64,000 bases of DNA from Minisyncoccota bacterium (lineage in GTDB: Bacteria; Patescibacteriota; Minisyncoccia; Phycocordibacterales; UBA918): positions 2,532 through 66,531 of the forward strand of contig JAGOON010000001.1 in the NCBI GenBank assembly GCA_017992505.1, given 5' to 3'. Under the pieces are notes generated by a model. It saw only the letters and a list, made by a program, of their open reading frames with translations, did not search any database and had not been told where the DNA came from. Below, one piece after another: positions 1-64,000 of this stretch (the stretch's first letter is position 1; the number at the start of each line of letters is the position of its first letter). Both the position numbers and the translations under genes were made by a program.

Positions 1-123
1 ATGGCTCGGAAGATGGTTATAGACTACGGTATTGCTAAGACTGGAGAAGCATACATTCTGACCGCGGGTATTCCCTTTGGATCAGCTGGAGCTACCAATA
101 TGATGATTGTTGAGAAGGTCTAA
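1..123 (+). CDS. pyk: Pyruvate kinase, C-terminal fragment (gene starts upstream of window)
   Basis: The translation ARKMVIDYGIAKTGEAYILTAGIPFGSAGATNMMIVEKV* matches the conserved C-terminal end of pyruvate kinase. The stop TAA is at 121-123. Confidence 0.55.
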   Translation: MARKMVIDYGIAKTGEAYILTAGIPFGSAGATNMMIVEKV

Positions 124-130
124 GTAACAA

Positions 131-156
131 AAATACCCCGCTTCGGGGTATTTTTG
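131..156 (+). terminator. Rho-independent terminator after pyk
   Basis: Stem TACCCCG / CGGGGTA with loop CTTC, followed by a TTTTT run. Confidence 0.6.
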
Positions 157-184
157 AAATGAAACTTCTCCACTATCGTATATA

Positions 185-802
185 ATGTCATCTATGAAAA
201 AACAAACTGTTTTAGTCACAATTATGGTTTTACTGGTTGGAGTAATTGGCGGATATACCCTGAGCAAGACTGGGTTATATGGCTCTATCGTGGACAGATA
301 CAATAAAGACAATTCTCATAGCCAACCACCGAAAGAAACGTTTTCATCTGAGATGCACGGGATACATGACGCGGAAGTGCTGAGTGAGAAAAAGTTTATC
401 GAGGGAATGATTCCTCACCACAAGGAAGCCGTTGATACCGCTAACGAAGTCCTTGCCCGTGGAGAAAATGTCGAAGTACGAAAGCTCGCTGAAGCTATCG
501 TGACAGCGCAAGAAAAAGAAATCTCTAACATGAAGACGTGGTATACAGACTGGTATGGGGAAAGTTACATCGCAAAGAGCGACTATGTACCGATGATGCC
601 AGACCTTTCTACGCTCTCTGGAAAGGAACTTGATCGAGCGTTTCTGGAAGGAATGATAGAACACCATATGGGAGCACTGATGATGGCACAGCAAGTTTCA
701 AGAAGTGTCGAGCATCCAGAGATTACCGCACTCATACAAGCCATAGCGGAAACCCAATCCGCAGAAATTATAAACATGCGAATTCTTTTGAAGCAGGTGT
801 AA
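185..802 (+). CDS. DUF305-family protein (metal-resistance associated). N-terminal TM/signal. Probable real start is the ATG at 194, 7 nt after TATAAT
   Basis: Two DUF305 repeats with HH motifs (GMIPHHKEAV; GMIEHHMGALMMAQ). TATAAT at 181-186 overlaps the first ATG. Confidence 0.7.
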   Translation: MSSMKKQTVLVTIMVLLVGVIGGYTLSKTGLYGSIVDRYNKDNSHSQPPKETFSSEMHGIHDAEVLSEKKFIEGMIPHHKEAVDTANEVLARGENVEVRKLAEAIVTAQEKEISNMKTWYTDWYGESYIAKSDYVPMMPDLSTLSGKELDRAFLEGMIEHHMGALMMAQQVSRSVEHPEITALIQAIAETQSAEIINMRILLKQV

Positions 803-809
803 CGAAAAT

Positions 810-882
810 AAAAGAGCCCCGCAACGCCCCTTCGACGAAGCCGCTTCAAGTACCCTCGGGGTGGCCGGGGCTCTTTTATTTT
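810..882. terminator. Compound stem-loop between convergent genes (bidirectional terminator candidate)
   Basis: AGAGCCCCG at 813-821 pairs with CGGGGCTCT at 866-874. There is an internal CTTCG/CGAAG hairpin, and T-runs on both sides. Confidence 0.4.
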
Positions 883-1238
883 GCCTTACACTTCCCTCGC
901 ACCGTTACTTCAAGTTCATCAATAGCAAACGCCTCAAGTCCAAGAAGTTTAATGATTTTTGCATCGGGTGCCTTAAAATGAATCACTTTCTCACAGTCAC
1001 TGCAGATAGCATGGTGGTGTGGCTCGGGTTGGTACTCATAGAGTGCTTCATCAGTACCAAGTGATACCCGTCTAATGAGTTTCTCTTTAGCAAAAGCGTC
1101 CAGGTTTCGATAGATTGTTACCAAATCGATATCAGGAAGCATTTTGTGCACTGCTGAAGCCGAAAGCGCACCCTTCTCTCTTTGGAGTAGAACAAGAATC
1201 TTCTTTCTTTTATCGGTAAGTTTTATAGTCATATGCAA
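876..1238 (-). CDS. Fur-family metalloregulator (probably Zur)
   Basis: Winged-helix N-terminus plus HHHAICSDCEKV metal-binding motif, typical of Fur/Zur. Divergent from a ZIP transporter gene. Confidence 0.75.
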   Translation of the reverse strand: MHMTIKLTDKRKKILVLLQREKGALSASAVHKMLPDIDLVTIYRNLDAFAKEKLIRRVSLGTDEALYEYQPEPHHHAICSDCEKVIHFKAPDAKIIKLLGLEAFAIDELEVTVRGKCKAK

Positions 1239-1286
1239 ATTACTTGCATATTATCACAGCTTTGCTAGAATGCAAATTATTTGCAT
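1233..1286. promoter_or_regulatory. Two Fur/Zur-box-like palindromes in the divergent zur/ZIP promoter region
   Basis: ATGCAAATTACTTGCAT at 1233-1249 and ATGCAAATTATTTGCAT at 1270-1286. Both are near-perfect inverted repeats of ATGCAAAT. Confidence 0.6.
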
Positions 1287-2113
1287 TTATTTTTAGTATG
1301 ATTATTGACGCCCTTATTGCTTCCTTATTAGTCGCTGCAGCTTCACTGATTGGAGCTTTCATTTTTGGTAGTAACCAAACAATTGCTAAATCTGAGCGTG
1401 TCATTGTCCCGCTTGCGGTTGGAGTTTTTCTCGCTCTTGCGCTTTTTGAACTTATCCCCGAAACATTACTTTCCGCACCTGAACTTGGTGGTGTGGCGGT
1501 GATGGCTGGGTTTGTGACATTTTATATGCTTTCAAATTTCCTTCACAAACGATTCCATCACCTCGAGGCTGATGAGTGTGACAAAAAAGGCGCAGCCTCA
1601 CTCATTCTTATCGGCGACGCTGTTCACAATCTCGCCGATGGGTTCATTCTTGGCGGTGCGTTTTTGGTTGATCCTGCCGTAGGTGTTGCCGTCGCTTTTG
1701 GACTCGCGATTCATGAAATCCCACAGGAAATCGTTGAGTTCGGAGTACTCCTACGAGCTGGATACAATCGTACACAAGCAGCTATCCGAAACCTCATCTC
1801 TGCCAGTACTATTGTTTTTGGAACACTTATTATTATTTTGATTGCTGAGCACGCCGATGAATATGTTTGGCTTCTGACAGGGTTTGCAGCTGGTAACCTC
1901 CTCTACTTGGCAGCGTCAGATTTGCTTCCACGTATTCATGGACAACTCAAAGAGTATGGCGGTATGAATAAGGCTGCGATATTCATTGTAATTGGCTTCA
2001 TGGTAATGGCTGGTGTTATAGAATGGACACACGAAACATTTGGACACGGACATGAACACGTCGAGGATGCGGAAGAATCTGAAGACCATCCACATGAGGA
2101 TGAAACCCTGTAA
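1244..2113 (+). CDS. zupT: ZIP-family divalent metal (zinc) transporter. More likely start is the ATG at 1298
   Basis: ZIP signature HEIPQEIVEFGVLL, multiple TM helices and a His-rich C-terminal tail. The first ATG lies inside the Fur box. Confidence 0.75.
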   Translation: MHIITALLECKLFAFIFSMIIDALIASLLVAAASLIGAFIFGSNQTIAKSERVIVPLAVGVFLALALFELIPETLLSAPELGGVAVMAGFVTFYMLSNFLHKRFHHLEADECDKKGAASLILIGDAVHNLADGFILGGAFLVDPAVGVAVAFGLAIHEIPQEIVEFGVLLRAGYNRTQAAIRNLISASTIVFGTLIIILIAEHADEYVWLLTGFAAGNLLYLAASDLLPRIHGQLKEYGGMNKAAIFIVIGFMVMAGVIEWTHETFGHGHEHVEDAEESEDHPHEDETL

Positions 2114-2131
2114 GACTTTCATCATGAATAC

Positions 2132-2164
2132 AAAAGGCGCCGACTCTGTCGGCGCCTTTTGTAT
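2132..2164. terminator. Bidirectional terminator
   Basis: AAAGGCGCCGAC-TCT-GTCGGCGCCTTTT, a perfect 12-bp stem, between convergent ZIP and bcp genes. Confidence 0.7.
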
Positions 2165-2167
2165 TCC

Positions 2168-2689
2168 CTACCTCAATTGCTTCACATCATTCAAAATTTC
2201 AAGTGCGTGTGTGGCTGGGTCTACCTTTGGGTACACTCTTTTGATGCGACCGTCAGTACCTATGAGGTACGAAACTCGCGCAATACCCATAAATGAACGT
2301 CCAAACATTGATTTATTTTGCCATGCTCCATAGGCCTCAATACAGTCGCCCTTTGTATCTGAAAGTAATGTAAACGGAAGTTGGTATTTTTCTTTAAATT
2401 TCTTGTGTGACCTTGGCGAATCCTTACTCACTCCCAAGACACTAATTCCCAATGACTCAAAGTCTTTGTAGACGTCGGCAATCATACAGGCTTCTTTGGT
2501 ACACCCTGGAGTGTCATCTTTTGGATAAAAATACAACAATACTAGTTTTCCTTGATACTGATTAAGGGAGTGTAGTATTTCATTTTCATCGGGAAGAGAA
2601 AACGCAGGAGCCTTTGTGTTGATTTCGAGCATAGTATTATTTTCGTATAATCCATTCGTCATCTTGGCGAACAAGTAGTTCTGAAGCAT
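2168..2689 (-). CDS. bcp: Thiol peroxidase Bcp (peroxiredoxin Q family)
   Basis: FYPKDDTPGCTKEAC peroxiredoxin active-site motif. Length 173 aa. Confidence 0.8.
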   Translation of the reverse strand: MLQNYLFAKMTNGLYENNTMLEINTKAPAFSLPDENEILHSLNQYQGKLVLLYFYPKDDTPGCTKEACMIADVYKDFESLGISVLGVSKDSPRSHKKFKEKYQLPFTLLSDTKGDCIEAYGAWQNKSMFGRSFMGIARVSYLIGTDGRIKRVYPKVDPATHALEILNDVKQLR

Positions 2690-3929
2690 GGTTTGGGTCG
2701 GCCATTACCTCTTCCACAATTCTTTCCGCACGAATCCCTTGCGATGCTTTTACTAAAACCACATCTCCATACTGCAAAAGTGCCTGGAGTTCTCTCCCTG
2801 CCTGTGCACTGTCGTCATACTGGAGGATATTATCCTCAGGCATACCCATATTGAGCGCGCCTTCGGCTATCTTGCGAGCGCGGACACCAACAGTGAGGAG
2901 CATATCTGCGGAACGTGCTACCAGGGCACCAATTTTCTCATGCTCCTCTGAAGAAAAGCGCCCAAGCTCTAGCATGTCACCCAAGACCGCTATCTTACGC
3001 TTGGCGTGTTTCATTTCAGAAAGCGTTTGCAGTGCAAGCTCGCACGCAGTCGGTGAAGAGTTGTATGTGTCATCAATGATCATAGTGGACTTAATTCCTG
3101 GAATAAGTCGCGCTCGACCGTTTGGTGTTCGTAAATCCTTGAGTGAAGTCACTGCTTCTTCAAGTGAAATACCGAGCACATCAGCAACCGCAACTGCGGC
3201 TGCGCATGCGTATGCATGCTGAGTACCAACCGTTCCAGAAATTTGAAGTGGAATGGACTCTCCTGCGTGTGTAATAGTGCACTGCATTCCGACCGCGACA
3301 TCATCGGAATAAATAACCGCATCATCCGTCGCCATGTAGTCGGTTTCAATGTAGCGACTGAACCCAAGCGAGCGCTGCAAGACGTCTCCCAACTGTTGTT
3401 GTATGAGCATATCATCATGATTGTATACAAGTGTTCCATCAACTTTCAGCGCCGACACCAATTTCATTTTTTCTGTAATGACTGCTTCTGGGGTTTGAAA
3501 GTATTCAACATGTACTGGAACCGACGGAAGACGAGTGAGCACCACCACATCTGGTCTTATCCAACGAGAGAGTCGTTCCATGTCACCTGGTCTATCAATA
3601 CCCATTTCAAGTACGAGCACAGCTGGATACTCTTTGGAAAAGAACGCAATAAAAAAACCATCGAGGATATTCTTAATCCAAAGGAGTGGATTACCCCAGG
3701 CGTTATGGAGTCCGAGTACAGTGATTGGTACACCAATTTCAGAATTGAAACTTTTTTCACTCTTACGTGCTGAAACGGAATTCTTTATCGCAGAGTAAAT
3801 GGCGTCCTTGGTGGTCGTCTTACCGACATTACCAGTCACGCAGACAATGGTCGGTTTGTGGCGATTGAGAAGCACCTTTGCTTCATAGGAAAGAATTTTT
3901 ACAACAACAGACTTACAAAATGCTTTCAT
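2637..3929 (-). CDS. murF: Mur ligase, MurF-like (UDP-MurNAc-tripeptide--D-Ala-D-Ala ligase) lacking the usual N-terminal domain
   Basis: P-loop VTGNVGKTTTKDAI (GKTTTK is MurF-like) at residue ~33, followed by Mur ligase middle and C domains. Last gene of the dcw cluster, directly after ftsI. Confidence 0.55.
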   Translation of the reverse strand: MKAFCKSVVVKILSYEAKVLLNRHKPTIVCVTGNVGKTTTKDAIYSAIKNSVSARKSEKSFNSEIGVPITVLGLHNAWGNPLLWIKNILDGFFIAFFSKEYPAVLVLEMGIDRPGDMERLSRWIRPDVVVLTRLPSVPVHVEYFQTPEAVITEKMKLVSALKVDGTLVYNHDDMLIQQQLGDVLQRSLGFSRYIETDYMATDDAVIYSDDVAVGMQCTITHAGESIPLQISGTVGTQHAYACAAAVAVADVLGISLEEAVTSLKDLRTPNGRARLIPGIKSTMIIDDTYNSSPTACELALQTLSEMKHAKRKIAVLGDMLELGRFSSEEHEKIGALVARSADMLLTVGVRARKIAEGALNMGMPEDNILQYDDSAQAGRELQALLQYGDVVLVKASQGIRAERIVEEVMADPNHASELLVRQDDEWIIRK

Positions 3930-3932
3930 AGA

Positions 3933-5654
3933 TTATCGATCGGGAGGAATTGAATAATAGTTAATGAGAAACCGCGCAATCTCCATAAATGGGTCGGTAA
4001 GGGTTTCTGACGCGTATTCTACACCCTGTGGCTCAACTGTATACATAAACACGATAAATCGGGGTTCGTAGGCTGGGAAATAGCCAAAAAAGGAGTGTAG
4101 GTACTTGTCCTCATAGTATCCACCACCGTTAGGGTCTGCTATCTGGGCAGTTCCAGTTTTGGCACCAATTGAATAGTGTGGGAGGGCGACATTTCCACCT
4201 CGAAGAGCTTCATCCACAACGACCGTCAACATGCGTGAAATTTCCTCACTGGTAGATTCCTTGAGCACTTGTTTTGATTCCGGGTACTGTATCTTTTCTA
4301 TGGTGCCGTCATCATATTCAATTCTATCGGCGAGGTGTGGAGTTACGAGCCTGCCACCATTTGCCAAAGTTGATAGGGCTCTAATGGTTTCAATTGGCGT
4401 GAGTGCAATACCCTGTCCAAAAGAGGCAGTTGCATACTCGACATCTCGGGGAGATTTTAAGTTTTCGATGAGGCCATGTGCTTCGCCCGGGAGATCAATT
4501 CCGGTTGGTTCTCCGAGACCGTAGTTTATGAAGTAGTCACGGAAGCGTTCCTTGCCCATTTTCGACACAATATACGCTACACCGGTATTGAGTGACTGAT
4601 TGAGCACTTGTTGCATTGGTACTGTTCCGCGTCCTTTCTTATCAAAGTTACAAATTGTGTACGTATTCAAATCAATGCAACCTGGGTCGTAGTAGGTAGT
4701 GCCAGCATTCACAGTGCCAGCATCAAGGCCAGCTGCCATTGTGAGTGTCTTTATAATTGAACCCATTTCATAAACGTCTTCAACAAGCGGGTTTCTGAAC
4801 TGCTCAATAGTGGCGTCTTCACGGGAATTTAAGTCAAAGCTTGGCACCACATTCATCGCGTAAATCGCGCCAGTATTTGGATCCATAATAATCGCGCCAG
4901 TCATTTTACTCTTATACAGGTCGTTGGTTTGTAGAAGCACCGTATCAAGGAGTCGAGACACCGCTGGCTCAAGCGTCGTTACTACATCACCACTACGCTT
5001 TTGTTCACTTTTATCGACAAATTCACCGACATTACTAAAGAGTTCAGCAAAGAAATTAACTGACATCACTTCACGCTTGCGGTAGAGTACTTCGTCGTAT
5101 TGTCGTTCTAGACCAAACTTTCCGCGAAGTTCATTACCATCTTCGTCGGTATATCCCACAAAGCCCACCGAGCGCGCAGCGACAGAACCTCCTGGGTAAT
5201 AGCGCCACTGGTTGCGATATAAAAGCGCCCCTTCAACGTGCATTTTTTCCAGTTCTTCAGCCTGTTCATTGGAAAGTCTATCTTCAAGTTCAACGTAGGT
5301 TCGATTGTTGAGTGATGCACGCTCCACACAGAGGTCGCGTTCAATAGTAACGAAGTTTCTTATCTTTTCACAAAACTCAGACGCATCGACAACATGCTCG
5401 GGATTTACCGCAAGCAAGTATCCTGCCTGAACAGCAGCAGCGGAAAGTTTTTCGTTGTCTTTGGTGGTAAAAAGAATAGAACCACGCGAGTACAAATCAG
5501 ACTTCGTGTGCACATATTGTTTTTCTGCTTTTTCGCTATAGTAATCAGCGCGAGCAATTTGTAAATAATAGAGTCGACTTATCAAAAGCAGACCAATGAC
5601 AGCAACAACGACCGAGAGCAGCCTAATTCGGTTGGTAAGTTGCTGGCGTCGCAT
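3933..5654 (-). CDS. ftsI: Penicillin-binding protein, peptidoglycan D,D-transpeptidase FtsI
   Basis: N-terminal TM, SxxK (GSIIKT), SxN (SFGQG region) and KTGTA motifs. Sits in the dcw cluster after ftsL. Confidence 0.85.
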   Translation of the reverse strand: MRRQQLTNRIRLLSVVVAVIGLLLISRLYYLQIARADYYSEKAEKQYVHTKSDLYSRGSILFTTKDNEKLSAAAVQAGYLLAVNPEHVVDASEFCEKIRNFVTIERDLCVERASLNNRTYVELEDRLSNEQAEELEKMHVEGALLYRNQWRYYPGGSVAARSVGFVGYTDEDGNELRGKFGLERQYDEVLYRKREVMSVNFFAELFSNVGEFVDKSEQKRSGDVVTTLEPAVSRLLDTVLLQTNDLYKSKMTGAIIMDPNTGAIYAMNVVPSFDLNSREDATIEQFRNPLVEDVYEMGSIIKTLTMAAGLDAGTVNAGTTYYDPGCIDLNTYTICNFDKKGRGTVPMQQVLNQSLNTGVAYIVSKMGKERFRDYFINYGLGEPTGIDLPGEAHGLIENLKSPRDVEYATASFGQGIALTPIETIRALSTLANGGRLVTPHLADRIEYDDGTIEKIQYPESKQVLKESTSEEISRMLTVVVDEALRGGNVALPHYSIGAKTGTAQIADPNGGGYYEDKYLHSFFGYFPAYEPRFIVFMYTVEPQGVEYASETLTDPFMEIARFLINYYSIPPDR

Positions 5655-5659
5655 AGGAA

Positions 5660-5977
5660 TTAGTTGTCACGAAGCACGAGACTAGTCTCACCTCGAGTGA
5701 TAAAGATTTTTTCGGTATCAATGCTATAACCTTCAAGATTTGCAATACGGTCAGCAATTTTGTGTTGCGATTGGATGTACGTGGTTTCAAGCATAGCGAT
5801 TTCGGTACGGAGCTGATTACTTTCCTGAGTTGCCTCTTTACGCATCACCACATGCACCACAGAAAGGTTTAGAAAATACAAATATGCAACGACCGCCGTC
5901 ATTAATAACCCTACACAGAGCGCTGTCTGCTTAGATGGTGAAATTTTTATTGATTTGATAAGCGCGACGTTGTACAT
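5660..5977 (-). CDS. ftsL: Cell division protein FtsL-like (single TM plus coiled coil)
   Basis: 105-aa bitopic protein with a coiled coil, between rsmH and ftsI. Confidence 0.45.
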   Translation of the reverse strand: MYNVALIKSIKISPSKQTALCVGLLMTAVVAYLYFLNLSVVHVVMRKEATQESNQLRTEIAMLETTYIQSQHKIADRIANLEGYSIDTEKIFITRGETSLVLRDN

Positions 5978-5982
5978 GTTGG

Positions 5983-6864
5983 CTATAGTTTGGTGATTAC
6001 TCGTAATTTTGCGCTCCGTGCTCGAGGGTTCTGGCTAAGTTCTTCCCTCGTTGGAGCTATCGGTTTTTTGGTTGTTGGGTTGGCAAGACCCGCGTCTTTG
6101 AGAGTGCGGAAGTAGTGCTTTACTACTCTGTCCTCAAGGCTATGAAACGTGATAATGGCCATTCTTCCGCCAGTATCAAGGGCGGTAAAGCCATCTTTGA
6201 GAAACTGTTCGAGTGCTCCGAGCTCGTCGTTCACGGCGATACGGAGCGCTTGGAAGGTCTTGGTCGAAGGATTTACCTTGCGGTAGTGCATGGGTGGAAA
6301 GACTGATTCGATGATAGTGACAAGCTGTCCAGTAGTCTCAATTGGAGCTACTCTACGAGCGGTGACTATCGCCTTTGCTATCTTTCGAGCCATACGCTCC
6401 TCGCCGTATCCGAAGATAATGTCGGCAAGTGAGCTTTCTCCCCACTCATTCACCATGTCGCGAGCGGTGTACTCGTACTGCGAAGGAGCCCCAAAGGTCA
6501 TATGGAGTGGTTCATCATGCATAAAAGAGAATCCCTTTCCCCCTTCTGCAAACTGTTCCATTCTCCAACCTAAGTCGGCCAAGATGGCGTTCACGTTTTT
6601 AATATGTAAAGAACCTAGAATGTCGGTAATGTTCCGAAAATTGTTGTTGACCAAATGAATGGTCGGCTTCGCGTCAGTGAATGTTTTTCCCTCAAAGGCA
6701 GTTTCGTCTGCATCGATGCCGATGTAGGTACCTTCTGTGTTGAGACGTTTGATGATTTCCTTTGCATGTCCTCCTGCGCCAAAAGTTGCATCAACAACTA
6801 TGTCACTCGAACTGGGCGACAAAGCATCCACAGCTTCCTGCTGTAATACGGTAATGTGTTGCAT
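5983..6864 (-). CDS. rsmH: 16S rRNA (cytosine1402-N4)-methyltransferase RsmH (MraW)
   Basis: VDATFGAGGHA SAM-binding motif and a conserved C-terminal region. Follows mraZ. Confidence 0.9.
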   Translation of the reverse strand: MQHITVLQQEAVDALSPSSSDIVVDATFGAGGHAKEIIKRLNTEGTYIGIDADETAFEGKTFTDAKPTIHLVNNNFRNITDILGSLHIKNVNAILADLGWRMEQFAEGGKGFSFMHDEPLHMTFGAPSQYEYTARDMVNEWGESSLADIIFGYGEERMARKIAKAIVTARRVAPIETTGQLVTIIESVFPPMHYRKVNPSTKTFQALRIAVNDELGALEQFLKDGFTALDTGGRMAIITFHSLEDRVVKHYFRTLKDAGLANPTTKKPIAPTREELSQNPRARSAKLRVITKL

Positions 6865-6879
6865 ACCAACGGTGTGAAT

Positions 6880-7314
6880 TTAGAGGACGCCAATCTCTCC
6901 AAGCTTTTCTGCCAAAGCATCAGCTTGTTCTTCGATTGAGCGCTTGTAAGTCTCCCATCGTTTCTCATCCCAAATCTCGATACGACTATGGATACCAGCC
7001 AAGACTACACTTGACTCAAGTTTTCCAAATTCTTTCAAGAAGTCTGGCACGAGAATACGTCCAACTGAATCCACCTCCACCTCTGTGGCTCCTGACAAGA
7101 AGAATCGATTGAAGCTTCTTGTATCCGCCTGCCCGAGTGGGAGTTCACCGATTTTCGCAGTGATTTTCTCCCACTCCTTGAGCGGATATACGAAGAGACA
7201 GTTATCAAGTCCACGTGTGACGACAAGCCTTTTCCCAAGTTCCTCCCGCCATTTAGACGGTAAGGAGAGCCGTTTCTTAGGATCCAACGTATGCTTGTAT
7301 TCGCCAATTAACAT
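6880..7314 (-). CDS. mraZ: Transcriptional regulator MraZ. The ORF extends to 7350; likely start is MLIGEY at 7314
   Basis: Two MraZ DXXXR repeats (LDPKKRLSLP; VDSVGRILVP). N-terminus MLIGEYKH matches the canonical MraZ start. Confidence 0.85.
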   Translation of the reverse strand: MLIGEYKHTLDPKKRLSLPSKWREELGKRLVVTRGLDNCLFVYPLKEWEKITAKIGELPLGQADTRSFNRFFLSGATEVEVDSVGRILVPDFLKEFGKLESSVVLAGIHSRIEIWDEKRWETYKRSIEEQADALAEKLGEIGVL

Positions 7315-7327
7315 AAACTTGATAGTC

Positions 7328-7393
7328 GAGCTAGTTTGGTGACCAACCACAATCTAATGTGGAGAGGATTGTAGCGGGTCACCAAACTAGCTC
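7328..7393. promoter_or_regulatory. 17-bp perfect inverted repeat bracketing a TACAAT hexamer immediately upstream of mraZ (candidate operator of the dcw promoter)
   Basis: GAGCTAGTTTGGTGACC at 7328-7344 and its exact reverse complement at 7377-7393, with a 32-nt spacer. The spacer contains TACAAT (minus-strand sense, 7368-7373). Confidence 0.5.
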
Positions 7394-7563
7394 TGACATA
7401 CTACTTTCATAGTATACCACTATCTCCCACCACTCGTACATTCTATACCACTTTACCCCACCAGCAACCACAGTTATCCACCTTTTTATTTAAATAAACA
7501 AAAAAGCCGCCCAACCGACTTTTTCTAAAGTGGTGAGCGGTTGTTGGGAACCGAAAGACTGAC

Positions 7564-8130
7564 TTACGTCAGGAAGTCTACCTGTTGTTGACAGTCTTCA
7601 CTGTTCTTCCAGGCAGCATGCGCCATCGCAACTAAGATGTCGGCAACTATCCCCGCGATCAGTTTGTCGATGTGAGGCTGAACGCCAGAACAAGTAACAA
7701 CGATACCGCGCCGTTTGACACCGCCCCAGTAAGGCGTGTCACCTTTGAAAAGCAAGTGCGGAATGCAATCTGTTCGATCATCATTTCGGTCAGTCCAAAG
7801 CTGTGATGCTTTGCAACGAGCGATGCTATCGAAATCTGCCTCCAGCTTTTCTTGGCCGCCAAGAAAACTCTTCTCGTAGAGCAGAACAGGCTTCAACGGA
7901 TAGTCAGGCCAGTTCGGATAATCCTCCTCGCAGTGGTCAACCATGCCAGGCACAAGCACAACAACATGACACTGCTTTCGTTTTGGTTCAAGTTCCTGAC
8001 AAACCATAGACAGCGACACCAGGCCTGTCTGCGGTCCGTTCAGAATTATTTGAACTGCCGCGTCAACAGCCAACAAAGCCATCTCAGCCGTCATAAATTT
8101 TGGCGTGAGGAAAGGTTTTTCTTCGGTCAA
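7564..8130 (-). CDS. Hypothetical protein, possibly DUF336/GlcG-HbpS-like
   Basis: C-terminal GGVKRRGIVVTCSGVQPHIDKLIAGIVA resembles the GGxPIxxxGxxIGAIGVSG motif of the DUF336 family. Weak. Confidence 0.3.
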   Translation of the reverse strand: MTEEKPFLTPKFMTAEMALLAVDAAVQIILNGPQTGLVSLSMVCQELEPKRKQCHVVVLVPGMVDHCEEDYPNWPDYPLKPVLLYEKSFLGGQEKLEADFDSIARCKASQLWTDRNDDRTDCIPHLLFKGDTPYWGGVKRRGIVVTCSGVQPHIDKLIAGIVADILVAMAHAAWKNSEDCQQQVDFLT

Positions 8131-8214
8131 TGTACTTACTCCTTGTTAGGTAGGCTCAGGAAACTTCTCCTTGCACTAAGTTACAACGACTTCTATTAGC
8201 TGTCCACTATCTCT

Positions 8215-9798
8215 TTACTCTTCCCCCCTGAGTCGTTTTATCAAGAAATCTTTATCGAGGGTACTTAAAAACCAACCTACTTTTGGACCACTGTCTTTAC
8301 CAAGAAATACTGTGTAGATGGCACCAAAAAATTCTTTTGGTGAAAGCTCCGACTCACTTTTCACTTCGTGAATGAGTTCGTGGAGGATTTGTCCGTCAAT
8401 AGTTTCAAGTAATTCTATTTTGTCTGAAAGGAGTTTAAGCGCTGACTGTTGTACCTCTGTAAGTGACTGAGTTGCCTTGGGAATGTTTTGCTGTAGCGTA
8501 AAGATGAACTTGTCGTCTGCATACTCTTTGAGCCAACGCTTCGCGTACACGACTCGTTCGTCGAGTTCAGCCACATCAATATCAGTGAGTTCAGTCTCTT
8601 TCATTTTTGCTACCTCATCATAGATATCCATATGCGGCATTTGCACCAGAAAAGCTACTTGTGAGAAGCGTGGTAAATATCGTACAGGCAACTCCGCTCG
8701 TTCATCAGGCAAATGGATGAAGTTGAATACTTGTGAATCATCATCACGTACACCGCTCCAATACTTTTCTGCGAGCTTATCGTAGGTATCAAAGAGAACA
8801 GGAATTGCGTCCCCTTCTGGATCAAAATCAAGCTGACGATTGATTGGTGTCTTGAGTAGTAAGAGGCGCAAAATATGTGGTGGCAGAATATCTGTCATTT
8901 CTCGTGCTGAAGCAGCGTTTCCTTTTGAGGAAGACATTTTCTTTCCACCCACCAAGAAGAATTCGTTGAAGACACCGTATGGTGGCTCATGGTCAAAAAT
9001 TTCGCGACAAATCGCTTCAGCTACTTGCCTCGAACCACCCTTGGTGTAGTGGTCTTTTCCGCCCCCTTCGAAGTTCACATTCTGTGCAACAAACTTCGCC
9101 GCCCAATCGAGCTTCCATGGGAACTTGGCATTACCATTGTATGGCGACATGCGACCACTGTGACCACAACCCTTGGCCCACGCGATAGTGTCTGAACTAC
9201 AAGTATAGTCGACAAGCTCTCCATCAAAGCCGGTGATCTTAGTCGCGCTTAGGTTGCCACAATTTTCACAGATAACATTCAATGGATACCAGTCTTCTGG
9301 CTTCTCGCTCTTTGAAATACGAAAATATATATCACGAACAACGGCACGCCGTTCTAATGCCTTTTGAATCATCTCATTCATCGCACCACTGCGATAAAGT
9401 TCGCTCGCTCGATAGACTTCTGCGCCAAAGCCAATTTTCTTGAGCACTGATACATATTCTTGTCCGTAGTATTCAGCAAAATTATCAAATCCTGGTTCTG
9501 GTGACGGAATGTTGCAAAGTGGCACACCCATGTACTGCTCGTACGTCGCGGTATCGAGATAATTTGGAATACCATCCATGGGATCGAAGTCGTTGATCTC
9601 AAACAAAAACTTTACATTGTGACCTCGACTTTTGAGTACATCAGCAACAATGGCGTGCATTGACGCGCTACGCAGTGAACCAACGTGTACTTGTCCTGAA
9701 GCAGTCTTTTCGTCACGAATAACAATTGGTTGTCCAGACGAAATTAGCGACGCGTATCGTCGCTCAACCTCGTCAGCAATAGCATCTGCCCAAAACAT
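8215..9798 (-). CDS. lysK: Lysyl-tRNA synthetase, class I (archaeal type)
   Basis: HIGH-like motif HVGSLRS and KMSSSKGN (class I LysRS-specific KMSKS variant). Zinc knuckle CENCG. Length 527 aa. Confidence 0.75.
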   Translation of the reverse strand: MFWADAIADEVERRYASLISSGQPIVIRDEKTASGQVHVGSLRSASMHAIVADVLKSRGHNVKFLFEINDFDPMDGIPNYLDTATYEQYMGVPLCNIPSPEPGFDNFAEYYGQEYVSVLKKIGFGAEVYRASELYRSGAMNEMIQKALERRAVVRDIYFRISKSEKPEDWYPLNVICENCGNLSATKITGFDGELVDYTCSSDTIAWAKGCGHSGRMSPYNGNAKFPWKLDWAAKFVAQNVNFEGGGKDHYTKGGSRQVAEAICREIFDHEPPYGVFNEFFLVGGKKMSSSKGNAASAREMTDILPPHILRLLLLKTPINRQLDFDPEGDAIPVLFDTYDKLAEKYWSGVRDDDSQVFNFIHLPDERAELPVRYLPRFSQVAFLVQMPHMDIYDEVAKMKETELTDIDVAELDERVVYAKRWLKEYADDKFIFTLQQNIPKATQSLTEVQQSALKLLSDKIELLETIDGQILHELIHEVKSESELSPKEFFGAIYTVFLGKDSGPKVGWFLSTLDKDFLIKRLRGEE

Positions 9799-10020
9799 AC
9801 GTAATGCTTATCCTAGCGTATACATAACAAAAAAGAAAGGTTCCTTCTGCAGCTCGCTGCCGCCAGATTCAGGTCTAGGAATGGACCTGAATCGTGGCGA
9901 AGCGCCTGCATAAATTCGCAATAGTCGGCTACGCCTCGTTTGCTCATTCAAAAGAAAAGGCCAGAGCTAATGCACTAACCTTTTCTTCTTACCCTGATAC
10001 TTAAAATTGAGAAAGATGTT

Positions 10021-10110
10021 CGGATGCGAGGCGCGGGAGGAAAATTGTGTGAGGCGTACTTAATGTACGGTGAACATAATTTTACCGAACTACAACGAAG
10101 CAGACGGGCG
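10021..10110. repeat. Conserved ~80-nt intergenic element, copy A, immediately 3' of greA. Homologous to 18225-18320
   Basis: About 80% identity to copy B over roughly 75 nt. Shared blocks are GGAGGAAAA, CGTAC-N4/5-GTACG hairpin and TTTTACCGAAC-N-GCAAC-AAGC. Confidence 0.6.
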
Positions 10111-10112
10111 TC

Positions 10113-10580
10113 TTACTCAACTTTTAAGACTTTGTACTTTTGCTTTCCGAGTGGCGTTTCAAATTCAAATTCGTCTCCCTTCTTCTTCCCCATCAATGCT
10201 TCACCGAGCGGTGAAAGGTAAGAGAGCTTGTGCTCGTGGATATTTGCTTCGTCTGAGCCAACGATGGTGTACTCTCGCTTTTCTTTATCCTTGTCTTTTT
10301 GGATTGATACAACTGATCCGAGTCCAACGACGTCACCATGCTTTTCATGTGCGACAATCTTTGCTTCCTTGATAGTCTTTTCGAGGTAGCCAATACGTTC
10401 TTCGATTGCTGCCTGCATATCACGAGCTTCTTGGTACTCGGCATTTTCTGAGAGGTCACCGAGACTTCGAGCGTACTCAAGTGACTCTGCAACTTCCTTT
10501 CGACGAACGGTCTTTAGGTGATCGAGCTCTTTTTTTAATTCTTCGAATTTCTCTGGGGTCAGAAACGCTTGTGTATCCAT
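10113..10580 (-). CDS. greA: Transcription elongation factor GreA
   Basis: N-terminal coiled coil plus C-terminal FKBP-like domain (GDLSENAEY; TIVGSDEAN; SPLGEALMGKKKGDE). Confidence 0.9.
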   Translation of the reverse strand: MDTQAFLTPEKFEELKKELDHLKTVRRKEVAESLEYARSLGDLSENAEYQEARDMQAAIEERIGYLEKTIKEAKIVAHEKHGDVVGLGSVVSIQKDKDKEKREYTIVGSDEANIHEHKLSYLSPLGEALMGKKKGDEFEFETPLGKQKYKVLKVE

Positions 10581-10632
10581 AATGTAAAATTTTCCTAATT
10601 ATACGCACATAGTGCACTCGGTCAAATGGCGA

Positions 10633-12339
10633 TTATTGTGTAGTTTGAAGTTCTGATTCTGCCTTTAAATATTCGGGGCGATGTACACTCATCCACTCCA
10701 TGATTTCCCCCATAATACGGCCAGCTCCAAGCGCGTTACTACGGGGTGCATGGTCCATCATGAGGATATAAGCAAAGCGTGGTTCTTCATACGGCCAGAA
10801 GCCCGCTGACCACGAATTTACGTACGCATTGCCTGCACCCACTTCTGCGGTTCCAGATTTTGAGGCCACCGCCACATCTTTTCGCTCCATACCACGAGCA
10901 GTTCCGCCATCCATTGTCACCGTCTTTCGCATCCCCTCATGAATAATTTGAAGATACCCCTGGTTAAGGCCAATGTCTTTCCCTTCGACTGCAACACCTT
11001 TCTCAACGTGTGGTGTTAAGAGTGTGCCACCATTGGCGAGTGCCGCATACGCACGAAGCATTTGAATCGGGGTCGCCTGAAAACCGTACTGACCAATTGC
11101 TGTGAAATACGTATCACCAAGTCGCCAGTCGTCATCGAATGTTTCAAGCTTCCAGGCGGGATCTGGGACAATTCCTGCTTGTTCTTGGGCAAGAGTAATG
11201 CCAGTGAGTTCGCCCATGCCGAAGCGGCGATAATTTTCTGCCATTTTGGTAATCCCCAATCCAGGCTGGTCACCATAGCCACCACCGATGATGTAAAAAT
11301 AAACGTTTGAAGAAAAAGCGATGGCTTCTCGCATCGTCATTGCACCATGAGCACGCCAGTCGTTGAACCGACTTGGGTTGCTTGGGTTGTAAGGATTGGG
11401 TACCAATATGTACCCGTTACTCACTATTGTTTTATTAGGACTGATAATTCCCTCTTCAAGTGCTTTGTACGCCACAAACGGCTTCACAATCGAGCCAGGA
11501 GTGTATGCACCACCGACAATTTTATTAAGAAACGGAAGACGCTCATCGTTGTTGTATGAGTTAATTGTCTCAATATCATCACCGTCGGCCATTACCTCTG
11601 GGTCATACGAAGGGAAGCTGGTGAGAGCCAGGAGCTCGCCTGTTTTTACATCCATAATCGCCGCTGCCCCACTACGAAAACCAGCTCGCTCACTTGAACT
11701 CGCAATAATCTGATACATCGCTTCTGAGAGTTCGGCGTCAATTGAGAGGTGTAACTCCGCCCCACTCCCTGGGTGATTAATTTCAAATTCACTCACAACA
11801 TGATTGAGCGCATCGACTTCGACCACCTTACTACCATTTTCTCCTTTGAGGATATTGTCATACGCTAATTCGACACCACTTCTCCCGAGATAATCCGTGC
11901 GGAAGAAAAATCCCTTACTGTCTTTCTTTGGATAACTTACATACCCCAAGACCTGTCCCAACCCAAGTCGGTCAGTATAGGCACGAATTGGAAAATCGTA
12001 CTCTCCGGTAGTATCAACTTCATTCCACACAATCATTTCTCCTGTACGATCAAACACTACTCCACGTTCCGCAATAATGTGCACTTTGTCGACACGATTG
12101 TTTTCGGAAATTTGCTTATATTCCTCTCCTTTCACTATCTGCAGAGTGAAGATTTGATAGAAAAAAACAAAGGCAATACAAGAAAAAAGAATACCCACCG
12201 TACGTACACTTCCGCGTTTGATTGGGAGCTCACGCTTCCCTTCCATACGACCCTGATTGAACGAGAGCATATTCGAGGCATCAAGAAGCACTTCCTCCAC
12301 CTCAACATGTGACTGATAGCGATTACGTAGCTTCTTCAT
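10633..12339 (-). CDS. mrdA: Penicillin-binding protein 2 (elongation-specific transpeptidase)
   Basis: SxxK (GSIVKPF), SSN and KSGTA motifs. N-terminal TM. Downstream of mreBCD. Confidence 0.85.
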   Translation of the reverse strand: MKKLRNRYQSHVEVEEVLLDASNMLSFNQGRMEGKRELPIKRGSVRTVGILFSCIAFVFFYQIFTLQIVKGEEYKQISENNRVDKVHIIAERGVVFDRTGEMIVWNEVDTTGEYDFPIRAYTDRLGLGQVLGYVSYPKKDSKGFFFRTDYLGRSGVELAYDNILKGENGSKVVEVDALNHVVSEFEINHPGSGAELHLSIDAELSEAMYQIIASSSERAGFRSGAAAIMDVKTGELLALTSFPSYDPEVMADGDDIETINSYNNDERLPFLNKIVGGAYTPGSIVKPFVAYKALEEGIISPNKTIVSNGYILVPNPYNPSNPSRFNDWRAHGAMTMREAIAFSSNVYFYIIGGGYGDQPGLGITKMAENYRRFGMGELTGITLAQEQAGIVPDPAWKLETFDDDWRLGDTYFTAIGQYGFQATPIQMLRAYAALANGGTLLTPHVEKGVAVEGKDIGLNQGYLQIIHEGMRKTVTMDGGTARGMERKDVAVASKSGTAEVGAGNAYVNSWSAGFWPYEEPRFAYILMMDHAPRSNALGAGRIMGEIMEWMSVHRPEYLKAESELQTTQ

Positions 12340-12595
12340 ATCTCTTATATTGCATTAGAAGCTGTGGTCGGACAAATTCACTGGCGACATACCACAAAAT
12401 AGCTACCATGGTGATCATAGGGACGGAATAGAAGGCTCCAAAATATCCATCAATAAAGACCGCGAGTGGGATGAGCAATAGCGCACCTACCCGAAAGGTA
12501 AATACGACGACTAACAAAAATCCAACAATCAGGTGGTTCTGCATGACCATAAGTGCGATAAGTATAAAAAGTACGCAGTTTAAAAAGAATTTCAT
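12323..12595 (-). CDS. mreD: Rod shape-determining protein MreD-like small membrane protein
   Basis: 90-aa polytopic membrane protein between mreC and pbp2. Confidence 0.5.
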   Translation of the reverse strand: MKFFLNCVLFILIALMVMQNHLIVGFLLVVVFTFRVGALLLIPLAVFIDGYFGAFYSVPMITMVAILWYVASEFVRPQLLMQYKRYEEAT

Positions 12596-13521
12596 AACGA
12601 ACCAACGGTTGCGGTTGCAGTCGAAGTAGCGGTACTGCTCGCAAGATTAAAGTTTTTGGTATCAACAATAAGTGCGTCAGTGATGATGCGTCGGACTCGC
12701 TCTTCTATTTGTGGTGGTTCAACTGGAGTTACAATCTCACTAGCGACCGCGACATAACGAATCCCACTCACTGGACTAGGAAGAGTGATGTATCCATATT
12801 GCTCTGGTTGGGTCGGTCTGTTCTCGACATACTCCACTCGTCCAAACACCCCTGGATCAATACTTGGCACATGAACCAGATTGCCAACATTGAGTGGTAT
12901 TCCTTGCGGTACGCTGACGCGCGCCACACCACCGCCAAAGCCCTCTAGGGTCGTCATCACATTGGCACCACTAATGTATGCTGTGGCGCTAAATCCTGGA
13001 GTTGTAAAGAGCTCCACAAAAGAATAGTGTGCACTCGTATGCGTCACGATACCAATCACATTGTCTGCACCGATATATACAGGTGCACCCTCTATAATAC
13101 CGTCATCGGAACCACGATCGATTTGCATCAGATCGTAAGGGAGCTCTGTTGGACGCGCAATCACCGCTGCTGCGATACGCTCCTTTCCATCGACAGAAAG
13201 GAGTTGTCGTAACCACATGTTTTCTTCAAAGAGGCGCTGTTGGGTGAGGTCTGTACTCACCGCAATAGCGAGCTCGTTTTCAAGTGACTCGATATCTGTG
13301 ATGAGTTTCTGTTGATCACGAAGAAACATCGGTAAACGATCAGATGATGTGCGAATCCACTCACTGGTGAGATGAACTGGATATAGCGCAATACGTCCAA
13401 CAAGCGTGAACACAAACGGCAACGCAACACCAAGCAAGAGAATGACGATAGCAATAAAAAATACCTGCGTGATACGCTTCTGTTTATTAGTCTTAGAATT
13501 GTGTCGAGAATGAACCTTCAT
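12592..13521 (-). CDS. mreC: Rod shape-determining protein MreC. The ORF extends to 13611; start probably MKVH at 13521
   Basis: N-terminal TM, a coiled coil and a beta-rich periplasmic domain. Position between mreB and mreD. Confidence 0.7.
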   Translation of the reverse strand: MKVHSRHNSKTNKQKRITQVFFIAIVILLLGVALPFVFTLVGRIALYPVHLTSEWIRTSSDRLPMFLRDQQKLITDIESLENELAIAVSTDLTQQRLFEENMWLRQLLSVDGKERIAAAVIARPTELPYDLMQIDRGSDDGIIEGAPVYIGADNVIGIVTHTSAHYSFVELFTTPGFSATAYISGANVMTTLEGFGGGVARVSVPQGIPLNVGNLVHVPSIDPGVFGRVEYVENRPTQPEQYGYITLPSPVSGIRYVAVASEIVTPVEPPQIEERVRRIITDALIVDTKNFNLASSTATSTATATVGSL

Positions 13522-14566
13522 GATCAAGGAGAATTTCTTCGTACGCTTCAAGGTCTTCAACAACGATACCGGCACCGCGAATGACTGCCCGAAGTGGGTC
13601 TGGCACGACAATTACAGGTACCTGGAGAGCATGCTCAAGGAGGGCTGAAAGTCCTGGGATGAGCGCCCCACCCCCTGAGAGGTGGATACCGCGCTGCATC
13701 ACGTCAGCAAGCACTTCAGGCGGTGTAATCTCAAGGGCGGCGCGCACATTCTCTACAATCGTATCAATGTGTCCAGCTACCGCATCGCGCACGTCAGAGT
13801 CGGTAATAACCACCTCGCGAGGTAAACCAGTCACCACATCTCGACCACGAATGACAAAATCCTTACCGCCATTTTGTGAGTTTGAAATGGCGGTAAGTGC
13901 AATCTTTGCATCTTCTGCCGTTTTCTCTCCAACATGCACTTTGAATTGATCACGCACATATGAAGAAATAGCAGCATTGAGATGATCTCCTGCAATACGC
14001 AAGTTTTTTGACACGACGAGTCCATTGAGAGAGATGATGGCGATGTCAGTAGTACCACCACCAATATCAACAATCATACTCCCTACTGATTTTCCAATGG
14101 GAAGCTTAGCGCCGATCGCTGCCGCCATTGGCTCTTCAATCAAAAATACGTCACGTGCTCCAGCATTTTTAGCAGCATCGTGTGCAGCACGCATTTCAAC
14201 GTTGGTGATTCCCGACGGCACACCAATAAGCACTCTAGGAGCAATAAACGTACGTACTTCATTGCGTACTTTACTAATAAGATACGCCAACATCTCTTCA
14301 GTTACTTCAAAATCAGAAATGACTCCATCGACAAGTGGTCTGACAACTTCGATATGCGCTGGCGTTCGACCAAGCATGACCTTGGCTTCATTGCCGACCG
14401 CGACGAGCTGTCCCGTCTTTTTATTAATTGCAACAATGGTTGGTTCGTTAAGTAAAATTCCCTTCCCTTTGACGTAGACGAGTGTATTAGCGGTACCGAG
14501 GTCAATAGCGATATCGGTAGATAAGGCACAAAGCAGCGCGTTTAGTTGTCGCGTAAGAAAGTTCAT
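13493..14566 (-). CDS. mreB: Rod shape-determining actin homologue MreB
   Basis: IDLGTANTLVYVKGKGILLNEPTIVA and DIGGGTTDIAIISL actin-fold motifs. Length 357 aa. Confidence 0.9.
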   Translation of the reverse strand: MNFLTRQLNALLCALSTDIAIDLGTANTLVYVKGKGILLNEPTIVAINKKTGQLVAVGNEAKVMLGRTPAHIEVVRPLVDGVISDFEVTEEMLAYLISKVRNEVRTFIAPRVLIGVPSGITNVEMRAAHDAAKNAGARDVFLIEEPMAAAIGAKLPIGKSVGSMIVDIGGGTTDIAIISLNGLVVSKNLRIAGDHLNAAISSYVRDQFKVHVGEKTAEDAKIALTAISNSQNGGKDFVIRGRDVVTGLPREVVITDSDVRDAVAGHIDTIVENVRAALEITPPEVLADVMQRGIHLSGGGALIPGLSALLEHALQVPVIVVPDPLRAVIRGAGIVVEDLEAYEEILLDHEGSFSTQF

Positions 14567-14581
14567 GTGGCGGTAATTGTA

Positions 14582-15850
14582 CTACGAGGCGTCCTTCGGG
14601 GCAAAATCTGCGAAAAGTTGCTCTTCGGTGAGCTGTCGCACTTCACTGGTTGCGCGAGTGACGACTTCGAAGAGTCCGTTTTCCTTCCCTTTCTTACTCA
14701 CTACCACACGATACGGAATACCAATAAGATCACTGTCTCCAAATTTTTCGCCCGCTCGTGCTTCGACACGGTCATCAAAAAGTACTTCGACACCTGCATC
14801 CTTGAGTGATGTGTATACACCCTCTGCCCAATCTTTGATCTCATTATCTTCGAGATTGAGTCCCACAAGATGCACCTTGAATGGAGCAACTGCTTCTGGC
14901 CACACAAGACCCTTGTCATCACCGAGCACTTCAACGAGTGTACCCATGAGACGAGTTGGGCCAATGCCGTATGAACCCATGTAGACAGGAACATCTTCAC
15001 CAGCCTCATTTTTATAGGTGAGTCCAAGTGGTTCTGAGAACTTTGTACCAAGATGGAAAATATTTCCTGATTCAATTGCTTTCTTTTCTACTAAATCAAC
15101 TTTATTGAGACCGAGCTTCGCTATCACTTCATCGGTATACACTTCTTTATTGAGTGCAATGCCAGTTTTTTCGTCAACGTAAATTAAATCTTCTCCGGCG
15201 TCCGAAACTGTTTGGAATTCTTCTGAAAACTCACTGAAGATACCGCCTGAAGCGTAAGTGACATATGTAAGATGTCCCACTCCTACGCGTTCAAAAACGC
15301 GTTTGTACGCTTCGCGCATACGAGCATAAAATTCATTATGTTCAACTTCATCTCTAGAAAAATCGTAAAGATCCTTCATCATGAATTCACGACCGCGCAT
15401 AATACCACTCTTGGCACGAGTTTCGTTGCGAAACTTATTTTGGAACTGATACGCGTACTTTGGCAAATCACGATATGAAGAGATGTGATCTTTCATAATC
15501 CGAGTGAGCGGTTCTTCGTGTGTGATACTAAGTCCGAGTACGGTGCCGTTCTTGAGTTCAGTCTTAAACCAGTTATCGACCTTCGCGTCGTCCCAACGGT
15601 CAGTTTTTTCCCACACTTCACCATCTTGGAGCGCGGTCATAACGATTTCCTGTCCACCTTCGCGATTCATTTCTTCGCGAATGATTTGTACGATTTTATT
15701 AAGTACTCGCAATCCAAGCGGGAGATAGCTATACACCCCAGCCATTTCTTTATAGACATACCCTGCACGGATAAGAAGTTGGGCATTCTTTGCCACTTCA
15801 TCAGCCGGAGCTTCCTTTCGAGTTTTAGTAAATAGTTGTGTCTGTCTCAT
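14582..15850 (-). CDS. proS: Prolyl-tRNA synthetase (short form without an editing insertion)
   Basis: Class II aaRS motifs and a ProRS-like N-terminus (MRQTQLFTKTRKEAPADEVAKNAQLLIRAGY). Length 422 aa. Confidence 0.85.
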   Translation of the reverse strand: MRQTQLFTKTRKEAPADEVAKNAQLLIRAGYVYKEMAGVYSYLPLGLRVLNKIVQIIREEMNREGGQEIVMTALQDGEVWEKTDRWDDAKVDNWFKTELKNGTVLGLSITHEEPLTRIMKDHISSYRDLPKYAYQFQNKFRNETRAKSGIMRGREFMMKDLYDFSRDEVEHNEFYARMREAYKRVFERVGVGHLTYVTYASGGIFSEFSEEFQTVSDAGEDLIYVDEKTGIALNKEVYTDEVIAKLGLNKVDLVEKKAIESGNIFHLGTKFSEPLGLTYKNEAGEDVPVYMGSYGIGPTRLMGTLVEVLGDDKGLVWPEAVAPFKVHLVGLNLEDNEIKDWAEGVYTSLKDAGVEVLFDDRVEARAGEKFGDSDLIGIPYRVVVSKKGKENGLFEVVTRATSEVRQLTEEQLFADFAPKDAS

Positions 15851-15856
15851 GGAAAT

Positions 15857-16954
15857 TTAGAATAAGCGAACAATATCATTAAAAGTAACAGCTGCCATCA
15901 GTACCATAAGAAGCACGAAGCCGAGGAGATTGACCCAGCCCGTGACACGAGCAGGTACACGACGTTTTGTAATGGCCTCTACGACCACAAAGGCGAGTCT
16001 ACCGCCATCAAGCGCTGGAAATGGAAGGAGGTTCACCACAGCGAGATTAAGGGAGATAATAGCGGTAAACATAAGGAGTGGCGTGAGGCCGTATGAGGCT
16101 GCGTCGCCTACCATACCAACAATCCCGACCGGACCGGCAATCGTTGAAAAATCTGCCTCACCAATAAGTGATTCTTTGAGTAATGTACCGAGTCCGACCG
16201 TAATACTGACGAGTCCGTCTACCGTCATCATAAAACCATCGCCGATAGCATTGATGAATGATTCCTTTTTGACTTCAATAAGTGAAAGTGAAGCACCGAC
16301 CACGTACTTTGAAGCGTCTTCAGCAACCAAACCAGTCTTGGGAGTAAGTGAAACACTGACCATTTCATCATCGTGCTCGTATGTTACCGCGATCGCTTCT
16401 GGTGCGTGTTCGGAAACGAAGCTACTGAATGTACTTGGAGTTGGTGTTTTAAGAACATCGTTACCCGATTCTGCCTTTACGATTACCGAACCAACTGGGA
16501 GCACCCCTTCAGCTGGTGCTCCAGGGAGTGTTCCTGCAACAACAAGCTGTGAGTTTGCAGTCGCTTTTGATTCTTCAATAGCAGTTGGCACTCCGATAAT
16601 AAGCACCAGAGTAAAGAGGAGCCAAGCAAAGAGTATATTCATCGTAATACCCGCAACCAACACCACAGCCTGTGCCCACTTTGGGCGCTCATGGAACGCG
16701 CGTCCAACATCTGAAGGATTTCTTTCTTTTCCATCTTCTTCAGCATTCTCTCCGTATATTTTTACATACCCACCGATTGGTAAGAGGTTGAAGTTGTATT
16801 CTGTCTCCCCTCGTTTAATACCAAACATCTTCGGTGGGAACCCAATCGCAAACTCATCAACACGCATACCTGTCTTTTTGGCGGTGATGTAATGTCCCCA
16901 TTCGTGCACCAATACGAGCACGAAGAGAACAAGGAGAAACAAGAAAATGGACAT
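15857..16954 (-). CDS. rseP: RIP zinc metalloprotease RseP (site-2 protease)
   Basis: HEWGHYITAK HExxH motif in the first TM, a PDZ-like middle region and an LDGG motif near the C-terminus. Confidence 0.8.
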   Translation of the reverse strand: MSIFLFLLVLFVLVLVHEWGHYITAKKTGMRVDEFAIGFPPKMFGIKRGETEYNFNLLPIGGYVKIYGENAEEDGKERNPSDVGRAFHERPKWAQAVVLVAGITMNILFAWLLFTLVLIIGVPTAIEESKATANSQLVVAGTLPGAPAEGVLPVGSVIVKAESGNDVLKTPTPSTFSSFVSEHAPEAIAVTYEHDDEMVSVSLTPKTGLVAEDASKYVVGASLSLIEVKKESFINAIGDGFMMTVDGLVSITVGLGTLLKESLIGEADFSTIAGPVGIVGMVGDAASYGLTPLLMFTAIISLNLAVVNLLPFPALDGGRLAFVVVEAITKRRVPARVTGWVNLLGFVLLMVLMAAVTFNDIVRLF

Positions 16955-16957
16955 AGA

Positions 16958-17497
16958 TTATTTTTGTAGTTCGATTTCTTTTTGAGTAAAGAGCGCCTCT
17001 AATGATCGGTTAGCATCATCGACTTGATTTTGTACCTTTTCCTTTTGGGAAAATTTATCGTCTTCACTTATGTCACCGTCCTTTTGTGCCTTATCAATGG
17101 CTTTCATTGATTCGTCACGAACTGCACGAACTGAAATACGAGCGTCTTCAAGTTTTGACTTTGCGAGCTTAAGAAGCTGTACGCGACGCTCCGAGGTAAG
17201 GTCTGGAAAGATTACGCGAACCCCATCTGAATCTGAGGCAGTTGAGATACCGAGATTTGCTTCCTGAATGGCACGCTCAATAGCTGAGACAGCGCCCTTA
17301 TCCCAGACACTAATACGCAGTGTTCGAGCGTCTTCAATATTGACGCTCCCCACTTGGTTGATTGGTAAGTACGAGCCATAACTTTCTACCTTGACCCCAT
17401 CAAGCAACATCGGACTAGCCTGCCCAGTACGAATACCCGCGTACTCTTTTATGAGCCATTCATTAACTTCTTTTAATTTGTCAGAAATATTTTCCAT
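16958..17497 (-). CDS. frr: Ribosome recycling factor
   Basis: 179-aa full-length match to the RRF fold (IRTGQASPMLLDGVKVESYGS...). Confidence 0.9.
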   Translation of the reverse strand: MENISDKLKEVNEWLIKEYAGIRTGQASPMLLDGVKVESYGSYLPINQVGSVNIEDARTLRISVWDKGAVSAIERAIQEANLGISTASDSDGVRVIFPDLTSERRVQLLKLAKSKLEDARISVRAVRDESMKAIDKAQKDGDISEDDKFSQKEKVQNQVDDANRSLEALFTQKEIELQK

Positions 17498-17550
17498 ATC
17501 TATCTAAACGTTTTATGTATGTGCCAGTGTAGCACTTTTTTATGCCTATT

Positions 17551-18168
17551 TTAAGCGGGTAATACCAACGCTAGGTGTTCGAGTAAAAACTTATTTGAAG
17601 CACCACGAGTAAGGAGGAGTCTCGTCACATACTCTAGTTCAGACAGTGTTTCCTTGGGAAGTGTAATGGCGGACTCTTTGAGATACTGTATGAGGCCCTT
17701 TTTGATAGCGTTTTGCCAGATATGATCCTTTTGCTTGGTGGCTTGCTCAATCTGCGCCATGCGCTCACCATAGGAAGCATCTTTAAAAGAAGCAAACGCC
17801 TTGTAGTCAACAATCTCACTAACAGTCCCTACTCGTTCAAAACGAGACTCAAGTGTGGGTAAAAAGCTATATCCTTCTGGGATAATGAATACGAACATTG
17901 TCGAGCGTGGTGGTTCTTCGATAATCTTAAGCAACGCTTGCTGCGCCTCTTCAGTCACAAACTCAGTCGCGACAATAATCGTGCGCGTGTCGGTTTCTCC
18001 ATCTGGCCTGCGGTGGGCGTTTATGATGAGTGTGCGGACATCATCAATACCAAACTGCGCAGTTCGATACTGATCAGTTACGGGCACCGCACTATATGCA
18101 TCAATTGTCGCAATGAGTGGAGCTTCTGAAGAAAACAAAACAGCATGATGGGAATTCATGCCGTTCAT
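17551..18168 (-). CDS. holB: DNA polymerase III delta'-like (HolB-like) short clamp-loader subunit
   Basis: LLKIIEEPP motif (the LLKTLEEPP box of clamp-loader subunits). 205 aa, degenerate P-loop. Confidence 0.55.
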   Translation of the reverse strand: MNGMNSHHAVLFSSEAPLIATIDAYSAVPVTDQYRTAQFGIDDVRTLIINAHRRPDGETDTRTIIVATEFVTEEAQQALLKIIEEPPRSTMFVFIIPEGYSFLPTLESRFERVGTVSEIVDYKAFASFKDASYGERMAQIEQATKQKDHIWQNAIKKGLIQYLKESAITLPKETLSELEYVTRLLLTRGASNKFLLEHLALVLPA

Positions 18169-18173
18169 TATGG

Positions 18174-18179
18174 ATTGTA
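18174..18179 (-). promoter_or_regulatory. -10 hexamer TACAAT 5 nt upstream of the holB-like ATG (leaderless-type promoter). TTGACA lies 11 nt further upstream
   Basis: Minus strand reads TTGACAcatataccagaTACAATccataATG. Confidence 0.45.
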
Positions 18180-18224
18180 TCTGGTATATGTGTCAAAGGG
18201 CTCACAAATTAGAGCGTCACAAAA

Positions 18225-18320
18225 TAATCTGAGGCGAGGCGCTGGAGGAAAACAGATTGAGACGTACCTATGTACGGCGAAATTTTTTTTACCGAACAGC
18301 AACAAAGCTTCAGGTTATTT
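18225..18320. repeat. Conserved ~80-nt intergenic element, copy B, immediately 3' of the Pro-rich gene. Homologous to 10021-10110
   Basis: See copy A. On the minus strand it aligns GCTTTGTTGCTGTTCGGTAAAAAAAATTTCGCCGTACATAGGTACGTCTCAATCTGTTTTCCTCCAGCGCCTCGC with copy A. Confidence 0.6.
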
Positions 18321-18328
18321 TTGGCGTT

Positions 18329-19762
18329 CTAACCTTTTTGCAGATCGAGGATATGGCGTATAACTCGTCGCAGATAGTGTTCGAAGGTTTCGCCCTGTTG
18401 ATAGATTATACCTTGCTCGTAGCGCCATCCGTTCATATAGTCAGTAATACTTTGTTTGATTTCCTGCGTCGCCCCCTCAAAACGCCCAGCAAGTAGGAGT
18501 GGGATATGAAGCGGTGCAATCTTTTTAAAGAGTGGGTGCTCGTGACCTTTAGGACCAGTACCGAAAAGACCGCTCTTTTTAAATATAGACCATTCTGAGA
18601 GTAACTGTTCAAGACCATCATCAACTTCCTTATTAAAAAGTGGATCACCTGACGAAATCGCGGAAGCTTTGAGGGATGCAGTCGCCTGCAAATCTTCGAG
18701 AGTATGTGGCTTCTTTAAATCTGCAAGTGACGCGAAGCCAGCTGGTTGAGCTGGCGCTGGGGCCGGAGCAGCAGACGGAGCTGCTTCTTCATGCGACCAT
18801 GAAGGAGACGCCACTGTTGCAGGTTGTGGGAGAATATCTTTTTCACTTGGTTTATAGGCAGGAACTGGCTGAAACGGCTCACCAGTAGGAACGGCAGCGA
18901 CTCTATGCACTGGTTCGGCTTGAAGAACTGGAGTTTCTTCAACTGATATATTTACTTCCTGTACTGCTGGGGTGGTTTTTGGGCTCACAGCGACTACATT
19001 CACTGTACCGCCACTCGTCTGGTGGGTTTCAAGGGCCTTGAGTACCGATGCGTACGACTCCTCAAGACGCTTCATTGCTGAGGCAGCCGAAGAACCGCTA
19101 TTGAGTTTCTTCATCGCATCGAGGAGTGCTCCCATGTATTCACGCCCAACTTCATTATCAATATCGACAAGATTCACTGGGTTACCGACTTTTTCGTTTA
19201 CAGAGGCTTTAATCTCTCGAATACGAGTAAGGTACTCTCCAACATCAGCTACTGGAGTCACTGGCTCTGGAACAGCCGATACTACAGGAACTGGTTCAGG
19301 CACCTGTTGTGGAATTGGTGCCTCGACCACTGGTGCAGGCTGAACAACGGGCTCTGGGGTGGCTTGGTGTGGTGTCCAAGCTGGCTGTGCACTAAAGACT
19401 GGAATCGAAGAAACGGGCACCTGTTGTGGCGCACTTTGTGCTACGGGTGCAGGCGTGAAAGTCGGAGCAACACGAAACTTTCCGATAGTCGGTTGAGGTG
19501 GAAGTGTTTGGGTTGATTGAGGACTAATTTTTCTTGGTGCTGGGGTTACCCGATATGCGACTATTTTTTGTTCAAGCGCGAGACGAACAGTCTGATCCTT
19601 TCCGCCGTTTGTATACAAAAAAACCAAGTCACGGAGTTCGCTTTTTTGTGGAGCCCCAATTTCACTTGTTCGGATAGACGCAAGTAAATGCATCACTCCT
19701 GCTTGTGACTCAAAATCAAAGACGGCGTTCCCATTTATGGGCAAAGAACCAACACTCACCAT
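18329..19762 (-). CDS. Hypothetical Pro/Ala/Val/Gln-rich protein (third gene of the ATPase module)
   Basis: 477 aa. Three predicted globular segments separated by PxxP/PAPV low-complexity linkers. No signal peptide or TM seen. Confidence 0.5.
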   Translation of the reverse strand: MVSVGSLPINGNAVFDFESQAGVMHLLASIRTSEIGAPQKSELRDLVFLYTNGGKDQTVRLALEQKIVAYRVTPAPRKISPQSTQTLPPQPTIGKFRVAPTFTPAPVAQSAPQQVPVSSIPVFSAQPAWTPHQATPEPVVQPAPVVEAPIPQQVPEPVPVVSAVPEPVTPVADVGEYLTRIREIKASVNEKVGNPVNLVDIDNEVGREYMGALLDAMKKLNSGSSAASAMKRLEESYASVLKALETHQTSGGTVNVVAVSPKTTPAVQEVNISVEETPVLQAEPVHRVAAVPTGEPFQPVPAYKPSEKDILPQPATVASPSWSHEEAAPSAAPAPAPAQPAGFASLADLKKPHTLEDLQATASLKASAISSGDPLFNKEVDDGLEQLLSEWSIFKKSGLFGTGPKGHEHPLFKKIAPLHIPLLLAGRFEGATQEIKQSITDYMNGWRYEQGIIYQQGETFEHYLRRVIRHILDLQKG

Positions 19763-19830
19763 ATAGAGTTCATGATAGCATTTTTTAAAAAATGAAAAAC
19801 AAAAAAGTTATGAACAGGCTGTGTATTACA

Positions 19831-21357
19831 CTACGCAGCCATTGTCTCGTCATGTTGCAATAATGTTTCAAGTTCGGCACGAATGAAGAGCTCACCAAAT
19901 GTTATCGTCGGATGAGCATGGGTGATGTCTATCATTGAATTCAGTGAATCAATCCAATCAAGATAAACTTCATACTTAATATCGCGCTCTTGCAGTTTTG
20001 CTCTAACAACATCACGTGACTGACTATCAAAGTCGACCACTTCTTTTACAGTCATACTTCGGAGAAAATCATAGAAGGCGCTTTTGTATGCAAAACCAAA
20101 GGCAGAGTCAAATTTTGATGGCGCTTCGATTCCCTGAATCTCACGTCGCACCATTGCCTCAAACTGCGCTACCGATGGAAAGTTGTATGCAACGAACTTT
20201 CCATAACGAGGGATTGCCAAGACTTTTTCGATTACCCCACCCCATTCGCCCTTATAAGCTCTTTCAACGCGCTCGATTGAGGGTTTGGTTGGTGAATTAT
20301 GAATTGCCTTCGGTCGAGGCGGGTTGCTTGCTATGAGCTCTGGCTTTTTGACGAGTGTAATTGGAACAATTTTCTCTTCAGTTTCTGCTTCCTTTGCAAC
20401 TTCAATAGCACCAGTTGGTTGTCTTTTTATATCAATGTTAACGAGCGGAATTTCTTCGTCCTTTTCAAAGAAACCCCCAAGACCCTTATCGAGCTGAATG
20501 AGATTATCTGATATTTCATCTACTGCATCTTCAAAATGCTCGGACGTTAGTTCAGTGACTTTATCATCCCTATCGAGATACTCCCTGATACTTTTAAAAG
20601 TCGTTCGCGCACGGTCAGTGGTGATGACGAGTTGTTTGTAGTAGTGTTGCCCTACATTCAAAACAGCATCCGGAGATACTACCTCGTTAATTTCTTGGTA
20701 CTTTGCGAGAAGTGCTTCTGCTTGCTCAATGAGCATTTCAGTTTTTTCCTCAAGTGTATTCAATTTACTTTTCTCAACAGTGGCACTCTCATCAACAACC
20801 AACTCCTTATCAGGCTCAACTTGAGGACCGGCAACTATTTCTTCAATTTCTTTTATAACAATCTCTTCTTCCGCAACCATTACTTGTTCCACTTCTGGTT
20901 TTACAAAGTCTTGGGTCATACTGTCTTCAGGAACCAACTCAACGGGGACTGATTCGGAGACAGTTTTTATCGGTAAGGTGTCGACCACAATCGGTGTGAC
21001 TTCTGGCATTACCACCACCTCATTTTCTACGACCGCCTCAATGGATTCAATACCATCAAGAATATCAATGAGCTCGTTGTAATGGGTTTGAATTTCGTTC
21101 GCAAGCGTTTCATCTACATCACCCCCTTCATCTTTAAGTAAAAAGGCAGTATTGAGTTTTTCTTTCAGCGTCTCGTAGAGATGAGACACATTTTCTAATT
21201 GGTTGTGTGATGACTCACCCGAGTGAGCCTTGATGTACTCTATGAGTTCAGTATACGCATCTTCCGTGTGGCGCGAAAAAGCCTGTAGGCCTTCCCTAGT
21301 ATTGATATCAATATCTTCTTGCACCTCTTCGGCGGTGGTCATTCGTTCCATGCTCAT
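19831..21357 (-). CDS. Hypothetical highly acidic (Glu/Asp/Val-rich) protein, start overlapping the upstream ATPase stop
   Basis: 508 aa. Its ATG overlaps the stop of the upstream ATPase gene (ATGA). The acidic coiled N-terminal two-thirds are followed by a conserved-looking C-terminal domain (EWGGVIEKVLAIPRYGKFVAYNFPS...). Confidence 0.5.
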   Translation of the reverse strand: MSMERMTTAEEVQEDIDINTREGLQAFSRHTEDAYTELIEYIKAHSGESSHNQLENVSHLYETLKEKLNTAFLLKDEGGDVDETLANEIQTHYNELIDILDGIESIEAVVENEVVVMPEVTPIVVDTLPIKTVSESVPVELVPEDSMTQDFVKPEVEQVMVAEEEIVIKEIEEIVAGPQVEPDKELVVDESATVEKSKLNTLEEKTEMLIEQAEALLAKYQEINEVVSPDAVLNVGQHYYKQLVITTDRARTTFKSIREYLDRDDKVTELTSEHFEDAVDEISDNLIQLDKGLGGFFEKDEEIPLVNIDIKRQPTGAIEVAKEAETEEKIVPITLVKKPELIASNPPRPKAIHNSPTKPSIERVERAYKGEWGGVIEKVLAIPRYGKFVAYNFPSVAQFEAMVRREIQGIEAPSKFDSAFGFAYKSAFYDFLRSMTVKEVVDFDSQSRDVVRAKLQERDIKYEVYLDWIDSLNSMIDITHAHPTITFGELFIRAELETLLQHDETMAA

Positions 21358-24188
21358 ATCATATCAGGCATTGCCGAGATTGGTGGCGGTGGCGGTGGAA
21401 CGGGCTTTTGGTACCGTACACGTATTTCCTCTTCGATTTCGGCTCGTGCTCGCCCATAGCGAGCGTAACTTTGTTCAATCAACATTGCTACTCGTTCTGG
21501 ATTTGATGCTTGTGGCGGTAATGTTGAGAGACTAAATGGCGGTGTTGGCGTACCGTTGGCCAAAATGCGCATGTACGCACTGCGATTTGGAACATTCATA
21601 AGATCGCTTGCACTAAAGGTTGGTGCGTATTGTTGCTCCAAGAACTGCGCATCCTCAGGGCCCACCCTGAAAGCTGCAAGTGAGCCGACATTCCCGAAAA
21701 CTGCGTCTTTTATGTCTGGTTGAAGCTGAGCGATAAATTGGTGCGCCATAGTGAGTCCAAGTTTGTATTTACGAGCTTCTGAAAGAATCGCCGAGATAGA
21801 ATCCGTAGAAATATTCTGAAATTCGTCCATATGAAGGTAGAATGGTGGATATTTTTTGAGGGGGTCATCAACGCGCGAAAGCGCAGCCATGAGGAGTTTC
21901 CCTACAAAAATCATACCGATAAGATTGGCATTAATTTCACCAATACGACCTTTGGCAAGATTTACCAGCAAAATCTTTCGCTCATCCATAAGAAGGCGGA
22001 AATTGAAAGCGCTACGCTGCTGTCCGATAATTGGTCGCATATAGTCATTTGCGGTGAAGACGTCAAATTTTGAAACGATGTATGGCACGATGTTTTCGAG
22101 CGCAGCTTCCCCACCTGCCTTTGTTGCAATCTCTCGCCAGAACTGGACGACGACTGGGTTCGTTGCTTTTTCGAGTTTCTGTCGTCGATAGCGAGCATCG
22201 ACCATTACTCTTGAAATATCCATGAGTGTATTCCCACTTTCTGGATCTTCCATTACAAGCATAGTGGCATTGCGGAAATACTGCTCAAACATTGGACCCA
22301 TAGATTCTGGATTGCCACCGTAGAGCTTTTTAAAAATAGAAAAGAGTTCGTTGACCACAAACGTCTTTTGTTCTGGCTTTGAGTAATCAAACTCGAGCAT
22401 ATTGAGGCCAATGACTCGATCAAGACGAGCGGGATCAAAATAGATGACGTCCTGCTCTCGGTGTGGCGGAACGGCAGCGAGGACATCTTCGATGTCTGTG
22501 CCATGCGGATCAATCATACACACACCGTCACCACGCATAATATCTTGAACAATCATGTTCTTCATGAGTGTTGTCTTACCTGTCCCTGTCTGACCAATGA
22601 TATAAAAATGACGCAGACGGTCTTCAGCGGTGATGAAGATTTTTCTTTCCGTACCACGGTGAGCATTAATGCCAAGAACAGTACCTTCGATAGGCATAGT
22701 GGTGGGCGCTGGAGCTGTTTGTGCGTATGACTGCTTAAACTGAGGGGCCGCAGCGCCAGAAGCAGCATTTTGAGGGAAATGCACCAATGTCGCTAACTCT
22801 CGAATTGAGAGTGGCACAATCCCTTTCACAGATAACTCACGAAATGAAAATGCTCGAAGCGCCCGCTTCTGCGCCAGACCAGTGAGACGATTGAACACAA
22901 AGGCATTTCCATCAACTGAATTAAAAGCTAAAAATGTCGATTCTATTTCTGACATTATCTGTTTAGCCCGCACATCTGTCTTTGCCGAGACCACCATACG
23001 GATGTTTGTTTCAACAATATCGGTAGTGATTTTCTTGCGGAAGAGTTCGATGGAACGTGTGTCAATTTCTTTTGGTGGTACCTGCACCTCTTCCTTTTTC
23101 TTATTGGTGAAAAAGAGGTCAGTGACAGTATTTTTAAATTCACCAATCATTGAACTCCGTGCAATTGCGTCCGCTGGTTTCGTGCCTTTTTCAACTTCTT
23201 TAATGATAGATTCGTATGTACTGCGATACTTGTCATGTGGGTACCGCACAATAAACTGAAGCGCCGCTCCTCCACCTTCACGTTCGATTTTTGAGAAGGC
23301 GTTTAAAATAACTGAGAATGGGTCAGCAGTGAATTCATCATGTGGTTTCAAAGGATAGATGGGGTGCTTTCTGAGACTTACTTCAGAAACGAGTGCCACT
23401 CCACCATCGGCAAAAATATTATAATCATGCGGTTGAATTGTCAGTACTGCGTGTGGAAAGAGTGAGAGTGTCTGCTTTTCAAAAAGCGTCGCAAATTCAT
23501 TTGGCACTGCAACGTAGTACACGATATCGTCACTATTATCAGCAACCGCTACCTCGATGACGAAGTGATTCCCCGCTTGAACTGAACCAATCGTTCGAAG
23601 ACCCGCCAACAGTTGCTCCATAACGCCGACCAGTTGCGCAAGTTGTTGTGCATTTCCATCTGGAGTACTTTGTGACGGAAGTATCACTTCAAAGAGCGTC
23701 ATATGAAGGATGTGCCATGGTGGCAAGCCTTCGCGCAAATCCGCTATCTGTGCACCAGAGCGAATTTGTTCAATAAGTTGACGATGTACTTCGTCGACAA
23801 TGTAGGTGTTATTTGTTTGTTCGAGTACAGTGAGAGCATTTTTGATTCCCTTCTCGTATGCCAACTGCATAATATCCTCAACAGGATTATGTGACACTAC
23901 CACCGCTTCAACGGAACGATTGAGTTCGTCACCACTAAGTTCATAGTTTTTATCGAGCACCATTTTGGGGGTAAAGCTCATGTAGTTTTTTATCTCCTGT
24001 TTACCAAGCGTTTCGATGTCGGTGCGGTCAATGGAGGGCGTACGATCCAGCATCTGACGCTCCCGCTGTGCGATACGCGCACGCAAAAACTCAAGCTCTT
24101 CTTGAGGAGAGGAAAACTGCCTTGGCACACCTTCAATCATGCGTTCATTGTACACGCAAAAGGCGCGCCAAAGGCGCGCCTTAACCAC
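21354..24188 (-). CDS. Soluble TraG/TraD/VirD4-family (TraG-D_C-like) P-loop ATPase with a ~480-aa N-terminal domain of unknown function. Alternative start Met17 at 24140
   Basis: Walker A GQTGTGKTT and Walker B LHMDEFQN, then RKYKLGLTMAHQFIAQLQ...GNVGSLAAFRVGPEDAQ matching the VirD4/TraD C-terminal signature. No N-terminal TM helices. Poly-Pro C-terminus. Confidence 0.55.
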   Translation of the reverse strand: MVKARLWRAFCVYNERMIEGVPRQFSSPQEELEFLRARIAQRERQMLDRTPSIDRTDIETLGKQEIKNYMSFTPKMVLDKNYELSGDELNRSVEAVVVSHNPVEDIMQLAYEKGIKNALTVLEQTNNTYIVDEVHRQLIEQIRSGAQIADLREGLPPWHILHMTLFEVILPSQSTPDGNAQQLAQLVGVMEQLLAGLRTIGSVQAGNHFVIEVAVADNSDDIVYYVAVPNEFATLFEKQTLSLFPHAVLTIQPHDYNIFADGGVALVSEVSLRKHPIYPLKPHDEFTADPFSVILNAFSKIEREGGGAALQFIVRYPHDKYRSTYESIIKEVEKGTKPADAIARSSMIGEFKNTVTDLFFTNKKKEEVQVPPKEIDTRSIELFRKKITTDIVETNIRMVVSAKTDVRAKQIMSEIESTFLAFNSVDGNAFVFNRLTGLAQKRALRAFSFRELSVKGIVPLSIRELATLVHFPQNAASGAAAPQFKQSYAQTAPAPTTMPIEGTVLGINAHRGTERKIFITAEDRLRHFYIIGQTGTGKTTLMKNMIVQDIMRGDGVCMIDPHGTDIEDVLAAVPPHREQDVIYFDPARLDRVIGLNMLEFDYSKPEQKTFVVNELFSIFKKLYGGNPESMGPMFEQYFRNATMLVMEDPESGNTLMDISRVMVDARYRRQKLEKATNPVVVQFWREIATKAGGEAALENIVPYIVSKFDVFTANDYMRPIIGQQRSAFNFRLLMDERKILLVNLAKGRIGEINANLIGMIFVGKLLMAALSRVDDPLKKYPPFYLHMDEFQNISTDSISAILSEARKYKLGLTMAHQFIAQLQPDIKDAVFGNVGSLAAFRVGPEDAQFLEQQYAPTFSASDLMNVPNRSAYMRILANGTPTPPFSLSTLPPQASNPERVAMLIEQSYARYGRARAEIEEEIRVRYQKPVPPPPPPISAMPDMI
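24147..24152 (-). promoter_or_regulatory. -10 hexamer TACAAT 6 nt upstream of the Met17 ATG of the ATPase gene
   Basis: Minus strand reads GGCGCGCCttttgcgtgTACAATgaacgcATG. Confidence 0.4.
24160..24182. promoter_or_regulatory. Perfect GC palindrome GGCGCGCC-AAA-GGCGCGCC (candidate operator) abutting the ATPase-module promoter
   Basis: AAGGCGCGCCAAAGGCGCGCCTT. Each half is itself palindromic. It is located in the -35 region of the putative promoter. Confidence 0.45.
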
Positions 24189-24222
24189 ACCTCCAAATTT
24201 AAGAGCGTCCTAAAAAGTACCT

Positions 24223-24262
24223 ATCTACTTTGTATCCTTAAATACAAAGTAGATGAGTGCTC
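24223..24262 (-). terminator. Rho-independent terminator of the mreB-paralogue gene
   Basis: Minus strand ATCTACTTTGTA-tttaagga-TACAAAGTAGAT (12-bp perfect stem) followed by a T-run. Confidence 0.7.
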
Positions 24263-24274
24263 TTTGGGACGCGG

Positions 24275-25309
24275 TTATTTTTTGCTCAAGACTGCTCGTT
24301 TGTATACATCTAGGTGTTCGAGCGCCGTCCCGGTTCCTTTTACTACACAAAAGAGTGCTTGGTCGGCCACAACCGCCTTCACCCCCAAACGTCGGCGAAT
24401 GAGCTCTGGAAAATTACGGAGCTGAGACGTACCACCAGTCATGATAATACCCCCATCGATAATGTCTGCAGCAAGCTCTGGTGGAGTCTCTTGAAAAACA
24501 TCTCGTATTGCCTTTATCATTTCCTTCAATTCTTTTCCAATCGCACGTACAACTTCATTACTCTTGATTTCGGTTGTACGAGGCAAACCAGAAATCATGT
24601 CCCTTCCTTTAATTTCCATCACCAACTCTTCTTCAAGTGGAAGTGCTGAACCAACTTTAATTTTTATATCCTCAGCCGTCTTTTCACCAATCGCGAGATT
24701 TCGAGTCTTCTTCACATAGTCCACAATCGACATATCGATACGGTTGCCCGCGCACTTAACTGAGTTCGAGGCTACGATACCCCCAAGCGAAATTACTGCC
24801 ACATCGATAGTACCGCCACCGATATCAACAATCATATGTCCTTGCGCTTCATATATAGGTACACCTGCACCAATAGCAGCGAGAATTGGTTCTTTCACCA
24901 CAAACGCATTCTTGGCGCCCGCCCGCATGGCAGCTTCTACTACCGCCCGACGCTCAGTTGAAGTCACGCCCGCTGGCACCGACACCATCACATCTGGCCT
25001 AAAGAGGCTGTACTTACTCATGGATTTTTTGAGGAAGTATCGAAGCATCGCTTCAGTAACGCGATAATCAGCAATGACGCCGTCACGCATTGGACGATAG
25101 GCTCGAATACTATCGGGAGTACGTCCAATCATTTGCTTGGCTTCGGTTCCAACAGCAAGCACCTCGTTGTCCTCAGAAATAGCAACAACTGACGGCTCAT
25201 TAAGTACAATTCCTTGTCCTGGAATAAACACCAAAATACTGGTAGTACCAAGGTCGATGCCGATTTTAGGAGTTAAGCTACCAAACATGTTAGGCACATA
25301 TACTACCAC
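24275..25309 (-). CDS. Second MreB-family actin homologue (Mbl/MreBH-like paralogue)
   Basis: IGIDLGTTSILVFIPGQGIVLNEPSVVAI and VDIGGGTIDVAVISLGG. Length 344 aa. A distinct paralogue from the mreB at 13493-14566. Confidence 0.8.
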   Translation of the reverse strand: MVVYVPNMFGSLTPKIGIDLGTTSILVFIPGQGIVLNEPSVVAISEDNEVLAVGTEAKQMIGRTPDSIRAYRPMRDGVIADYRVTEAMLRYFLKKSMSKYSLFRPDVMVSVPAGVTSTERRAVVEAAMRAGAKNAFVVKEPILAAIGAGVPIYEAQGHMIVDIGGGTIDVAVISLGGIVASNSVKCAGNRIDMSIVDYVKKTRNLAIGEKTAEDIKIKVGSALPLEEELVMEIKGRDMISGLPRTTEIKSNEVVRAIGKELKEMIKAIRDVFQETPPELAADIIDGGIIMTGGTSQLRNFPELIRRRLGVKAVVADQALFCVVKGTGTALEHLDVYKRAVLSKK

Positions 25310-25339
25310 AAAGCCTATACCCAGCCCATGGATACACCT

Positions 25340-25357
25340 TATAGCATATCTGCTATA
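25340..25357. promoter_or_regulatory. Inverted repeat TATAGCA-tatc-TGCTATA upstream of the HTH-MurA gene (candidate autoregulatory operator overlapping a -10-like TATACT)
   Basis: 7-bp perfect arms sitting 12 nt upstream of the murA ATG. Confidence 0.4.
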
Positions 25358-25368
25358 CTCACCTTTGT

Positions 25369-26868
25369 ATGCAAGATATAGGAACCCGCATTGCGGACGT
25401 ACGAGAAACCCTCGGTCTTACTCAATCTGATTTAGCTAAAAAATTAAAAACTACCCAAAGTGCCATCGCTCGCATAGAGAGCGGAAAGCAAAATGTTAGT
25501 GCAGATATGCTTAAACGCATCGGCAAGGCGCTGGGGAAAAATCTCATCACCCTCTCCCCAGGTACGGTAAATGTTCAAGTAAACGGCGGAAAGAAGCTTT
25601 CCGGTACCATACAAACCAACACCTCTAAAAACGGTGCAGTAGGACTCCTTTGCGCTTCTCTTCTTAATAAAGGCACAACTACCCTTCATGGTATGCCACG
25701 TATCGAAGAGGTGCACCGTCTCATTGAAGTACTGCAAAGTATCGGCGTGAGGGTTGAGTGGATCAAAAACTCCGTTCGCATTACCCCTCCTGAGAAAATC
25801 AATCTTGCAAAAATTGATGTTGAAGCGGCCCGCCGTACTCGTAGTATCGTAATGTTCATCGGCCCCTTAATTCACCGTATGAACACCTTCGCACTTCCGC
25901 AGTCTGGCGGTTGTAAACTTGGTAGTCGAACAGTGCGACCGCACTTTTATGCACTCGAAGAATTCGGCGTTTATATCAATACCACCGACAGCGCCTATGA
26001 GGTGTCAGTAAAGCCCAAGCAACCTAAAGAAATTATCCTCTATGAATCAGGTGACACCGTGACCGAAAACGCACTCATGGCAGCGGCACTCTTTAAGGGC
26101 ACTACCACTATCAAGTATTGCTCAGCCAACTACATGGTGCAAGAAATGTGTGTATTTCTTCAGCATCTTGGTGTTCAGATTGAAGGAATTGGTACCACTA
26201 CACTCACTATCACGGGTTGTAAAGAAATCAAGCAGGATGTTGAGTACCACCTTGCGGAGGACCCAACCGATAGTATGTTTTTCTTGGCTACTGCAATTGT
26301 CACCAATTCTTCAATTACTATCACACGCTGTCCGATTGAGTTCCTTGAACTTGAGCTCCTCACACTCAAAAAGATGGGCTTCAAGTACACGCAGTCAAAG
26401 CCATACCTTGGTAAGAATGGTCAGGTGAAGTTGGTTGATATTGTAACCAAATCATCAAAGATGGTCGCAGTTTCCGAAAAAATCCACTCCCGTCCCTACC
26501 CTGGCATCAACGCCGATAACCTCCCTTTCTTTGCGGTCATCGCGACGCAAGTGAGCGGACAAACCCTTATTCACGACTGGATGTATGAAAAGCGAGCAAT
26601 TTACTTTACCGAACTTGATAAACTTGGTGGTGATACCGTCCTTGCTGACCCGCACCGTATCTACATTACTGGTCCAAGCAAGCTCCGCGCTAACGAACTC
26701 GTCTGTCCGCCCGCACTTCGTCCAGCGACTATTCTTTTGATTGCAATGCTCGGCGCCGAGGGGCGATCAATTCTTCGCAACATCTACAGCATTAATCGCG
26801 GCTACGAAAAGCTCGTCGAGCGACTTGAATCACTTGGCGCCAGCATCAGCTACCTTGACGAGTTCTAA
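25369..26868 (+). CDS. murA: UDP-N-acetylglucosamine 1-carboxyvinyltransferase MurA with an N-terminal XRE-type HTH domain
   Basis: The N-terminal ~65 aa are a Cro/C1-type HTH (LGLTQSDLAKKLKTTQSAIARIESGK). The rest is full MurA with the catalytic-Cys loop PQSGGCKLGSRTVRPH and C-terminal SINRGYEKLVERLESLGA. Confidence 0.8.
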   Translation: MQDIGTRIADVRETLGLTQSDLAKKLKTTQSAIARIESGKQNVSADMLKRIGKALGKNLITLSPGTVNVQVNGGKKLSGTIQTNTSKNGAVGLLCASLLNKGTTTLHGMPRIEEVHRLIEVLQSIGVRVEWIKNSVRITPPEKINLAKIDVEAARRTRSIVMFIGPLIHRMNTFALPQSGGCKLGSRTVRPHFYALEEFGVYINTTDSAYEVSVKPKQPKEIILYESGDTVTENALMAAALFKGTTTIKYCSANYMVQEMCVFLQHLGVQIEGIGTTTLTITGCKEIKQDVEYHLAEDPTDSMFFLATAIVTNSSITITRCPIEFLELELLTLKKMGFKYTQSKPYLGKNGQVKLVDIVTKSSKMVAVSEKIHSRPYPGINADNLPFFAVIATQVSGQTLIHDWMYEKRAIYFTELDKLGGDTVLADPHRIYITGPSKLRANELVCPPALRPATILLIAMLGAEGRSILRNIYSINRGYEKLVERLESLGASISYLDEF

Positions 26869-26924
26869 ATTCATGATATAAAAATACTAGTACATAGTTT
26901 CCAATCTCAGAAGAGGTGTAGCCA

Positions 26925-27197
26925 ATGAGCGCAAATAATAAACAACCCGTGACTATCCGGCTTAACCCAAAGCTGTACGAGCATCTCAAAACACTTGCCA
27001 AGGAAGGAGTCACTGTTTCTTACCTCATAAATCAGGCAGTTCAGGAGTTCCTAGATGGAAAAACAACAGAATCCGCAAAAGACAGGTCTGTTGTTGCAGA
27101 AGAAGTCGAGGCTGTGATTCCAGTGCTGAAGCTAATCGGAAAACCCATTCATGTCGATTTGTTTTTTGAATTAATCGAGACACAACAGGGTCGCTAG
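26925..27197 (+). CDS. Ribbon-helix-helix (CopG/Arc/MetJ-like) small DNA-binding protein
   Basis: PVTIRLNPKLYEHLKTLAKEGVTVSYLINQAVQEFL has the RHH beta-alpha-alpha pattern. Confidence 0.45.
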   Translation: MSANNKQPVTIRLNPKLYEHLKTLAKEGVTVSYLINQAVQEFLDGKTTESAKDRSVVAEEVEAVIPVLKLIGKPIHVDLFFELIETQQGR

Positions 27198-27210
27198 ACC
27201 TTCTTTCATC

Positions 27211-27242
27211 AAAACCCCGGTTCTCACGAGCCAGGGTTTTTT
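27211..27242 (+). terminator. Terminator after the RHH gene
   Basis: AAAACCCCGG-ttctcacgag-CCAGGGTTTTTT. Confidence 0.6.
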
Positions 27243-27244
27243 GC

Positions 27245-27250
27245 TATAAT
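27245..27250 (+). promoter_or_regulatory. TATAAT -10 box 7 nt upstream of the priA-like ATG (27258)
   Basis: ggttttttgcTATAATgccacccATG. Confidence 0.5.
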
Positions 27251-27257
27251 GCCACCC

Positions 27258-29150
27258 ATGTACGTCATTCAGGTTATTCCCCTCATCCGCGGCACCCAAC
27301 TTGAATCACTCTCTTATTTCTCAAGCATTACCTATAAGCCAGGGACTTTTCTCGAAGTGCCCATTCGTGGCAAAAACCAACGCGCGATAGTAACCAGTAG
27401 TGAACCAGTGAGTGCCACCAAAACAGCTTTAAAAGCAGCCACCTTCTCACTTCGTAAACTTCCCTCCCAACCAAATGCGACAAGTGTGCCCAGTGTTATT
27501 TATAAAACGGCCGAAACACTCGCAAAGCGCTATCCTGCTTCTATTGGATCCATTCTTTTTAACCTTCTCCCAAACGACATTCGAAACGGGACTCGTCTCT
27601 TTAAAAACACTACGACTATTATTCACGAAGAGGAGATAACACCGCAGGTTTTTCAAGCGCGTCTTGATGAACGTTTTCTCAGTTACCAAAGTCTAGTGCG
27701 AAGTAGTTTTGCAAAAAAAGGCTCAGTACTCTTTATTGTGCCAACTAATGCTGATATAAAATTCGCGGCCCAAAAACTAAGTCATGGCATTGAAGATCGA
27801 GTAGTTATCTTAAGTAATTCAACGAGCAAGAAAAAGACCGAAGTAATGATTCAAGCGCTTGAAGACACGATATACTCAAAACTAATCATTACCACTCCTG
27901 CCCACGCTTATACTGGACGACCTGATATTACCAGTATCGTCATTGAACAATCAGCGAATGCTCACTACGTCGATAGAGTACGGCCATATATCGATCATCG
28001 CGATGCGCTTATAGCCTATGCAAAACACGCTGGTGCCTGTGTGATACTTGGAGATACTGTTGTGCGTACCGAAGATGAAGCTAAGCGACGCGATGATATG
28101 TACCTCACTTACGGCGAAGACATTAAGCGGCTTGTGTTTCCTGCACCCCTCACCGTCATCACACAAACCGATAAGCCAAAGGTTGAAATGCCATTTCAGC
28201 TTTTTTCGCCAAGCCTTATTAAAAATATAACCACAACAATCGAAGGTAACGGTCATGTGTTTCTTTATTCTGCACGACGTGGACTGGCACCTGTTGTCGC
28301 GTGTATTGACTGCGGACACATCTTTCGCTGTCCCGATTCACACACCCCTTATTCATTGGTGCGAACCATGAAGAACGACGTTGAAGAGCGTTGGTTTATT
28401 TCGAGCACATCTGGTCGACGTGTTCGTGCAGCTGACACTTGTGACAACTGTGGTTCGTGGCGTTTACGCGAACGCGGTATTGGCATCCAGCAAGTATATG
28501 ATGAATGGAAAGAAAAAGTTCCTCACATCGACATCACTATTCTCGACCATACCGTCGCCCCAACGCCACTTAAGGCCCAGAAAATTGTTGATGGATTTTT
28601 TTCCAAAAAATCTGGAGTACTGCTTGGTACACAAATTGCACTTCCATACCTCAATCGCGGTGTAGAGCTTAGTGCAATTATTTCACTTGATGCCGCCCGC
28701 TCAACGCCAACCTGGCGCGCTGATGAATCGCTCTTCCGACTACTCATCAAGCTTCGGGAATGCACCGCTCGTGAAGTACTCGTACAAACCCGCAGTGAAC
28801 CAGACCCTCTTGTGGGGTATGCAGCCCGAGGCGCCGTCGAGCGTTTCTTTGATGATGAAATCGCACTTCGCAAGCAACTTAAATACCCTCCCTTTAGCAC
28901 TTTCATCCTGCTCACCTGGTCGGGAGCTCCTGAAGTTGTCGCTGAAGCAGAGAAGGTAATCAAAAACACGATTGATTCTCCGATTGCGCAGTACTACACG
29001 AACCCACACTCGAGTAAGGAGCAATGTCATCGCCACGCGCTTCTACGAATTGATATAAACGACAGCATAACCTATGAACAAATAATTGAGCGAATCAAGA
29101 AAGTACCTCCGTATGTAAAGATAGAAATCAATCCGGAGCGAATAGTGTAG
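27258..29150 (+). CDS. priA: Primosomal protein N' (PriA) homologue with degenerate helicase motifs
   Basis: Matches PriA in the region after Walker A (KKGSVLFIVPTNADIKFAAQKL), the Zn-finger region (CIDCG...CDNCGS) and the C-terminal domain (VLLGTQIALPYLNRGVELSAII...KYPPFSTFILLT). It has no GxGKT P-loop, and DEAH is replaced by IEQS. Confidence 0.6.
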   Translation: MYVIQVIPLIRGTQLESLSYFSSITYKPGTFLEVPIRGKNQRAIVTSSEPVSATKTALKAATFSLRKLPSQPNATSVPSVIYKTAETLAKRYPASIGSILFNLLPNDIRNGTRLFKNTTTIIHEEEITPQVFQARLDERFLSYQSLVRSSFAKKGSVLFIVPTNADIKFAAQKLSHGIEDRVVILSNSTSKKKTEVMIQALEDTIYSKLIITTPAHAYTGRPDITSIVIEQSANAHYVDRVRPYIDHRDALIAYAKHAGACVILGDTVVRTEDEAKRRDDMYLTYGEDIKRLVFPAPLTVITQTDKPKVEMPFQLFSPSLIKNITTTIEGNGHVFLYSARRGLAPVVACIDCGHIFRCPDSHTPYSLVRTMKNDVEERWFISSTSGRRVRAADTCDNCGSWRLRERGIGIQQVYDEWKEKVPHIDITILDHTVAPTPLKAQKIVDGFFSKKSGVLLGTQIALPYLNRGVELSAIISLDAARSTPTWRADESLFRLLIKLRECTAREVLVQTRSEPDPLVGYAARGAVERFFDDEIALRKQLKYPPFSTFILLTWSGAPEVVAEAEKVIKNTIDSPIAQYYTNPHSSKEQCHRHALLRIDINDSITYEQIIERIKKVPPYVKIEINPERIV

Positions 29151-29160
29151 TCTTGAAAGA

Positions 29161-29195
29161 GGCTGGATTTGCTTCGCAAATCCAGCCTCTTTTGC
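29161..29195 (+). terminator. Terminator after the priA-like gene
   Basis: AGGCTGGATTT-gcttcgc-AAATCCAGCCT followed by CTTTT. Confidence 0.65.
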
Positions 29196-29207
29196 TATAT
29201 TAAGCGC

Positions 29208-29744
29208 ATGGCAAAACTCGTCGCCCAAAACCACCCTGCGCTCCATACCATTTCGGAAGAAATCACTTCGGAGGAATTTTCTAATGGGACTGTAGCAAAA
29301 ATTCTCAAAGATATGAGGAAAGCTATAAAGGAATATAGTGTTGATGGGTTTTCGGCGGTTGCAATAGCTGCTCCTCAAATTGGGGTTGCTAAGCGAATGT
29401 TTCTGATTGAAGACCAAAGTGGTTCCGAAGAGGAACGTTTTCCGACTATTATTGCAATTAATCCTCATATCGTTAAAACTTCAAAGAGGACTCATGTTGT
29501 TGGTGAAGGTTGTCTATCTGTTCCCAAACTCTACGGTGTCGTAAAGCGCCACACAAACGTCACCCTCGAAGCGCTCGATGAAAATGGCAAGTCTTTTACT
29601 CGTGGTGCGGGTGGACTACTCGCTCAGATTATCCAGCACGAGTGTGACCACCTTGATGGGACACTCTTCATTGACCGTGCTGAAGATGCTTGGCCAGTTG
29701 AGAAGGAGCAAGCAAAACGTAAAGATGATAAAAGTCATGAGTAA
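29208..29744 (+). CDS. def: Peptide deformylase
   Basis: GVAKRMF / EGCLSVP / QHECDHL motifs, the three PDF signatures. Confidence 0.85.
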   Translation: MAKLVAQNHPALHTISEEITSEEFSNGTVAKILKDMRKAIKEYSVDGFSAVAIAAPQIGVAKRMFLIEDQSGSEEERFPTIIAINPHIVKTSKRTHVVGEGCLSVPKLYGVVKRHTNVTLEALDENGKSFTRGAGGLLAQIIQHECDHLDGTLFIDRAEDAWPVEKEQAKRKDDKSHE

Positions 29745-30612
29745 CCAGAAACTTAAGATTGCGTTTTTTGGTGGTGAACCTCTTGGACTCCCTGCTCTTA
29801 AGGCTCTTGTACATGCTGACCTTATTCCAACACTTGTTGTTTGTAATCCTGACCGCCAGGCTGGCCGTGGGCAGAAAGTGACCCCTTCCCTTATTAAGAC
29901 GTGGGCGACTGAACAGTCAATTGAGGTGTTTCAACCAACCACCTACAAAGAGCGAAACAATCTAACGAGACTGACTTCAGAAGAGTGGGATTTGTTTGTA
30001 GTCGTTGCATACAATTTTATTTTGCCAGAGTGGTTTTTAAAATTACCTAAGCACGGTGTTGTAAATGTTCACCCATCTCTCCTTCCCAAACTCCGTGGAG
30101 CGAGCCCCATTCGCACTGCTATTCTTAAAAATCTTCGCGAAGAGATTGGTGTCAGTATCATGCTAATGGACAAGGAGATGGATCATGGGCCGATTCTTAC
30201 CCAAACACCCCTCACCCTAAACGAATGGCCAATTGATGGCCCCCTCCTCGATGATATGTTGGCGCAAATTGGTGGTGAAATGCTTGCACGGACAATCCCC
30301 CGCTTTATAGCTGGAGAAATAACCCCTGTAGAGCAAGACCATTTGACTGCTACATACACCAAAAAATTTGAAAAGGCCGATGCCGAACTTCACCTCGATC
30401 CGCAGAACCTACCAACTGGTAACTTAGCTTTTGAAATACTTTGTAAAATAAAAGCCCTTGCTGGCATGTCCGATTGTTTCTTCTTTGACAATGGACTCCG
30501 TATTAAAATAAAAGCAGCCAACCTCAAAGAGGACGGTCAACTTCAGATTCTTCGTGTAATTCCAGAAGGCAAAAAAGAGGTTGATTTTGAAACCTATCTC
30601 CGTTCTCGCTAG
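29737..30612 (+). CDS. fmt: Methionyl-tRNA formyltransferase
   Basis: N-terminal formyltransferase fold (KIAFFGGEPLGLPALKAL...VVCNPDRQAGRG) plus a C-terminal domain. Its ATG overlaps the def stop (ATGAGTAA). Confidence 0.85.
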   Translation: MSNQKLKIAFFGGEPLGLPALKALVHADLIPTLVVCNPDRQAGRGQKVTPSLIKTWATEQSIEVFQPTTYKERNNLTRLTSEEWDLFVVVAYNFILPEWFLKLPKHGVVNVHPSLLPKLRGASPIRTAILKNLREEIGVSIMLMDKEMDHGPILTQTPLTLNEWPIDGPLLDDMLAQIGGEMLARTIPRFIAGEITPVEQDHLTATYTKKFEKADAELHLDPQNLPTGNLAFEILCKIKALAGMSDCFFFDNGLRIKIKAANLKEDGQLQILRVIPEGKKEVDFETYLRSR

Positions 30613-30971
30613 TTGTTTTGTAATTGCTCTTTCGCTTCTCTTTCAGCCACCCTATCGAGAGTGATGTGCTTATCTTTTGCGCGACTGAGTTCCTTATCTA
30701 GTTCGTTTCGTACTTCGTCAATCGCTGACTCAAAATTTTCCTCTGTCGCTTCCGCACGGTAAAGCACGCCGTCAACTGAAAGGTTCGCTTCTACCCGAAA
30801 GATACGACCATTGTGCTGTGTCGTCAGCTTTTGGAACTCGACTTCACAAAACGTACTTGCAGTCTCATTGATAAGACGTTCAAGTGGTGCCATTTTTTGA
30901 TCAACAATCGTTTCAAGTGACTTTGCTTCTTCAAGACCATTAAATTTATAGGTAATGATTGGAAATGTCAT
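30609..30971 (-). CDS. hpf: Ribosome hibernation promoting factor / RaiA family
   Basis: 120-aa YfiA/HPF fold (ANLSVDGVLYRAEATEENFESAIDEVRNELDKEL). Confidence 0.8.
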   Translation of the reverse strand: MTFPIITYKFNGLEEAKSLETIVDQKMAPLERLINETASTFCEVEFQKLTTQHNGRIFRVEANLSVDGVLYRAEATEENFESAIDEVRNELDKELSRAKDKHITLDRVAEREAKEQLQNN

Positions 30972-30979
30972 ATGTATTG

Positions 30980-31210
30980 TTATTTATCGCCTCTTATAAC
31001 CTCAAGGATTTTACTCGGACTATGGTGACCAGTTACAAAACGTACTGCACTCACGGGAACTTCATATTGCACTGCTATCAATTCCCTCACTCGAACATTT
31101 GCAAGATTTCGTTCAGCGGGGGCTTTTGTGATTACTTCAAAAGAATCTTCCCCTACTTTAGTAATTGACTCTTTCTTCATTCCTGGATACACCCGAACCT
31201 TTATGTACAT
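30980..31210 (-). CDS. DUF167 / YggU (UPF0235) family protein
   Basis: 76 aa. VKPGxKKxxI ... APAERNLANVRVRELIA pattern of DUF167. Confidence 0.65.
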   Translation of the reverse strand: MYIKVRVYPGMKKESITKVGEDSFEVITKAPAERNLANVRVRELIAVQYEVPVSAVRFVTGHHSPSKILEVIRGDK

Positions 31211-31212
31211 GA

Positions 31213-31521
31213 TTATCCTTCGCAGGATTCACACACAGAACCCCCAACATGGACTCGCGGTCTTGATACTGCAACCGGGGAACCTTGCCTTCCAAACTCG
31301 CGGAGATGATCAATGATATCACTCGACTCGTACATAGATACATTTCGTTCTGAATCAACAAGGAACGGGACCTCTCCCTTTCCACCAAGTGCAATCAGTT
31401 CTGACATGGCTTCTGCACTTTCAGAAACATCTTTAAGCTCTAGTGTTACATTGAAGTTTTCCGCCATTTGCAACACTCGTTGTGAGAATGCGCAAGATGG
31501 TTTGTAGTACAAGGTGAACAT
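31213..31521 (-). CDS. Glutaredoxin-like protein (monothiol CxxS). The ORF extends to 31662; likely start MFTLYYK at 31521
   Basis: YYKPSCAFSQRV thioredoxin-fold active site and GKGEVPFLV. C-terminal CESCEG tail. Confidence 0.55.
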   Translation of the reverse strand: MFTLYYKPSCAFSQRVLQMAENFNVTLELKDVSESAEAMSELIALGGKGEVPFLVDSERNVSMYESSDIIDHLREFGRQGSPVAVSRPRVHVGGSVCESCEG

Positions 31522-31603
31522 AGGTTTAGATGGATTAGATATTAATACTTTCATTATACTACGAATTACAAAATTGTTTATTTCACAAAAGTACCCACCC
31601 ACA

Positions 31604-32914
31604 ATGCCGTACAATGCTTGTATGCAGTCAATATTGAGCTGGTTTAGCCGAAGTACACCCATTGGGCTTTTGATATTAGGATTCTTGGTAGGCGTCGGTG
31701 GAGCCCTCGGTGCAGCCCTGTTTCATATTCTCATTTTCCTCTCCACCACCGCGTTTTATGGACTAAGTACCGATGTGGGTTTTATTGAAAACCTGGAATC
31801 AATGTCTGTTTGGCAGAGACTACTCATTCCTACTCTTGGTGGACTCTTGGTGGGGATTATTTACAAAATCTCAAGAGTCACTGAGGCAGAGGGTGAGGGT
31901 GTGCCAGAGGTAATGGAAGCACTTGCACACAAGCGCGGTAACATCCGACCAATTGTTGGGCCGATAAAGATTATTACCGCCGCCATTACGCTCGGTTCTG
32001 GAGGTTCTGCTGGTCGCGAAGGACCAGTTATCCAGATTGGTTCGGCAATTGGTTCTTCTATTGCGCAACTCTTTCGACAGGCGACTTCAGAAAAGAGTCT
32101 TCTCTTAGCTGCTGGTGCTGCAGCCGGTATCGGAGGCACTTTCGGTGCTCCCATCGCCGGAATACTCTTCACTATCGAAATCCTCCACCATCGACCAAAT
32201 CCTCTGCGTTCAACGATCCTTGTACTCGCCGCTTTTACTGGCGCTGTGGGCGCCCGTTTCCTAACTGGGTACGAGGGTCTTCGGTTTAAAATGGAGGAAA
32301 TTTTTACTTTTGAGCCTTACTCAATTGGTGGCGTCCTTGGACTTAGTGTTATAGCTGTTTTTGTGGCGCTTCTTTTTGGAAAAATTCTCAATCTCAGTCG
32401 AACCTTCCTTAAAAATCTAGAAATTCCACACATTATCAAACCCGCCTTTGGCGGACTGGTGATTGGAATCGTCGGACTCCTTGTTCCCCACATCCACGAA
32501 CCAGCCACCTACCCCCTTATGATTGATTTAATTTCACTCACTGCTCTTCCTCTTACCTTTTTAGTACTACTGCTCTTTATAAAAATGTTTGCAACGGGGG
32601 TCACACTTGGCTCAGGTGGATCGGGCGGTATTTTTGCACCACTACTTCTTATGGGGGCTCTAACGGGAAGTATTCTTGGTGGATTACTTGTACTGTTTGG
32701 ATCTGTACCTCTTACTTTTGTTCCTGTACTGATATTTACTGGTATGGCAACCGTTTTTGCGGCGGCGGCTCACGCATCTCTGACAGCTGCTTTTATCACC
32801 TACGAAATGACTGGCGAATTAACACTCCTTATTCCACTTCTCATCACCTGTCTCATCGCTAGTTTTCTTGCAAAACGAATCAAACCAGAAAGTGTTTACA
32901 ATCACAATATGTAA
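31604..32914 (+). CDS. ClC-family voltage-gated chloride channel / H+-Cl- antiporter. The ORF begins at 31514
   Basis: GSGGSAGREGP, GIGGTFGAPIAG and GSGGIFAP ClC selectivity-filter motifs. Confidence 0.8.
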   Translation: MPYNACMQSILSWFSRSTPIGLLILGFLVGVGGALGAALFHILIFLSTTAFYGLSTDVGFIENLESMSVWQRLLIPTLGGLLVGIIYKISRVTEAEGEGVPEVMEALAHKRGNIRPIVGPIKIITAAITLGSGGSAGREGPVIQIGSAIGSSIAQLFRQATSEKSLLLAAGAAAGIGGTFGAPIAGILFTIEILHHRPNPLRSTILVLAAFTGAVGARFLTGYEGLRFKMEEIFTFEPYSIGGVLGLSVIAVFVALLFGKILNLSRTFLKNLEIPHIIKPAFGGLVIGIVGLLVPHIHEPATYPLMIDLISLTALPLTFLVLLLFIKMFATGVTLGSGGSGGIFAPLLLMGALTGSILGGLLVLFGSVPLTFVPVLIFTGMATVFAAAAHASLTAAFITYEMTGELTLLIPLLITCLIASFLAKRIKPESVYNHNM

Positions 32915-32969
32915 AGAAAAAGCGAGGAGTGTAAGCTCCTCGCTTTTAGAATGTATTCTTCAATATATA

Positions 32970-34163
32970 TTACTTGTGCGGTGCATGTGGATGCCAGCCC
33001 AAAAGAAAAAGCGAAGCGAAGCCGATGATATACGCGACTGGAATAATCCAGGACTCTTTGATAAATGTCCGAGTGTCACGCATACGTGGATTGTCTTTTG
33101 CAAGTGCAACACCTGCAGAAGAACCAAACCACATCATCGAACCACCGAAGCCGACCGAGTAGGCCAACCAACCCCAGTCATACCCACCCTGTACCAGCGC
33201 GAGCTTGGTAAGTGGGATGTTGTCGAAGACAGCCGAAATAAAGCCAAGTGAGAACACCGTTTCTGGTGATGCGAATGGCAACGTCTCGACTGGCATTAGA
33301 CTAGCGCAGAGCACCAACGCCAACAGGAAGCAAGCATTGAGTGTTGCTGATGGCACATCTTCCCAGTGTGGTCTGCGATACAAAGCCGAAACGAGGATAG
33401 CCACCCAGAGACCTGCTGCGGGAAAATCAATGAGAATATTACCCGCAACCACACCGACAAGCATCGCCATGGCCACAAACACGCGCCCGTAGTCAACGAT
33501 AGCGTGATCCGAACCATGACTAGCGATTTCGTCTTTTACAATCGACTGGAAGCGTTGTTGTGCTTTTGAAAGCGGAATGCCAAAGACAAAGAGTGCCACT
33601 ACAGCTGGAAGAAAGGCATGTGTGACGTCAAGCCAACTCACTCCATCAATCCACATCATCGTCGTAGTCGTATCACCGATAACGCTTCCTGCACCACCCG
33701 CGTTGCTGGCAGCAACGATACCAGCAAGGTACCCGACACGTACTTTACCCTGGAAGACCACCTTAGCGAGTGAGCCACCAATCATTGCTGCTGCGATGTT
33801 GTCGAGAAAAATCGACAACACAAAGACGAGCATAAGGAGCACAAACGGCCCCTTCCAATCATCTGGCAAAATGGCTGGCGCTTTAAGTGCCAACTTTGAC
33901 CGCTGAAAATGATCAGCCATCAGTTCAAACCCAACCAAGAGTCCTAGTAGATTGAGAATGAGTGGTGTCTCATGAAGCGCGTGTGCGACAAGATTCACCT
34001 CGGTGAAAAACAGTTTGTACGTGACAATAGATGCGAGTCCAACCAATGCCACTTGCAAGTGCTTTCCGTGGAGTAACATGACCCCAAGGAGCGTAGCTCC
34101 AAAGAGTATGAATTCAAATGGAAACATCAGTATCCCCTTTATATTGAAGAATGGAAGGAACAA
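32970..34163 (-). CDS. ArsB/NhaD-superfamily ion permease
   Basis: 12-TM profile with IFLDNIAAAM and NAGGAGSVIGDTTT motifs typical of the ArsB/NhaD/CitMHS permease family. Confidence 0.5.
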   Translation of the reverse strand: MFLPFFNIKGILMFPFEFILFGATLLGVMLLHGKHLQVALVGLASIVTYKLFFTEVNLVAHALHETPLILNLLGLLVGFELMADHFQRSKLALKAPAILPDDWKGPFVLLMLVFVLSIFLDNIAAAMIGGSLAKVVFQGKVRVGYLAGIVAASNAGGAGSVIGDTTTTMMWIDGVSWLDVTHAFLPAVVALFVFGIPLSKAQQRFQSIVKDEIASHGSDHAIVDYGRVFVAMAMLVGVVAGNILIDFPAAGLWVAILVSALYRRPHWEDVPSATLNACFLLALVLCASLMPVETLPFASPETVFSLGFISAVFDNIPLTKLALVQGGYDWGWLAYSVGFGGSMMWFGSSAGVALAKDNPRMRDTRTFIKESWIIPVAYIIGFASLFLLGWHPHAPHK

Positions 34164-34245
34164 AAAGAGCGAAGTGGCAACACTATACTACGAAAATGGT
34201 TTTTGTAAATTAAAAACACCTTGGTTGTTACCAACCAACTCCATC

Positions 34246-35160
34246 TTAATCTTGTACCACCACCCCAGTTCCAAGTTCGGCCCATCCATAAAGCCTTTTT
34301 GCTTCCTTTGGTGGTAGGTTTACGCAACCATGTGAGTAGGGGCTACCAAAACTATCGTGCCAGTACGCCCCATGGATAACCGCCCCACCTTCAGTAAAGT
34401 AGAGATTCCATGGCACACCAGGCAGATCGTAGTACTGCTTATCAACCAGATATGGGAGTGGTCCCTGCATATATCTACTTGGTGTCTTTCTAAAGATATG
34501 GAAGATGCCTCGCGGTGTTGGTGTTAGTTCTAACCCCGTTGAAATACTTACCTCCATAAAGAGCACTTCTCCGTCATAGGCTCGAAGCGACTGTTCACTT
34601 CTGTCAACAATAATTTGCTTAGTTCCCGTCGCGTAGTCTGTTTCGTACTCGAGTGATCCATCATCATAAAAAATTTCTGTATATTCTCCAGATACATACC
34701 ACTCACCAACTATTCGCTCAGGATAACGAAGCCACTCATCAAAAATAATCCTATGCCACAATACCCCATCAACCTCTTTACTTTCATCGCTACGAAGTAC
34801 TATCCCCTTTCTGAGTCTACCGACAATAGGAAACTCCTTTCCTGGACCACTGCGAACTAACAGACAGTCTTCGCTATATCCGATTTCGCAACTATCCACA
34901 ATTTCAAGATATCGTAGTGTCCCTGTAGCAAAAGGTACTGCATTAAGGGGAATAATAACTTCATTGACCAGTTCAGTGATGACGGGTTCCTCCATATATT
35001 CAACCGAGACGACATCATTAGAAAGTACACCAAAGAATGTCAGAACACCGTCTGCAACAAGTCGAGAAAAAATAGCCACACTAAGCCCAATAATTAAAAG
35101 AATAATGAGTGTTCCGAGTACAAAAATTGAGCTCCTGTTCTTATAGGTACGGCTCGCCAT
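34246..35160 (-). CDS. L,D-transpeptidase (YkuD domain), membrane anchored
   Basis: Catalytic HGCVNLPPKEAKRLYGW motif (His/Cys of the YkuD fold) and an N-terminal TM. Confidence 0.75.
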   Translation of the reverse strand: MASRTYKNRSSIFVLGTLIILLIIGLSVAIFSRLVADGVLTFFGVLSNDVVSVEYMEEPVITELVNEVIIPLNAVPFATGTLRYLEIVDSCEIGYSEDCLLVRSGPGKEFPIVGRLRKGIVLRSDESKEVDGVLWHRIIFDEWLRYPERIVGEWYVSGEYTEIFYDDGSLEYETDYATGTKQIIVDRSEQSLRAYDGEVLFMEVSISTGLELTPTPRGIFHIFRKTPSRYMQGPLPYLVDKQYYDLPGVPWNLYFTEGGAVIHGAYWHDSFGSPYSHGCVNLPPKEAKRLYGWAELGTGVVVQD

Positions 35161-35235
35161 ACCCTATCGTAGGCTGTAGAGGGCTAATATGCAAAGGGGG
35201 CCAGTGCTTAAAGTGGTATGATGTAATAACAAACG

Positions 35236-35931
35236 ATGAAACGTGTTATTGAACTCATAGTCATGGCCTCCACTCTCGCTGCTATTGTCAGTACCTTTTT
35301 CCTATATCGCTCTCATGTTTTTTCACCACAACTTACCGCAAGCCTCATTCTCGCAGATACGCCTGACGAATCCGAAGCGGTAACAAAGGTGATGTTTTCT
35401 GAAACCGCAAGCTCAACACCATCATACGAACCCACACCCCAAAAGCCATCGGAAAAAACTGACATTTCAGAAAACAAAGAAAATAGTATCATTATTGAGA
35501 AACTTCCTATTACAATAAATGAGATTGAAACCCTGACTGCACAGATTCACTCACTCACCAATCTTTCTCGCTCGCAAAATAATCTCCCCACTTTTACACT
35601 CGACACTTCACTTTCTGCTATCGCTAAAAAACGTAGCGATGAGATGATTCAAAAAAATTATTTTTCTCACACATCACCCAGTGGTTGCGATATTTCGTGT
35701 CAGATAGAGGGTGCTAAATATCAGACGAAAGTCTGGGGCGAAAATCTTGCTCTCACAAATGACTATCACTTATATACCACCACCGAGCTCGCACAGACGT
35801 TCATCGAAAATTGGCTCAAAAGTTATACGCACCGAGACAATATACTGTCTAAAAAATTCACTCATCACGGTATTGGTATCGCCTCAGAGGGAGAACGAAT
35901 TATCATTACTGTCGTGTTCGCCGCCCCTTAA
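35236..35931 (+). CDS. CAP/SCP/PR-1-like extracellular domain protein with N-terminal TM anchor
   Basis: C-terminal CAP signature (HYTQ-like: FSHTSPSG...; NWLKSYTHRDNILSKKFTHHGIGIA). Confidence 0.65.
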   Translation: MKRVIELIVMASTLAAIVSTFFLYRSHVFSPQLTASLILADTPDESEAVTKVMFSETASSTPSYEPTPQKPSEKTDISENKENSIIIEKLPITINEIETLTAQIHSLTNLSRSQNNLPTFTLDTSLSAIAKKRSDEMIQKNYFSHTSPSGCDISCQIEGAKYQTKVWGENLALTNDYHLYTTTELAQTFIENWLKSYTHRDNILSKKFTHHGIGIASEGERIIITVVFAAP

Positions 35932-36012
35932 CAAAATCTGTTTCTAGATTAGCTTTATGCTTTTAATGTAAGTTCCTGTCAAGCTTTTGCAAGTCATTAT
36001 CTTCACGACCAA

Positions 36013-36564
36013 ATGATATACTGTCTACTCATGAAAAAATCATACGTTTGTTCGGCTTTTCTTCTTCTGTTCGCGAGTATCAGCATCACCAGCGAAGCTC
36101 ACGCCGGAACAGCAAGCACGATCCCTAAAGCCGTATATTCTCCGATCGAAGTAGAAAAAAAAGTTCGTGAATATTTTAAAGACACACCACAAATGATTGA
36201 AATCGCGCGCTGTGAATCGAAATTTCGCCAATTTACTGATGCTGGAAATGTCCTCCGTGGCGGGAGTGGTGGTGGCATGATTGGAGTATTTCAATTTTAT
36301 GAATCCATTCACGCACCAGCCGCCCAAACCCTTGGATTTGATCTCGCTACTCTTGAAGGCAACCTCGGCTACGCCAAACATGTACACAAAACACAAGGCA
36401 CAGCCCCTTGGAATTCGGCTAAGTATTGTTGGGATGTTCCCTTCATCTCACAAACCGCCACGGTGGCTGTAAGCACAGAGCGTGAAAGACTCCTTAAACA
36501 AATTGAGACCCTCACAAAACTCATCACACTCCTACAAAAGCAACTCAATACTAAGTCATCTTAA
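36013..36564 (+). CDS. Secreted transglycosylase-like (Rpf-like) domain protein
   Basis: Signal peptide, then IARCESKFRQF...GGSGGGMIGVFQF matching the transglycosylase-like CES...G...G(L/V)FQ core. C-terminal coiled coil. Confidence 0.55.
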   Translation: MIYCLLMKKSYVCSAFLLLFASISITSEAHAGTASTIPKAVYSPIEVEKKVREYFKDTPQMIEIARCESKFRQFTDAGNVLRGGSGGGMIGVFQFYESIHAPAAQTLGFDLATLEGNLGYAKHVHKTQGTAPWNSAKYCWDVPFISQTATVAVSTERERLLKQIETLTKLITLLQKQLNTKSS

Positions 36565-36595
36565 ATAACCTAATAGAACACTTAAAAATATAGAA

Positions 36596-36625
36596 AAAAG
36601 CGATGCACTCGTGCATCGCTTTTAA
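36596..36625. terminator. Bidirectional terminator
   Basis: AAAAGCGATGCAC-tcg-TGCATCGCTTTT, perfect stem. Confidence 0.7.
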
Positions 36626-36634
36626 GTTTACCGT

Positions 36635-37192
36635 TTAGCCGAGACAAAGCGCGATGAGAATTGAATTTGTTCCAATGGCTGTCCATGGAACAATTGTATT
36701 TGCTATGTCTCTTTTTTCAGCACCATAAATCGCCAGCATACAAGCCACCATTGACCATCCCCATACCCAAATAGTGTTTGGTTCAGGATGATGCCAAAAG
36801 TCGACAGCAAGTGGTAGGCCCGACAATAAGAATGCTAATAGGTAGGCAAATATTGCAATTCGAGCACTACACTTTAACCAAAGTGTCACCGCCAAGGCAC
36901 AAAGTAATACTGACAATGTTTCAATACTCCCCCAGTGCCACGGGCTGTCACTGAACAAAATAGCAAGAACGATACAAGCTGCGGCAACACACCATCCTAT
37001 CTGAAGATATGGCTTTTTGTTTCCACTTTTATAAACCAACGTAAGTCCAAGAAAGTCGAGAAAAAGTATCATAATCCATGTTGCAAGATTTTGTGGAATA
37101 TTTTCTTGAAAGATAATCCAAGCGAAGTAAGCTGGAATTAAAAATCCAAGCACACCGCTTCCGAATAATGCCCAGTTTTTTGAATGAGCCAT
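36635..37192 (-). CDS. Hypothetical polytopic membrane protein
   Basis: 185 aa with 5-6 predicted TM helices. No recognisable motif. Confidence 0.4.
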   Translation of the reverse strand: MAHSKNWALFGSGVLGFLIPAYFAWIIFQENIPQNLATWIMILFLDFLGLTLVYKSGNKKPYLQIGWCVAAACIVLAILFSDSPWHWGSIETLSVLLCALAVTLWLKCSARIAIFAYLLAFLLSGLPLAVDFWHHPEPNTIWVWGWSMVACMLAIYGAEKRDIANTIVPWTAIGTNSILIALCLG

Positions 37193-37304
37193 TCCACTCC
37201 CCTATGTTAAAGAACCTCAAACAATTTCTTGTGCATTAGAGCACATCTGACCCCTAAATCAAAATGTACTTAGCTACACGTTCCAAGTTAGACTAACTTT
37301 GTAG

Positions 37305-37712
37305 TTACTTCTTGTATCGTTTAACTTTTTTAAAGAAATAACGAATAGTTAACGCAAGGAGAGTCCAGTAGAAAAGAAATCCTATGCCAAAAAATGGTGG
37401 TGGGGTATCTGGTTCTTGTTTTAAGAAGTTAATATAAGGCATCAACGGTCCTATCAAAACAATTTTAATGGGCAAGATGGCAGTAGCCACTGTTCTCTTC
37501 CAGACTATGGGTGAATCGGCGCCAGTTTCGAGGACGGAGTCAGGATATTGAGGGAATCCCCGTGGACCCGTTGTTCCTAAAAGAGTGGTAGTAACAAAGA
37601 GAAAAGAAAAGCCACATACAAGAAAGGTGATAACAAACTTTGTCTTTGAAATACTCATACTGTTTAGAACGTCAGTTTTCTTGTCTTCGTTACAAAGCAA
37701 AATAAAAACCAT
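37305..37712 (-). CDS. Hypothetical membrane protein (start may be Met19 at 37658)
   Basis: Hydrophobic 135-aa ORF. The annotated start overlaps a terminator hairpin. Confidence 0.3.
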   Translation of the reverse strand: MVFILLCNEDKKTDVLNSMSISKTKFVITFLVCGFSFLFVTTTLLGTTGPRGFPQYPDSVLETGADSPIVWKRTVATAILPIKIVLIGPLMPYINFLKQEPDTPPPFFGIGFLFYWTLLALTIRYFFKKVKRYKK

Positions 37713-37735
37713 ACGTAGTATGGTTTTTATTTTTA
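37703..37735. terminator. Hairpin terminator downstream of tRNA-Asn and the small ORF
   Basis: AAAAACCATAC-gta-GTATGGTTTTTATTTTT. Confidence 0.55.
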
Positions 37736-37753
37736 TTGCCCCTATCTTTTGGT

Positions 37754-37879
37754 CTACTTCTTTCCGCCTCGACCAGCCTTTTTTGCAAGCATTTCTTTTT
37801 TTGCTTCCAAGCGCTTCGGTGATTTATAAGGTCGTTTAGATGTGTTCTTTTTGGGACTTAATGCAATTATTCGTGTCAT
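37754..37879 (-). CDS. Small basic ORF (41 aa), possibly a ribosomal or nucleic-acid-binding peptide
   Basis: MTRIIALSPKKNTSKRPYKSPKRLEAKKEMLAKKAGRGGKK. Lys/Arg-rich. Sits between tRNA-Asn and a terminator. Below the ORF-track size cutoff. Confidence 0.25.
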   Translation of the reverse strand: MTRIIALSPKKNTSKRPYKSPKRLEAKKEMLAKKAGRGGKK

Positions 37880-37926
37880 GACTGTGTATGTAGTTAAGGT
37901 GTTTTAAATAATAGTTCATTTCCTTG

Positions 37927-37998
37927 CTCCGCGAGTAGGATTCGAACCTACGACCAATCGCTTAACAGGCGACTGCTCTACCGCTGAGCTATCGCGGA
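37927..37998 (-). tRNA. tRNA-Asn (anticodon GTT)
   Basis: Minus-strand sequence TCCGCGATAGCTCAGCGGTAGAGCAGTCGCCTGTTAAGCGATTGGTCGTAGGTTCGAATCCTACTCGCGGAG folds as a cloverleaf with a 7-bp acceptor stem and GTTCGAATC T-loop. Anticodon loop is CTGTTAA. CCA is not encoded. Confidence 0.85.
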
Positions 37999-38078
37999 AG
38001 TGTAGCTCTGACTTACTCTCGTAAGTCGCACCATTGTACAGTTTTTTCGCTTCTTTTCAATGTTTATAAATGACACAG

Positions 38079-38648
38079 TTAAAAGACCCAAAAAGCCCCA
38101 CCTACCGTTGCCAAAAGATACGTAAAAGTGATATTTCCAGCGGTAAGTGCTGTAAGTACAAACCAATATGGCTGACGGGCCAAACCAAGCATAATAGTTA
38201 GTAAATCAGTAGGAAGTGGGGTGAAGCCCGTATACGTGTAGATAAAGAGACCAACAACAAGACGACTTCTGTCATTAAGCCAGATCGCAATTCTATCAAT
38301 CCTGGTGCTCATTTGAGGAGAGTCAATAATATGATGAGCATGATGCCCAATCCAAAAGAAGAGGCTATCGCTCATGGTAATACCGATACCTGAAGCAAGG
38401 GCAAGAAAAAGTGGATTAAGGCCACCAGCTGACAATGTTAACACTGTTGCAACAAACGAAACGCCCGTAAATGAGGAGACTCCGCCAAAGAGGGCGATCA
38501 GGAACATCACAATATACCCATTTCGAATACCAATTATATTAACGAGATCTTCGGGTGATAAATAGTGCAAAAGCAGGACCCACGCGGCGACCGAGAAAGA
38601 AAGTACGCAAAATACCAGAATGCCATGCTGATACGTACTGCGAGTCAT
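38079..38648 (-). CDS. Hypothetical membrane protein (DedA/VTT-like?)
   Basis: 189 aa, 5 TM. Weak resemblance only. Confidence 0.3.
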   Translation of the reverse strand: MTRSTYQHGILVFCVLSFSVAAWVLLLHYLSPEDLVNIIGIRNGYIVMFLIALFGGVSSFTGVSFVATVLTLSAGGLNPLFLALASGIGITMSDSLFFWIGHHAHHIIDSPQMSTRIDRIAIWLNDRSRLVVGLFIYTYTGFTPLPTDLLTIMLGLARQPYWFVLTALTAGNITFTYLLATVGGAFWVF

Positions 38649-38700
38649 GTACTAAGCGTATCACACAAAAACACCTCGCCTAGCGAGATGTTTGTTACTT

Positions 38701-39279
38701 TTATTTTTGCCGGGCTTCTTTAAGGGCTTGTCCCCACCACGCGAGTTGATCGAGCATACCCTTAAGTGAGTCGGTGTAAACATCAAGTGCACCTGTTTTT
38801 AGAGAGCCGTCTTCTTCAAGCAAAAACCATGGTGCTTGAATATGAACAGCATTTCGAGTAGAAGCCATTTGAAGCTCAACCGCTACCTGACGAAGCTGCT
38901 CAACCACGCGACCACCACCAACGCTCCCATATGACACAAAACCAACTGCTTTTTTATTCCATTCACCGTACACGACATCAAGCGCATTCTTAAGTACAGC
39001 AGTGTAACCATGATTGTATTCGGGAGCGATAATAAGGTACGCATCAGCTTCACCAATTTTCTTTGCCCAGGCATTTACGACATCGTTACCATACTCTCCA
39101 TTTTGAACATAGGCTGGACTCATCGGCATATCAAAATACGGAAGCTCATACTCACGCAAATCCAAAACCTCAATATTCATGTCATTTCGATTTCCTAATT
39201 CCGTCTCGAGCCACGGGAGTACCTTCTCACTAAAACGAGATGGTCTCGTACTTCCAACAATTACTTTTACATTTAACAT
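38701..39279 (-). CDS. NAD(P)H-dependent FMN reductase (flavodoxin-fold quinone/chromate reductase family)
   Basis: VIVGSTRPSRFS...LIIAPEYNHGYTAVLKNALD signature of the NADPH-dependent FMN reductase family. Confidence 0.75.
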   Translation of the reverse strand: MLNVKVIVGSTRPSRFSEKVLPWLETELGNRNDMNIEVLDLREYELPYFDMPMSPAYVQNGEYGNDVVNAWAKKIGEADAYLIIAPEYNHGYTAVLKNALDVVYGEWNKKAVGFVSYGSVGGGRVVEQLRQVAVELQMASTRNAVHIQAPWFLLEEDGSLKTGALDVYTDSLKGMLDQLAWWGQALKEARQK

Positions 39280-39320
39280 AACCTTTTTTAAATTTTATAA
39301 CTACATTGTTATGCAATTAC

Positions 39321-39380
39321 TTTACTTTGTAAAGTATATAACATATTTAGCAACACTAACTTTACATTGTAAAGTACGGG
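39321..39380. promoter_or_regulatory. Two palindromic operator candidates between the divergent FMN reductase and HxlR genes
   Basis: TTTACTTTGTAAAGTA and CTTTACATTGTAAAGTAC, with inverted arms TACTTT/AAAGTA and CTTTACA/TGTAAAG. Confidence 0.5.
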
Positions 39381-39394
39381 GACTATGGTATAGT

Positions 39395-39691
39395 ATGCAG
39401 ATGAAAGGTACGAAGACCACCTGCCCTATCACCAAAGTGGCGACCCTCCTCTCGGACACTTGGACGATGCTTATTATGCATGCGCTCACTGAGGGTCCGA
39501 AGCGTTTTTGCGAACTTGAAAACACACTTAGTGGTATCTCAACCCGCACTCTCACACTTAAGCTACAAAAACTAACTGCCGAAAATCTTATAGAAAAACA
39601 TAACAACCTGTACCGGGCAACAAAAAAAGGAGCTGGTCTCAAGATTATCGAAAAAGCCATGCGGAAGTATAGCGAGCAGTACTTAGACTAA
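39395..39691 (+). CDS. HxlR-family (MarR-like winged-helix) transcriptional regulator. The ORF track start 39179 is unlikely
   Basis: CPITKVATLLSDTWTMLIMHALTEGPKRFCELENTLSGISTRTLTLKLQKL is a full HxlR domain. Typical divergent partner of NAD(P)H oxidoreductases. Confidence 0.75.
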   Translation: MQMKGTKTTCPITKVATLLSDTWTMLIMHALTEGPKRFCELENTLSGISTRTLTLKLQKLTAENLIEKHNNLYRATKKGAGLKIIEKAMRKYSEQYLD

Positions 39692-39695
39692 TACC

Positions 39696-40559
39696 ATGCC
39701 CGAGCTACCTGAAGTCGAAACAGTTCGCCTCCAACTGAAACACAAGGTTACTGGTAAAGTTATTGATTCAGTAGAAGTTTTCCACCAAAAGACTGTCGAA
39801 CATAATCGAAGTATCGTAAAAAAACTTAAAGGCAAACAGATTTGTGATATTGACCGCGTAGGCAAATTGATGATCTTTTCTTTTACTAATGAGAACAATC
39901 TTTTTTTGCTTGCTCACCTTAAAATGACGGGGCAGTTCTTTTATGTAGACAAAAGGGGTATCGTCAGTGGCGGTGGCCATAGCATGACCGCCGCCGACAC
40001 TAATCTCCCCCACAAACACACGCGCGTCGCATTCCACTTCACCGATAATACTTCCCTCTTTTTTAATGACATGCGATTATTTGGTTACACCAAGCTCGCT
40101 ACTGCAAAGGAAGTGACCGAGGCTCGTCAAGGTTACGGCCCCGAACCAATCGATCCCGAGTTTAATATAGACTGGTTTACTACAGAGGTACGGAAACGAC
40201 GCTCTCCTATTAAGGCTGTCCTACTTGACCAGTCATTTATAGCTGGACTTGGTAACATCTATGTCGATGAAGCACTGTGGCGGGCACAAGTAAAACCAAT
40301 ACGACGAGCAAATACGCTCACGAAGAGAGAAGCTACAGAGATAATCAAAGCTTCTCGCGATGTTATGCTTGAATCAATTGCTGTTGGAGGTACCACTTTT
40401 CAGCACTTCATAGATACTGGTGGTAACAATGGAAACTTTACCGATTACCTTAATGTCTTTGGTAAGCAGGGCACACCATGTTCACGATGTGGTACCGTCA
40501 TCAAAAAAATTAGGTGTGCGGGTCGAGGGACTCACTACTGTCCGAAGTGTCAGAAATAA
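39696..40559 (+). CDS. mutM: Formamidopyrimidine-DNA glycosylase
   Basis: N-terminal MPELPEVE catalytic Pro2/Glu3, an H2TH domain and a C-terminal zinc finger CSRCG...CPKC. Confidence 0.85.
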   Translation: MPELPEVETVRLQLKHKVTGKVIDSVEVFHQKTVEHNRSIVKKLKGKQICDIDRVGKLMIFSFTNENNLFLLAHLKMTGQFFYVDKRGIVSGGGHSMTAADTNLPHKHTRVAFHFTDNTSLFFNDMRLFGYTKLATAKEVTEARQGYGPEPIDPEFNIDWFTTEVRKRRSPIKAVLLDQSFIAGLGNIYVDEALWRAQVKPIRRANTLTKREATEIIKASRDVMLESIAVGGTTFQHFIDTGGNNGNFTDYLNVFGKQGTPCSRCGTVIKKIRCAGRGTHYCPKCQK

Positions 40560-40580
40560 AATAGATATATAATAACGCTT

Positions 40581-41243
40581 ATGGAAATCAAACTCGAAGC
40601 AACATGGAAAAACGCTCTCCAAGCAGAATTTGAAAAGCCATATTTTCACAAACTTACCGAAAAAGTCCGAGCCGCCTACCTTACTGGTGGTGTCTATCCC
40701 CCGCCAAAGTTTGTCTTTAACGCCCTTAGTCTCTGCCCATTTAAAAATGTTCGAGTCGTCATCCTCGGACAAGACCCGTACCATGGCGACGGACAAGCGC
40801 ACGGACTTTCCTTTTCAGTTCCTGAAGGAGTACGAATTCCGCCTTCACTACAAAATATCTACAAAGAAATTGCGAGTGATCTAAATAAGCCAATTCCGCT
40901 TTCAGGTAACCTCGAACATTGGGCAACCCAGGGTGTCCTCCTTCTCAATGCCACACTCACTGTAGAGAGTAGCAAACCTGCCTCTCACCAAGGTTGGGGT
41001 TGGGAAATATTCACCGATGCGATTATTGAAACTATTTCCAAAAACAAGGAGCATGTGGTCTTTCTTCTCTGGGGAAACTACGCTCGTGCCAAAAGATCAC
41101 TTATCGATGGCACAAAGCATTTAATACTCGAGGCACCGCATCCCTCTCCCTTTTCAGCACATACTGGTTTTTTGGGGTGTAAACATTTTAGTAAAACAAA
41201 TGATTATTTGGCAAAGCATGACCTCCCAATAATTGAGTGGTAG
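40581..41243 (+). CDS. ung: Uracil-DNA glycosylase (family 1)
   Basis: ILGQDPYHG water-activating motif and HPSPFSA. TATAAT lies 7 nt upstream of the ATG. Confidence 0.85.
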   Translation: MEIKLEATWKNALQAEFEKPYFHKLTEKVRAAYLTGGVYPPPKFVFNALSLCPFKNVRVVILGQDPYHGDGQAHGLSFSVPEGVRIPPSLQNIYKEIASDLNKPIPLSGNLEHWATQGVLLLNATLTVESSKPASHQGWGWEIFTDAIIETISKNKEHVVFLLWGNYARAKRSLIDGTKHLILEAPHPSPFSAHTGFLGCKHFSKTNDYLAKHDLPIIEW

Positions 41244-41253
41244 ACTTTCCACT

Positions 41254-41826
41254 ATGCGAAATAGAATTATTCTTGGATGTATTCTTTTTACCATCATTAC
41301 TGGTGGCGGATATTATCTCTATCAAAAGTACAACCCTACCACCTACTACAGTGACAAAGTACACGTGCATTCTGACTTTATTATTGTTATCAACGACGAA
41401 CATGTACGCCTCACTGATGAAAAATATCAATCATCAGCTGAACATATTCGACACAAAAACATTCATGTTCATGACGGAAAGGACGATGTAGTACATCGAC
41501 ATGCTGAAGGTATTACATTTGCCGAATTTCTTCAATCAATCGGTTTTACCCTCACTGATACCTGTCTCACTAATGACAAGAATGAGACGTTCTGCACCGA
41601 TGACACCAATTCTCTCGTATTATTTGTAAATGGCGAACCTGCCTCCCCTACTACTTATATAAACCAAGAAGAAGACAGGATATTTCTTTACTACGGCACT
41701 CGCAACAATCCAAAATTGCAAGAGTACGACACACTCATTACCAACAACTCATGTTTTTACTCAGGCACTTGCCCCGAGCGTGGTATTGCTCCACCAGAGA
41801 GTTGCGGACTCACCTGTGAGTTATAG
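41254..41826 (+). CDS. Hypothetical membrane-anchored extracytoplasmic Cys/His-containing protein
   Basis: N-terminal TM, then a His-rich segment (HVHSDF...HIRHKNIHVHDGKDDVVHRH) and a C-terminal Cys cluster. No family recognised. Confidence 0.4.
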   Translation: MRNRIILGCILFTIITGGGYYLYQKYNPTTYYSDKVHVHSDFIIVINDEHVRLTDEKYQSSAEHIRHKNIHVHDGKDDVVHRHAEGITFAEFLQSIGFTLTDTCLTNDKNETFCTDDTNSLVLFVNGEPASPTTYINQEEDRIFLYYGTRNNPKLQEYDTLITNNSCFYSGTCPERGIAPPESCGLTCEL

Positions 41827-41828
41827 AA

Positions 41829-41860
41829 AAAAGCCGGCACTTGTGCCGGCTTTTTTCTAT
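41829..41860. terminator. Bidirectional terminator
   Basis: AAAAAAGCCGGCAC-ttgt-GCCGGCTTTTTTCT. Confidence 0.7.
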
Positions 41861-43389
41861 ACCGCTCCAGAAAAAAAATCTGTCTTAATCTGCTTTCGTG
41901 CTACACCTGCTTTCTGGAGGAGTTTCTTGTAGTTCTGCACCATACCTGGTGGACCTGAGATGTACCACGTTCGCTCCAAGAAATCTGGTGTGCGACGTAC
42001 CAACATATCGGCGGTTACAAAGCCCTTCTCAAAGGGTTCTGTAACCTCTTCTTTGGCAACCACTGGGATAAACGTGAATGCCATCTTCTCCGTCGCAGTA
42101 TTCCATAAGTCACCATACGCAACCTCATCTTTTGTGTTCACACAGTAATACAAAACGGTGTCATGTGACTTATCACTATCAATCATGTACTGCACATGAC
42201 TCCGAAACGGCGTCACCCCAATTCCACCAGCAATAAAACCAAGTTTTATGGAAGTCTTACCAGGAAGAAGAAAGTCTCCTGCTAATTGACTCGCAATAAC
42301 AGGCTTCTCAATATCAATTGACTGTAGTGTTTCTTTAAATGAACTTCTGTTTTCAAGAATCTTCATTGCCACTCGTAGCTCTGGTTCAGTCGGAGATGAT
42401 GCAATAGTGAAGTAGCGACGAATCCCCTTACTATCAGCGGGACTGTGTGGAAGCATCCATTCAAGATACTGTCCCGCTTCAAACGTAAAACCATGGGGTT
42501 TTTTGAAGGCAAACTCATAGGTATCTTTTGCCACTTTATATTTGGCCTCCAGTGAAAGAAAAAGTTTCTGCCGTAAGCGCCATGGAATCATCAATACATT
42601 TGCTACCACCAGAGCAAATTCAGGAGTAATGTGAATCAATCCCATAAACATTGAAGTATTGGAGAGAAACCCAACTATCCCACCGTACAAAAACTGCGCC
42701 TCCTTTTTGGCGGGCATGGTAAATGGTTCGGTCAGCATAAAGAATGCTAAAAAGAGCGTTGGCCATGAGGTAAAGAATGTCTTTACCGATGTCGTGATCA
42801 CGTCCCCATAACTCATTGCCTCAGCAAGGTAGATAATAATACTCACTCCCACAAAAGCCAGTACTGGCACCCACTTACGCACCTTCATCACTACCAAAAT
42901 ACCAAGTACCAACAACGGGATAAATAAGGTTGGATTTGCAACCCACCAACTAAACGTATAGAGGCCCGTCATACTAAGTACAGCAGCACCAAGTGCAGCT
43001 GGATTCATGAAGTGCTGCTTTTTGTAGACTAAGAAGTATTTTGAAGCAATACCAATTACTACCGCAGCAATCAGTGGCCACGTCGCAAAAATGTTCTCTT
43101 CTGGAAGCGCCAAAAAAAAGAGTATCAGTGCAGTAATAATTGCTGACTCATGATTAGCTGGAATTTTCAATATCCATGCCAATACAAAGTTACACACAAG
43201 CGCAACCAATATGGCTAGTGCTAAGGAAAAAATTTGACTCAGTCCACTGTACGGTAGCCAATCTAAAAACCCGAAGAGTATAGAGAGTGCCGCAAGTGTT
43301 GCAAGTGAACCAGAAACTAAGCGATACATTCCAATATTATCAACAAATTTTTGGGTAAGTGTGAATGGTTTTGAAATTAATGTAAACAT
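41857..43389 (-). CDS. Membrane-anchored FNR-like oxidoreductase (polytopic N-terminal domain fused to FAD- and NAD(P)-binding domains)
   Basis: About 270-aa multi-TM N-terminus, then RRYFTIASSP (FAD RxYS motif), GGIGVTPF (NAD-binding) and YISGPPGMV. Confidence 0.6.
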   Translation of the reverse strand: MFTLISKPFTLTQKFVDNIGMYRLVSGSLATLAALSILFGFLDWLPYSGLSQIFSLALAILVALVCNFVLAWILKIPANHESAIITALILFFLALPEENIFATWPLIAAVVIGIASKYFLVYKKQHFMNPAALGAAVLSMTGLYTFSWWVANPTLFIPLLVLGILVVMKVRKWVPVLAFVGVSIIIYLAEAMSYGDVITTSVKTFFTSWPTLFLAFFMLTEPFTMPAKKEAQFLYGGIVGFLSNTSMFMGLIHITPEFALVVANVLMIPWRLRQKLFLSLEAKYKVAKDTYEFAFKKPHGFTFEAGQYLEWMLPHSPADSKGIRRYFTIASSPTEPELRVAMKILENRSSFKETLQSIDIEKPVIASQLAGDFLLPGKTSIKLGFIAGGIGVTPFRSHVQYMIDSDKSHDTVLYYCVNTKDEVAYGDLWNTATEKMAFTFIPVVAKEEVTEPFEKGFVTADMLVRRTPDFLERTWYISGPPGMVQNYKKLLQKAGVARKQIKTDFFSGAV

Positions 43390-43470
43390 GGAACGTATAA
43401 CTTGGTGACGATAAATACTTGTATTATCAGGTAGTACGTCTCTTTATCTTTATAATTTCATCATTTTACC

Positions 43471-44076
43471 ATGCCCTACTTCATTGCCGTTCTCGCACTC
43501 ATTGTTGTGAGCGTTGGTTTTACACTTTTTAAATCTCCAATTGAAGTTGGGCAGACTACGACTGAACCAACATCGACAGAGTTTGTAAACGAGGCCGTAA
43601 ATGCACTTACGGCAACCAACACGCCCCAAACTAATACTGAGGAAGCAGTCGAAACAGTTAGAGTGGTTTCAAAAACAGAAGAGCCTACTTCGCAACCTGA
43701 GTCAACCATAGTGCCAGTGACACCAAAATCAACGACTCCGACACCCGTACCATCCCCGACACCGACACCGGTAATAACAACTGAGTACCGTAACGGTACC
43801 TATAATACCCAGACAAGCTATCGAACACCAGACGGAACCTACCGGATGGATGTCAGCCTTACTATCGCTAACGACAAAATTACCTCTACAAATCTAAGCT
43901 TTGATTCCAAAGGTGCGCGTGATGGGTATTCAAAGCGTTTTAGTAACTCATACCAAGGCCAGCTTATCGGACAAGACCTTGGGGATGTAAACTTGTCTCG
44001 AGTTGGTGGTGCTTCTCTAACCACAAAAGCATTTAACACTGCTATCGACTCCATCCGAAGCCAAGCCACATCTTAA
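43471..44076 (+). CDS. FMN-binding domain protein (ApbE substrate candidate), TM-anchored with Thr/Pro linker
   Basis: C-terminal FMN_bind-like domain (DGTYRMDVSLTIANDKITSTNLSFDS ... LSRVGGASLTTKAFNTAIDSI) with the flavinylation-type motif [S/T/G]GAS. N-terminal TM. Confidence 0.6.
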   Translation: MPYFIAVLALIVVSVGFTLFKSPIEVGQTTTEPTSTEFVNEAVNALTATNTPQTNTEEAVETVRVVSKTEEPTSQPESTIVPVTPKSTTPTPVPSPTPTPVITTEYRNGTYNTQTSYRTPDGTYRMDVSLTIANDKITSTNLSFDSKGARDGYSKRFSNSYQGQLIGQDLGDVNLSRVGGASLTTKAFNTAIDSIRSQATS

Positions 44077-44139
44077 GAGATTTTTAAAGAACAAAAATCT
44101 GTATTACAATGGCAGACATAAAATTAAATTAGTTATTGT

Positions 44140-44577
44140 ATGCCATACATTATTGCCGTTTTAGTTATTGCTGTTCTTGGAATCGGGTTTACACTCTTGC
44201 AATCAAATAAAGTAGAAGAGACCCCGACACCAGTAGTTCAAGAAGTAGCCGTTCCCAATACAGAAACCACTACCACCAATGATTACAGGGACGGAAGTCA
44301 CACTACTAAAGTTACCTATCTCACTCCAATGAAGAGTGAGTACATACTTGATGTAACTCTAATGGTCACAAATGACATCGTGACCGATGCACAGATTGTT
44401 TACAGTCAAGGTGCTGAGAATGACCCAAACGCACAGCGTTTTGAAACAGCTTACCGAACCGAAGTAATTGGAAAAGATATCGACACCCTCAATCTCTCTC
44501 GGGTTGGTGGAGCATCCCTCACAACCAGCGCATTCAACGAAGCACTTGCAAATATCAAGACCGACGCAAAGTCATAA
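44140..44577 (+). CDS. FMN-binding domain protein, paralogue of the preceding gene
   Basis: Same architecture and clear paralogy (N-terminal MPYIIAVLVIAV... and C-terminal NLSRVGGASLTTSAFNEALANI). Confidence 0.6.
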   Translation: MPYIIAVLVIAVLGIGFTLLQSNKVEETPTPVVQEVAVPNTETTTTNDYRDGSHTTKVTYLTPMKSEYILDVTLMVTNDIVTDAQIVYSQGAENDPNAQRFETAYRTEVIGKDIDTLNLSRVGGASLTTSAFNEALANIKTDAKS

Positions 44578-45458
44578 TGTCAAAACAATTCACATTTGAG
44601 GCCATTGGGACTCATTTTTGGATTGAGATTTTTGATGAAATATCAGACGAGGAGCTCAAGGCAACCCAAGGTCGCCTTGAGCTCCTTTCGTCTGTTTTTA
44701 ATCAGGAGTATTCACGCTTTCGTCCTGATTCATTTATCTCAGAACTAAACCGAGAACGTATTCTCCAAAATTCGACCAAAGAGTGTCGTGACCTACTCTC
44801 TCTTGGCAAAGAACTCTATACCCAAACGGAGGGCGTGTTTAATATCCTGACAGGACACATCCTTGAAGCACGTGGCTATGATGCCGAGTATTCGTTTAAA
44901 GCAAGGGAAGGAGTCGAGACACTTACCATGTGTAATCCACTTACTGATCTCAATATTTCTAAAAGTGAAATCACCCTCAGTTGTGGCAATGTTGATATTG
45001 GTGGTTACGGAAAAGGTTACTTGATTGACAAGCTCGCCCGTAACCTAAGAGGACATGGTATAAAATATTTTCTTGTGAACGGTGGAGGTGATATGTACGG
45101 GACAAGCAATCACGATGAACCAATCGAAATCTATCTTGAGCACCCGACCGAGGATAAGAAATACCTCACTAAAACAACACTTCTGAATCAGGGTTTCGCT
45201 GCTTCTTCACCATTCAAACGTCAGTGGAAACATGACGAGAAGACATACACGCATATTGTATCGAATAATGAGACGCCCAATCTCGCAGTATTTGTAAAAG
45301 CAGAAAATGGTGTTTTGGCTGACGCCTTTTCCAAGGCATGCCTACTTCTATCCGAAAACAATCTTCTTCAAATAGCAGAACCAGGGACTATTACATTCGC
45401 GAGATTTAATCCCGCCACTAACCAATTCTGGCAAACGAAAGGTTTTGATGCGATATAA
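44577..45458 (+). CDS. apbE: FAD:protein FMN transferase (ApbE family)
   Basis: DIGGYGKGYLIDKLA ApbE motif. Its start overlaps the stop of the preceding FMN-binding gene. Confidence 0.8.
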   Translation: MSKQFTFEAIGTHFWIEIFDEISDEELKATQGRLELLSSVFNQEYSRFRPDSFISELNRERILQNSTKECRDLLSLGKELYTQTEGVFNILTGHILEARGYDAEYSFKAREGVETLTMCNPLTDLNISKSEITLSCGNVDIGGYGKGYLIDKLARNLRGHGIKYFLVNGGGDMYGTSNHDEPIEIYLEHPTEDKKYLTKTTLLNQGFAASSPFKRQWKHDEKTYTHIVSNNETPNLAVFVKAENGVLADAFSKACLLLSENNLLQIAEPGTITFARFNPATNQFWQTKGFDAI

Positions 45459-45611
45459 TGCAAACATATGAAATTTGTCATACTTGCACTCGGTGCTGTG
45501 ATTCTTCTCATGATGGTAAACGCTCATCTGGGAGGGAGTCCGATTTAAAAAAGAGCCAGCCTTTGGGCTAGCTCTTTTCTTTTCTACAACTTACCGTAGT
45601 ATGCTTTCATT

Positions 45612-46427
45612 ATGGAGAAATATGCTGTACTCGAAAAAGAAGTCGGCGAAACCCCACTCTCATGCGCAGAGCGGTTTCGAGCGACCCGTCCTGACTTGAT
45701 AGGAATCCCACTCTCATATGCAGGACGTCTCGACCCAATGGCCTCGGGTAAGCTCCTCATCCTGATTGGTGAAGAATGCAAACACCAGACCGATTACCAT
45801 GGACTCGACAAGGAATACGAATTTTCTGTGCTCTTTGGTATTTACTCTGATACACAGGACGTGCTCGGTCGACTGCAAACTACTTCAAAAGAGAATAATG
45901 CACTGGAAGTGGTTGAACAAAATTTGACCCCAATCATTGACGCAATGATTGGGGAACTGACTTTCCCCTACCCCCTTTTTTCTGCGAAGACTGTCCAGGG
46001 TAAGCCACTCCACATGTGGACACTAGAAGGCCGACTTAATGAAATCGAAATCCCTATTCGCACTTCGGAAATCTATGAACTTGAACTTACCAAAATCGAA
46101 ACCAAGCCACGCCAAGAGATTGTTGCATCAGCATTACGAAAAATAAATACTATTCCTCCAGTCACCGACCCGCGAAAAGCGCTTGGTAACGATTTCCGAC
46201 GTGAAGATGTTCGCACTGATTGGCAAGACATTGCTACCAATTTTTCTCTTCCAACTGAATACACCATCGCACACTTTCGCTGTGTAGCAAGCTCTGGTGC
46301 ATACATGCGCACTCTAGCTACACTCATCGCGGAAAAAATGAACACGGTCGGATTGTCCTGGCACATTCATCGCACCACCATCGGTACCTACAACAGAAAC
46401 ACCCATTTGTGGGAACGAGTGTTTTAA
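45612..46427 (+). CDS. truB: tRNA pseudouridine(55) synthase
   Basis: GRLDPMASGKLLIL catalytic Asp motif of TruB. Length 271 aa. Confidence 0.85.
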   Translation: MEKYAVLEKEVGETPLSCAERFRATRPDLIGIPLSYAGRLDPMASGKLLILIGEECKHQTDYHGLDKEYEFSVLFGIYSDTQDVLGRLQTTSKENNALEVVEQNLTPIIDAMIGELTFPYPLFSAKTVQGKPLHMWTLEGRLNEIEIPIRTSEIYELELTKIETKPRQEIVASALRKINTIPPVTDPRKALGNDFRREDVRTDWQDIATNFSLPTEYTIAHFRCVASSGAYMRTLATLIAEKMNTVGLSWHIHRTTIGTYNRNTHLWERVF

Positions 46428-46655
46428 CTATTTTCCAAGGTCCTTTATTTCTTAAATATAAAGAAACATAGAGAATCACTTTCTCATCATCAATGATCAG
46501 ATCTCACTGAACACCTGACAGCCCTTCGGACCTGCTACTTTGTAGAACAAATCCCAAAAAAAATGCTTATTTTACGACCCGCGAAACCATGGCTATTCTA
46601 GGTTTTCACAGTACAAAAGTGCGTGAACGAACCTGATAATAAGCCTTTTGGGCGA

Positions 46656-46684
46656 TTGACCTTTCTGGTGCACTCTGGTACAAT
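46656..46684 (+). promoter_or_regulatory. Sigma-70-type promoter TTGACC-17-TACAAT, 10 nt upstream of the rpmG ATG
   Basis: TTGACCtttctggtgcactctggTACAATcgcggtcactATG. Confidence 0.6.
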
Positions 46685-46694
46685 CGCGGTCACT

Positions 46695-46874
46695 ATGTCA
46701 CAGGATTTACTTATCAAGATGGTGTCACAAGGCGACAAAAATGGCGTTGGGAAGGGTCACACCTACTACACCCGTTTTAATAATAAGAACAAAAAGGATC
46801 CGAGCAAGAAATACGAAGCGAAAAAGTTCAATCCTGTTGCCAAGACTCACACAGTCTACAAACAAAAGAAATAA
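46695..46874 (+). CDS. rpmG: 50S ribosomal protein L33 (Cys-less variant). The ORF track starts at 46623; start inferred from the promoter
   Basis: C-terminal YYTRFNNKNKKDPSKKYEAKKFNPVAKTHTVYKQKK matches the L33 pattern Y.T.KNKkN.P.kLE.KKy.P...kH.....K. Confidence 0.5.
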   Translation: MSQDLLIKMVSQGDKNGVGKGHTYYTRFNNKNKKDPSKKYEAKKFNPVAKTHTVYKQKK

Positions 46875-46876
46875 GA

Positions 46877-46908
46877 AAAGCGCCCCTCCTCGGGGCGCTT
46901 TTCTTTTA
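46877..46908. terminator. Bidirectional terminator
   Basis: AAAGCGCCCC-tcct-CGGGGCGCTTTTCTTTT. Confidence 0.7.
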
Positions 46909-47907
46909 GAGACGTCCTTGGCTGGCAAGACTGTTCTCTTTACAGTTATCAAGAAGGGCTTTTTGGGAGACATCTGCATTTTCTTTCTTCCCTCCCCACG
47001 CCATAAGCATAGGCTCTTCAATAGCTCGTGAAAAAGAATATGTAATCGGCCACGGTTGTGGGCCCATCTTGGCAATCGCGTTGAGGTTTTCAGTTGAACG
47101 TCGTGGTGTCTGTCCGCCTGAGAGAAATACAATACCAGCGACTTCATGAGGGACCGACATATGAAAAGTACGGAGGGTGGCATTGGCGACTTGTTCTGGT
47201 GTTGATACTTCCGAGTGTTTGCTTCCTGCGAGCACCATTGAAGATTTAAGAATAAGACCCGAGAGGTCGACACGATACTCCATGAGTGTCTGGAAGAGAA
47301 TCTGAAGAGCGCGAGTTGTAACCATTTCTGCCTTCGCGAGTGAATGGTCACCTTCAAAGATTACTTCTGGCTCTACGATAGGAACAATCCCCGCTTCTTG
47401 TGCAAGTTGAGAGTATCGAGCCAATGCCATTGCGTTCATACGAAGTGACGCATCGGTCGGAAGCTCATCTTCATCGATACTGACAACCATGCGCCATTTT
47501 GCAAAACGTGCACCGAGGTCATAATATTCTTCGAAGCGCTTATCGAGATCATCAAGACCCTGTGTCACCACTTCTCCTTTAAATCCATGTAAATCCTTTA
47601 CACCGAGGTCGACTTTGATTCCTGGAACAATTCCTCGAGCAGTGAGTAAATCAGCAAACGGTGTCCCGTCGCTTGTTTCGTCTTTAATGGTTGAATCATA
47701 AAAAATGACACCTGAAATGTATTCTTCGAGTCCTTCAGTGCCAAGCATAATCTCTCGCCACTCCCGACGATTTTCTGGAGTGTTTGGCAGATGCACCATA
47801 TCAAGGCGCTTGCCTGCAGTACTGTCACTTTCGTCAGCTGCTAAAATTCCTTTTCCTGGAGCTAAAAGTGCTGCAGCGATTTCATAAAGTTTGGTGTTCT
47901 TTTTCAT
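46906..47907 (-). CDS. fba: Fructose-bisphosphate aldolase, class I
   Basis: GKGILAADESDSTAGKRL class I aldolase motif. About 333 aa from MKKNTKLYEI. The ORF extends to 47931. Confidence 0.8.
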   Translation of the reverse strand: MKKNTKLYEIAAALLAPGKGILAADESDSTAGKRLDMVHLPNTPENRREWREIMLGTEGLEEYISGVIFYDSTIKDETSDGTPFADLLTARGIVPGIKVDLGVKDLHGFKGEVVTQGLDDLDKRFEEYYDLGARFAKWRMVVSIDEDELPTDASLRMNAMALARYSQLAQEAGIVPIVEPEVIFEGDHSLAKAEMVTTRALQILFQTLMEYRVDLSGLILKSSMVLAGSKHSEVSTPEQVANATLRTFHMSVPHEVAGIVFLSGGQTPRRSTENLNAIAKMGPQPWPITYSFSRAIEEPMLMAWGGKKENADVSQKALLDNCKENSLASQGRL

Positions 47908-48029
47908 ACTGAGATTAGTATAACAAAGCACGACGCCTTCGCCCTAATTTTTAAGAACACATCAGTGGACTATAAAAATGGAAGTACCCCTGGGGTGGCA
48001 GTCGTGCTTTTTAAAAAATGTAGATAACA

Positions 48030-48797
48030 CTACGCACGGATTTTCCAACCTCGACGAAAGAGTTGTGTAACAGTAAATCCAAGGACAATGACGAGACCAA
48101 TAATTACCACAAGTCCAACCGTACTATTCGCTTCACTATATCCAATCATGCTACTGCGCACACCGTCAGCGAAATAGAAGAATGGGTTAAAAAGCGTGAT
48201 TTGTTTTGCAAGTGGTGGTAGGAATGTAATCGAGTAGAAAATACCTCCAAGATATGTAAGCGGTGTGATTACAAATGTATTTAAGACTTGAAGTTGCTCA
48301 AATCCTTCTGCCCAGAGTGCGACCAAGATACCGAGCATCGCAAAGATGGCTGCGATGGCCGATACATAGAATACGAATCCTAGCGGATTCACTAGTGAGA
48401 CTGCACCAAATAGCGTACCTACTGCCAAAATCAGAAACGCCACCATAAGGGCACGAGTCACCGCACTTCCAACGAATCCAACCAACATTTCTAAATATGA
48501 GAATGGTGTGATTAGGATTTCTTCAATTCCTCGTGTAAAGCGCATAAAATATAGGGCTGAAGAAGCACTTTGAAACGAGGCATTAATAATAGAAAGCATA
48601 AGTACTCCCGGGAACACAAACGAAATGTATGGGACCCCCGCGAAGTCATCGATCTTTGTTCCGATGACTGTTCCGAAGATGAAGAGGTAGAGTGCTGCGG
48701 AAATTACTGGTGCGACCAGTGTCTGAATCACTACACGCAAGGTTCGCTCCACCTCACGTTTAAACATCGTATACAATCCAATCCAATTTGTTCCCAT
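48030..48797 (-). CDS. ABC-2 type transporter permease
   Basis: 6-TM ABC-2 permease pattern, adjacent to the ABC ATPase. Confidence 0.7.
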   Translation of the reverse strand: MGTNWIGLYTMFKREVERTLRVVIQTLVAPVISAALYLFIFGTVIGTKIDDFAGVPYISFVFPGVLMLSIINASFQSASSALYFMRFTRGIEEILITPFSYLEMLVGFVGSAVTRALMVAFLILAVGTLFGAVSLVNPLGFVFYVSAIAAIFAMLGILVALWAEGFEQLQVLNTFVITPLTYLGGIFYSITFLPPLAKQITLFNPFFYFADGVRSSMIGYSEANSTVGLVVIIGLVIVLGFTVTQLFRRGWKIRA

Positions 48798-48798
48798 A

Positions 48799-49533
48799 CT
48801 ATTTCTTTAACAATTCCAAATAACGCTCCTCGACCGATCTTCCACCTTCCATAAACTCTTCTTTACTCCCATGCCAGATAATATTGCCATGATTGATGAC
48901 TGCAATTTCGTTACAGAGTTGCTGAATTTCTTCGAGGTAGTGTGAGGTCAAGATGATTGTTTTACCTTGTTCATTCATTTCCTTAAGATACTCCCAAAGC
49001 GAATGCCTCTGCTCAACATCAACACCGGCGGTTGGCTCATCAAGAATAAGGAGTTCTGGTGTATGAATAAGTGCGCGAGCTAACATTGCACGACGCTTGA
49101 GTCCACCTGAGAGTTTTTGGAATTTTACCTTTCGGTGTTCTTGTAAATCAAAACGCTTAATGAGCTCGTTGGTTCGTATCTTTCTTTCTTCCGCTTCAAT
49201 ACCATAGTAACCACCCATGTAGTCAATGAGTTTTTCGACTGGCGCGAAAAAATCGAGATTGAATTCCTGTGGTGAAAGGCCGACTTTGGTGCGTGCAATT
49301 TTGTAATCCTTTACAACATCAATGCCGTCAATAAGAATCTCTCCACTCGTTGGTTGAGCAATTCCAGTAATACAGTGAATCGTGGTACTTTTGCCGGCAC
49401 CATTTGGACCAAGAAGTCCAAAGAAAGCACCTTTTTGTACCGTCAGTGAGATACCATCAACCGCAACTTTTTGTTCCTTTCCTGAATCGTACTTCTTTAT
49501 AAGATTTTTAATTTCTAACATTGGTGTAGACAT
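48799..49533 (-). CDS. ABC transporter ATP-binding protein
   Basis: Walker A GLLGPNGAGKSTT, signature LSGGLKRR, Walker B LLILDEPT. Confidence 0.85.
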   Translation of the reverse strand: MSTPMLEIKNLIKKYDSGKEQKVAVDGISLTVQKGAFFGLLGPNGAGKSTTIHCITGIAQPTSGEILIDGIDVVKDYKIARTKVGLSPQEFNLDFFAPVEKLIDYMGGYYGIEAEERKIRTNELIKRFDLQEHRKVKFQKLSGGLKRRAMLARALIHTPELLILDEPTAGVDVEQRHSLWEYLKEMNEQGKTIILTSHYLEEIQQLCNEIAVINHGNIIWHGSKEEFMEGGRSVEERYLELLKK

Positions 49534-49645
49534 AGCGACAAGTATAGCAAAAATTAAGTAATGCTCCCCACTTCATACATTTATAAAGAAGAAGAATTTC
49601 AATTATAAATATTGACATTCTAAATAATGAGAGCATAGTAATTTC

Positions 49646-50383
49646 ATGCCAAAAGAAGAGACCTGGCTTTTGAAGGAAAAATATCACGGCGAAAAGAGCG
49701 ACGCTTTTTTCGCTGATTGTAAGCGTCTTGCGCTTGGCGAACCGCTCGGGTACCTCATCGGGTATGTCCCCTTCCTCGACTGTAAAATCTGGCTTGATTC
49801 TCATCCGCTCATCCCACGCCCTGAAACTGAATTTTGGGTAGAGAAAGCCATTACTCAAATTGGCGCCGAAGCAACAAAATCACTCCGAATACTCGACCTT
49901 TGCGCTGGCTCGGGCTGTATAGGCGTTTCAGTCGCAAAAGCCATCTCAACATCAATCGTCGATTTCTCAGAAATTGACCTCTCACACCTCCCCACTATCA
50001 AAAAAAATATTACTGAAAATGATATTGCTCAGGAGCGCACAAGCATCTATCACACCAATCTATTTGATGGAATTGAGCGAACATATGACTATATATTGAG
50101 TAATCCTCCGTACATAGATTTAACACTCGGTCAGACTGACGAGAGTGTTCTTAAATACGAACCTTACGTCGCTCTCTCAGGTGGCCTCGCTGGACTTGAA
50201 GTAATTGAAGACATTATTAAGCGGGCGCCACTTTTTCTTAACCCACACGGTCAACTCTGGCTCGAACATGATCCCGAACAAACTAAAGCTATCAATGCTC
50301 TGGCTTCAGAAAGTGGTTTTTCTGTTACTACCCACAATGACCAATACGGGGTCAGCCGCTACACAATCCTGATGCTACAATAA
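49646..50383 (+). CDS. prmC: Release factor glutamine N5-methyltransferase PrmC (HemK)
   Basis: ILSNPPYI (NPPY) motif and DLCAGSGCIG SAM-binding motif. Confidence 0.8.
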   Translation: MPKEETWLLKEKYHGEKSDAFFADCKRLALGEPLGYLIGYVPFLDCKIWLDSHPLIPRPETEFWVEKAITQIGAEATKSLRILDLCAGSGCIGVSVAKAISTSIVDFSEIDLSHLPTIKKNITENDIAQERTSIYHTNLFDGIERTYDYILSNPPYIDLTLGQTDESVLKYEPYVALSGGLAGLEVIEDIIKRAPLFLNPHGQLWLEHDPEQTKAINALASESGFSVTTHNDQYGVSRYTILMLQ

Positions 50384-50387
50384 TTAC

Positions 50388-50633
50388 ATGGATTCAACAC
50401 CTACCGTCGCGCTTCCAGACATTTCATATCTCCCCGTAATTCCAGGAGTTGACTTGGTAATGCTATTTTTTTATCTCGTGCTAGGTTTCTATGCAATATT
50501 CACTGGTATCTTCTATTACCACTGGAGCGCCTACTCAAGTGACGTAAAGGTCTCACTTGCGACATATGTCGCCTACGCAGCCATTACCATTCCACTCATG
50601 CTTGTGATGATTGGAAGTCTCTTCGCTATCTAA
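50388..50633 (+). CDS. Small 2-TM membrane protein
   Basis: 81 aa, two hydrophobic helices. Co-oriented with the following bPH_2 gene. Confidence 0.35.
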   Translation: MDSTPTVALPDISYLPVIPGVDLVMLFFYLVLGFYAIFTGIFYYHWSAYSSDVKVSLATYVAYAAITIPLMLVMIGSLFAI

Positions 50634-50637
50634 TTAT

Positions 50638-51225
50638 ATGTTGTTCGAAAAACTAGACTTGGAAGCTGACGAAGAGGTACTACGTATCGTCCGTAAACAC
50701 TGGTTTATTATTGTGAGTGAACTCATTGGTGTAGCCGTCTTTGCACTCACACCAATTATTCTTCTTTTTATTGGTCTTGAACTTCCAAAAATCCTTGGCG
50801 GGTTTGACGTTCATGCTGAACGATTTACCGCGTATATCACTTTTGTAATCGCTACCTGGTTGCTACTTTCTGTACTTAGTGGATTTGTCGTCTGGACACA
50901 CTATTACCTCGACCTTTGGATCATCACTGACCGTCGCATTATCGCGGTTGAACAAGTCCACTTCTTCAACCGTAGCGTAGCTATCTTTCGTCTTGAACGA
51001 TTACAAGACATCGAATTTTCAGTAAAAGGCCTCCTGCAAACATTTTTTAACTTCGGTACGCTCAGTGCTCAGACTGCTGGTCACAACGAGGCGAATTTTA
51101 AATCCACTGGAATGCCAAGTCCCGACGAACTTCAAGCGATTATTCAAAAGGCAATGGATGCTCGTTTGGGCGAACTTAACAACCGACCAAATCTCTCCGC
51201 AGCTATTGAATCTTCTGGCGAATAA
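50638..51225 (+). CDS. Bacterial PH-domain (bPH_2/YdbS-YdbT-like) membrane protein. The ORF begins at 50611
   Basis: Two TM helices, then a YdbS-like PH domain (DLWIITDRRIIAVEQ...). Confidence 0.5.
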   Translation: MLFEKLDLEADEEVLRIVRKHWFIIVSELIGVAVFALTPIILLFIGLELPKILGGFDVHAERFTAYITFVIATWLLLSVLSGFVVWTHYYLDLWIITDRRIIAVEQVHFFNRSVAIFRLERLQDIEFSVKGLLQTFFNFGTLSAQTAGHNEANFKSTGMPSPDELQAIIQKAMDARLGELNNRPNLSAAIESSGE

Positions 51226-51252
51226 TCAGATGCCCATAAGCTTTTTGAACAT

Positions 51253-51281
51253 TTGATTTAAGCTCATTTCTCCCCTACAAT
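51253..51281 (+). promoter_or_regulatory. Promoter TTGATT-17-TACAAT, 6 nt upstream of the hisS ATG (leaderless-type)
   Basis: TTGATTtaagctcatttctccccTACAATctccctATG. Confidence 0.55.
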
Positions 51282-51287
51282 CTCCCT

Positions 51288-52613
51288 ATGAGCAACAAAC
51301 ACCTCCCGACCGACTCCTATAAAGGTGTCCGTGATTTTTACCCAGAAGATATGGCGATTCAGCGCTATATTTTTGATACTTGGGCTAAGACTGCTGAGAA
51401 GTTTGGTTTTGAACGCTACGATGCTTCTATTCTTGAGCCTGCCGACCTGTACAAGGCCAAAGGGGCTGAAAACGCGGAACTGGTGAACGAGCAGACTTAT
51501 ACCTTCACTGACCGTGGTGAACGTGAAGTGACACTCCGTCCTGAAATGACCCCGACGGTTGCACGTATGGTGGCAGCCAAACACCGTGAACTTTCGTTTC
51601 CGCTTCGCTGGTACTCAATTCCAAACCTTTTTCGCTACGAAAACACACAGAAAGGGCGACTTCGTGAGCACTGGCAACTTAACTGTGATATCTTTGGCGC
51701 AACTGACTACACGGCTGATATTGAGATTATTGCGCTCGCATATCAGACACTAATTGATTTTGGAGCAACGCCAGATATGTTTGAGATTCAAATCAATGAT
51801 CGAAAACTCATGAATCGTCTTTACACCGCACTTGGAGTAAAGGAAGCAATGATTCCAGCCATCACCCGCCTTAACGATCGTCGCGAAAAAATCGACCCCC
51901 AAGCATATAGAACTGAACTAAAAGAAATTGTTGGTGGTGACGGCCTCATGGTAGAAAAAATCATCATGATGCTCGATAATAGTGACGAACAAACAGACGT
52001 TGTCGTTGGTCTTGCAGAACTTGGTATATCAAATGTTGTCTTCAATAAAAGTCTGGCTCGCGGTTTCGATTATTACACTGGAACTATTTTTGAAATTAAA
52101 GACACTTCTGGTGAAAATAAGCGTTCTCTACTTGGTGGTGGTCGCTATGACAATCTTACCTCTCTCTTTACTGACGAAATCGTTTCTGGAATTGGCTTTG
52201 GAATGGGTGACGTAACAATGCGAGATTTCTTAAAAACTCACAGTCTTCTTAATACAAGATATAAACTTTTTAAAAACTATATTGACTTAGTCATTATACC
52301 CGCAGAAAAAGAATATAACCTGTGTTCACAAAAAATCGCTCAAGAATTCAGAAGTAATGGAATCAATTGTTATGTTGATATCTCAAGTAAAAAACAAAAC
52401 AAGAAAGAGCAGGCAGCCATAAAACTAAGTGAATCTATTAATTCTTTTTTCTCTGACAAGAAAGTGGCTTCTTTTATCGTCGTCGACAAAACAACTTCAA
52501 AAACAAAGAAGTTTATCGTAGGAGGAAAGAAGCTATCTATTAGTTCACTTTCAAAGAAAATAAGTAAAAATAGAAAGGACTCTCAAAAATATCTTAATTT
52601 TCTGAACAAATAG
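51288..52613 (+). CDS. hisS: Histidyl-tRNA synthetase with a Lys-rich C-terminal extension
   Basis: Class II motifs (YKGVRDFYPED; RYDNLTSLF...GFGMGD), HisRS-specific HisA/HisB regions and an anticodon-binding domain. Confidence 0.85.
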   Translation: MSNKHLPTDSYKGVRDFYPEDMAIQRYIFDTWAKTAEKFGFERYDASILEPADLYKAKGAENAELVNEQTYTFTDRGEREVTLRPEMTPTVARMVAAKHRELSFPLRWYSIPNLFRYENTQKGRLREHWQLNCDIFGATDYTADIEIIALAYQTLIDFGATPDMFEIQINDRKLMNRLYTALGVKEAMIPAITRLNDRREKIDPQAYRTELKEIVGGDGLMVEKIIMMLDNSDEQTDVVVGLAELGISNVVFNKSLARGFDYYTGTIFEIKDTSGENKRSLLGGGRYDNLTSLFTDEIVSGIGFGMGDVTMRDFLKTHSLLNTRYKLFKNYIDLVIIPAEKEYNLCSQKIAQEFRSNGINCYVDISSKKQNKKEQAAIKLSESINSFFSDKKVASFIVVDKTTSKTKKFIVGGKKLSISSLSKKISKNRKDSQKYLNFLNK

Positions 52614-52641
52614 CAACTTTGTATATTGGCACTATAGCCAT

Positions 52642-52649
52642 GCTACAAT
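52642..52649 (+). promoter_or_regulatory. Extended -10 (TGcTACAAT) 10 nt upstream of the exonuclease ATG
   Basis: catgcTACAATctccccacttATG. Confidence 0.4.
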
Positions 52650-52659
52650 CTCCCCACTT

Positions 52660-53235
52660 ATGCGATACGTTGTCTTTGACCTCGAAACCCAAAATATCTT
52701 TCAGGAAGTAGGTTCAAGTGACCCGACCGATCTCGATATTTCGGTTGCCTCTGCGTACGATAGTGCGTCTGATACCTATACTACAGTCACTCATGATGAG
52801 ATACACAAACTTTGGCCAATCATTGAAAAGGCTGACGCTCTGGTAGGATATAACAGCAATCACTTTGATATTCCCCTTTTAAATAAATACTACCCCGGTG
52901 ATTTAACCACTATTAAAAGTATCGACTTGCTTGAAGATATCAAGAATGCGCTTGGTCGTAGATTACGGCTCGACAGTGTGGCGCAAGCAACCATCGGTGC
53001 AAAAAAATCAGCAGACGGTCTGCAAGCTGTTCGCTGGTGGCGCGAAGGAAAGATTAAGGAAATTATGAAATATTGCGAACAGGACGTAAAAGTCACAAAG
53101 CAGGTGTTTGAGTACGCGCGAAAGAATGGTCATATAAAATTTAAAGACGGTGCTCGCAATCGTGAACTTGTACTTAACACTACTCACTGGGAAGAGCTAG
53201 ACGACGAAGCTGCAATGACGCACTCGATGTTCTAA
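52660..53235 (+). CDS. DEDDy-type 3'-5' exonuclease (DnaQ/RNase D-like)
   Basis: Exo I FDLET, Exo II NSNHFDIPLL, Exo III YCEQDV. Confidence 0.6.
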   Translation: MRYVVFDLETQNIFQEVGSSDPTDLDISVASAYDSASDTYTTVTHDEIHKLWPIIEKADALVGYNSNHFDIPLLNKYYPGDLTTIKSIDLLEDIKNALGRRLRLDSVAQATIGAKKSADGLQAVRWWREGKIKEIMKYCEQDVKVTKQVFEYARKNGHIKFKDGARNRELVLNTTHWEELDDEAAMTHSMF

Positions 53236-54041
53236 GAAATAAGGGACACATACCCAACAAGCGCTGAGAGAATCACGCTGTACCAAATAAATGGCCATAG
53301 TGTGTAACGACGGATGAAGGCCAAGAAAAAGTGAATCACAATAAAGGCAGTCACCGCAGCGACGCCAGCACCAATCAGAATCACTCCCCAGTCAACACTT
53401 CCACCGTTTTGTAATAAGTCGATGGATTTTTTACATCCGACACCAAGCGTGATTGGGATCGCGAGAAGAAATGAGAATCTCGACGCTTCATAGCGCGACA
53501 TTCCAAGCATCATACCACCTGCAATAGTTGCACCCGAACGTGAGAATCCAGGGAGCAACGCAAGCGCCTGAAAAAGCCCCACTAAAAATCCTCGCTTAGC
53601 CGTGACAGTCCCGTGAGTTGGACGTAAATAGTATCGCCACTCAACATACATAAAAAAGACAGAGGCCATAAAGAGCATAAGCGCCACAAGTCCAGTTGAT
53701 TGGGTATTTTTATCAAAGAATGGTTCAAGAGCGACCCCAAGTATGACAGCGGGTACCGTACCGATAGCAAGAGCATAAAAGAGCGTCAAGTCTTTTTGAT
53801 TAACAGGAAGCCTACCAAGCTTTCGAAGCATTGCTTGTATCAGTACCCACAAATCATTTCGGAAATAGACAATGACTGCGAGCGTAGTCGAAAGATGCAG
53901 GACTGCATCATACGCAAGCGCGTTTGTGGCATCTATTGAAAGGAGATCACGAACCAAAATGAGGTGTCCCGAAGATGAAATGGGAAGAAATTCTGTTATC
54001 CCTTGTACCAGACCAAGCACTACCGAATCGAATATGTCCAT
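53232..54041 (-). CDS. uppP: Undecaprenyl-diphosphate phosphatase UppP (BacA). The ORF extends to 54092
   Basis: GITEFLPISSSGHLIL and PGFSRSGATI motifs. 8 TM. Confidence 0.85.
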   Translation of the reverse strand: MDIFDSVVLGLVQGITEFLPISSSGHLILVRDLLSIDATNALAYDAVLHLSTTLAVIVYFRNDLWVLIQAMLRKLGRLPVNQKDLTLFYALAIGTVPAVILGVALEPFFDKNTQSTGLVALMLFMASVFFMYVEWRYYLRPTHGTVTAKRGFLVGLFQALALLPGFSRSGATIAGGMMLGMSRYEASRFSFLLAIPITLGVGCKKSIDLLQNGGSVDWGVILIGAGVAAVTAFIVIHFFLAFIRRYTLWPFIWYSVILSALVGYVSLIS

Positions 54042-54114
54042 ATATCTGAGTATAGCATGAGAGCAATATGCTATACTTTTTCTGTTACACACAGTAATTT
54101 ACTCAGCATATTTT

Positions 54115-54879
54115 ATGGAACCCTCATCCTCAAATCAGAGTCATCCAGCTATTCCTCTCGCGATTATTATTGGTTTCGCGATGATTGCCATAGCAATCTT
54201 TTTTACTAGTGGCGGCTCAAAATCAAAACTCACTGCAGAAGATATCGCAACAACAACCCCAAATATGACGGGGATTCCGCGCCCAATAGATGCGAGTGAC
54301 TACATCAAAGGTAATCCAAATGCACCAATTCTAATTGTTGAATACTCTGATTATGACTGTCCGTACTGTAAGCAGTATCACACTACACTCAAGCAAATCA
54401 TGGATGAATATGCGATTAACGGTCGTGTCGCGTGGGTCTACCGACAATTCCCAATTCAGCAACTCCACCCAAACTCACCAAAAATCTCTGAGGCAGCGCT
54501 CTGTGCAGGGTCTCTTGGTGGTAACGACGCGTTTTGGAAATTCACTGATTTAGTGTTTGAAGAGCGAGAGATTGACGAACCAACCAACTCTATCAAACTT
54601 CCCGAGTACGCAGAAAAAGCTGGTGTAAATCGTTCGGAGTTTGAGGCCTGTGTCTCTAGTGGAAAAATGGAAGAACAAGTACGCAATAGTGTAGAAGATG
54701 CCTTCGATATCGGTGCGCGTGGTACCCCATATACAGTGATTATGGTTGGTAGTGAACAAGCCGTCATAAATGGCGCCCAGTCTTACGAAACAGTAAAAGG
54801 AATTCTCGACAACCTTATAGGCCAACTCGACGGAACACTCAATACCGCCCCCCCTGCACAAGGAGTCCCAGTACAATAA
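54115..54879 (+). CDS. DsbA-family thiol:disulfide oxidoreductase, membrane anchored
   Basis: N-terminal TM. CPYC active site in a thioredoxin fold (YSDYDCPYCKQYH). Confidence 0.7.
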   Translation: MEPSSSNQSHPAIPLAIIIGFAMIAIAIFFTSGGSKSKLTAEDIATTTPNMTGIPRPIDASDYIKGNPNAPILIVEYSDYDCPYCKQYHTTLKQIMDEYAINGRVAWVYRQFPIQQLHPNSPKISEAALCAGSLGGNDAFWKFTDLVFEEREIDEPTNSIKLPEYAEKAGVNRSEFEACVSSGKMEEQVRNSVEDAFDIGARGTPYTVIMVGSEQAVINGAQSYETVKGILDNLIGQLDGTLNTAPPAQGVPVQ

Positions 54880-54909
54880 AAAAAGCCTCTCCTAAGAGAG
54901 GCTTTTTAT
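54879..54909. terminator. Bidirectional terminator
   Basis: AAAAAAGCCTCTC-ctaa-GAGAGGCTTTTTAT. Confidence 0.7.
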
Positions 54910-57902
54910 ATTTGCCAAACTGAGACCAAATCACAATAATGGCAGTGTTCACTGTCGCATACCACCGCCAACGCCTTACCACCTACAATCTCCTTAGTGA
55001 CTCTAATCAATGTTTCCTTTAGTTCAGCAATCTCTTCATCGGTTATGATAAAGGTCTCTTCTTTGATTACACCATTGGTGTCCGGCTCAACAAATGATAG
55101 TACTCCCGTTCGACAATGAACGCTTGAGTCTTTTTGTAACGAAAGTAAGAGTGCATAAAAAACAAGCTGTCGCTTATAATCACCATCACTACTTGCTGTC
55201 TTACCCTCAATGTGATTTCGAGTCTTTGGTTTGCCGGTTTTGTAATCAATAACCCGTGACAAAACACCATCCTTAAAATCAACACGGTCTAAATTACCAT
55301 TAAGTTTTAATTCTGGGTATTCAGATAATCCCGTTTCCATAAGCGCCTCGAGATGATATTCCGTCTTGCTGTCTTTTAGATTAGTTTGGTGCATATGTGA
55401 TAAATATGCCACTAGCGCATTGGTACCACGCTCATGCAGGCGTACAAATTCTTCGTCTGAGATAGCTTCCTTATCGAGTGATTGCTTAAGCAGCGAAGGT
55501 ACTGTATTCAGCCATTCATCAAGTGTTTCATTACTATGAAAACGAACGAGTACATCAAGGACACCGTGTATTGCTGTTCCGAATTGTAATTCAGTGGTTT
55601 TAATTTGTGGAATACGAAGGACATTACGGAAGAAATATTCCCATGGGCTTTTTAAGTAGTTATTGAGTGCGGTCGGCGAAAGACCTCGCTCACTGAGCAC
55701 TGAGAGCATAATCTCTGTAGCCATGGATTGTGGTAGGGCACCCGAAAATGAATCGAGTGCTGAAAATGATTCGGTGAATGCGGTAGTATCGACGGTTGTT
55801 ATCAAATCAATTGGAACCACTCCCAAGAAACGTGAGGTGAGTTGCTCCTTACCCGAGATAGACATGGTAGCAGAAGTGAATACCAACTTACGCTTGGCAC
55901 GAGTCATTGCTACATAAAAAAGTCTCCGTTCATCTTCTTCTGCCATATCTGTGTCTTTTGTATCGAAGCGGATGATTGGCAAATTAAACAAATCACGAGA
56001 TGTTTTACCCCCCCATGTTTTGTCGGTTACGTGTGGAATATACACTGCCTCATATTCAAGACCTTTTGATTTGTGCGCGGTGAGAACTTGAACAGCTGAT
56101 GTTCCATAAGAGACGAATGGTGCGGGGAGCGGAACGTTATATGTTATATGAAGCGCAAACTGTGTGGCGACATCCGCAAGTGAATCGACCTCTCTTCGCT
56201 CAACCATTCCTTCAACCTCATCATACAAACGACGAAGCACGCGCACCCCTTCCTCGGGGTCGTATTTGAGCACATGTGAGACGAGCCCACTCTCAACCAA
56301 AAGCAACTCCAAGAGCCTGTGTGGTGGTGTAGTGATGGATTTCTTTTGAAGCCCGAGCAAGAGTGGTACCACCTTTCGAACGGCAGCCTCAGCCCCAATA
56401 CCAAGTTCATCAAGAGCCGTATCTGAAGCGAGCAGAGTTCCAAGTGGCTTGCTTCGCGAAACAGCTTTTAGAAGTATCCCTAAGTCTGCCGGTGCAATAT
56501 TCCAAAATGGTTCATGGATAGTTCTGGTCAATAGTGCGTCGTTGGTAGGATTTTGAAGTAAGCACATCAGTCTATTTACACTCCCAAGAAGCGGGTGATC
56601 AAGAATATCACTATCAGCTGACGGAGCTACGGTTATTCCCTTCTTTCGTAAAGCAATAGTAAATTCTTCCACTTCACGATTAGTTCGTACAATGACCGCA
56701 ATCTCCTCTGGTGATACCCCCGATGAAATGTCTGTCTGAATAGAATCAACTAGCCAGTCAAGCTCGATTGCGCTATGGGAAAATTCCGCAACTTCGATGA
56801 GCGCTAAATCGGCGGTCGTAGCAGTAAGTGGAACACGCAATTTCGCTAGTGATTCATCGTCAGTCGCAATTACTTCTTGTGACACATCAAGAATAGACTG
56901 TCCTGAACGATAATTTTCTGTAAGCGAGATGAGTTTTGCGTCAGGAAAAACTTCCTCGAAGTACAAAAAATTTTCAAGTGAGGCTCCTTGGAAACGATAA
57001 ATTGCTTGTTTCTCATCTCCCACCACAAAGAGATTTGGGTGGTCATGAAAATTCACCAGCAATTCAAGAATTTTGTTTTGAGCTCCATTTACATCTTGAT
57101 GTTCGTCAGCAAGCACATAGTGGTATTGCTCCTGTAAATCACGAAGCATTTCTTCGTTGCTTTCAAGCGCATGGACGGTTTCAAGAATCATGTCATCAAA
57201 GTCATAGCGTTTTTTGTCACGAAGGAGTTGTTCATAAAGACGGTATACTTGGAGTAATTCAAAATTTCGTTCAAGATGTTTTTTTGCTTCCTTGTATTCA
57301 CCACGCTCCTTTCCTTTGTGTGCACCCTTATCATGGTACTGATCAATTTCTTGCAGTCCTTGTTCTTGAATTCTAATTGCCGATGCAAAAGCGTCAGGAG
57401 TAACGTTCTCTTGCTTAAGGGTTTGAATTGCTCGCAGAAGTGGCTGCACATAAAAAGAGGGGTCTCCGCTTGGACGAACGGATTTGAAACTAGTATCCAT
57501 TAGAATCTGTTCAATGATTTGAATTCGTTCAATTGTAGACGCGGCTTTCCCTCCAATAATTTTTGGATATGCTTCTGGATAGCGAGACACCAAACTATCA
57601 GCAAGTGCATGGAAGGTGGAAATGTTTACATCGTAGGCTTCATCTCCAATAAGACCATTAAGGCGATTTCGCATCGCCTTAGCACCAGCATCAGTAAAGG
57701 TGATGGCGAGAATATTTGAGGCTTTTGAATCTGTTTGTCTCAGGATGTTCGCAATACGAAGCGTGAGAATTTGTGTCTTCCCTGTTCCTGGGCCAGCGAT
57801 AACCATTACTGGCCCCTCAATCGTATCGACAGCTTCTCTTTGAGCAGTGTTTAACGAGGTATATGCCTCGTTAAATGCCACCCTATCGCCCTGTTTTTTC
57901 AT
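54906..57902 (-). CDS. UvrD/PcrA/AddA-family ATP-dependent DNA helicase with C-terminal PD-(D/E)xK nuclease and Cys cluster
   Basis: Walker A GPGTGKTQ, a UvrD-like helicase core (DEHQDVN Walker B; FTSATMS region) and a C-terminal Cas4/AddB-like nuclease region ending CDSEHCHYCDL. Confidence 0.7.
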   Translation of the reverse strand: MKKQGDRVAFNEAYTSLNTAQREAVDTIEGPVMVIAGPGTGKTQILTLRIANILRQTDSKASNILAITFTDAGAKAMRNRLNGLIGDEAYDVNISTFHALADSLVSRYPEAYPKIIGGKAASTIERIQIIEQILMDTSFKSVRPSGDPSFYVQPLLRAIQTLKQENVTPDAFASAIRIQEQGLQEIDQYHDKGAHKGKERGEYKEAKKHLERNFELLQVYRLYEQLLRDKKRYDFDDMILETVHALESNEEMLRDLQEQYHYVLADEHQDVNGAQNKILELLVNFHDHPNLFVVGDEKQAIYRFQGASLENFLYFEEVFPDAKLISLTENYRSGQSILDVSQEVIATDDESLAKLRVPLTATTADLALIEVAEFSHSAIELDWLVDSIQTDISSGVSPEEIAVIVRTNREVEEFTIALRKKGITVAPSADSDILDHPLLGSVNRLMCLLQNPTNDALLTRTIHEPFWNIAPADLGILLKAVSRSKPLGTLLASDTALDELGIGAEAAVRKVVPLLLGLQKKSITTPPHRLLELLLVESGLVSHVLKYDPEEGVRVLRRLYDEVEGMVERREVDSLADVATQFALHITYNVPLPAPFVSYGTSAVQVLTAHKSKGLEYEAVYIPHVTDKTWGGKTSRDLFNLPIIRFDTKDTDMAEEDERRLFYVAMTRAKRKLVFTSATMSISGKEQLTSRFLGVVPIDLITTVDTTAFTESFSALDSFSGALPQSMATEIMLSVLSERGLSPTALNNYLKSPWEYFFRNVLRIPQIKTTELQFGTAIHGVLDVLVRFHSNETLDEWLNTVPSLLKQSLDKEAISDEEFVRLHERGTNALVAYLSHMHQTNLKDSKTEYHLEALMETGLSEYPELKLNGNLDRVDFKDGVLSRVIDYKTGKPKTRNHIEGKTASSDGDYKRQLVFYALLLSLQKDSSVHCRTGVLSFVEPDTNGVIKEETFIITDEEIAELKETLIRVTKEIVGGKALAVVCDSEHCHYCDLVSVWQI

Positions 57903-58021
57903 ACCTGCCTAGTATACCAAATCCGACACAAAACCCTGTATAAACAAGCTTGCAAAGGGCCTACAGCAGGCGTATATTTTGGGCCGACCTCTGCGCGAGG
58001 TTCTATTAAATAATAATCTTT

Positions 58022-60094
58022 ATGTTAACCATCGGTTCAACGCTCGCGATTTTTCTCATTCTCGGCATTTCGAGCTTGGCACTTTTCTGGGCAAAACGGC
58101 TCAACCTGCCACACACAGTATTACTTGTCATTATCGGTATGGGACTTGGTCTTTTAAGCTACACACATACCTTTGCATTTTTTGGCGAATTCAACCTCAC
58201 CCCAGAGCTACTCTTTTATCTTCTCCTTCCAACTTTAATTTTTGAATCTGCATACAACATCAATGCTAGACGGATGGTGGAAGACGCCCCCATTATTCTT
58301 ATTCTCGCGATCATCGGACTATTGGTATCAACTGGGCTTATAGCGGGTGGACTCTATTACCTCTTGCCATTCCTTGGTATGGAAATTCCGTTTATGGTGG
58401 CTCTCCTTTTTGGAGCGTTGATTTCGGCAACTGACCCAGTAGCAGTACTTGCACTCTTTAAGGAATACGGGGCCCCTCGCCGACTCTCACTTATCTTCGA
58501 AGGCGAAAGCCTCTTCAATGACGCGACAGCAGTCGCACTCTTCCTCATTCTTCTTGAGGTAGCACGCTTCGGTTACCATGGTGTTGATACGATTGTCGAA
58601 GGCACACTCACCTTTCTCTCAATGCTCATCGGTGGTGTTATTTTCGGTATCATCATCGGCGCTGTCTTCGCCAAAATCGTTGGTTGGTCACGCGAAAACG
58701 AAGTCGCTTCAATTACCCTCACCATCGTCCTCGCGCATATAACCTTTATCATGGCTGAACTCCTCTCACACCATCTCGTGATTGGCGGCTTCCACTTCTA
58801 TCTTTCACCAATTATTGCCACCACCATTGCAGCCCTTCTCATGGGTAACTACGGACGGAGCAAGATTCATCCACGCGCCGAGGAATTCGTGGAAAAGCTC
58901 TGGGGTCAGCTCGCTTTCTGGGCCAACTCGCTCATATTCATTCTCATTGGTGTTCTCTTTGTGGGTATTCCAAGTTTGAGTACAGACATGATTATTGTGG
59001 TACTAGTGACTATCCTTGTAGTAGCTATCGCTCGTGCTATTTCTATCTACCCAGTGGTGGAAGCATTTAATGCGTTTGTTGGAAAAGAAACTAAAGTACC
59101 AATGAGTTGGCAACATCTCCTCTCATGGGGATCACTCCGTGGTGCACTTGCAGTCACAATGGTACTGCTTATTCCTGACGACCTTACCTTTGAAGGTTGG
59201 ACACTAGCGCTTTCTCCAAAAGAATTCTTACTCGCACTTACGGTGGGGTGTATTGCCGCGACATTGTTTATAAAAGCCACGACTATTCAGAAGGTGATGA
59301 AAAAACTAAAGCTTGACGTCCTCACAGATATCGAGAAAGTTGAAGCGAAGGAGGCTCGGGCACTCATCCACCACGAGGTGCAAGAACGAATAAAGACATA
59401 CGAGGAACGTGGTTACGTTGATCCTATAGTGGCAGCAAAGCTCTATAAGCAACACCAGGATGAATTCTTGGCTGCATGTGCAGACCTTAACGCACAGGAT
59501 ACAAAAGAGCTTGCCTTACGAGTACTTCGCATGTACGCGGTTGGTATAGAGAAAATGCACCTCAAGCAGCTCTACCACTACAACGAAGTAAACGAGCGGG
59601 TCTTCCGCCGCCTCACTGGCAAGCTTCAACTTCAACTTGAAGCAGTTGAAGTAGGTAATCTTGCGCCAAATATGTCGATTCACTCAGACGGAAAAGACGT
59701 GTTTGAACACATGGCAAATAAATTCCGTGCTATCTTTGAGACAGAAACTGAAGAACAGAAGGTAGACAACAACTACCTTTACTACCGTGCGCAGACTATT
59801 ATTTCTCGAAAAGTGCTTAAGGAGCTACAAACAATTGACACTGACAGTGCAGAGCACATCTTTACCAAAGAAGCGCTGACACACGTGCTTGAGCTCTATA
59901 CCACCTTCAAGAACCAATCTGAAAAGAAGATGAACGAATTAGCATCTGCGCACCCAGAACGCTACCGTGCTCTTTCAGAAAAACTTGCTCTCTACGGCAT
60001 CAACAAAATTGAAGAACACACACTTACTGAACTCTACGAACGACAACTTATTACCCCAAAGCTCTACATCACATTAGCAGAGGAACTGAAGTAA
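58022..60094 (+). CDS. CPA1-family Na+/H+ antiporter (NhaP-type) with cytoplasmic C-terminal domain
   Basis: 12-13 TM with ATDPVAVLALFKE exchanger motif. About 280-aa soluble C-terminal tail. Confidence 0.7.
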   Translation: MLTIGSTLAIFLILGISSLALFWAKRLNLPHTVLLVIIGMGLGLLSYTHTFAFFGEFNLTPELLFYLLLPTLIFESAYNINARRMVEDAPIILILAIIGLLVSTGLIAGGLYYLLPFLGMEIPFMVALLFGALISATDPVAVLALFKEYGAPRRLSLIFEGESLFNDATAVALFLILLEVARFGYHGVDTIVEGTLTFLSMLIGGVIFGIIIGAVFAKIVGWSRENEVASITLTIVLAHITFIMAELLSHHLVIGGFHFYLSPIIATTIAALLMGNYGRSKIHPRAEEFVEKLWGQLAFWANSLIFILIGVLFVGIPSLSTDMIIVVLVTILVVAIARAISIYPVVEAFNAFVGKETKVPMSWQHLLSWGSLRGALAVTMVLLIPDDLTFEGWTLALSPKEFLLALTVGCIAATLFIKATTIQKVMKKLKLDVLTDIEKVEAKEARALIHHEVQERIKTYEERGYVDPIVAAKLYKQHQDEFLAACADLNAQDTKELALRVLRMYAVGIEKMHLKQLYHYNEVNERVFRRLTGKLQLQLEAVEVGNLAPNMSIHSDGKDVFEHMANKFRAIFETETEEQKVDNNYLYYRAQTIISRKVLKELQTIDTDSAEHIFTKEALTHVLELYTTFKNQSEKKMNELASAHPERYRALSEKLALYGINKIEEHTLTELYERQLITPKLYITLAEELK

Positions 60095-60197
60095 AATGTT
60101 TTTAGAAAGGCGCGTCACAAAGACGCGCCTTTTTATTTACAAAAATGACTTTTAATGTATAATACTTCAGGTATCTTCCACAACAAGGACTGTATAA

Positions 60198-60689
60198 ATG
60201 AGTTCAATCCCCATTATTTCTGATGAAGCACTTTTAATCGCACTCGTCAGAAAACTTAGAGTTCAAGAGACCTCCAATCAAAGCGATCAATTGGCCGTGG
60301 GAGGAACACATTTTGACTCACTGTTTGCAACCGCAGTTACCACCTCTCTTTTCAAACAAGAAGCGTTCGACAGTATCATGCGTAAACTCGTCCTTGATGG
60401 GACGCTCGTACTTACAGGACGACTTTCTTTCCATGACGGAGAGGATCGGAAGATTAAAAATTCGGAGCATGGGCGTATCACAACACTTCACCCCGAAGGA
60501 CCCACACTCGAACATCAGTTCTTTACAGAAAACTGGACTCCGATAATCGCACATCGAAGCAAAGAGACAAATCGTCGACTCTACCCGCTCGACAACATGT
60601 CATACTACCGTCTTAAAATCATGATGGTATATATTGCCTCTGACGGACTACCGACTGTGGACACTCCAGTCATTTACCCCGTCACCTGA
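60198..60689 (+). CDS. Hypothetical protein
   Basis: 163-aa ORF with its own terminator. No recognisable motifs. Confidence 0.35.
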   Translation: MSSIPIISDEALLIALVRKLRVQETSNQSDQLAVGGTHFDSLFATAVTTSLFKQEAFDSIMRKLVLDGTLVLTGRLSFHDGEDRKIKNSEHGRITTLHPEGPTLEHQFFTENWTPIIAHRSKETNRRLYPLDNMSYYRLKIMMVYIASDGLPTVDTPVIYPVT

Positions 60690-60695
60690 CGGCAT

Positions 60696-60732
60696 AAAAA
60701 ATCGCGACCCTTGCAGGTCGCGATTTCTTTTT
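60696..60732. terminator. Bidirectional terminator
   Basis: AAAAAATCGCGACC-cttgcag-GTCGCGATTTCTTTTT. Confidence 0.75.
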
Positions 60733-60735
60733 ATC

Positions 60736-62136
60736 TTAGTAAGATTTCAGTCTGCGAGCCTTATCGTGTTGTCGGATTTTTTCCAAGGCTTTTGCTTCAA
60801 TCTGACGGATACGTTCGCGGGTCACGCCAAATTCCTTTCCTACCTCTTCAAGTGTGTGGTATGTACCATCTAGAAGTCCGTGACGCATCTCAAGAATCTT
60901 ACGTTCCTTCTCAGACAAGGTGTCGAGAATTTCCATAATTTGATCCGTGAGAATACTGTGTGCAACTTCTTGGTCTGGTGAAATAATCTTGTCGTCTGAG
61001 ATAAAGTCAGAGAGTCGTGAACGATCGTCATCGTCTCCAACGGGAAGTTCAAGTGAGATGGTGTCCTGGGAAATCTTTTCGATTTGATAAATCTTTTCAA
61101 CTTCAACATTCATTTCAGTAGCGATTTCTTCTGGCATCGGATCGCGACCGAGGTCTTGCGCGAGACGTCGAGAAACCTGCTTATACTTTGCCATCGTTTC
61201 TACCATGTGTACTGGAATACGAATCGTTCGTGACTGATCAGCAAGTGCGCGGGTAATCGCTTGGCGAATCCACCACGTTGCGTAGGTAGAAAACTTAAAA
61301 CCTTTGGTGAAGTCGAATTTATCAACCGCTTTGAAAAGACCCAGGTTCCCTTCTTGAATGAGGTCAAGGAGTGTCAAATCTGGTGAACGTCCGACGTACT
61401 TCTTGGCGATTGAAACCACAAGACGCAGGTTGGCGCGAGCGAGGAGGTTACGAGCCTCTTCATCACCATCGACGATACGTTTAGCGAGCACACGCTCTTC
61501 GTGAGCGTTAAGAAGTGGGTACTGGCCAATTTCGCGGAGATACATCTGAATTGAGTCGTAGCTTGAATCGCTTCGCTTGAACGCATTCTTTTGTGCGAGA
61601 ATGGCATCACTTGGATCATCGCCGAGCATACCGCCTGAGGCGAGCACATCAATACCCGCGATAGTAAATCGTTCATAGAGCACATCGAGGAATTCGACAT
61701 CCTTTTCAATTTCTGGGAATGAACGGAGGAGCTCGTCATGTGTGACGTACCCACGAGTCTTTCCCATTTGCATCAAATCAGCCGCCTTAGCTTCAAGTAG
61801 TTTTTCACTTCGAGTAAGCGCACGTGGTGGGGCTACTTTTTTTGGAACCTCCTTCTTTGGTACGACTGTTTTTTTGGCAACTGGTTTTACTACTTTTTTA
61901 GCGACAATTTTCTTCGAGACTTTTTTAGGTACAGCTTTTACCGCTTTTTTAGGAGCGGTCTTTTTTGGTGCAGCTTTTTTAACTAGCTTCTTTGCTGGCG
62001 TCTTTTTGGCGACAGCTTTTTTAGCAACGGCTTTTTTGGCTACTGGAGCCTTCTTCACGGTTGCTTTTTTTATTGGTTTAACGGCTTTTTTTACCGCTTT
62101 TTTGACAACTTTTTTTGTGGCCTTTTTGGTTGCCAT
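60736..62136 (-). CDS. rpoD: RNA polymerase sigma-70 factor RpoD with a Lys/Ala/Val/Pro-rich histone-H1-like N-terminal tail
   Basis: Regions 1.2 to 4 are present ([11 protein letters not shown]; [14 protein letters not shown]; region 4 [20 protein letters not shown]). The N-terminal ~100 aa are KKAVKK-type repeats. Confidence 0.85.
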
Positions 62137-62171
62137 AATGCCCCCAACTATACAGAAAAACCTTAAAAAGT

Positions 62172-63971
62172 CTAGTCCTTTTTACCACTGAAGAATTCCG
62201 GTGTGTATGGTGGCAATTTTCGCCTCTGATGGAGAAGATTGGTCTTTTCTAGAGTCGCATGGTACATCTCTTCATCTCCGGTTGCCTGTGCCTCATCAAG
62301 AAGCTGTCGGTGCATCGCCAACTGCCTACGAGTGAGCCCGTCACGAAACTGATTTAATCGCGCTACCACCTCTTCTTCGATTGCCTGCTTCGGTAACTTG
62401 CCAAATTGCTGTTCAAGTGAAAAAGTAACACCAGCTAACTCTGATTCTTCTATAGATATCTCATCTTCATCAGAAAGCAACGCTTCGATGGTTTCTTTAA
62501 GCCTCGCTGAGGACGACTCTTCAAGCACTTCAACCGCGCCACGAAGATACAGATAGACACTTCGCACTGGATCTGGCTTTTCTTGACCTTGTCGTACCAC
62601 CTCTTCAACAAGTTCACGATGCGAGAGTGGTCCTTGTTTGGTTTCCTCTCTCAGTCGCTCCACCTCAAAGCGGACAGCATCAGTGGTGCTGTGTATTGCT
62701 TTAGCTACAACACCAATGAAGTGTTCTTGGTCAATGCGATCTGGGAGTAGGAGTAGAAACGGAAGAATTTCGCTGCGGGTACGGCGTTTGAGACTTCGTT
62801 CGTCATCTTCTTCACGAGTAAGAACATGGAGAAGGAACTCAATCACATGAACTGACTTCCCTACGATTTGTTTAAATTGCGCTACGTCTTCTTTAATAAT
62901 ATCTGCAGGGTCTTTTCCTAGTGGCATTTCTGCAACCTTCACATCAACACCTCGTCTGAGCATCAAATCCGCCGCACGCTTCATAGCTGCTATTCCTGCT
63001 CTATCGGCATCAAGTGCAAGTACTACGCGGTCCGAAAGACGCTCCAGAAGCTGTACATGGTGCAACGTAAGTGCAGTTCCTGATACCGCCACCGTATTGC
63101 TGTACCCCGCTTGATGCGCCATCACCACATCAAACTGCCCTTCCACAATAAGTGAGAAGTTAAACTGACGAATGCCCTGCCGAGCTTTGTCATAGCCGAA
63201 AAGGAGTTCTGATTTTTTGTATAGTTCGGTTTCAGGAGAGTTTACGTATTTAGGAGCATCACTGTCCTTACTAAGAATACGCCCCGAGAACGCGACAATT
63301 TTTCCGTTCTGGTCAGCCATCGGAAACATGATGCGATCGCGAAAGACATCAAAAGGTTCCTTGCCTCCCCCAGCACTTTTGATAAGTCCTACTTTGAAGA
63401 GTTCTTCGTTTGTATACCCCTTACTCACAAGATGATCTTTCACGACTCGCCAACCATGTGTTGGTGGCCCAGGCGCAAAACCAATCTGCCATTTCAGGAG
63501 GGTCGCTTTGGTAACGCCACGGTTCTCAAGGTACTCAAGCGCCACAGGCTCCTTGTCTAGTGCGCTAACATAGAATGCAGTTGCATCGTGCATCGCTGCA
63601 TACCACCGTTCACGCTCGGTCTTTTTCTTTGGATCTTCGGCGACCAATTCCACTCCTGCTTTCTCAGCCAGTATCTTAAGCGACTCCTTAAAGTCCACCC
63701 CTTCCATTGTCTGAATGAAGGTAAACATATCGCCACCTTGCGAAGTTGAGAAGCAGTAGTACATACCCCGATCTGGTGAGACATAGAAAGACGGCGTCTT
63801 CTCCGCAGTAAATGGCGACTTCCCCTTAAAGTTCTTCCCCGCCCGATGCAACTCCACATACGGCGAAATCACATCGAGAATACTTAGCCTGTCTTTGATT
63901 TGCTGAATCGAGTCGCTCATACTTGCCGTGTAGCTGACTTTAGCCAGCTGTGTGGTGTCAGTAGTATACAA
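62172..63971 (-). CDS. dnaG: DNA primase
   Basis: CHC2 zinc finger ([13 protein letters not shown]), an RNA-polymerase domain and Toprim (LIVEGQFDV; ALDADRAG). Classic dnaG-rpoD arrangement. Confidence 0.85.
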
Positions 63972-64000
63972 GACGGTTTAAGTTTGAGCGAAATCATTGA

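Follow-up and report, generated by a model that had tools for sequence, protein, structure and literature searches.

A probable NQR/RNF-like electron-transfer locus with paired FMN-bind proteins and a leaderless ApbE in a Candidatus Pacebacteria genome

Organisation and conservation of the locus

The locus lies in a window of 64,000 nucleotides, which is the whole stretch of DNA analysed. The four predicted open reading frames picked out in a preliminary description are all confirmed, as are the motifs RRYFTIAS, GGIGVTPF, DIGGYGKGY and GGAS within them. On the reverse strand is a gene of 510 aa (41857-43389), which encodes a fusion of an NqrB/RnfD-like and an NqrF-like domain. The forward strand carries two FMN-bind paralogues, one with a long tether (43471-44076, 201 aa) and one with a short tether (44140-44577, 145 aa), followed by an ApbE-family FAD:protein FMN transferase (44577-45458, 293 aa). 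The overlap between the short-tether gene and the ApbE gene, also noticed earlier, consists of a single base shared by stop and start (TAATG). The distance between the fusion and ApbE genes is 1.2 kb.

The fusion gene and the operon of small proteins and ApbE are divergent, and are separated by an AT-rich intergenic region of 81 bp (43390-43470) that presumably holds both promoters. No robustly conserved palindrome was found in this region across relatives. A perfect inverted repeat of 19 nt (41822-41861), with arms that are 100% complementary, a 2-nt loop, and an A-run and a T-run as flanks, is a probable bidirectional terminator, separating the fusion-gene unit from the convergent fpg-ung-p197 operon.

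Of 80 loci with a homologue of the fusion protein, 68 have both the small protein and ApbE, and the association of these two with the fusion gene is therefore not due to chance. The order small protein, ApbE, fusion gene is found in 66/80 loci from many phyla, the genes being co-directional and abutting. In the lineage of the window, the fusion gene is inverted and the small protein duplicated to give the long-tether and short-tether copies. Such a long and short pair is seen again in locus L091. No acceptor gene linked to the module was found.

The membrane-bound fusion protein

The 510-aa protein is 100% identical to KBC62_01265 from a Candidatus Pacebacteria MAG, and its AlphaFold2 model has a pLDDT of 83. 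It matches PF03116 (NqrB/RnfD) with 34.8 bits (cutoff 27.7) and PF00175 (NAD_binding_1) with 52.9 bits (cutoff 22). The membership of the polytopic domain in the NqrB/RnfD family (PF03116) had escaped the preliminary description.

The C-terminal part (residues 275-510; 41860-42567, reverse strand) is a cytoplasmic FAD/NAD(P)H domain of FNR type, as identified from motifs, profile and Foldseek. RRYFTIAS occupies residues 324-331 and GGIGVTPF residues 388-395, and both are invariant in the family alignment. The domain is closest to the FAD domains of NqrF: the fusion-family profile matches those of 2r6h (E 4e-15) and 7qty (E 6e-15), and Foldseek returns FNR-family and NqrF matches with E down to 8e-17. 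The profile matches start at the FAD domain, and a 2Fe-2S domain was not detected on the NqrF-like part. The earlier idea of a flavinylation locus in which a membrane protein oxidises NAD(P)H is supported by these domain matches, together with the ApbE and the two proteins of FMN-bind fold described below.

The N-terminal part (residues 1-272; 42574-43389, reverse strand) is an NqrB/RnfD-like membrane domain of 10 TM helices, with both termini predicted to be cytoplasmic. When the fusion-family profile is compared with E. coli RsxD, the alignment scores 32 bits and consists of two blocks, between which RsxD residues 143-236 are skipped. The skipped segment is the loop containing DGISQAT (T187). 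The membrane domain of the fusion family thus lacks the periplasmic loop in which RnfD/NqrB have their covalent-FMN Thr, and no motif resembling [ST]GA[ST] was found anywhere in the fusion protein. The place of the deletion is the outward loop 141-153. The mean number of K+R per loop in 29 homologues alternates (3.0/0/0.8/0.07/2.9/0/3.0/0.4/1.4/0.07/3.0), and on the predicted topology this positive-inside pattern puts the FNR domain in the cytoplasm and the site of the deleted loop on the outer side.

The homology of the membrane domain to NqrB/RnfD raises the question of energy coupling. The module could be Na+/H+-translocating like NQR, or could reduce NAD(P)+ from an external donor using the membrane potential, like a reversed RNF. 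NqrB is implicated in the ion translocation of NQR, and genes of a V/A-type ATPase adjoin the module in three loci (L086, L087 and L090), although neither the window nor most other loci show this adjacency. Against this, only one of the two transmembrane electron paths of NQR/RNF is present, and no match of NqrA/D/E or RnfA/B/C/E type was seen among the scanned open reading frames and called genes about 10 kb each side. The published interpretation, discussed below, is also of one-way outward flow. An energy-coupled or reverse device is accordingly regarded as improbable.

The small FMN-bind proteins and ApbE

The two small proteins are paralogues, as had been proposed, with 31% identity (E 3e-29). 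The 201-aa protein has an N-terminal TM anchor, a linker of ~84 residues rich in T, P and E, and a C-terminal FMN-bind1-type domain. The 145-aa protein has the same arrangement, with a linker of ~25 residues. The description of both as FMN_bind proteins fails at Pfam thresholds: against PF04205 (cutoff 22) the 201-aa protein scores 13.1 bits (E 0.16) and the 145-aa protein gives no match, and only 13 of 39 members of the small-protein family match at all, every one of them below threshold (best E 0.0039). By itself this result would count against the assignment, but it is overruled by more sensitive methods, namely fold and profile-profile comparison, which were needed to establish the identity of the domain. 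The 201-aa protein matches the class II profile with E 1.6e-29 and the class I FMN_bind profile with E 6.7e-06 (the classes are defined below). The fold is a compact β-sheet with helices, having the acceptor Ser at the N-terminus of the last helix, and the structure that matches the window's domain best is 8p2a, which represents one domain of a multi-FMN protein. It follows from the failure of Pfam to recognise this divergent class that Pfam-based surveys probably under-count the system.

The predicted flavinylation sites are Ser182 of GGAS in the 201-aa protein (nt 44014-44016) and Ser126 of GGAS in the 145-aa protein (nt 44515-44517). In the profile-profile comparison with Pfam-positive FMN_bind proteins, this Ser is in register with the flavinyl-Thr of SGAT, and it is invariant in 39 aligned sequences, in agreement with the site suggested previously. 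The canonical acceptor motif of ApbE is D-x-x-[ST]-G-A-[ST] (PMC12052999). The window's motif, S-R-V-G-G-A-S, fits at its G-A-S end, but is without the canonical Asp and the Ser/Thr at position 4. Across the family the acceptor motifs fall into two classes, D-[IV]-[IV]-S-G-A-T (class I) and an Asp-less [ST]-[KR]-V-[SAG]-G-[SA]-S (class II), to which the window belongs. Some class II relatives have 2, 3 or 7 tandem FMN-bind domains in a single chain, joined by P/T linkers, with the motif in every repeat. These fused relatives support the view that both window paralogues would work in one path.

The orientation of the small proteins is important for what follows. Both have an N-terminal hydrophobic anchor (hydropathy 2.3-2.5). 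In both, only MPY, without K or R, precedes the TM helix; a single Lys follows it closely, and the region beyond the helix carries a net negative charge (-1 and -2). Because there is no positive charge before the helix, the N-in/C-out orientation in the window rests on a weak charge-difference argument together with the orthologues. Those of class I carry MKK signal anchors and those of class II are lipoproteins with a lipobox, which indicates that the domains are extracytosolic.

An extracytoplasmic ApbE was implied in the preliminary description, but the window ApbE has no leader peptide. The open reading frame scores 112.5 bits against PF02424, covering positions 2-256 of the 266 in the profile, and aligns with the ApbE structure 5mgy (E 1.7e-10) from query residue 5. 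DIGGYGKGY at residues 140-148 and the His of Y-T-H at residue 226 both align with 5mgy. The protein belongs to a leaderless 'long' class, with the start FEAIGTHFW. No signal peptide, lipobox or TM segment was found in it, and there is no upstream in-frame start available. As a positive control, the leader test detected E. coli Ftp (hydropathy 2.84 and a lipobox). At least 59 of 70 module loci have a leaderless ApbE, with no more than 10 residues before the domain. The combination of a leaderless ApbE and an exported substrate makes the flavinylation step a topological puzzle.

One solution would be to invert the topology, so that the FMN-bind domains are cytoplasmic (N-out/C-in) and are modified by the leaderless ApbE as part of an intracellular membrane-bound flavoprotein system. 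ApbE is cytoplasmic by its sequence, the MPY start and the single Lys after the helix would suit such an arrangement, and there is a precedent in Klebsiella pneumoniae, where a cytoplasmic ApbE flavinylates a soluble fumarate reductase (PMC12052999). However, the negative charge after the helix favours C-out, the linkers, long and rich in T and P, are of a kind typical for surface tethers, and in the membrane domain the vacated flavin site is on the outer side. Moreover, the lipoprotein orthologues of class II and the MKK-anchored orthologues of class I have ApbEs that are equally leaderless. We therefore consider an inverted topology very unlikely.

A second solution is that ApbE does not flavinylate the small proteins at all, but acts as a FAD pyrophosphatase or flavin trafficker supplying the fusion protein with non-covalent flavin, while the small proteins bind flavin non-covalently or not at all. 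The leaderless ApbE with its exported partners, and the departure of the acceptor motif from the canonical form, would both be explained. Several observations argue otherwise. The acceptor Ser/Thr and the preceding G-[AS] are invariant and in register with SGAT, the small-protein and ApbE genes abut or overlap, and mutation of the motif Asp to Ala has only minor effects, with Ser being accepted as acceptor (PMC12052999). In addition, the ApbE class and the acceptor-motif class co-vary almost perfectly (40 I/I and 23 II/II), as expected of an enzyme and its substrate. A role other than flavinylation is thus unlikely, and each of the two acceptor-motif classes appears to have co-evolved with its own ApbE lineage. 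Neither this pairing nor the leaderless ApbE of the module was found in the text of Méheust 2021 (PMC8238504) or Huang 2024 (PMC11334425).

Taking ApbE to be the flavinylase, we tentatively suggest, as a doubtful but possible solution, that in NQR/RNF-like modules at large, the window's among them, a dedicated cytoplasmic ApbE flavinylates the small protein at its C-terminal acceptor motif prior to export. If so, the cofactor would be attached ahead of Sec-type translocation, or else there would be an unrecognised export route for ApbE. Attachment before export would make the export of FAD needless, which would suit minimal CPR cells. That the transferase has no leader while its substrate is exported is relevant to the maturation of flavinylated surface proteins, and the pairing of ApbE and motif classes offers a directly testable handle on the system.

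Proposed mechanism and comparison with known systems

On the basis of these observations, the locus is likely to be a member of the known NQR/RNF-like system of flavinylation-associated electron transfer, working by the mechanism proposed for it. This system has been described in two bioinformatic papers, Méheust 2021 (eLife, PMC8238504) and Huang 2024 (mSystems, PMC11334425). It is defined operationally as a single protein with PF03116 at its N-terminus and PF00175 at its C-terminus (PMC8238504), and the window has both in one open reading frame, clustered with an ApbE (PF02424). The published proposal is of one-way electron transfer from NAD(P)H to the outside (PMC8238504; PMC11334425), which agrees with the earlier notion of a minimal membrane redox chain.

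In the window, NAD(P)H would be oxidised at the cytoplasmic FNR-type domain, with FAD bound non-covalently through the RxY[ST] motif. Electrons would then pass through the NqrB/RnfD-like 10-TM domain, probably by way of a non-covalent flavin, as judged by homology with NqrB, and reach FMN that ApbE is predicted to have put covalently on Ser126 and Ser182 of the outward-facing FMN-bind1 domains. The short-tether FMN probably docks in the vacated outer flavin site, as it does in the AlphaFold-multimer model published for the Ktedonobacter racemifer complex (PMC11334425), while the long-tether paralogue, with its linker of ~84 residues, probably relays electrons to an acceptor farther out from the membrane, either soluble or at the surface. 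A fermentative CPR cell would gain by this a quinone-independent disposal of reductant, or the reduction of an external substrate, for example Fe(III).

The usual picture of CPR bacteria is of fermenters that have no respiratory chain. The NQR/RNF-like module is among the few membrane redox devices that they carry widely, and could let them re-oxidise their NAD(P)H or reduce iron or other substrates outside the cell. A profile search finds about 3,000 clusters, at 50% identity, of the small subunit alone. The preliminary description called the locus unexpected in a CPR-type genome. In fact its presence in Candidatus Pacebacteria is expected, since the fusion signature is reported mainly in Actinobacteria and CPR (PMC8238504; PMC11334425), and the window adds no new kind of system.

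The window shares with published NQR/RNF-like systems its signature protein (PF03116 with PF00175), the adjacent ApbE, a probable membrane-anchored NqrC/RnfG-like FMN-bind protein, its taxonomic home, and the absence from the membrane subunit of the NqrB/RnfD flavinylation site (PMC11334425). The leaderless ApbE is common to the whole family. The window differs in that its fusion gene is divergent instead of the last in a co-directional triplet, that its FMN-bind protein exists as a tandem pair of paralogues, one long-tethered and one short-tethered, and that its FMN-bind domains are below Pfam thresholds and have the Asp-less motif of class II.

From Na+-NQR and RNF it differs more widely. 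NqrA/D/E or RnfA/B/C/E subunits were not found in the locus, the NqrF-like part showed no 2Fe-2S domain, the NqrB-like domain has no site for covalent FMN, and there is no quinone or ferredoxin end-point; the path of electrons is semicircular in NQR/RNF and presumably a single outward one here.

The label 'NQR/RNF-like or EET-like' given previously is therefore right in its first half. The second half corresponds to the flavin-based EET locus of Listeria monocytogenes (FmnB, PplA, EetAB, Ndh2 and DmkA), with which the window shares an ApbE-family transferase acting with surface-tethered FMN-bind proteins, and a proposed role in passing cytosolic reducing power outward. The 201-aa protein even has a sub-threshold match to NCBIfam PplA (E 0.025, 13.8 bits, cutoff 325). 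A locus of Listeria type is nevertheless extremely unlikely, being already contradicted by gene content: no match of Ndh2, EetA/B, DmkA or ECF/RibU type was seen among the scanned open reading frames and called genes about 10 kb each side, and the membrane component is instead the quinone-independent NqrB/RnfD-NqrF fusion. FmnB is an extracytosolic lipoprotein that receives its flavin from an ECF/RibU exporter (PMC9973259), whereas the window ApbE is leaderless and not a lipoprotein.

Two further comparisons concern the flavinylated domains. The window domain has its best match, 8p2a, among the multi-flavinylated 'beads-on-a-string' FMN-bind1 proteins (Méheust 2021; Huang 2024; 8p2a, 8p2b), but in the window each domain has a gene and a TM anchor to itself, and the two are not repeats in one chain. 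The ApbE of K. pneumoniae resembles that of the window in having no signal peptide, but its substrate is cytoplasmic, whereas the substrate in the window is membrane-anchored, and lipidated in orthologues, and so exported.

The fusion protein and its locus

The locus is very likely an NQR/RNF-like module. According to the ORF calls, the fusion gene (41857-43389, minus strand, 510 aa) lies opposite three genes on the plus strand, which encode a long-tether small protein of 201 aa (43471-44076), a short-tether small protein of 145 aa (44140-44577) and an ApbE of 293 aa (44577-45458). The last two genes have one base in common (TAATG). All four ORFs have exactly the coordinates reported in the preliminary description, and the motifs quoted there are present in the proteins. 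The 64-kb window holds no further FMN-bind, ApbE or fusion genes.

A Candidatus Pacebacteria MAG encodes an identical protein (KBC62_01265, 100%), which together with the contig match given below confirms that the window comes from a CPR organism. Pfam identifies NAD_binding_1 (52.9 bits), a weak FAD_binding_6, and NQR2_RnfD_RnfE (PF03116; 34.8 bits, cutoff 27.7), a match which had been missed previously. A profile built from 29 homologues matches the FAD/NADH domains of NqrF (2r6h, E 4e-15; 7qty, E 6e-15), and the AF2 model (pLDDT 83), analysed using Foldseek, matches FNR-family folds including NqrF. The FNR domain dominates that search, with NqrB/RnfD absent from the best 50 matches, and phmmer found no match in the PDB for the membrane domain. 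The N-terminal family profile nevertheless matches E. coli RsxD with 32 bits; the alignment consists of two blocks and skips residues 143-236.

The skipped segment is a periplasmic loop containing DGISQAT. Its Thr is at position 187, in agreement with T187, reportedly the RnfD flavinylation site (Backiel 2008). The RsxD sequence LLSGATM was also considered as this site and rejected, since D-x-x-S-x-A-T is found at DGISQAT. There is no [ST]GA[ST]-like motif anywhere in the fusion protein, which is therefore not expected to be an ApbE substrate itself. Across the family, the mean K+R content of successive loops (3.0/0/0.8/0.07/2.9/0/3.0/0.4/1.4/0.07/3.0) alternates strictly, which implies 10 transmembrane segments, with the N-terminus, the C-terminus and the FNR domain all cytoplasmic. 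By the same pattern, loop 141-153, where the RnfD loop is missing, is on the outer side.

The small FMN-bind-type proteins and their distribution

The 201-aa and 145-aa proteins are paralogues (31% identity, E 3e-29). Pfam FMN_bind gives 13.1 bits (E 0.16) for one of them and no match for the other, and both lack Pfam annotation in the matching contig JAGORD010000004.1 (GCA_018063005.1). A homologue search returned 158 sequences, none with a precomputed Pfam domain; where the names carry a taxon, it is always Parcubacteria, Paceibacterota or Kaiserbacteria. A profile HMM of the family found no FMN_bind relative among PDB sequences, and sequence-to-profile methods are too weak for this family. 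The preliminary description had made its reading depend on the two proteins scoring as FMN_bind domains. Taken strictly, by Pfam they do not; hhalign, however, aligns the window family over the whole domain with 20 orthologous small proteins, each above the Pfam FMN_bind threshold (96.6% probability, E 6.8e-10). This alignment places RVGGAS-LTT on IVSGAT-xTS, and hence the window Ser at the position of the flavinylated Thr. Across 39 aligned sequences, R121, V122, G124, A125, S126, L127 and T128 do not vary.

The scan of GTDB gave 80 loci with a homologue of the fusion protein: by name, 27 are CPR, 13 Actinobacteria, 11 Alphaproteobacteria, 7 Chloroflexota and 4 Spirochaetota, with 18 others or unclassified. 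The module had been described as unexpected in a CPR organism, which is not borne out. Of the 80, 68 have ApbE together with a small FMN-bind protein, and in 66 loci the genes run small protein, ApbE, fusion gene, abutting and in one direction. A divergent layout like that of the window is also found in L001, the GTDB relative closest to it, and in the Paceibacteria contigs L085-L091. Most of these carry a single small protein of the long or the short type; L091 again has a long one followed by a short one (219 and 145 aa). Small FMN-bind genes, two of them in tandem in L025, lie directly upstream of the fusion gene with no ApbE nearby in L025 (4970-5970) and L008 (5463-5975). Seven loci with sufficient upstream sequence (L007, L013, L035, L036, L049, L062, L063) have neither small protein nor ApbE beside the fusion gene. 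In three Paceibacteria contigs, V/A-type ATPase subunit genes (A, B, D) directly adjoin the module at its ApbE end (L086 1-3428, L087 1-3120, L090 5630-8874), an adjacency absent from the window.

In the 80 loci and the window, the modules fall into two classes by ApbE and acceptor motif. Class I, seen in many CPR, Alphaproteobacteria, Chloroflexota and Spirochaetota, has an ApbE of about 247 aa starting MKxTRILMGMPITVEV and the motif VD[IV][IV]SGAT. Class II, seen in the window, Actinobacteria, Saccharibacteria and Uhrbacteria, has an ApbE of about 290 aa starting FEAIGTxW and the motif [LV][STD][KR]V[SAG]G[SA]S. The ApbE class equals the motif class in 63 of the 64 loci classified by regular expression, and the sole mismatch, L039 (RISGASLTT), is class II by alignment. 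The Asp of the acceptor motif, which has been called strictly conserved (review, PMC12052999), is missing from the class II motif. Class II small proteins are weak on Pfam (matches in 19/22, best E 1.6e-6), the window subfamily scoring lower than the others. No mention of the class pairing was found in Meheust 2021 (PMC8238504) or Huang 2024 (PMC11334425).

The two window proteins differ sharply in their linkers, which have about 84 residues (22 Thr, 13 Pro) in the long form and about 25 in the short. From this difference we infer that the short-linker protein may be a membrane-proximal docking subunit, and the long-linker protein a more distal relay. An exhaustive profile search (3,038 cluster representatives at E ≤ 1e-3) identified single proteins, P0362 (1005 aa), P0361 (440 aa), P0373 and P0414, with 7, 3 and 2 tandem class II FMN-bind domains. 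These are joined by P/T-rich linkers and keep the GGASLT-type motif in nearly every repeat. What is encoded by two genes in the window is thus a single-chain fusion elsewhere, which argues that both proteins would act in one pathway. Several tandem-domain proteins also have the unusual N-terminal anchor of the window proteins, MP[IV]Y, without positive charge.

Neighbouring genes and intergenic sequence

No terminal-acceptor candidate is genetically linked to the module. The adjacent gene (41254-41826, plus strand; longest ORF from 41233) is convergent to the fusion gene and encodes a TM-anchored protein of 190 or 197 aa, in which a His cluster (HVHSDF ... HKNIHVHDGKDDVVHRH) and six Cys are conserved. 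It is likely to be an extracytoplasmic metal-binding protein. Its family of 284 homologues has no Pfam match, and the taxon-bearing names are all Paceibacteria-type CPR. Directly upstream of the gene, and transcribed in the same direction, are fpg and ung; in L092 its homologue is divergent from a P-type cation ATPase. It was considered as an acceptor or partner, and rejected as a module component because distant genomes have it at other places and only the close clade has it next to the module. Between the convergent stops is a perfect 19-nt inverted repeat (TATAGAAAAAAGCCGGCAC / GTGCCGGCTTTTTTCTATA, 41822-41861), whose form suggests a bidirectional intrinsic terminator.

An NADPH-dependent FMN reductase (FMN_red, 124 bits; 38701-39279, minus strand) lies 2.5 kb from the module, adjoining a gene for an HxlR-type regulator (about 39310-39690, plus strand). 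Flavinylation is described for some FMN_red proteins associated with ApbE (Huang 2024, PMC11334425). The present one was considered as a cytoplasmic ApbE target and rejected, since it lacks a GA[ST] acceptor motif.

In a scan for consensus promoters, shuffled sequence gave more sites than the real one, and the divergent region (43390-43470) contains no operator palindrome conserved across relatives. An element resembling GTATTACTATA.CACTA recurs in the divergent intergenic regions of several relatives (L086, L087 and L089 were compared) and is less pronounced in the window. A conserved ACGTAT(A/G)A abuts the fusion gene start, with no obvious Shine-Dalgarno sequence.

A leaderless ApbE and comparison with known systems

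The alignment of the window ApbE with signal-truncated crystal constructs begins at its residue 5, and no in-frame start is available upstream in its ORF. When ORFs are taken at their greatest possible length, at most 10 residues precede the domain in 59 of 70 module ApbEs; the longer extensions are few and not hydrophobic, with one doubtful exception (L038). The ApbE of these modules is thus without a signal peptide or lipobox in every phylum sampled; the same test detects the leader of the E. coli lipoprotein Ftp/ApbE. The substrates, on the other hand, are clearly predicted to be exported: MKK signal anchors are seen in the class I orthologues, and lipoboxes in those of class II from Actinobacteria. 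No mention of this mismatch was found in Meheust 2021 (PMC8238504) or Huang 2024 (PMC11334425).

Three explanations may be offered: the substrates are modified in the cytoplasm before export, ApbE is exported by a novel route, or ApbE has a different role. In support of the first, a 7-residue tag suffices for ApbE when it is placed in an unstructured terminus (review, PMC12052999). Twin-arginine export was considered as the reconciling route. RR-type N-regions occur in some actinobacterial orthologues only and in neither class I nor the window, so that this is not a general explanation. Flavinylation before export by a co-evolved cytoplasmic ApbE is suggested tentatively; taken as a whole we consider it rather unlikely.

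The module as a whole is probably best explained as an NQR/RNF-like system with an outward electron path, in which electrons would pass from NAD(P)H to FAD, to a membrane flavin, to covalent FMN outside and on to an acceptor. In the Ktedonobacter racemifer complex modelled by Huang 2024 (PMC11334425), the NqrB/RnfD flavinylation site is lost, and it was proposed that the covalent FMN of the small subunit samples the flavin site left vacant in the membrane subunit. The literature search found no further publications on the NQR/RNF-like system and no biochemical study. Meheust 2021 (PMC8238504) defined this system by a PF03116 + PF00175 fusion within a flavinylation gene cluster, and the window fusion is the same. 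The NQR/RNF-like label of the preliminary description was therefore right; its observations stand, and its interpretation does so in part. The locus belongs to a system already described computationally, with a lineage-specific rearrangement and duplication.

Follow-up and report, generated by a model that had tools for sequence, protein, structure and literature searches.

In the window, a 64,000-nt stretch of DNA from an uncultured, ultrasmall bacterium of Patescibacteria/Paceibacteria lineage, hexamers resembling bacterial -10 elements stand directly in front of many start codons, and transcription of many genes probably starts at the start codon itself. From the sequence features described below, it appears likely that these hexamers are RpoD -10 elements set so that mRNAs start at or near the ATG and are translated in a leaderless manner. 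A large share of leaderless mRNAs had been proposed in a preliminary description of this DNA, and the proposal is supported by a sharp edge at a 6-nt gap between hexamer and ATG, sigma-70 features, conservation at hisS, the rarity of boxes before tightly following genes and the low frequency of Shine-Dalgarno (SD) sequences. The actual 5' ends and the mechanism of translation are inferred.

Position of the boxes relative to start codons

Boxes were counted in front of the 66 public gene calls on the window DNA with a -10 PWM trained on genomes other than that of the window. At 4.5 bits or more, a box was found 5–13 nt 5' of the ATG in 26/66 genes as compared with 4–6/66 in each control bin of equal width (p=6e-10). 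When starts were set by a first-ATG rule blind to the motif, 25/60 ORFs had the looser motif TANNNT ending 6–12 nt ahead of the ATG, vs 17% for the upstream controls (Fisher p=9e-5). With non-coding upstream controls only, the enrichment was 12/31 in the window (p=0.016) and 99/237 vs 19% in the window and relatives together (p=6e-13). Internal ATGs had a box of at least 6 bits in 4 of 360 cases (first-ATG starts). When the search was started from the motif, 12 of the 58 TATAAT/TACAAT sites on both strands led to the ATG of an ORF of at least 70 aa within 3–14 nt, and other distance bins held 0–6. A generic -35/-10 consensus scan of positions 40001–60000 (20 kb) yielded no excess (34 sites vs 36.3 expected), being too loose to reveal anything through numbers, but the promoters of hisS and rpmG were nonetheless flagged by it. 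The -10 signal is positional and not one of abundance. An excess of TANNNT at gap 0 was considered as a promoter signal and rejected, as it is explained by a preference for T at -1 and upstream TAA stops 3 nt off.

All 11 hexamers quoted in the preliminary description were found in the window, at one site each, although two of them, mutM and the register for def, are weak as written, and at least 15 further genes have the pattern. The word widespread used there holds for about 40% of genes and about half of those not tightly following another gene, but not for all genes. The proposed distance of 4–10 nt needs to be corrected to 5/6–13 nt, and 6 nt is a hard lower limit. Genes with a box close to the start are listed below (gap, nt between box and start codon; hisS is given in the next section).

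DUF305 gene: TATAAT at 181..186, + strand, gap 7, start 194; public call of 202 aa
class I lysS: TAGGAT (weaker) at 9810..9815, - strand, gap 11, start 9798; Pfam match with residue 2 at profile position 2
mreB-1: TACAAT at 14576..14581, - strand, gap 9, -35 TTGCCC at 17 nt, start 14566
holB-like gene: TACAAT at 18174..18179, - strand, gap 5 (the edge of the allowed range), start 18168
477-aa hypothetical gene: TGcTATCAT at 19772..19777, - strand, gap 9, start 19762
DUF87/HerA-like ATPase, 928 aa: TACAAT at 24147..24152, - strand, gap 6, start 24140; public call of 928 aa
mreB-2: TGgTAGTAT at 25300..25305, - strand, gap 11, start 25288; Pfam residue 8 at profile position 3
HTH-MurA gene: TGcTATACT at 25354..25359, + strand, gap 9, start 25369; divergent from mreB-2
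priA-like gene: TGcTATAAT at 27245..27250, + strand, gap 7, start 27258; public call of 630 aa
def: TGcTATATT (corrected register) at 29196..29201, + strand, gap 6, start 29208; Pfam residue 2 at profile position 2
CAP-domain gene: TGgTATGAT at 35217..35222, + strand, gap 13, start 35236; predicted leader about 6 nt
177-aa hypothetical gene: TGaTATACT at 36017..36022, + strand, gap 8, start 36031; public call of 177 aa
VTT/DedA gene: TGaTACGCT at 38655..38660, - strand, gap 6, start 38648
FMN reductase gene: TAAAAT at 39292..39297, - strand, gap 12, start 39279
mutM: TAGACT (weak, 1.8 bits) at 39684..39689, + strand, gap 6, start 39696; overlaps the hxlR stop codon
ung: TATAAT at 40568..40573, + strand, gap 7, start 40581
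190-aa hypothetical gene (the 41254 gene): TGgTAGACT at 41241..41246, + strand, gap 7, start 41254; public call of 190 aa
truB: TATGCT at 45600..45605, + strand, gap 6, start 45612
rpmG (L33 of 59 aa): TTGACC, 17 nt and TGgTACAAT at 46656..46684, + strand, gap 10, start 46695
class I aldolase gene: TGtTATACT at 47917..47922, - strand, gap 9, start 47907; Pfam residue 7 at profile position 2
ABC ATPase gene: TGcTATACT at 49541..49546, - strand, gap 7, start 49533
81-aa gene: TGcTACAAT at 50376..50381, + strand, gap 6, start 50388; putative promoter within the end of the upstream gene
DEDDy/RNase_H_2 exonuclease gene: TGcTACAAT at 52644..52649, + strand, gap 10, start 52660
uppP (BacA): TGcTATACT at 54049..54054, - strand, gap 7, start 54041; Pfam residue 7 at profile position 2
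UvrD-PD-(D/E)XK helicase-nuclease gene: TGgTATACT at 57911..57916, - strand, gap 8, start 57902
rpoD: TATAGT (weaker) at 62147..62152, - strand, gap 10, start 62136

For rpmG, the -10 hexamer quoted earlier lies on the + strand at 46679. A box does precede def, but the hexamer originally given (TATTAA, 29198) is out of register, and TGcTATATT with its 6-nt gap fits better. At mutM, whose ATG follows the stop codon of hxlR at a distance of 4 nt, TAGACT scores only 1.8 bits and shares bases with that stop codon; a promoter role is therefore doubtful, and mutM may instead be translationally coupled. The uppP box forms one arm of a perfect 10-nt inverted repeat.

Genes were called tightly following if they lay on the same strand at -29 to +15 nt from the preceding gene. 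Only 3/20 of these had a box vs 23/46 of the others (p=0.012). The three are mreB-1, the 190-aa hypothetical gene and the 81-aa gene, and their boxes may be internal promoters or chance matches. The dcw genes after mraZ, with intergenic gaps of 3–15 nt, have no -10 box. Two genes with a more distant box serve as contrast.

frr: TGcTACACT at 17526..17531, - strand, 28 nt before the ATG; predicted to be leadered, the leader without SD
mraZ: TACAAT at 7368..7373, - strand, 53 nt before the ATG; predicted to be leadered

Probable promoter character of the boxes and choice of start codons

The promoter in front of hisS has the following parts.

-35 element TTGATT: 51253..51258, + strand, 17-nt spacer to the -10
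-10 element TACAAT: 51276..51281, + strand, 6 nt before the ATG
hisS ATG: 51288..51290, + strand, predicted start of transcription (A as +1) and of translation

The span 51253–51290, singled out in the preliminary description, is thus exactly TTGATT, 17 nt, TACAAT, 6 nt and the hisS ATG. TACAAT was present in 58/77 hisS genes of relatives with a modal gap to the ATG of 6 nt, and TTGnnn at the exact 17-nt spacer in 58/73. These relatives share 49–73% amino acid identity, and the arrangement TTGnnn-17-TACAAT-(6–10)-ATG is kept in most of the 77 while the spacer sequences differ. The N-terminus of HisS, MSNKHLPTDSYKGVRDF, aligns with the relatives from residue 1, and the Pfam tRNA-synt_His match begins at residue 13.

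Among 438 non-hisS genes of relatives, TGnTANNNT was found at 0–5 nt in 2, at 6–12 nt in 87 (at exactly 6 nt in 22) and at 20–40 nt in 69. The distribution is bimodal, with a start-proximal class and a separate leadered class at 20–40 nt, and the counts, about zero at a gap of 5 nt, reach their maximum at 6 nt. As transcription usually starts 7 bp downstream of the -10 (PMC12641261), a 6-nt gap would place the transcription start on the A of the ATG.

Features that had not been used in selecting the boxes (TGn, pyrimidine at -1 and -35 TTG) also point to sigma-70 promoters. The extended -10 element TGn was found in 16/26 window cases, with T in 57% and G in 50% at hexamer positions -3/-2. The commonest hexamers at gaps of 6–10 nt are TACAAT, TATAAT and TATACT. 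Position -1 is a pyrimidine in 24/26 window cases, and in window and relatives together only 6% have G there; A stands at +1. A -35 TTG at 16–18 nt is anticorrelated with TGn (17% where TGn is missing vs 4% with TGn, p=0.015). Outside hisS, a general -35 element was seen just as a weak enrichment of TTG at 17–18 nt, and most of these promoters are therefore taken to rely on the extended -10. The window itself encodes the sigma factor expected to read them.

rpoD, housekeeping sigma factor: 60736..62136, - strand; Pfam regions 1.1–4, motifs of regions 2.4, 3.0 and 4.2 present

These three motifs we take to be near-identical to those of E. coli.

The choice of start codons was also affected. Several starts in the ORF track had been suspected to be too long, and Pfam N-termini and public annotation likewise favoured the ATG next to the -10. 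The ORF track begins too far upstream in at least nine window genes, and the ATG beside the -10 was chosen for def, uppP, aldolase, rpmG, mreB-2, ATPase, priA-like, DUF305 and the 41254 gene. The start of MutM is fixed by MPELPEV as Pfam position 1 (match over Pfam positions 1–116), and Def, BacA, aldolase, LysRS and FMN reductase begin at profile position 2. Public annotation of identical contigs has the same starts as proposed; it is only partly independent, as the gene finder may model the -10 motif, whereas Pfam N-termini are independent. For CLC, the public start (31604) differs from the -10-adjacent ATG (31622). For annotation in this lineage, the right start would usually be the ATG 6–12 nt past TGnTAYAMT and not that of the longest ORF.

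Proposed translation without Shine-Dalgarno sequences and competing explanations

SD sequences had been described as mostly absent, and this was confirmed by counting. GGAG, GAGG or AGGA at -18 to -4 was found at 6/66 starts (9%), whereas in-frame ATGs inside genes had it in 19% of cases; SD 5-mers were found at 3/66 starts. The same 4-mer script gave 46/65 (71%) on the E. coli control. Leadered genes of window and relatives had SD 4-mers in 7/66 cases. Among the relatives, five (L042, L053, L059, L075 and L078) do have SD motifs. SD frequency in the window is at or below chance, and 65/66 genes start with ATG. A TTG at 8130 preceded by AAGGAG was considered as a true SD-led start but is probably a chance occurrence, since the public start is the ATG at 8094 and SD 5-mers stand at only 3/66 starts. 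A 16S rRNA gene, sought for its anti-SD, was found neither in the window nor in 80+ loci nor in positions 1–3000 at the end of contig L090, where the gene-free 1.5 kb turned out to be an ORF running off the contig. An Rfam scan of the window gave tRNA-Asn only and no leader RNAs.

According to the proposed mechanism, RNA polymerase would start on the A of the ATG or 1–6 nt before it. Most boxes would act as extended -10 elements of the type TGnTAYAMT with little -35, and boxes without TGn (hisS, mreB-1) would draw on TTGnnn at a 17-nt spacer. The mRNAs would be too short at the 5' end for a ribosome-binding site and would have to be translated in the leaderless manner, with the AUG at the 5' end bound by the ribosome and initiator tRNA. 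Gaps of 10–13 nt imply leaders of 3–6 nt and not strictly zero. About 26/66 window genes, half of the 46 not tightly following another, would be of this type. Tight followers, mostly without box and SD, are presumably translated by termination-reinitiation, and a second promoter class 20–55 nt upstream would give short A/U-rich leaders, again without SD. A broader reading is offered only tentatively, at slightly less than even chances: the Paceibacteria lineage might essentially lack SD/anti-SD pairing, with first genes leaderless or behind short, A/U-rich, unstructured leaders and downstream cistrons reinitiating.

Several other explanations were weighed. The promoters might be real but minor, with translation mostly from longer read-through or polycistronic transcripts and the start-proximal boxes as secondary or internal promoters. 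The genome is tightly packed, with few clear terminators between closely packed same-strand genes, and some boxes lie in or just after the same-strand upstream gene (81-aa gene, gap 4; 190-aa gene, 10; mreB-1, 15; ung, 21). We consider this improbable, as half of the non-tightly-following genes are boxed, including divergent ones beyond the reach of read-through, and the hisS promoter is conserved over deep divergence. Read-through mRNAs would also lack SD, so that SD-independent initiation would still be required. That the hexamer is instead an mRNA-level non-SD ribosome-binding or enhancer motif in leadered transcripts, as in Bacteroidetes-like group B, would agree with the absence of SD, the A/T-rich upstream regions and the nearness of group B motifs to starts (PMC6028130). 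This is very unlikely, given hallmarks that sigma-70 promoters show in DNA only (TGn, TTGnnn at 17 nt in 58/73 hisS genes, anticorrelation of TGn and -35), a distant class of TGnTANNNT at 20–40 nt, and the depletion of the box before operon-internal genes, whereas the group B motif precedes all genes.

Start calling is hard in SD-less genomes, and the conflicting CLC starts (31604 vs 31622) illustrate that start codons could be mis-assigned, true starts lying downstream and ordinary leaders overlapping annotated coding sequence. Pfam profiles beginning at residues 1–8 in MutM, Def, BacA, aldolase, LysRS, MreB-2, FMN reductase and L33, as well as HisS N-termini aligned from residue 1 in relatives, make this highly improbable. 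Least probable of all is a chance origin of the pattern. TANNNT-like words are common in A/T-rich DNA beside the ATG: A/T just upstream of starts is 0.66–0.68 vs about 0.60, and loose TANNNT occupies 1.4% of all positions. However, with intergenic-only controls the excess was 2- to 3-fold for TANNNT and about 8-fold for TGnTANNNT, the reverse complement of the motif had no peak, counts step sharply between 5- and 6-nt gaps, and E. coli treated in the same way showed no such signal (0/57 for TGnTANNNT in a crude ORF pipeline). The chance explanation is refuted by these control tests. The reading of the boxes as RpoD promoters of leaderless mRNAs is preferred.

Relation to known systems

In Parcubacteria, the anti-SD motif was found in only 48%, SD helices were suggested not to form, and bS21 and uL1 were reported to be often missing (Tsurumaki et al. 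2022, RNA 28:1041; PMC9297842). The window belongs to the same broad lineage, and its SD scarcity is the matching observation on the mRNA side; that study neither analysed the 5' regions of mRNAs nor put forward another route of initiation, and it is the mRNA side that is covered here. If true, SD-free reading would be the mRNA-side counterpart to the loss of anti-SD, bS21 and uL1 in part of Parcubacteria, and the organisms could serve as a natural model for SD-free initiation in bacteria. SD at chance level and the leaderless geometry together offer a concrete, testable answer to the question of how translation is initiated in Parcubacteria, whose ribosomes are reduced and often lack the anti-SD motif (PMC9297842). 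The predicted absence of a 5' UTR would exclude riboswitch, attenuator and T-box control for these genes, for example hisS, so that control would have to act at the promoter. The promoter consensus might be used for genetic tools in Patescibacteria. Full-text literature searches found no paper tying leaderless expression to Patescibacteria, CPR, Parcubacteria, Saccharibacteria or Nanosynbacter. Leaderless expression is a known mechanism that is poorly documented for this lineage and would be new in it.

Leaderless-rich genomes form group C of GeneMarkS-2, with Actinobacteria (M. tuberculosis) and Deinococcus-Thermus (D. deserti), and have a Pribnow box 6–8 nt from the starts of operon-first genes (M. 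tuberculosis) in about 25–50% of operons, with AUG at the 5' end of the mRNA (PMC6028130). The window resembles this group in the modal gap of 6–7 nt, in the share of boxed genes (26/66) and in a box that is localised near starts and largely absent before operon-internal genes. It differs in that its remaining genes are also without SD (9% of starts), whereas those of group C carry SD, in its heavy reliance on extended -10 TGn, and in its lineage, Patescibacteria/Paceibacteria with about 45% GC, which is not among the group C phyla named (PMC6028130).

With Bacteroidetes group B, the window shares the largely unused SD and A/U-rich leaders. The group B motif is an RNA motif before all genes, whereas that of the window appears to act in DNA, as a promoter element, and is mostly missing before internal genes. 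A large leaderless fraction is also found in archaeal group D. Archaeal distal cistrons are translated by termination-reinitiation, the route suggested for the downstream genes of the window as well. Unlike in group D, where the promoter box lies about 26 nt upstream (PMC6028130), the window has a bacterial -10 element and a sigma-70 factor.

Hexamers upstream of start codons

The window has a GC content of about 45%. The nearest relatives of its HisS, with 49–73% amino acid identity, come from MAGs labelled Paceibacteria, Paceibacterota, Kaiserbacteria, Nomurabacteria or Patescibacteria, which places the organism in the Parcubacteria/Paceibacteria group of the CPR. Public calls for 66 genes were taken from the 100%-identical parts of JAHZTN010000456.1 (GCA_020047435.1, 69 kb) and JAGORD010000004.1 (GCA_018063005.1).

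A preliminary description had quoted 11 strings with -10 hexamers 4–10 nt before ATG, and each was found once, at its named gene. Enrichment was measured in several ways, none of which picked starts by motif. For crude ORFs under a first-ATG rule, TANNNT ended 6–12 nt before the start in 25/60 versus 17% in five upstream control bins (p=9e-5), and the extended form TGnTANNNT did so in 10/60 versus 4/300 controls; the latter occurred at 0/57 ORFs of a 50-kb E. coli control run through this crude pipeline. The excess persisted when the count was limited to genes whose upstream DNA is non-coding for 70 nt or more: TANNNT preceded 12/31 such genes of the window (p=0.016), and 99/237 versus 19% when relatives were included (p=6e-13). 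Starting from the motif, 12 of 58 TATAAT/TACAAT sites had an ATG 3–14 nt downstream that begins an ORF of 70 aa or more, and other distance bins held 0–6. With a 10-column PWM for which other genomes alone served as the training set, 26/66 public gene calls scored at least 4.5 bits at 5–13 nt, versus 4–6/66 in control bins (p=6e-10); the same scripts gave 2/65 in the E. coli control with annotated starts. The boxes do lie near the ATG, but at 5/6–13 nt instead of 4–10 nt.

The distances were resolved in 438 non-hisS genes from 80 related genomes. TGnTANNNT occurred twice at gaps of 0–5 nt and 22, 18, 16 and 15 times at 6, 7, 8 and 9 nt, with 87 at 6–12 nt, almost none at 17–20 nt and a second class (n=69) at 20–40 nt. 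TA[CT]AAT rose from 0, 0 and 0 at 3–5 nt to 15 at 6 nt. Since transcription starts 7 bp downstream of the -10 element across bacteria (PMC12641261), a 6-nt gap sets +1 on the A of ATG, and shorter gaps would cut into the start codon.

The hisS promoter, on which the preliminary description was centred (51253–51290), reads TTGATT, 17 nt, TACAAT, 6 nt, ATG. Among 77 relatives, 73 carry TANNNT 6–18 nt before the first in-frame ATG of hisS, 58 of these as exact TACAAT, with gaps of 6 nt in 22 genomes, 7 in 9, 8 in 7, 9 in 12 and 10 in 9. TTGnnn stands at a spacer of exactly 17 nt in 58 relatives, and the spacer sequences themselves vary. Because this geometry is fixed relative to the start codon across deep divergence, it is strong evidence for a functional promoter.

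Promoter identity and start codons

Four features, none of them selected for, identify the motif from the sequence as a sigma-70 promoter element and speak against a signal in RNA or an effect of base composition: the TGn, its trade-off with the -35 element, the pyrimidine at -1 and the hard-edged distances. In hexamer-aligned sequences, positions -3/-2 are T in 57% and G in 50%, as in an extended -10, and TGn is present in 16/26 window cases. A -35 TTG at a 16–18 nt spacer is commoner where TGn is absent (17% versus 4%, p=0.015), which is the classical trade-off between -35 and extended -10. A pyrimidine directly precedes ATG in 58/66 window genes and 24/26 box-bearing ones, and G holds this position in only 6% of window and related genes; with +1 on the A of ATG, this would agree with the Y(-1)R(+1) preference of start sites. 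The housekeeping sigma factor RpoD, with region 2.4, 3.0 and 4.2 motifs, is encoded at 60736–62136 (-).

Where this can be judged from protein profiles, the -10-adjacent ATGs are real starts. The Pfam profile match starts at position 1 for MutM (N-terminus MPELPEV), at position 2 for Def, BacA, aldolase, LysRS and FMN reductase, and at position 3 for MreB-2 and L33. ATG accounts for 65/66 starts. Public annotation also chooses the -10-adjacent ATG, which makes the 'longest ORF' start too long in at least nine cases, as had been proposed for several genes. Other details were modified: the def box adjoins its start, but TGcTATATT at a 6-nt gap is a better fit than the quoted register; TAGACT of mutM is present but weak and shares bases with the hxlR stop codon; and the holB hexamer is present, but its 5-nt gap is marginal.

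Boxes are rare before same-strand genes within 15 nt of the preceding gene (3/20 versus 23/46 others, p=0.012). The dcw cluster mraZ-rsmH-ftsL-PBP-mur, with gaps of 3–15 nt, has a promoter before mraZ only (TACAAT, 53 nt upstream). Besides the genes with a start-proximal box, about 11 have a strong -10 farther off, 14–55 nt upstream, among them frr, mraZ, dsbA-like, fur and a glutaredoxin-like gene; these are taken to be leadered.

Inverted repeats and neighbouring loci

The following features were observed at or near these promoters and genes.
1231–1287: intergenic region of the divergent fur-family gene (FUR, 876–1232 (-)) and ZIP transporter gene (1244–2113 (+)), almost all palindromes, ATATGCAA/TTGCATAT at 1231–1251 and AATGCAAAT/ATTTGCATT at 1269–1287
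7328–7393: 27-nt inverted repeat upstream of mraZ, 89% complementary, 12-nt loop, with the mraZ TACAAT (7368–7373 (-)) within one arm
13493–14566 (-) and 24275–25288 (-): a pair of full-length MreB paralogues, each behind a leaderless-type promoter; mreC, an mreD-like gene and PBP2 come after the first
21354–24140 (-): 928-aa protein with ResIII-like and DUF87/HerA/TrwB-like ATPase signatures, and DUF8128 in the public record
24153–24185: GC-rich hairpin GGCGCGCCtttGGCGCGCC, directly adjoining the -10 of the 928-aa ATPase gene on its upstream side
25369–26868 (+): single 499-aa ORF, also one gene in public annotation, in which an HTH_3 (XRE-type) DNA-binding domain at the N-terminus is fused to a complete EPSP_synthase/MurA-type domain
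54049–54077: perfect 10-nt inverted repeat AGTATAGCAT/ATGCTATACT, each arm a TGcTATACT extended -10, one per strand, also marked as a hairpin by the terminator scan
60736–62136 (-): RpoD, whose N-terminal ~100 residues form a Lys/Ala/Pro/Val-rich, histone-H1-like tail preceding region 1.1

The fur/ZIP palindromes probably act as a Fur/Zur operator that overlaps the promoters of both genes; for the mraZ repeat, an operator and a read-through hairpin are both conceivable. The repeat at 54049–54077 would represent back-to-back promoters, serving leaderless uppP leftward and the leadered dsbA-like gene rightward.

Shine-Dalgarno usage and known systems

The reported scarcity of SD sequences was borne out: GGAG/GAGG/AGGA lies at -18 to -4 of 6/66 starts and an SD 5-mer at 3/66, versus 19% at internal in-frame ATGs and 46/65 starts in the E. 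coli control. Leadered genes of the window and relatives have A/U-rich leaders, with SD in only 7/66. A minority of more distant relatives carry a textbook SD 6–10 nt before ATG (AAAGGAG, GGGAGG, AAGGAG, GGAGGG and GGAGGAG at loci L042, L053, L059, L075 and L078), and SD usage is thus heterogeneous within the group. Two sets of related loci, each presumably the same orthologous genes, have TGnTATAAT or TATACT promoters followed by leaders that are A/U-rich, free of SD and conserved, '...TATTAATCAA...' in L011, L012, L018, L032, L033 and L073 and '...ATTAAGAAT...' in L004, L005, L019 and L036; this conservation points to a possible non-SD element for regulation or ribosome recruitment.

Motif position, promoter features, conservation and SD scarcity thus indirectly support the leaderless-type transcription and translation proposed earlier. 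With the geometry given by the sequence, the likely 5' ends and ribosomal pathway would be as follows: TGnTAYAMT would be bound by RpoD holoenzyme, with or without a -35 element, transcription would begin with ATP, either on the A of ATG itself or a few nt before it, the resulting 5'-AUG mRNA would be translated without SD pairing, and downstream cistrons would be reached by reinitiation after nearby stop codons.

Leaderless expression is a known mechanism, and full-text searches found no report linking it to Patescibacteria, CPR, Parcubacteria, Saccharibacteria or Nanosynbacter. Only 48% of Parcubacteria are reported to have a detectable anti-SD motif, and bS21 is frequently absent from the group (PMC9297842); the SD scarcity of the window matches this report, seen here from the mRNA side only. 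The significance would rise if initiation proved to be free of SD here and a connection with the loss of the anti-SD were confirmed. The window motif is not an RNA motif of the Bacteroidetes type. The likeness is to GeneMarkS-2 'group C' (Actinobacteria, Deinococcus-Thermus), in which the Pribnow box lies 6–8 nt from starts and 25–50% of operons are leaderless (PMC6028130): the window genes would work in the same way, but they belong to another lineage, and the remaining genes do not use SD as those of group C do.
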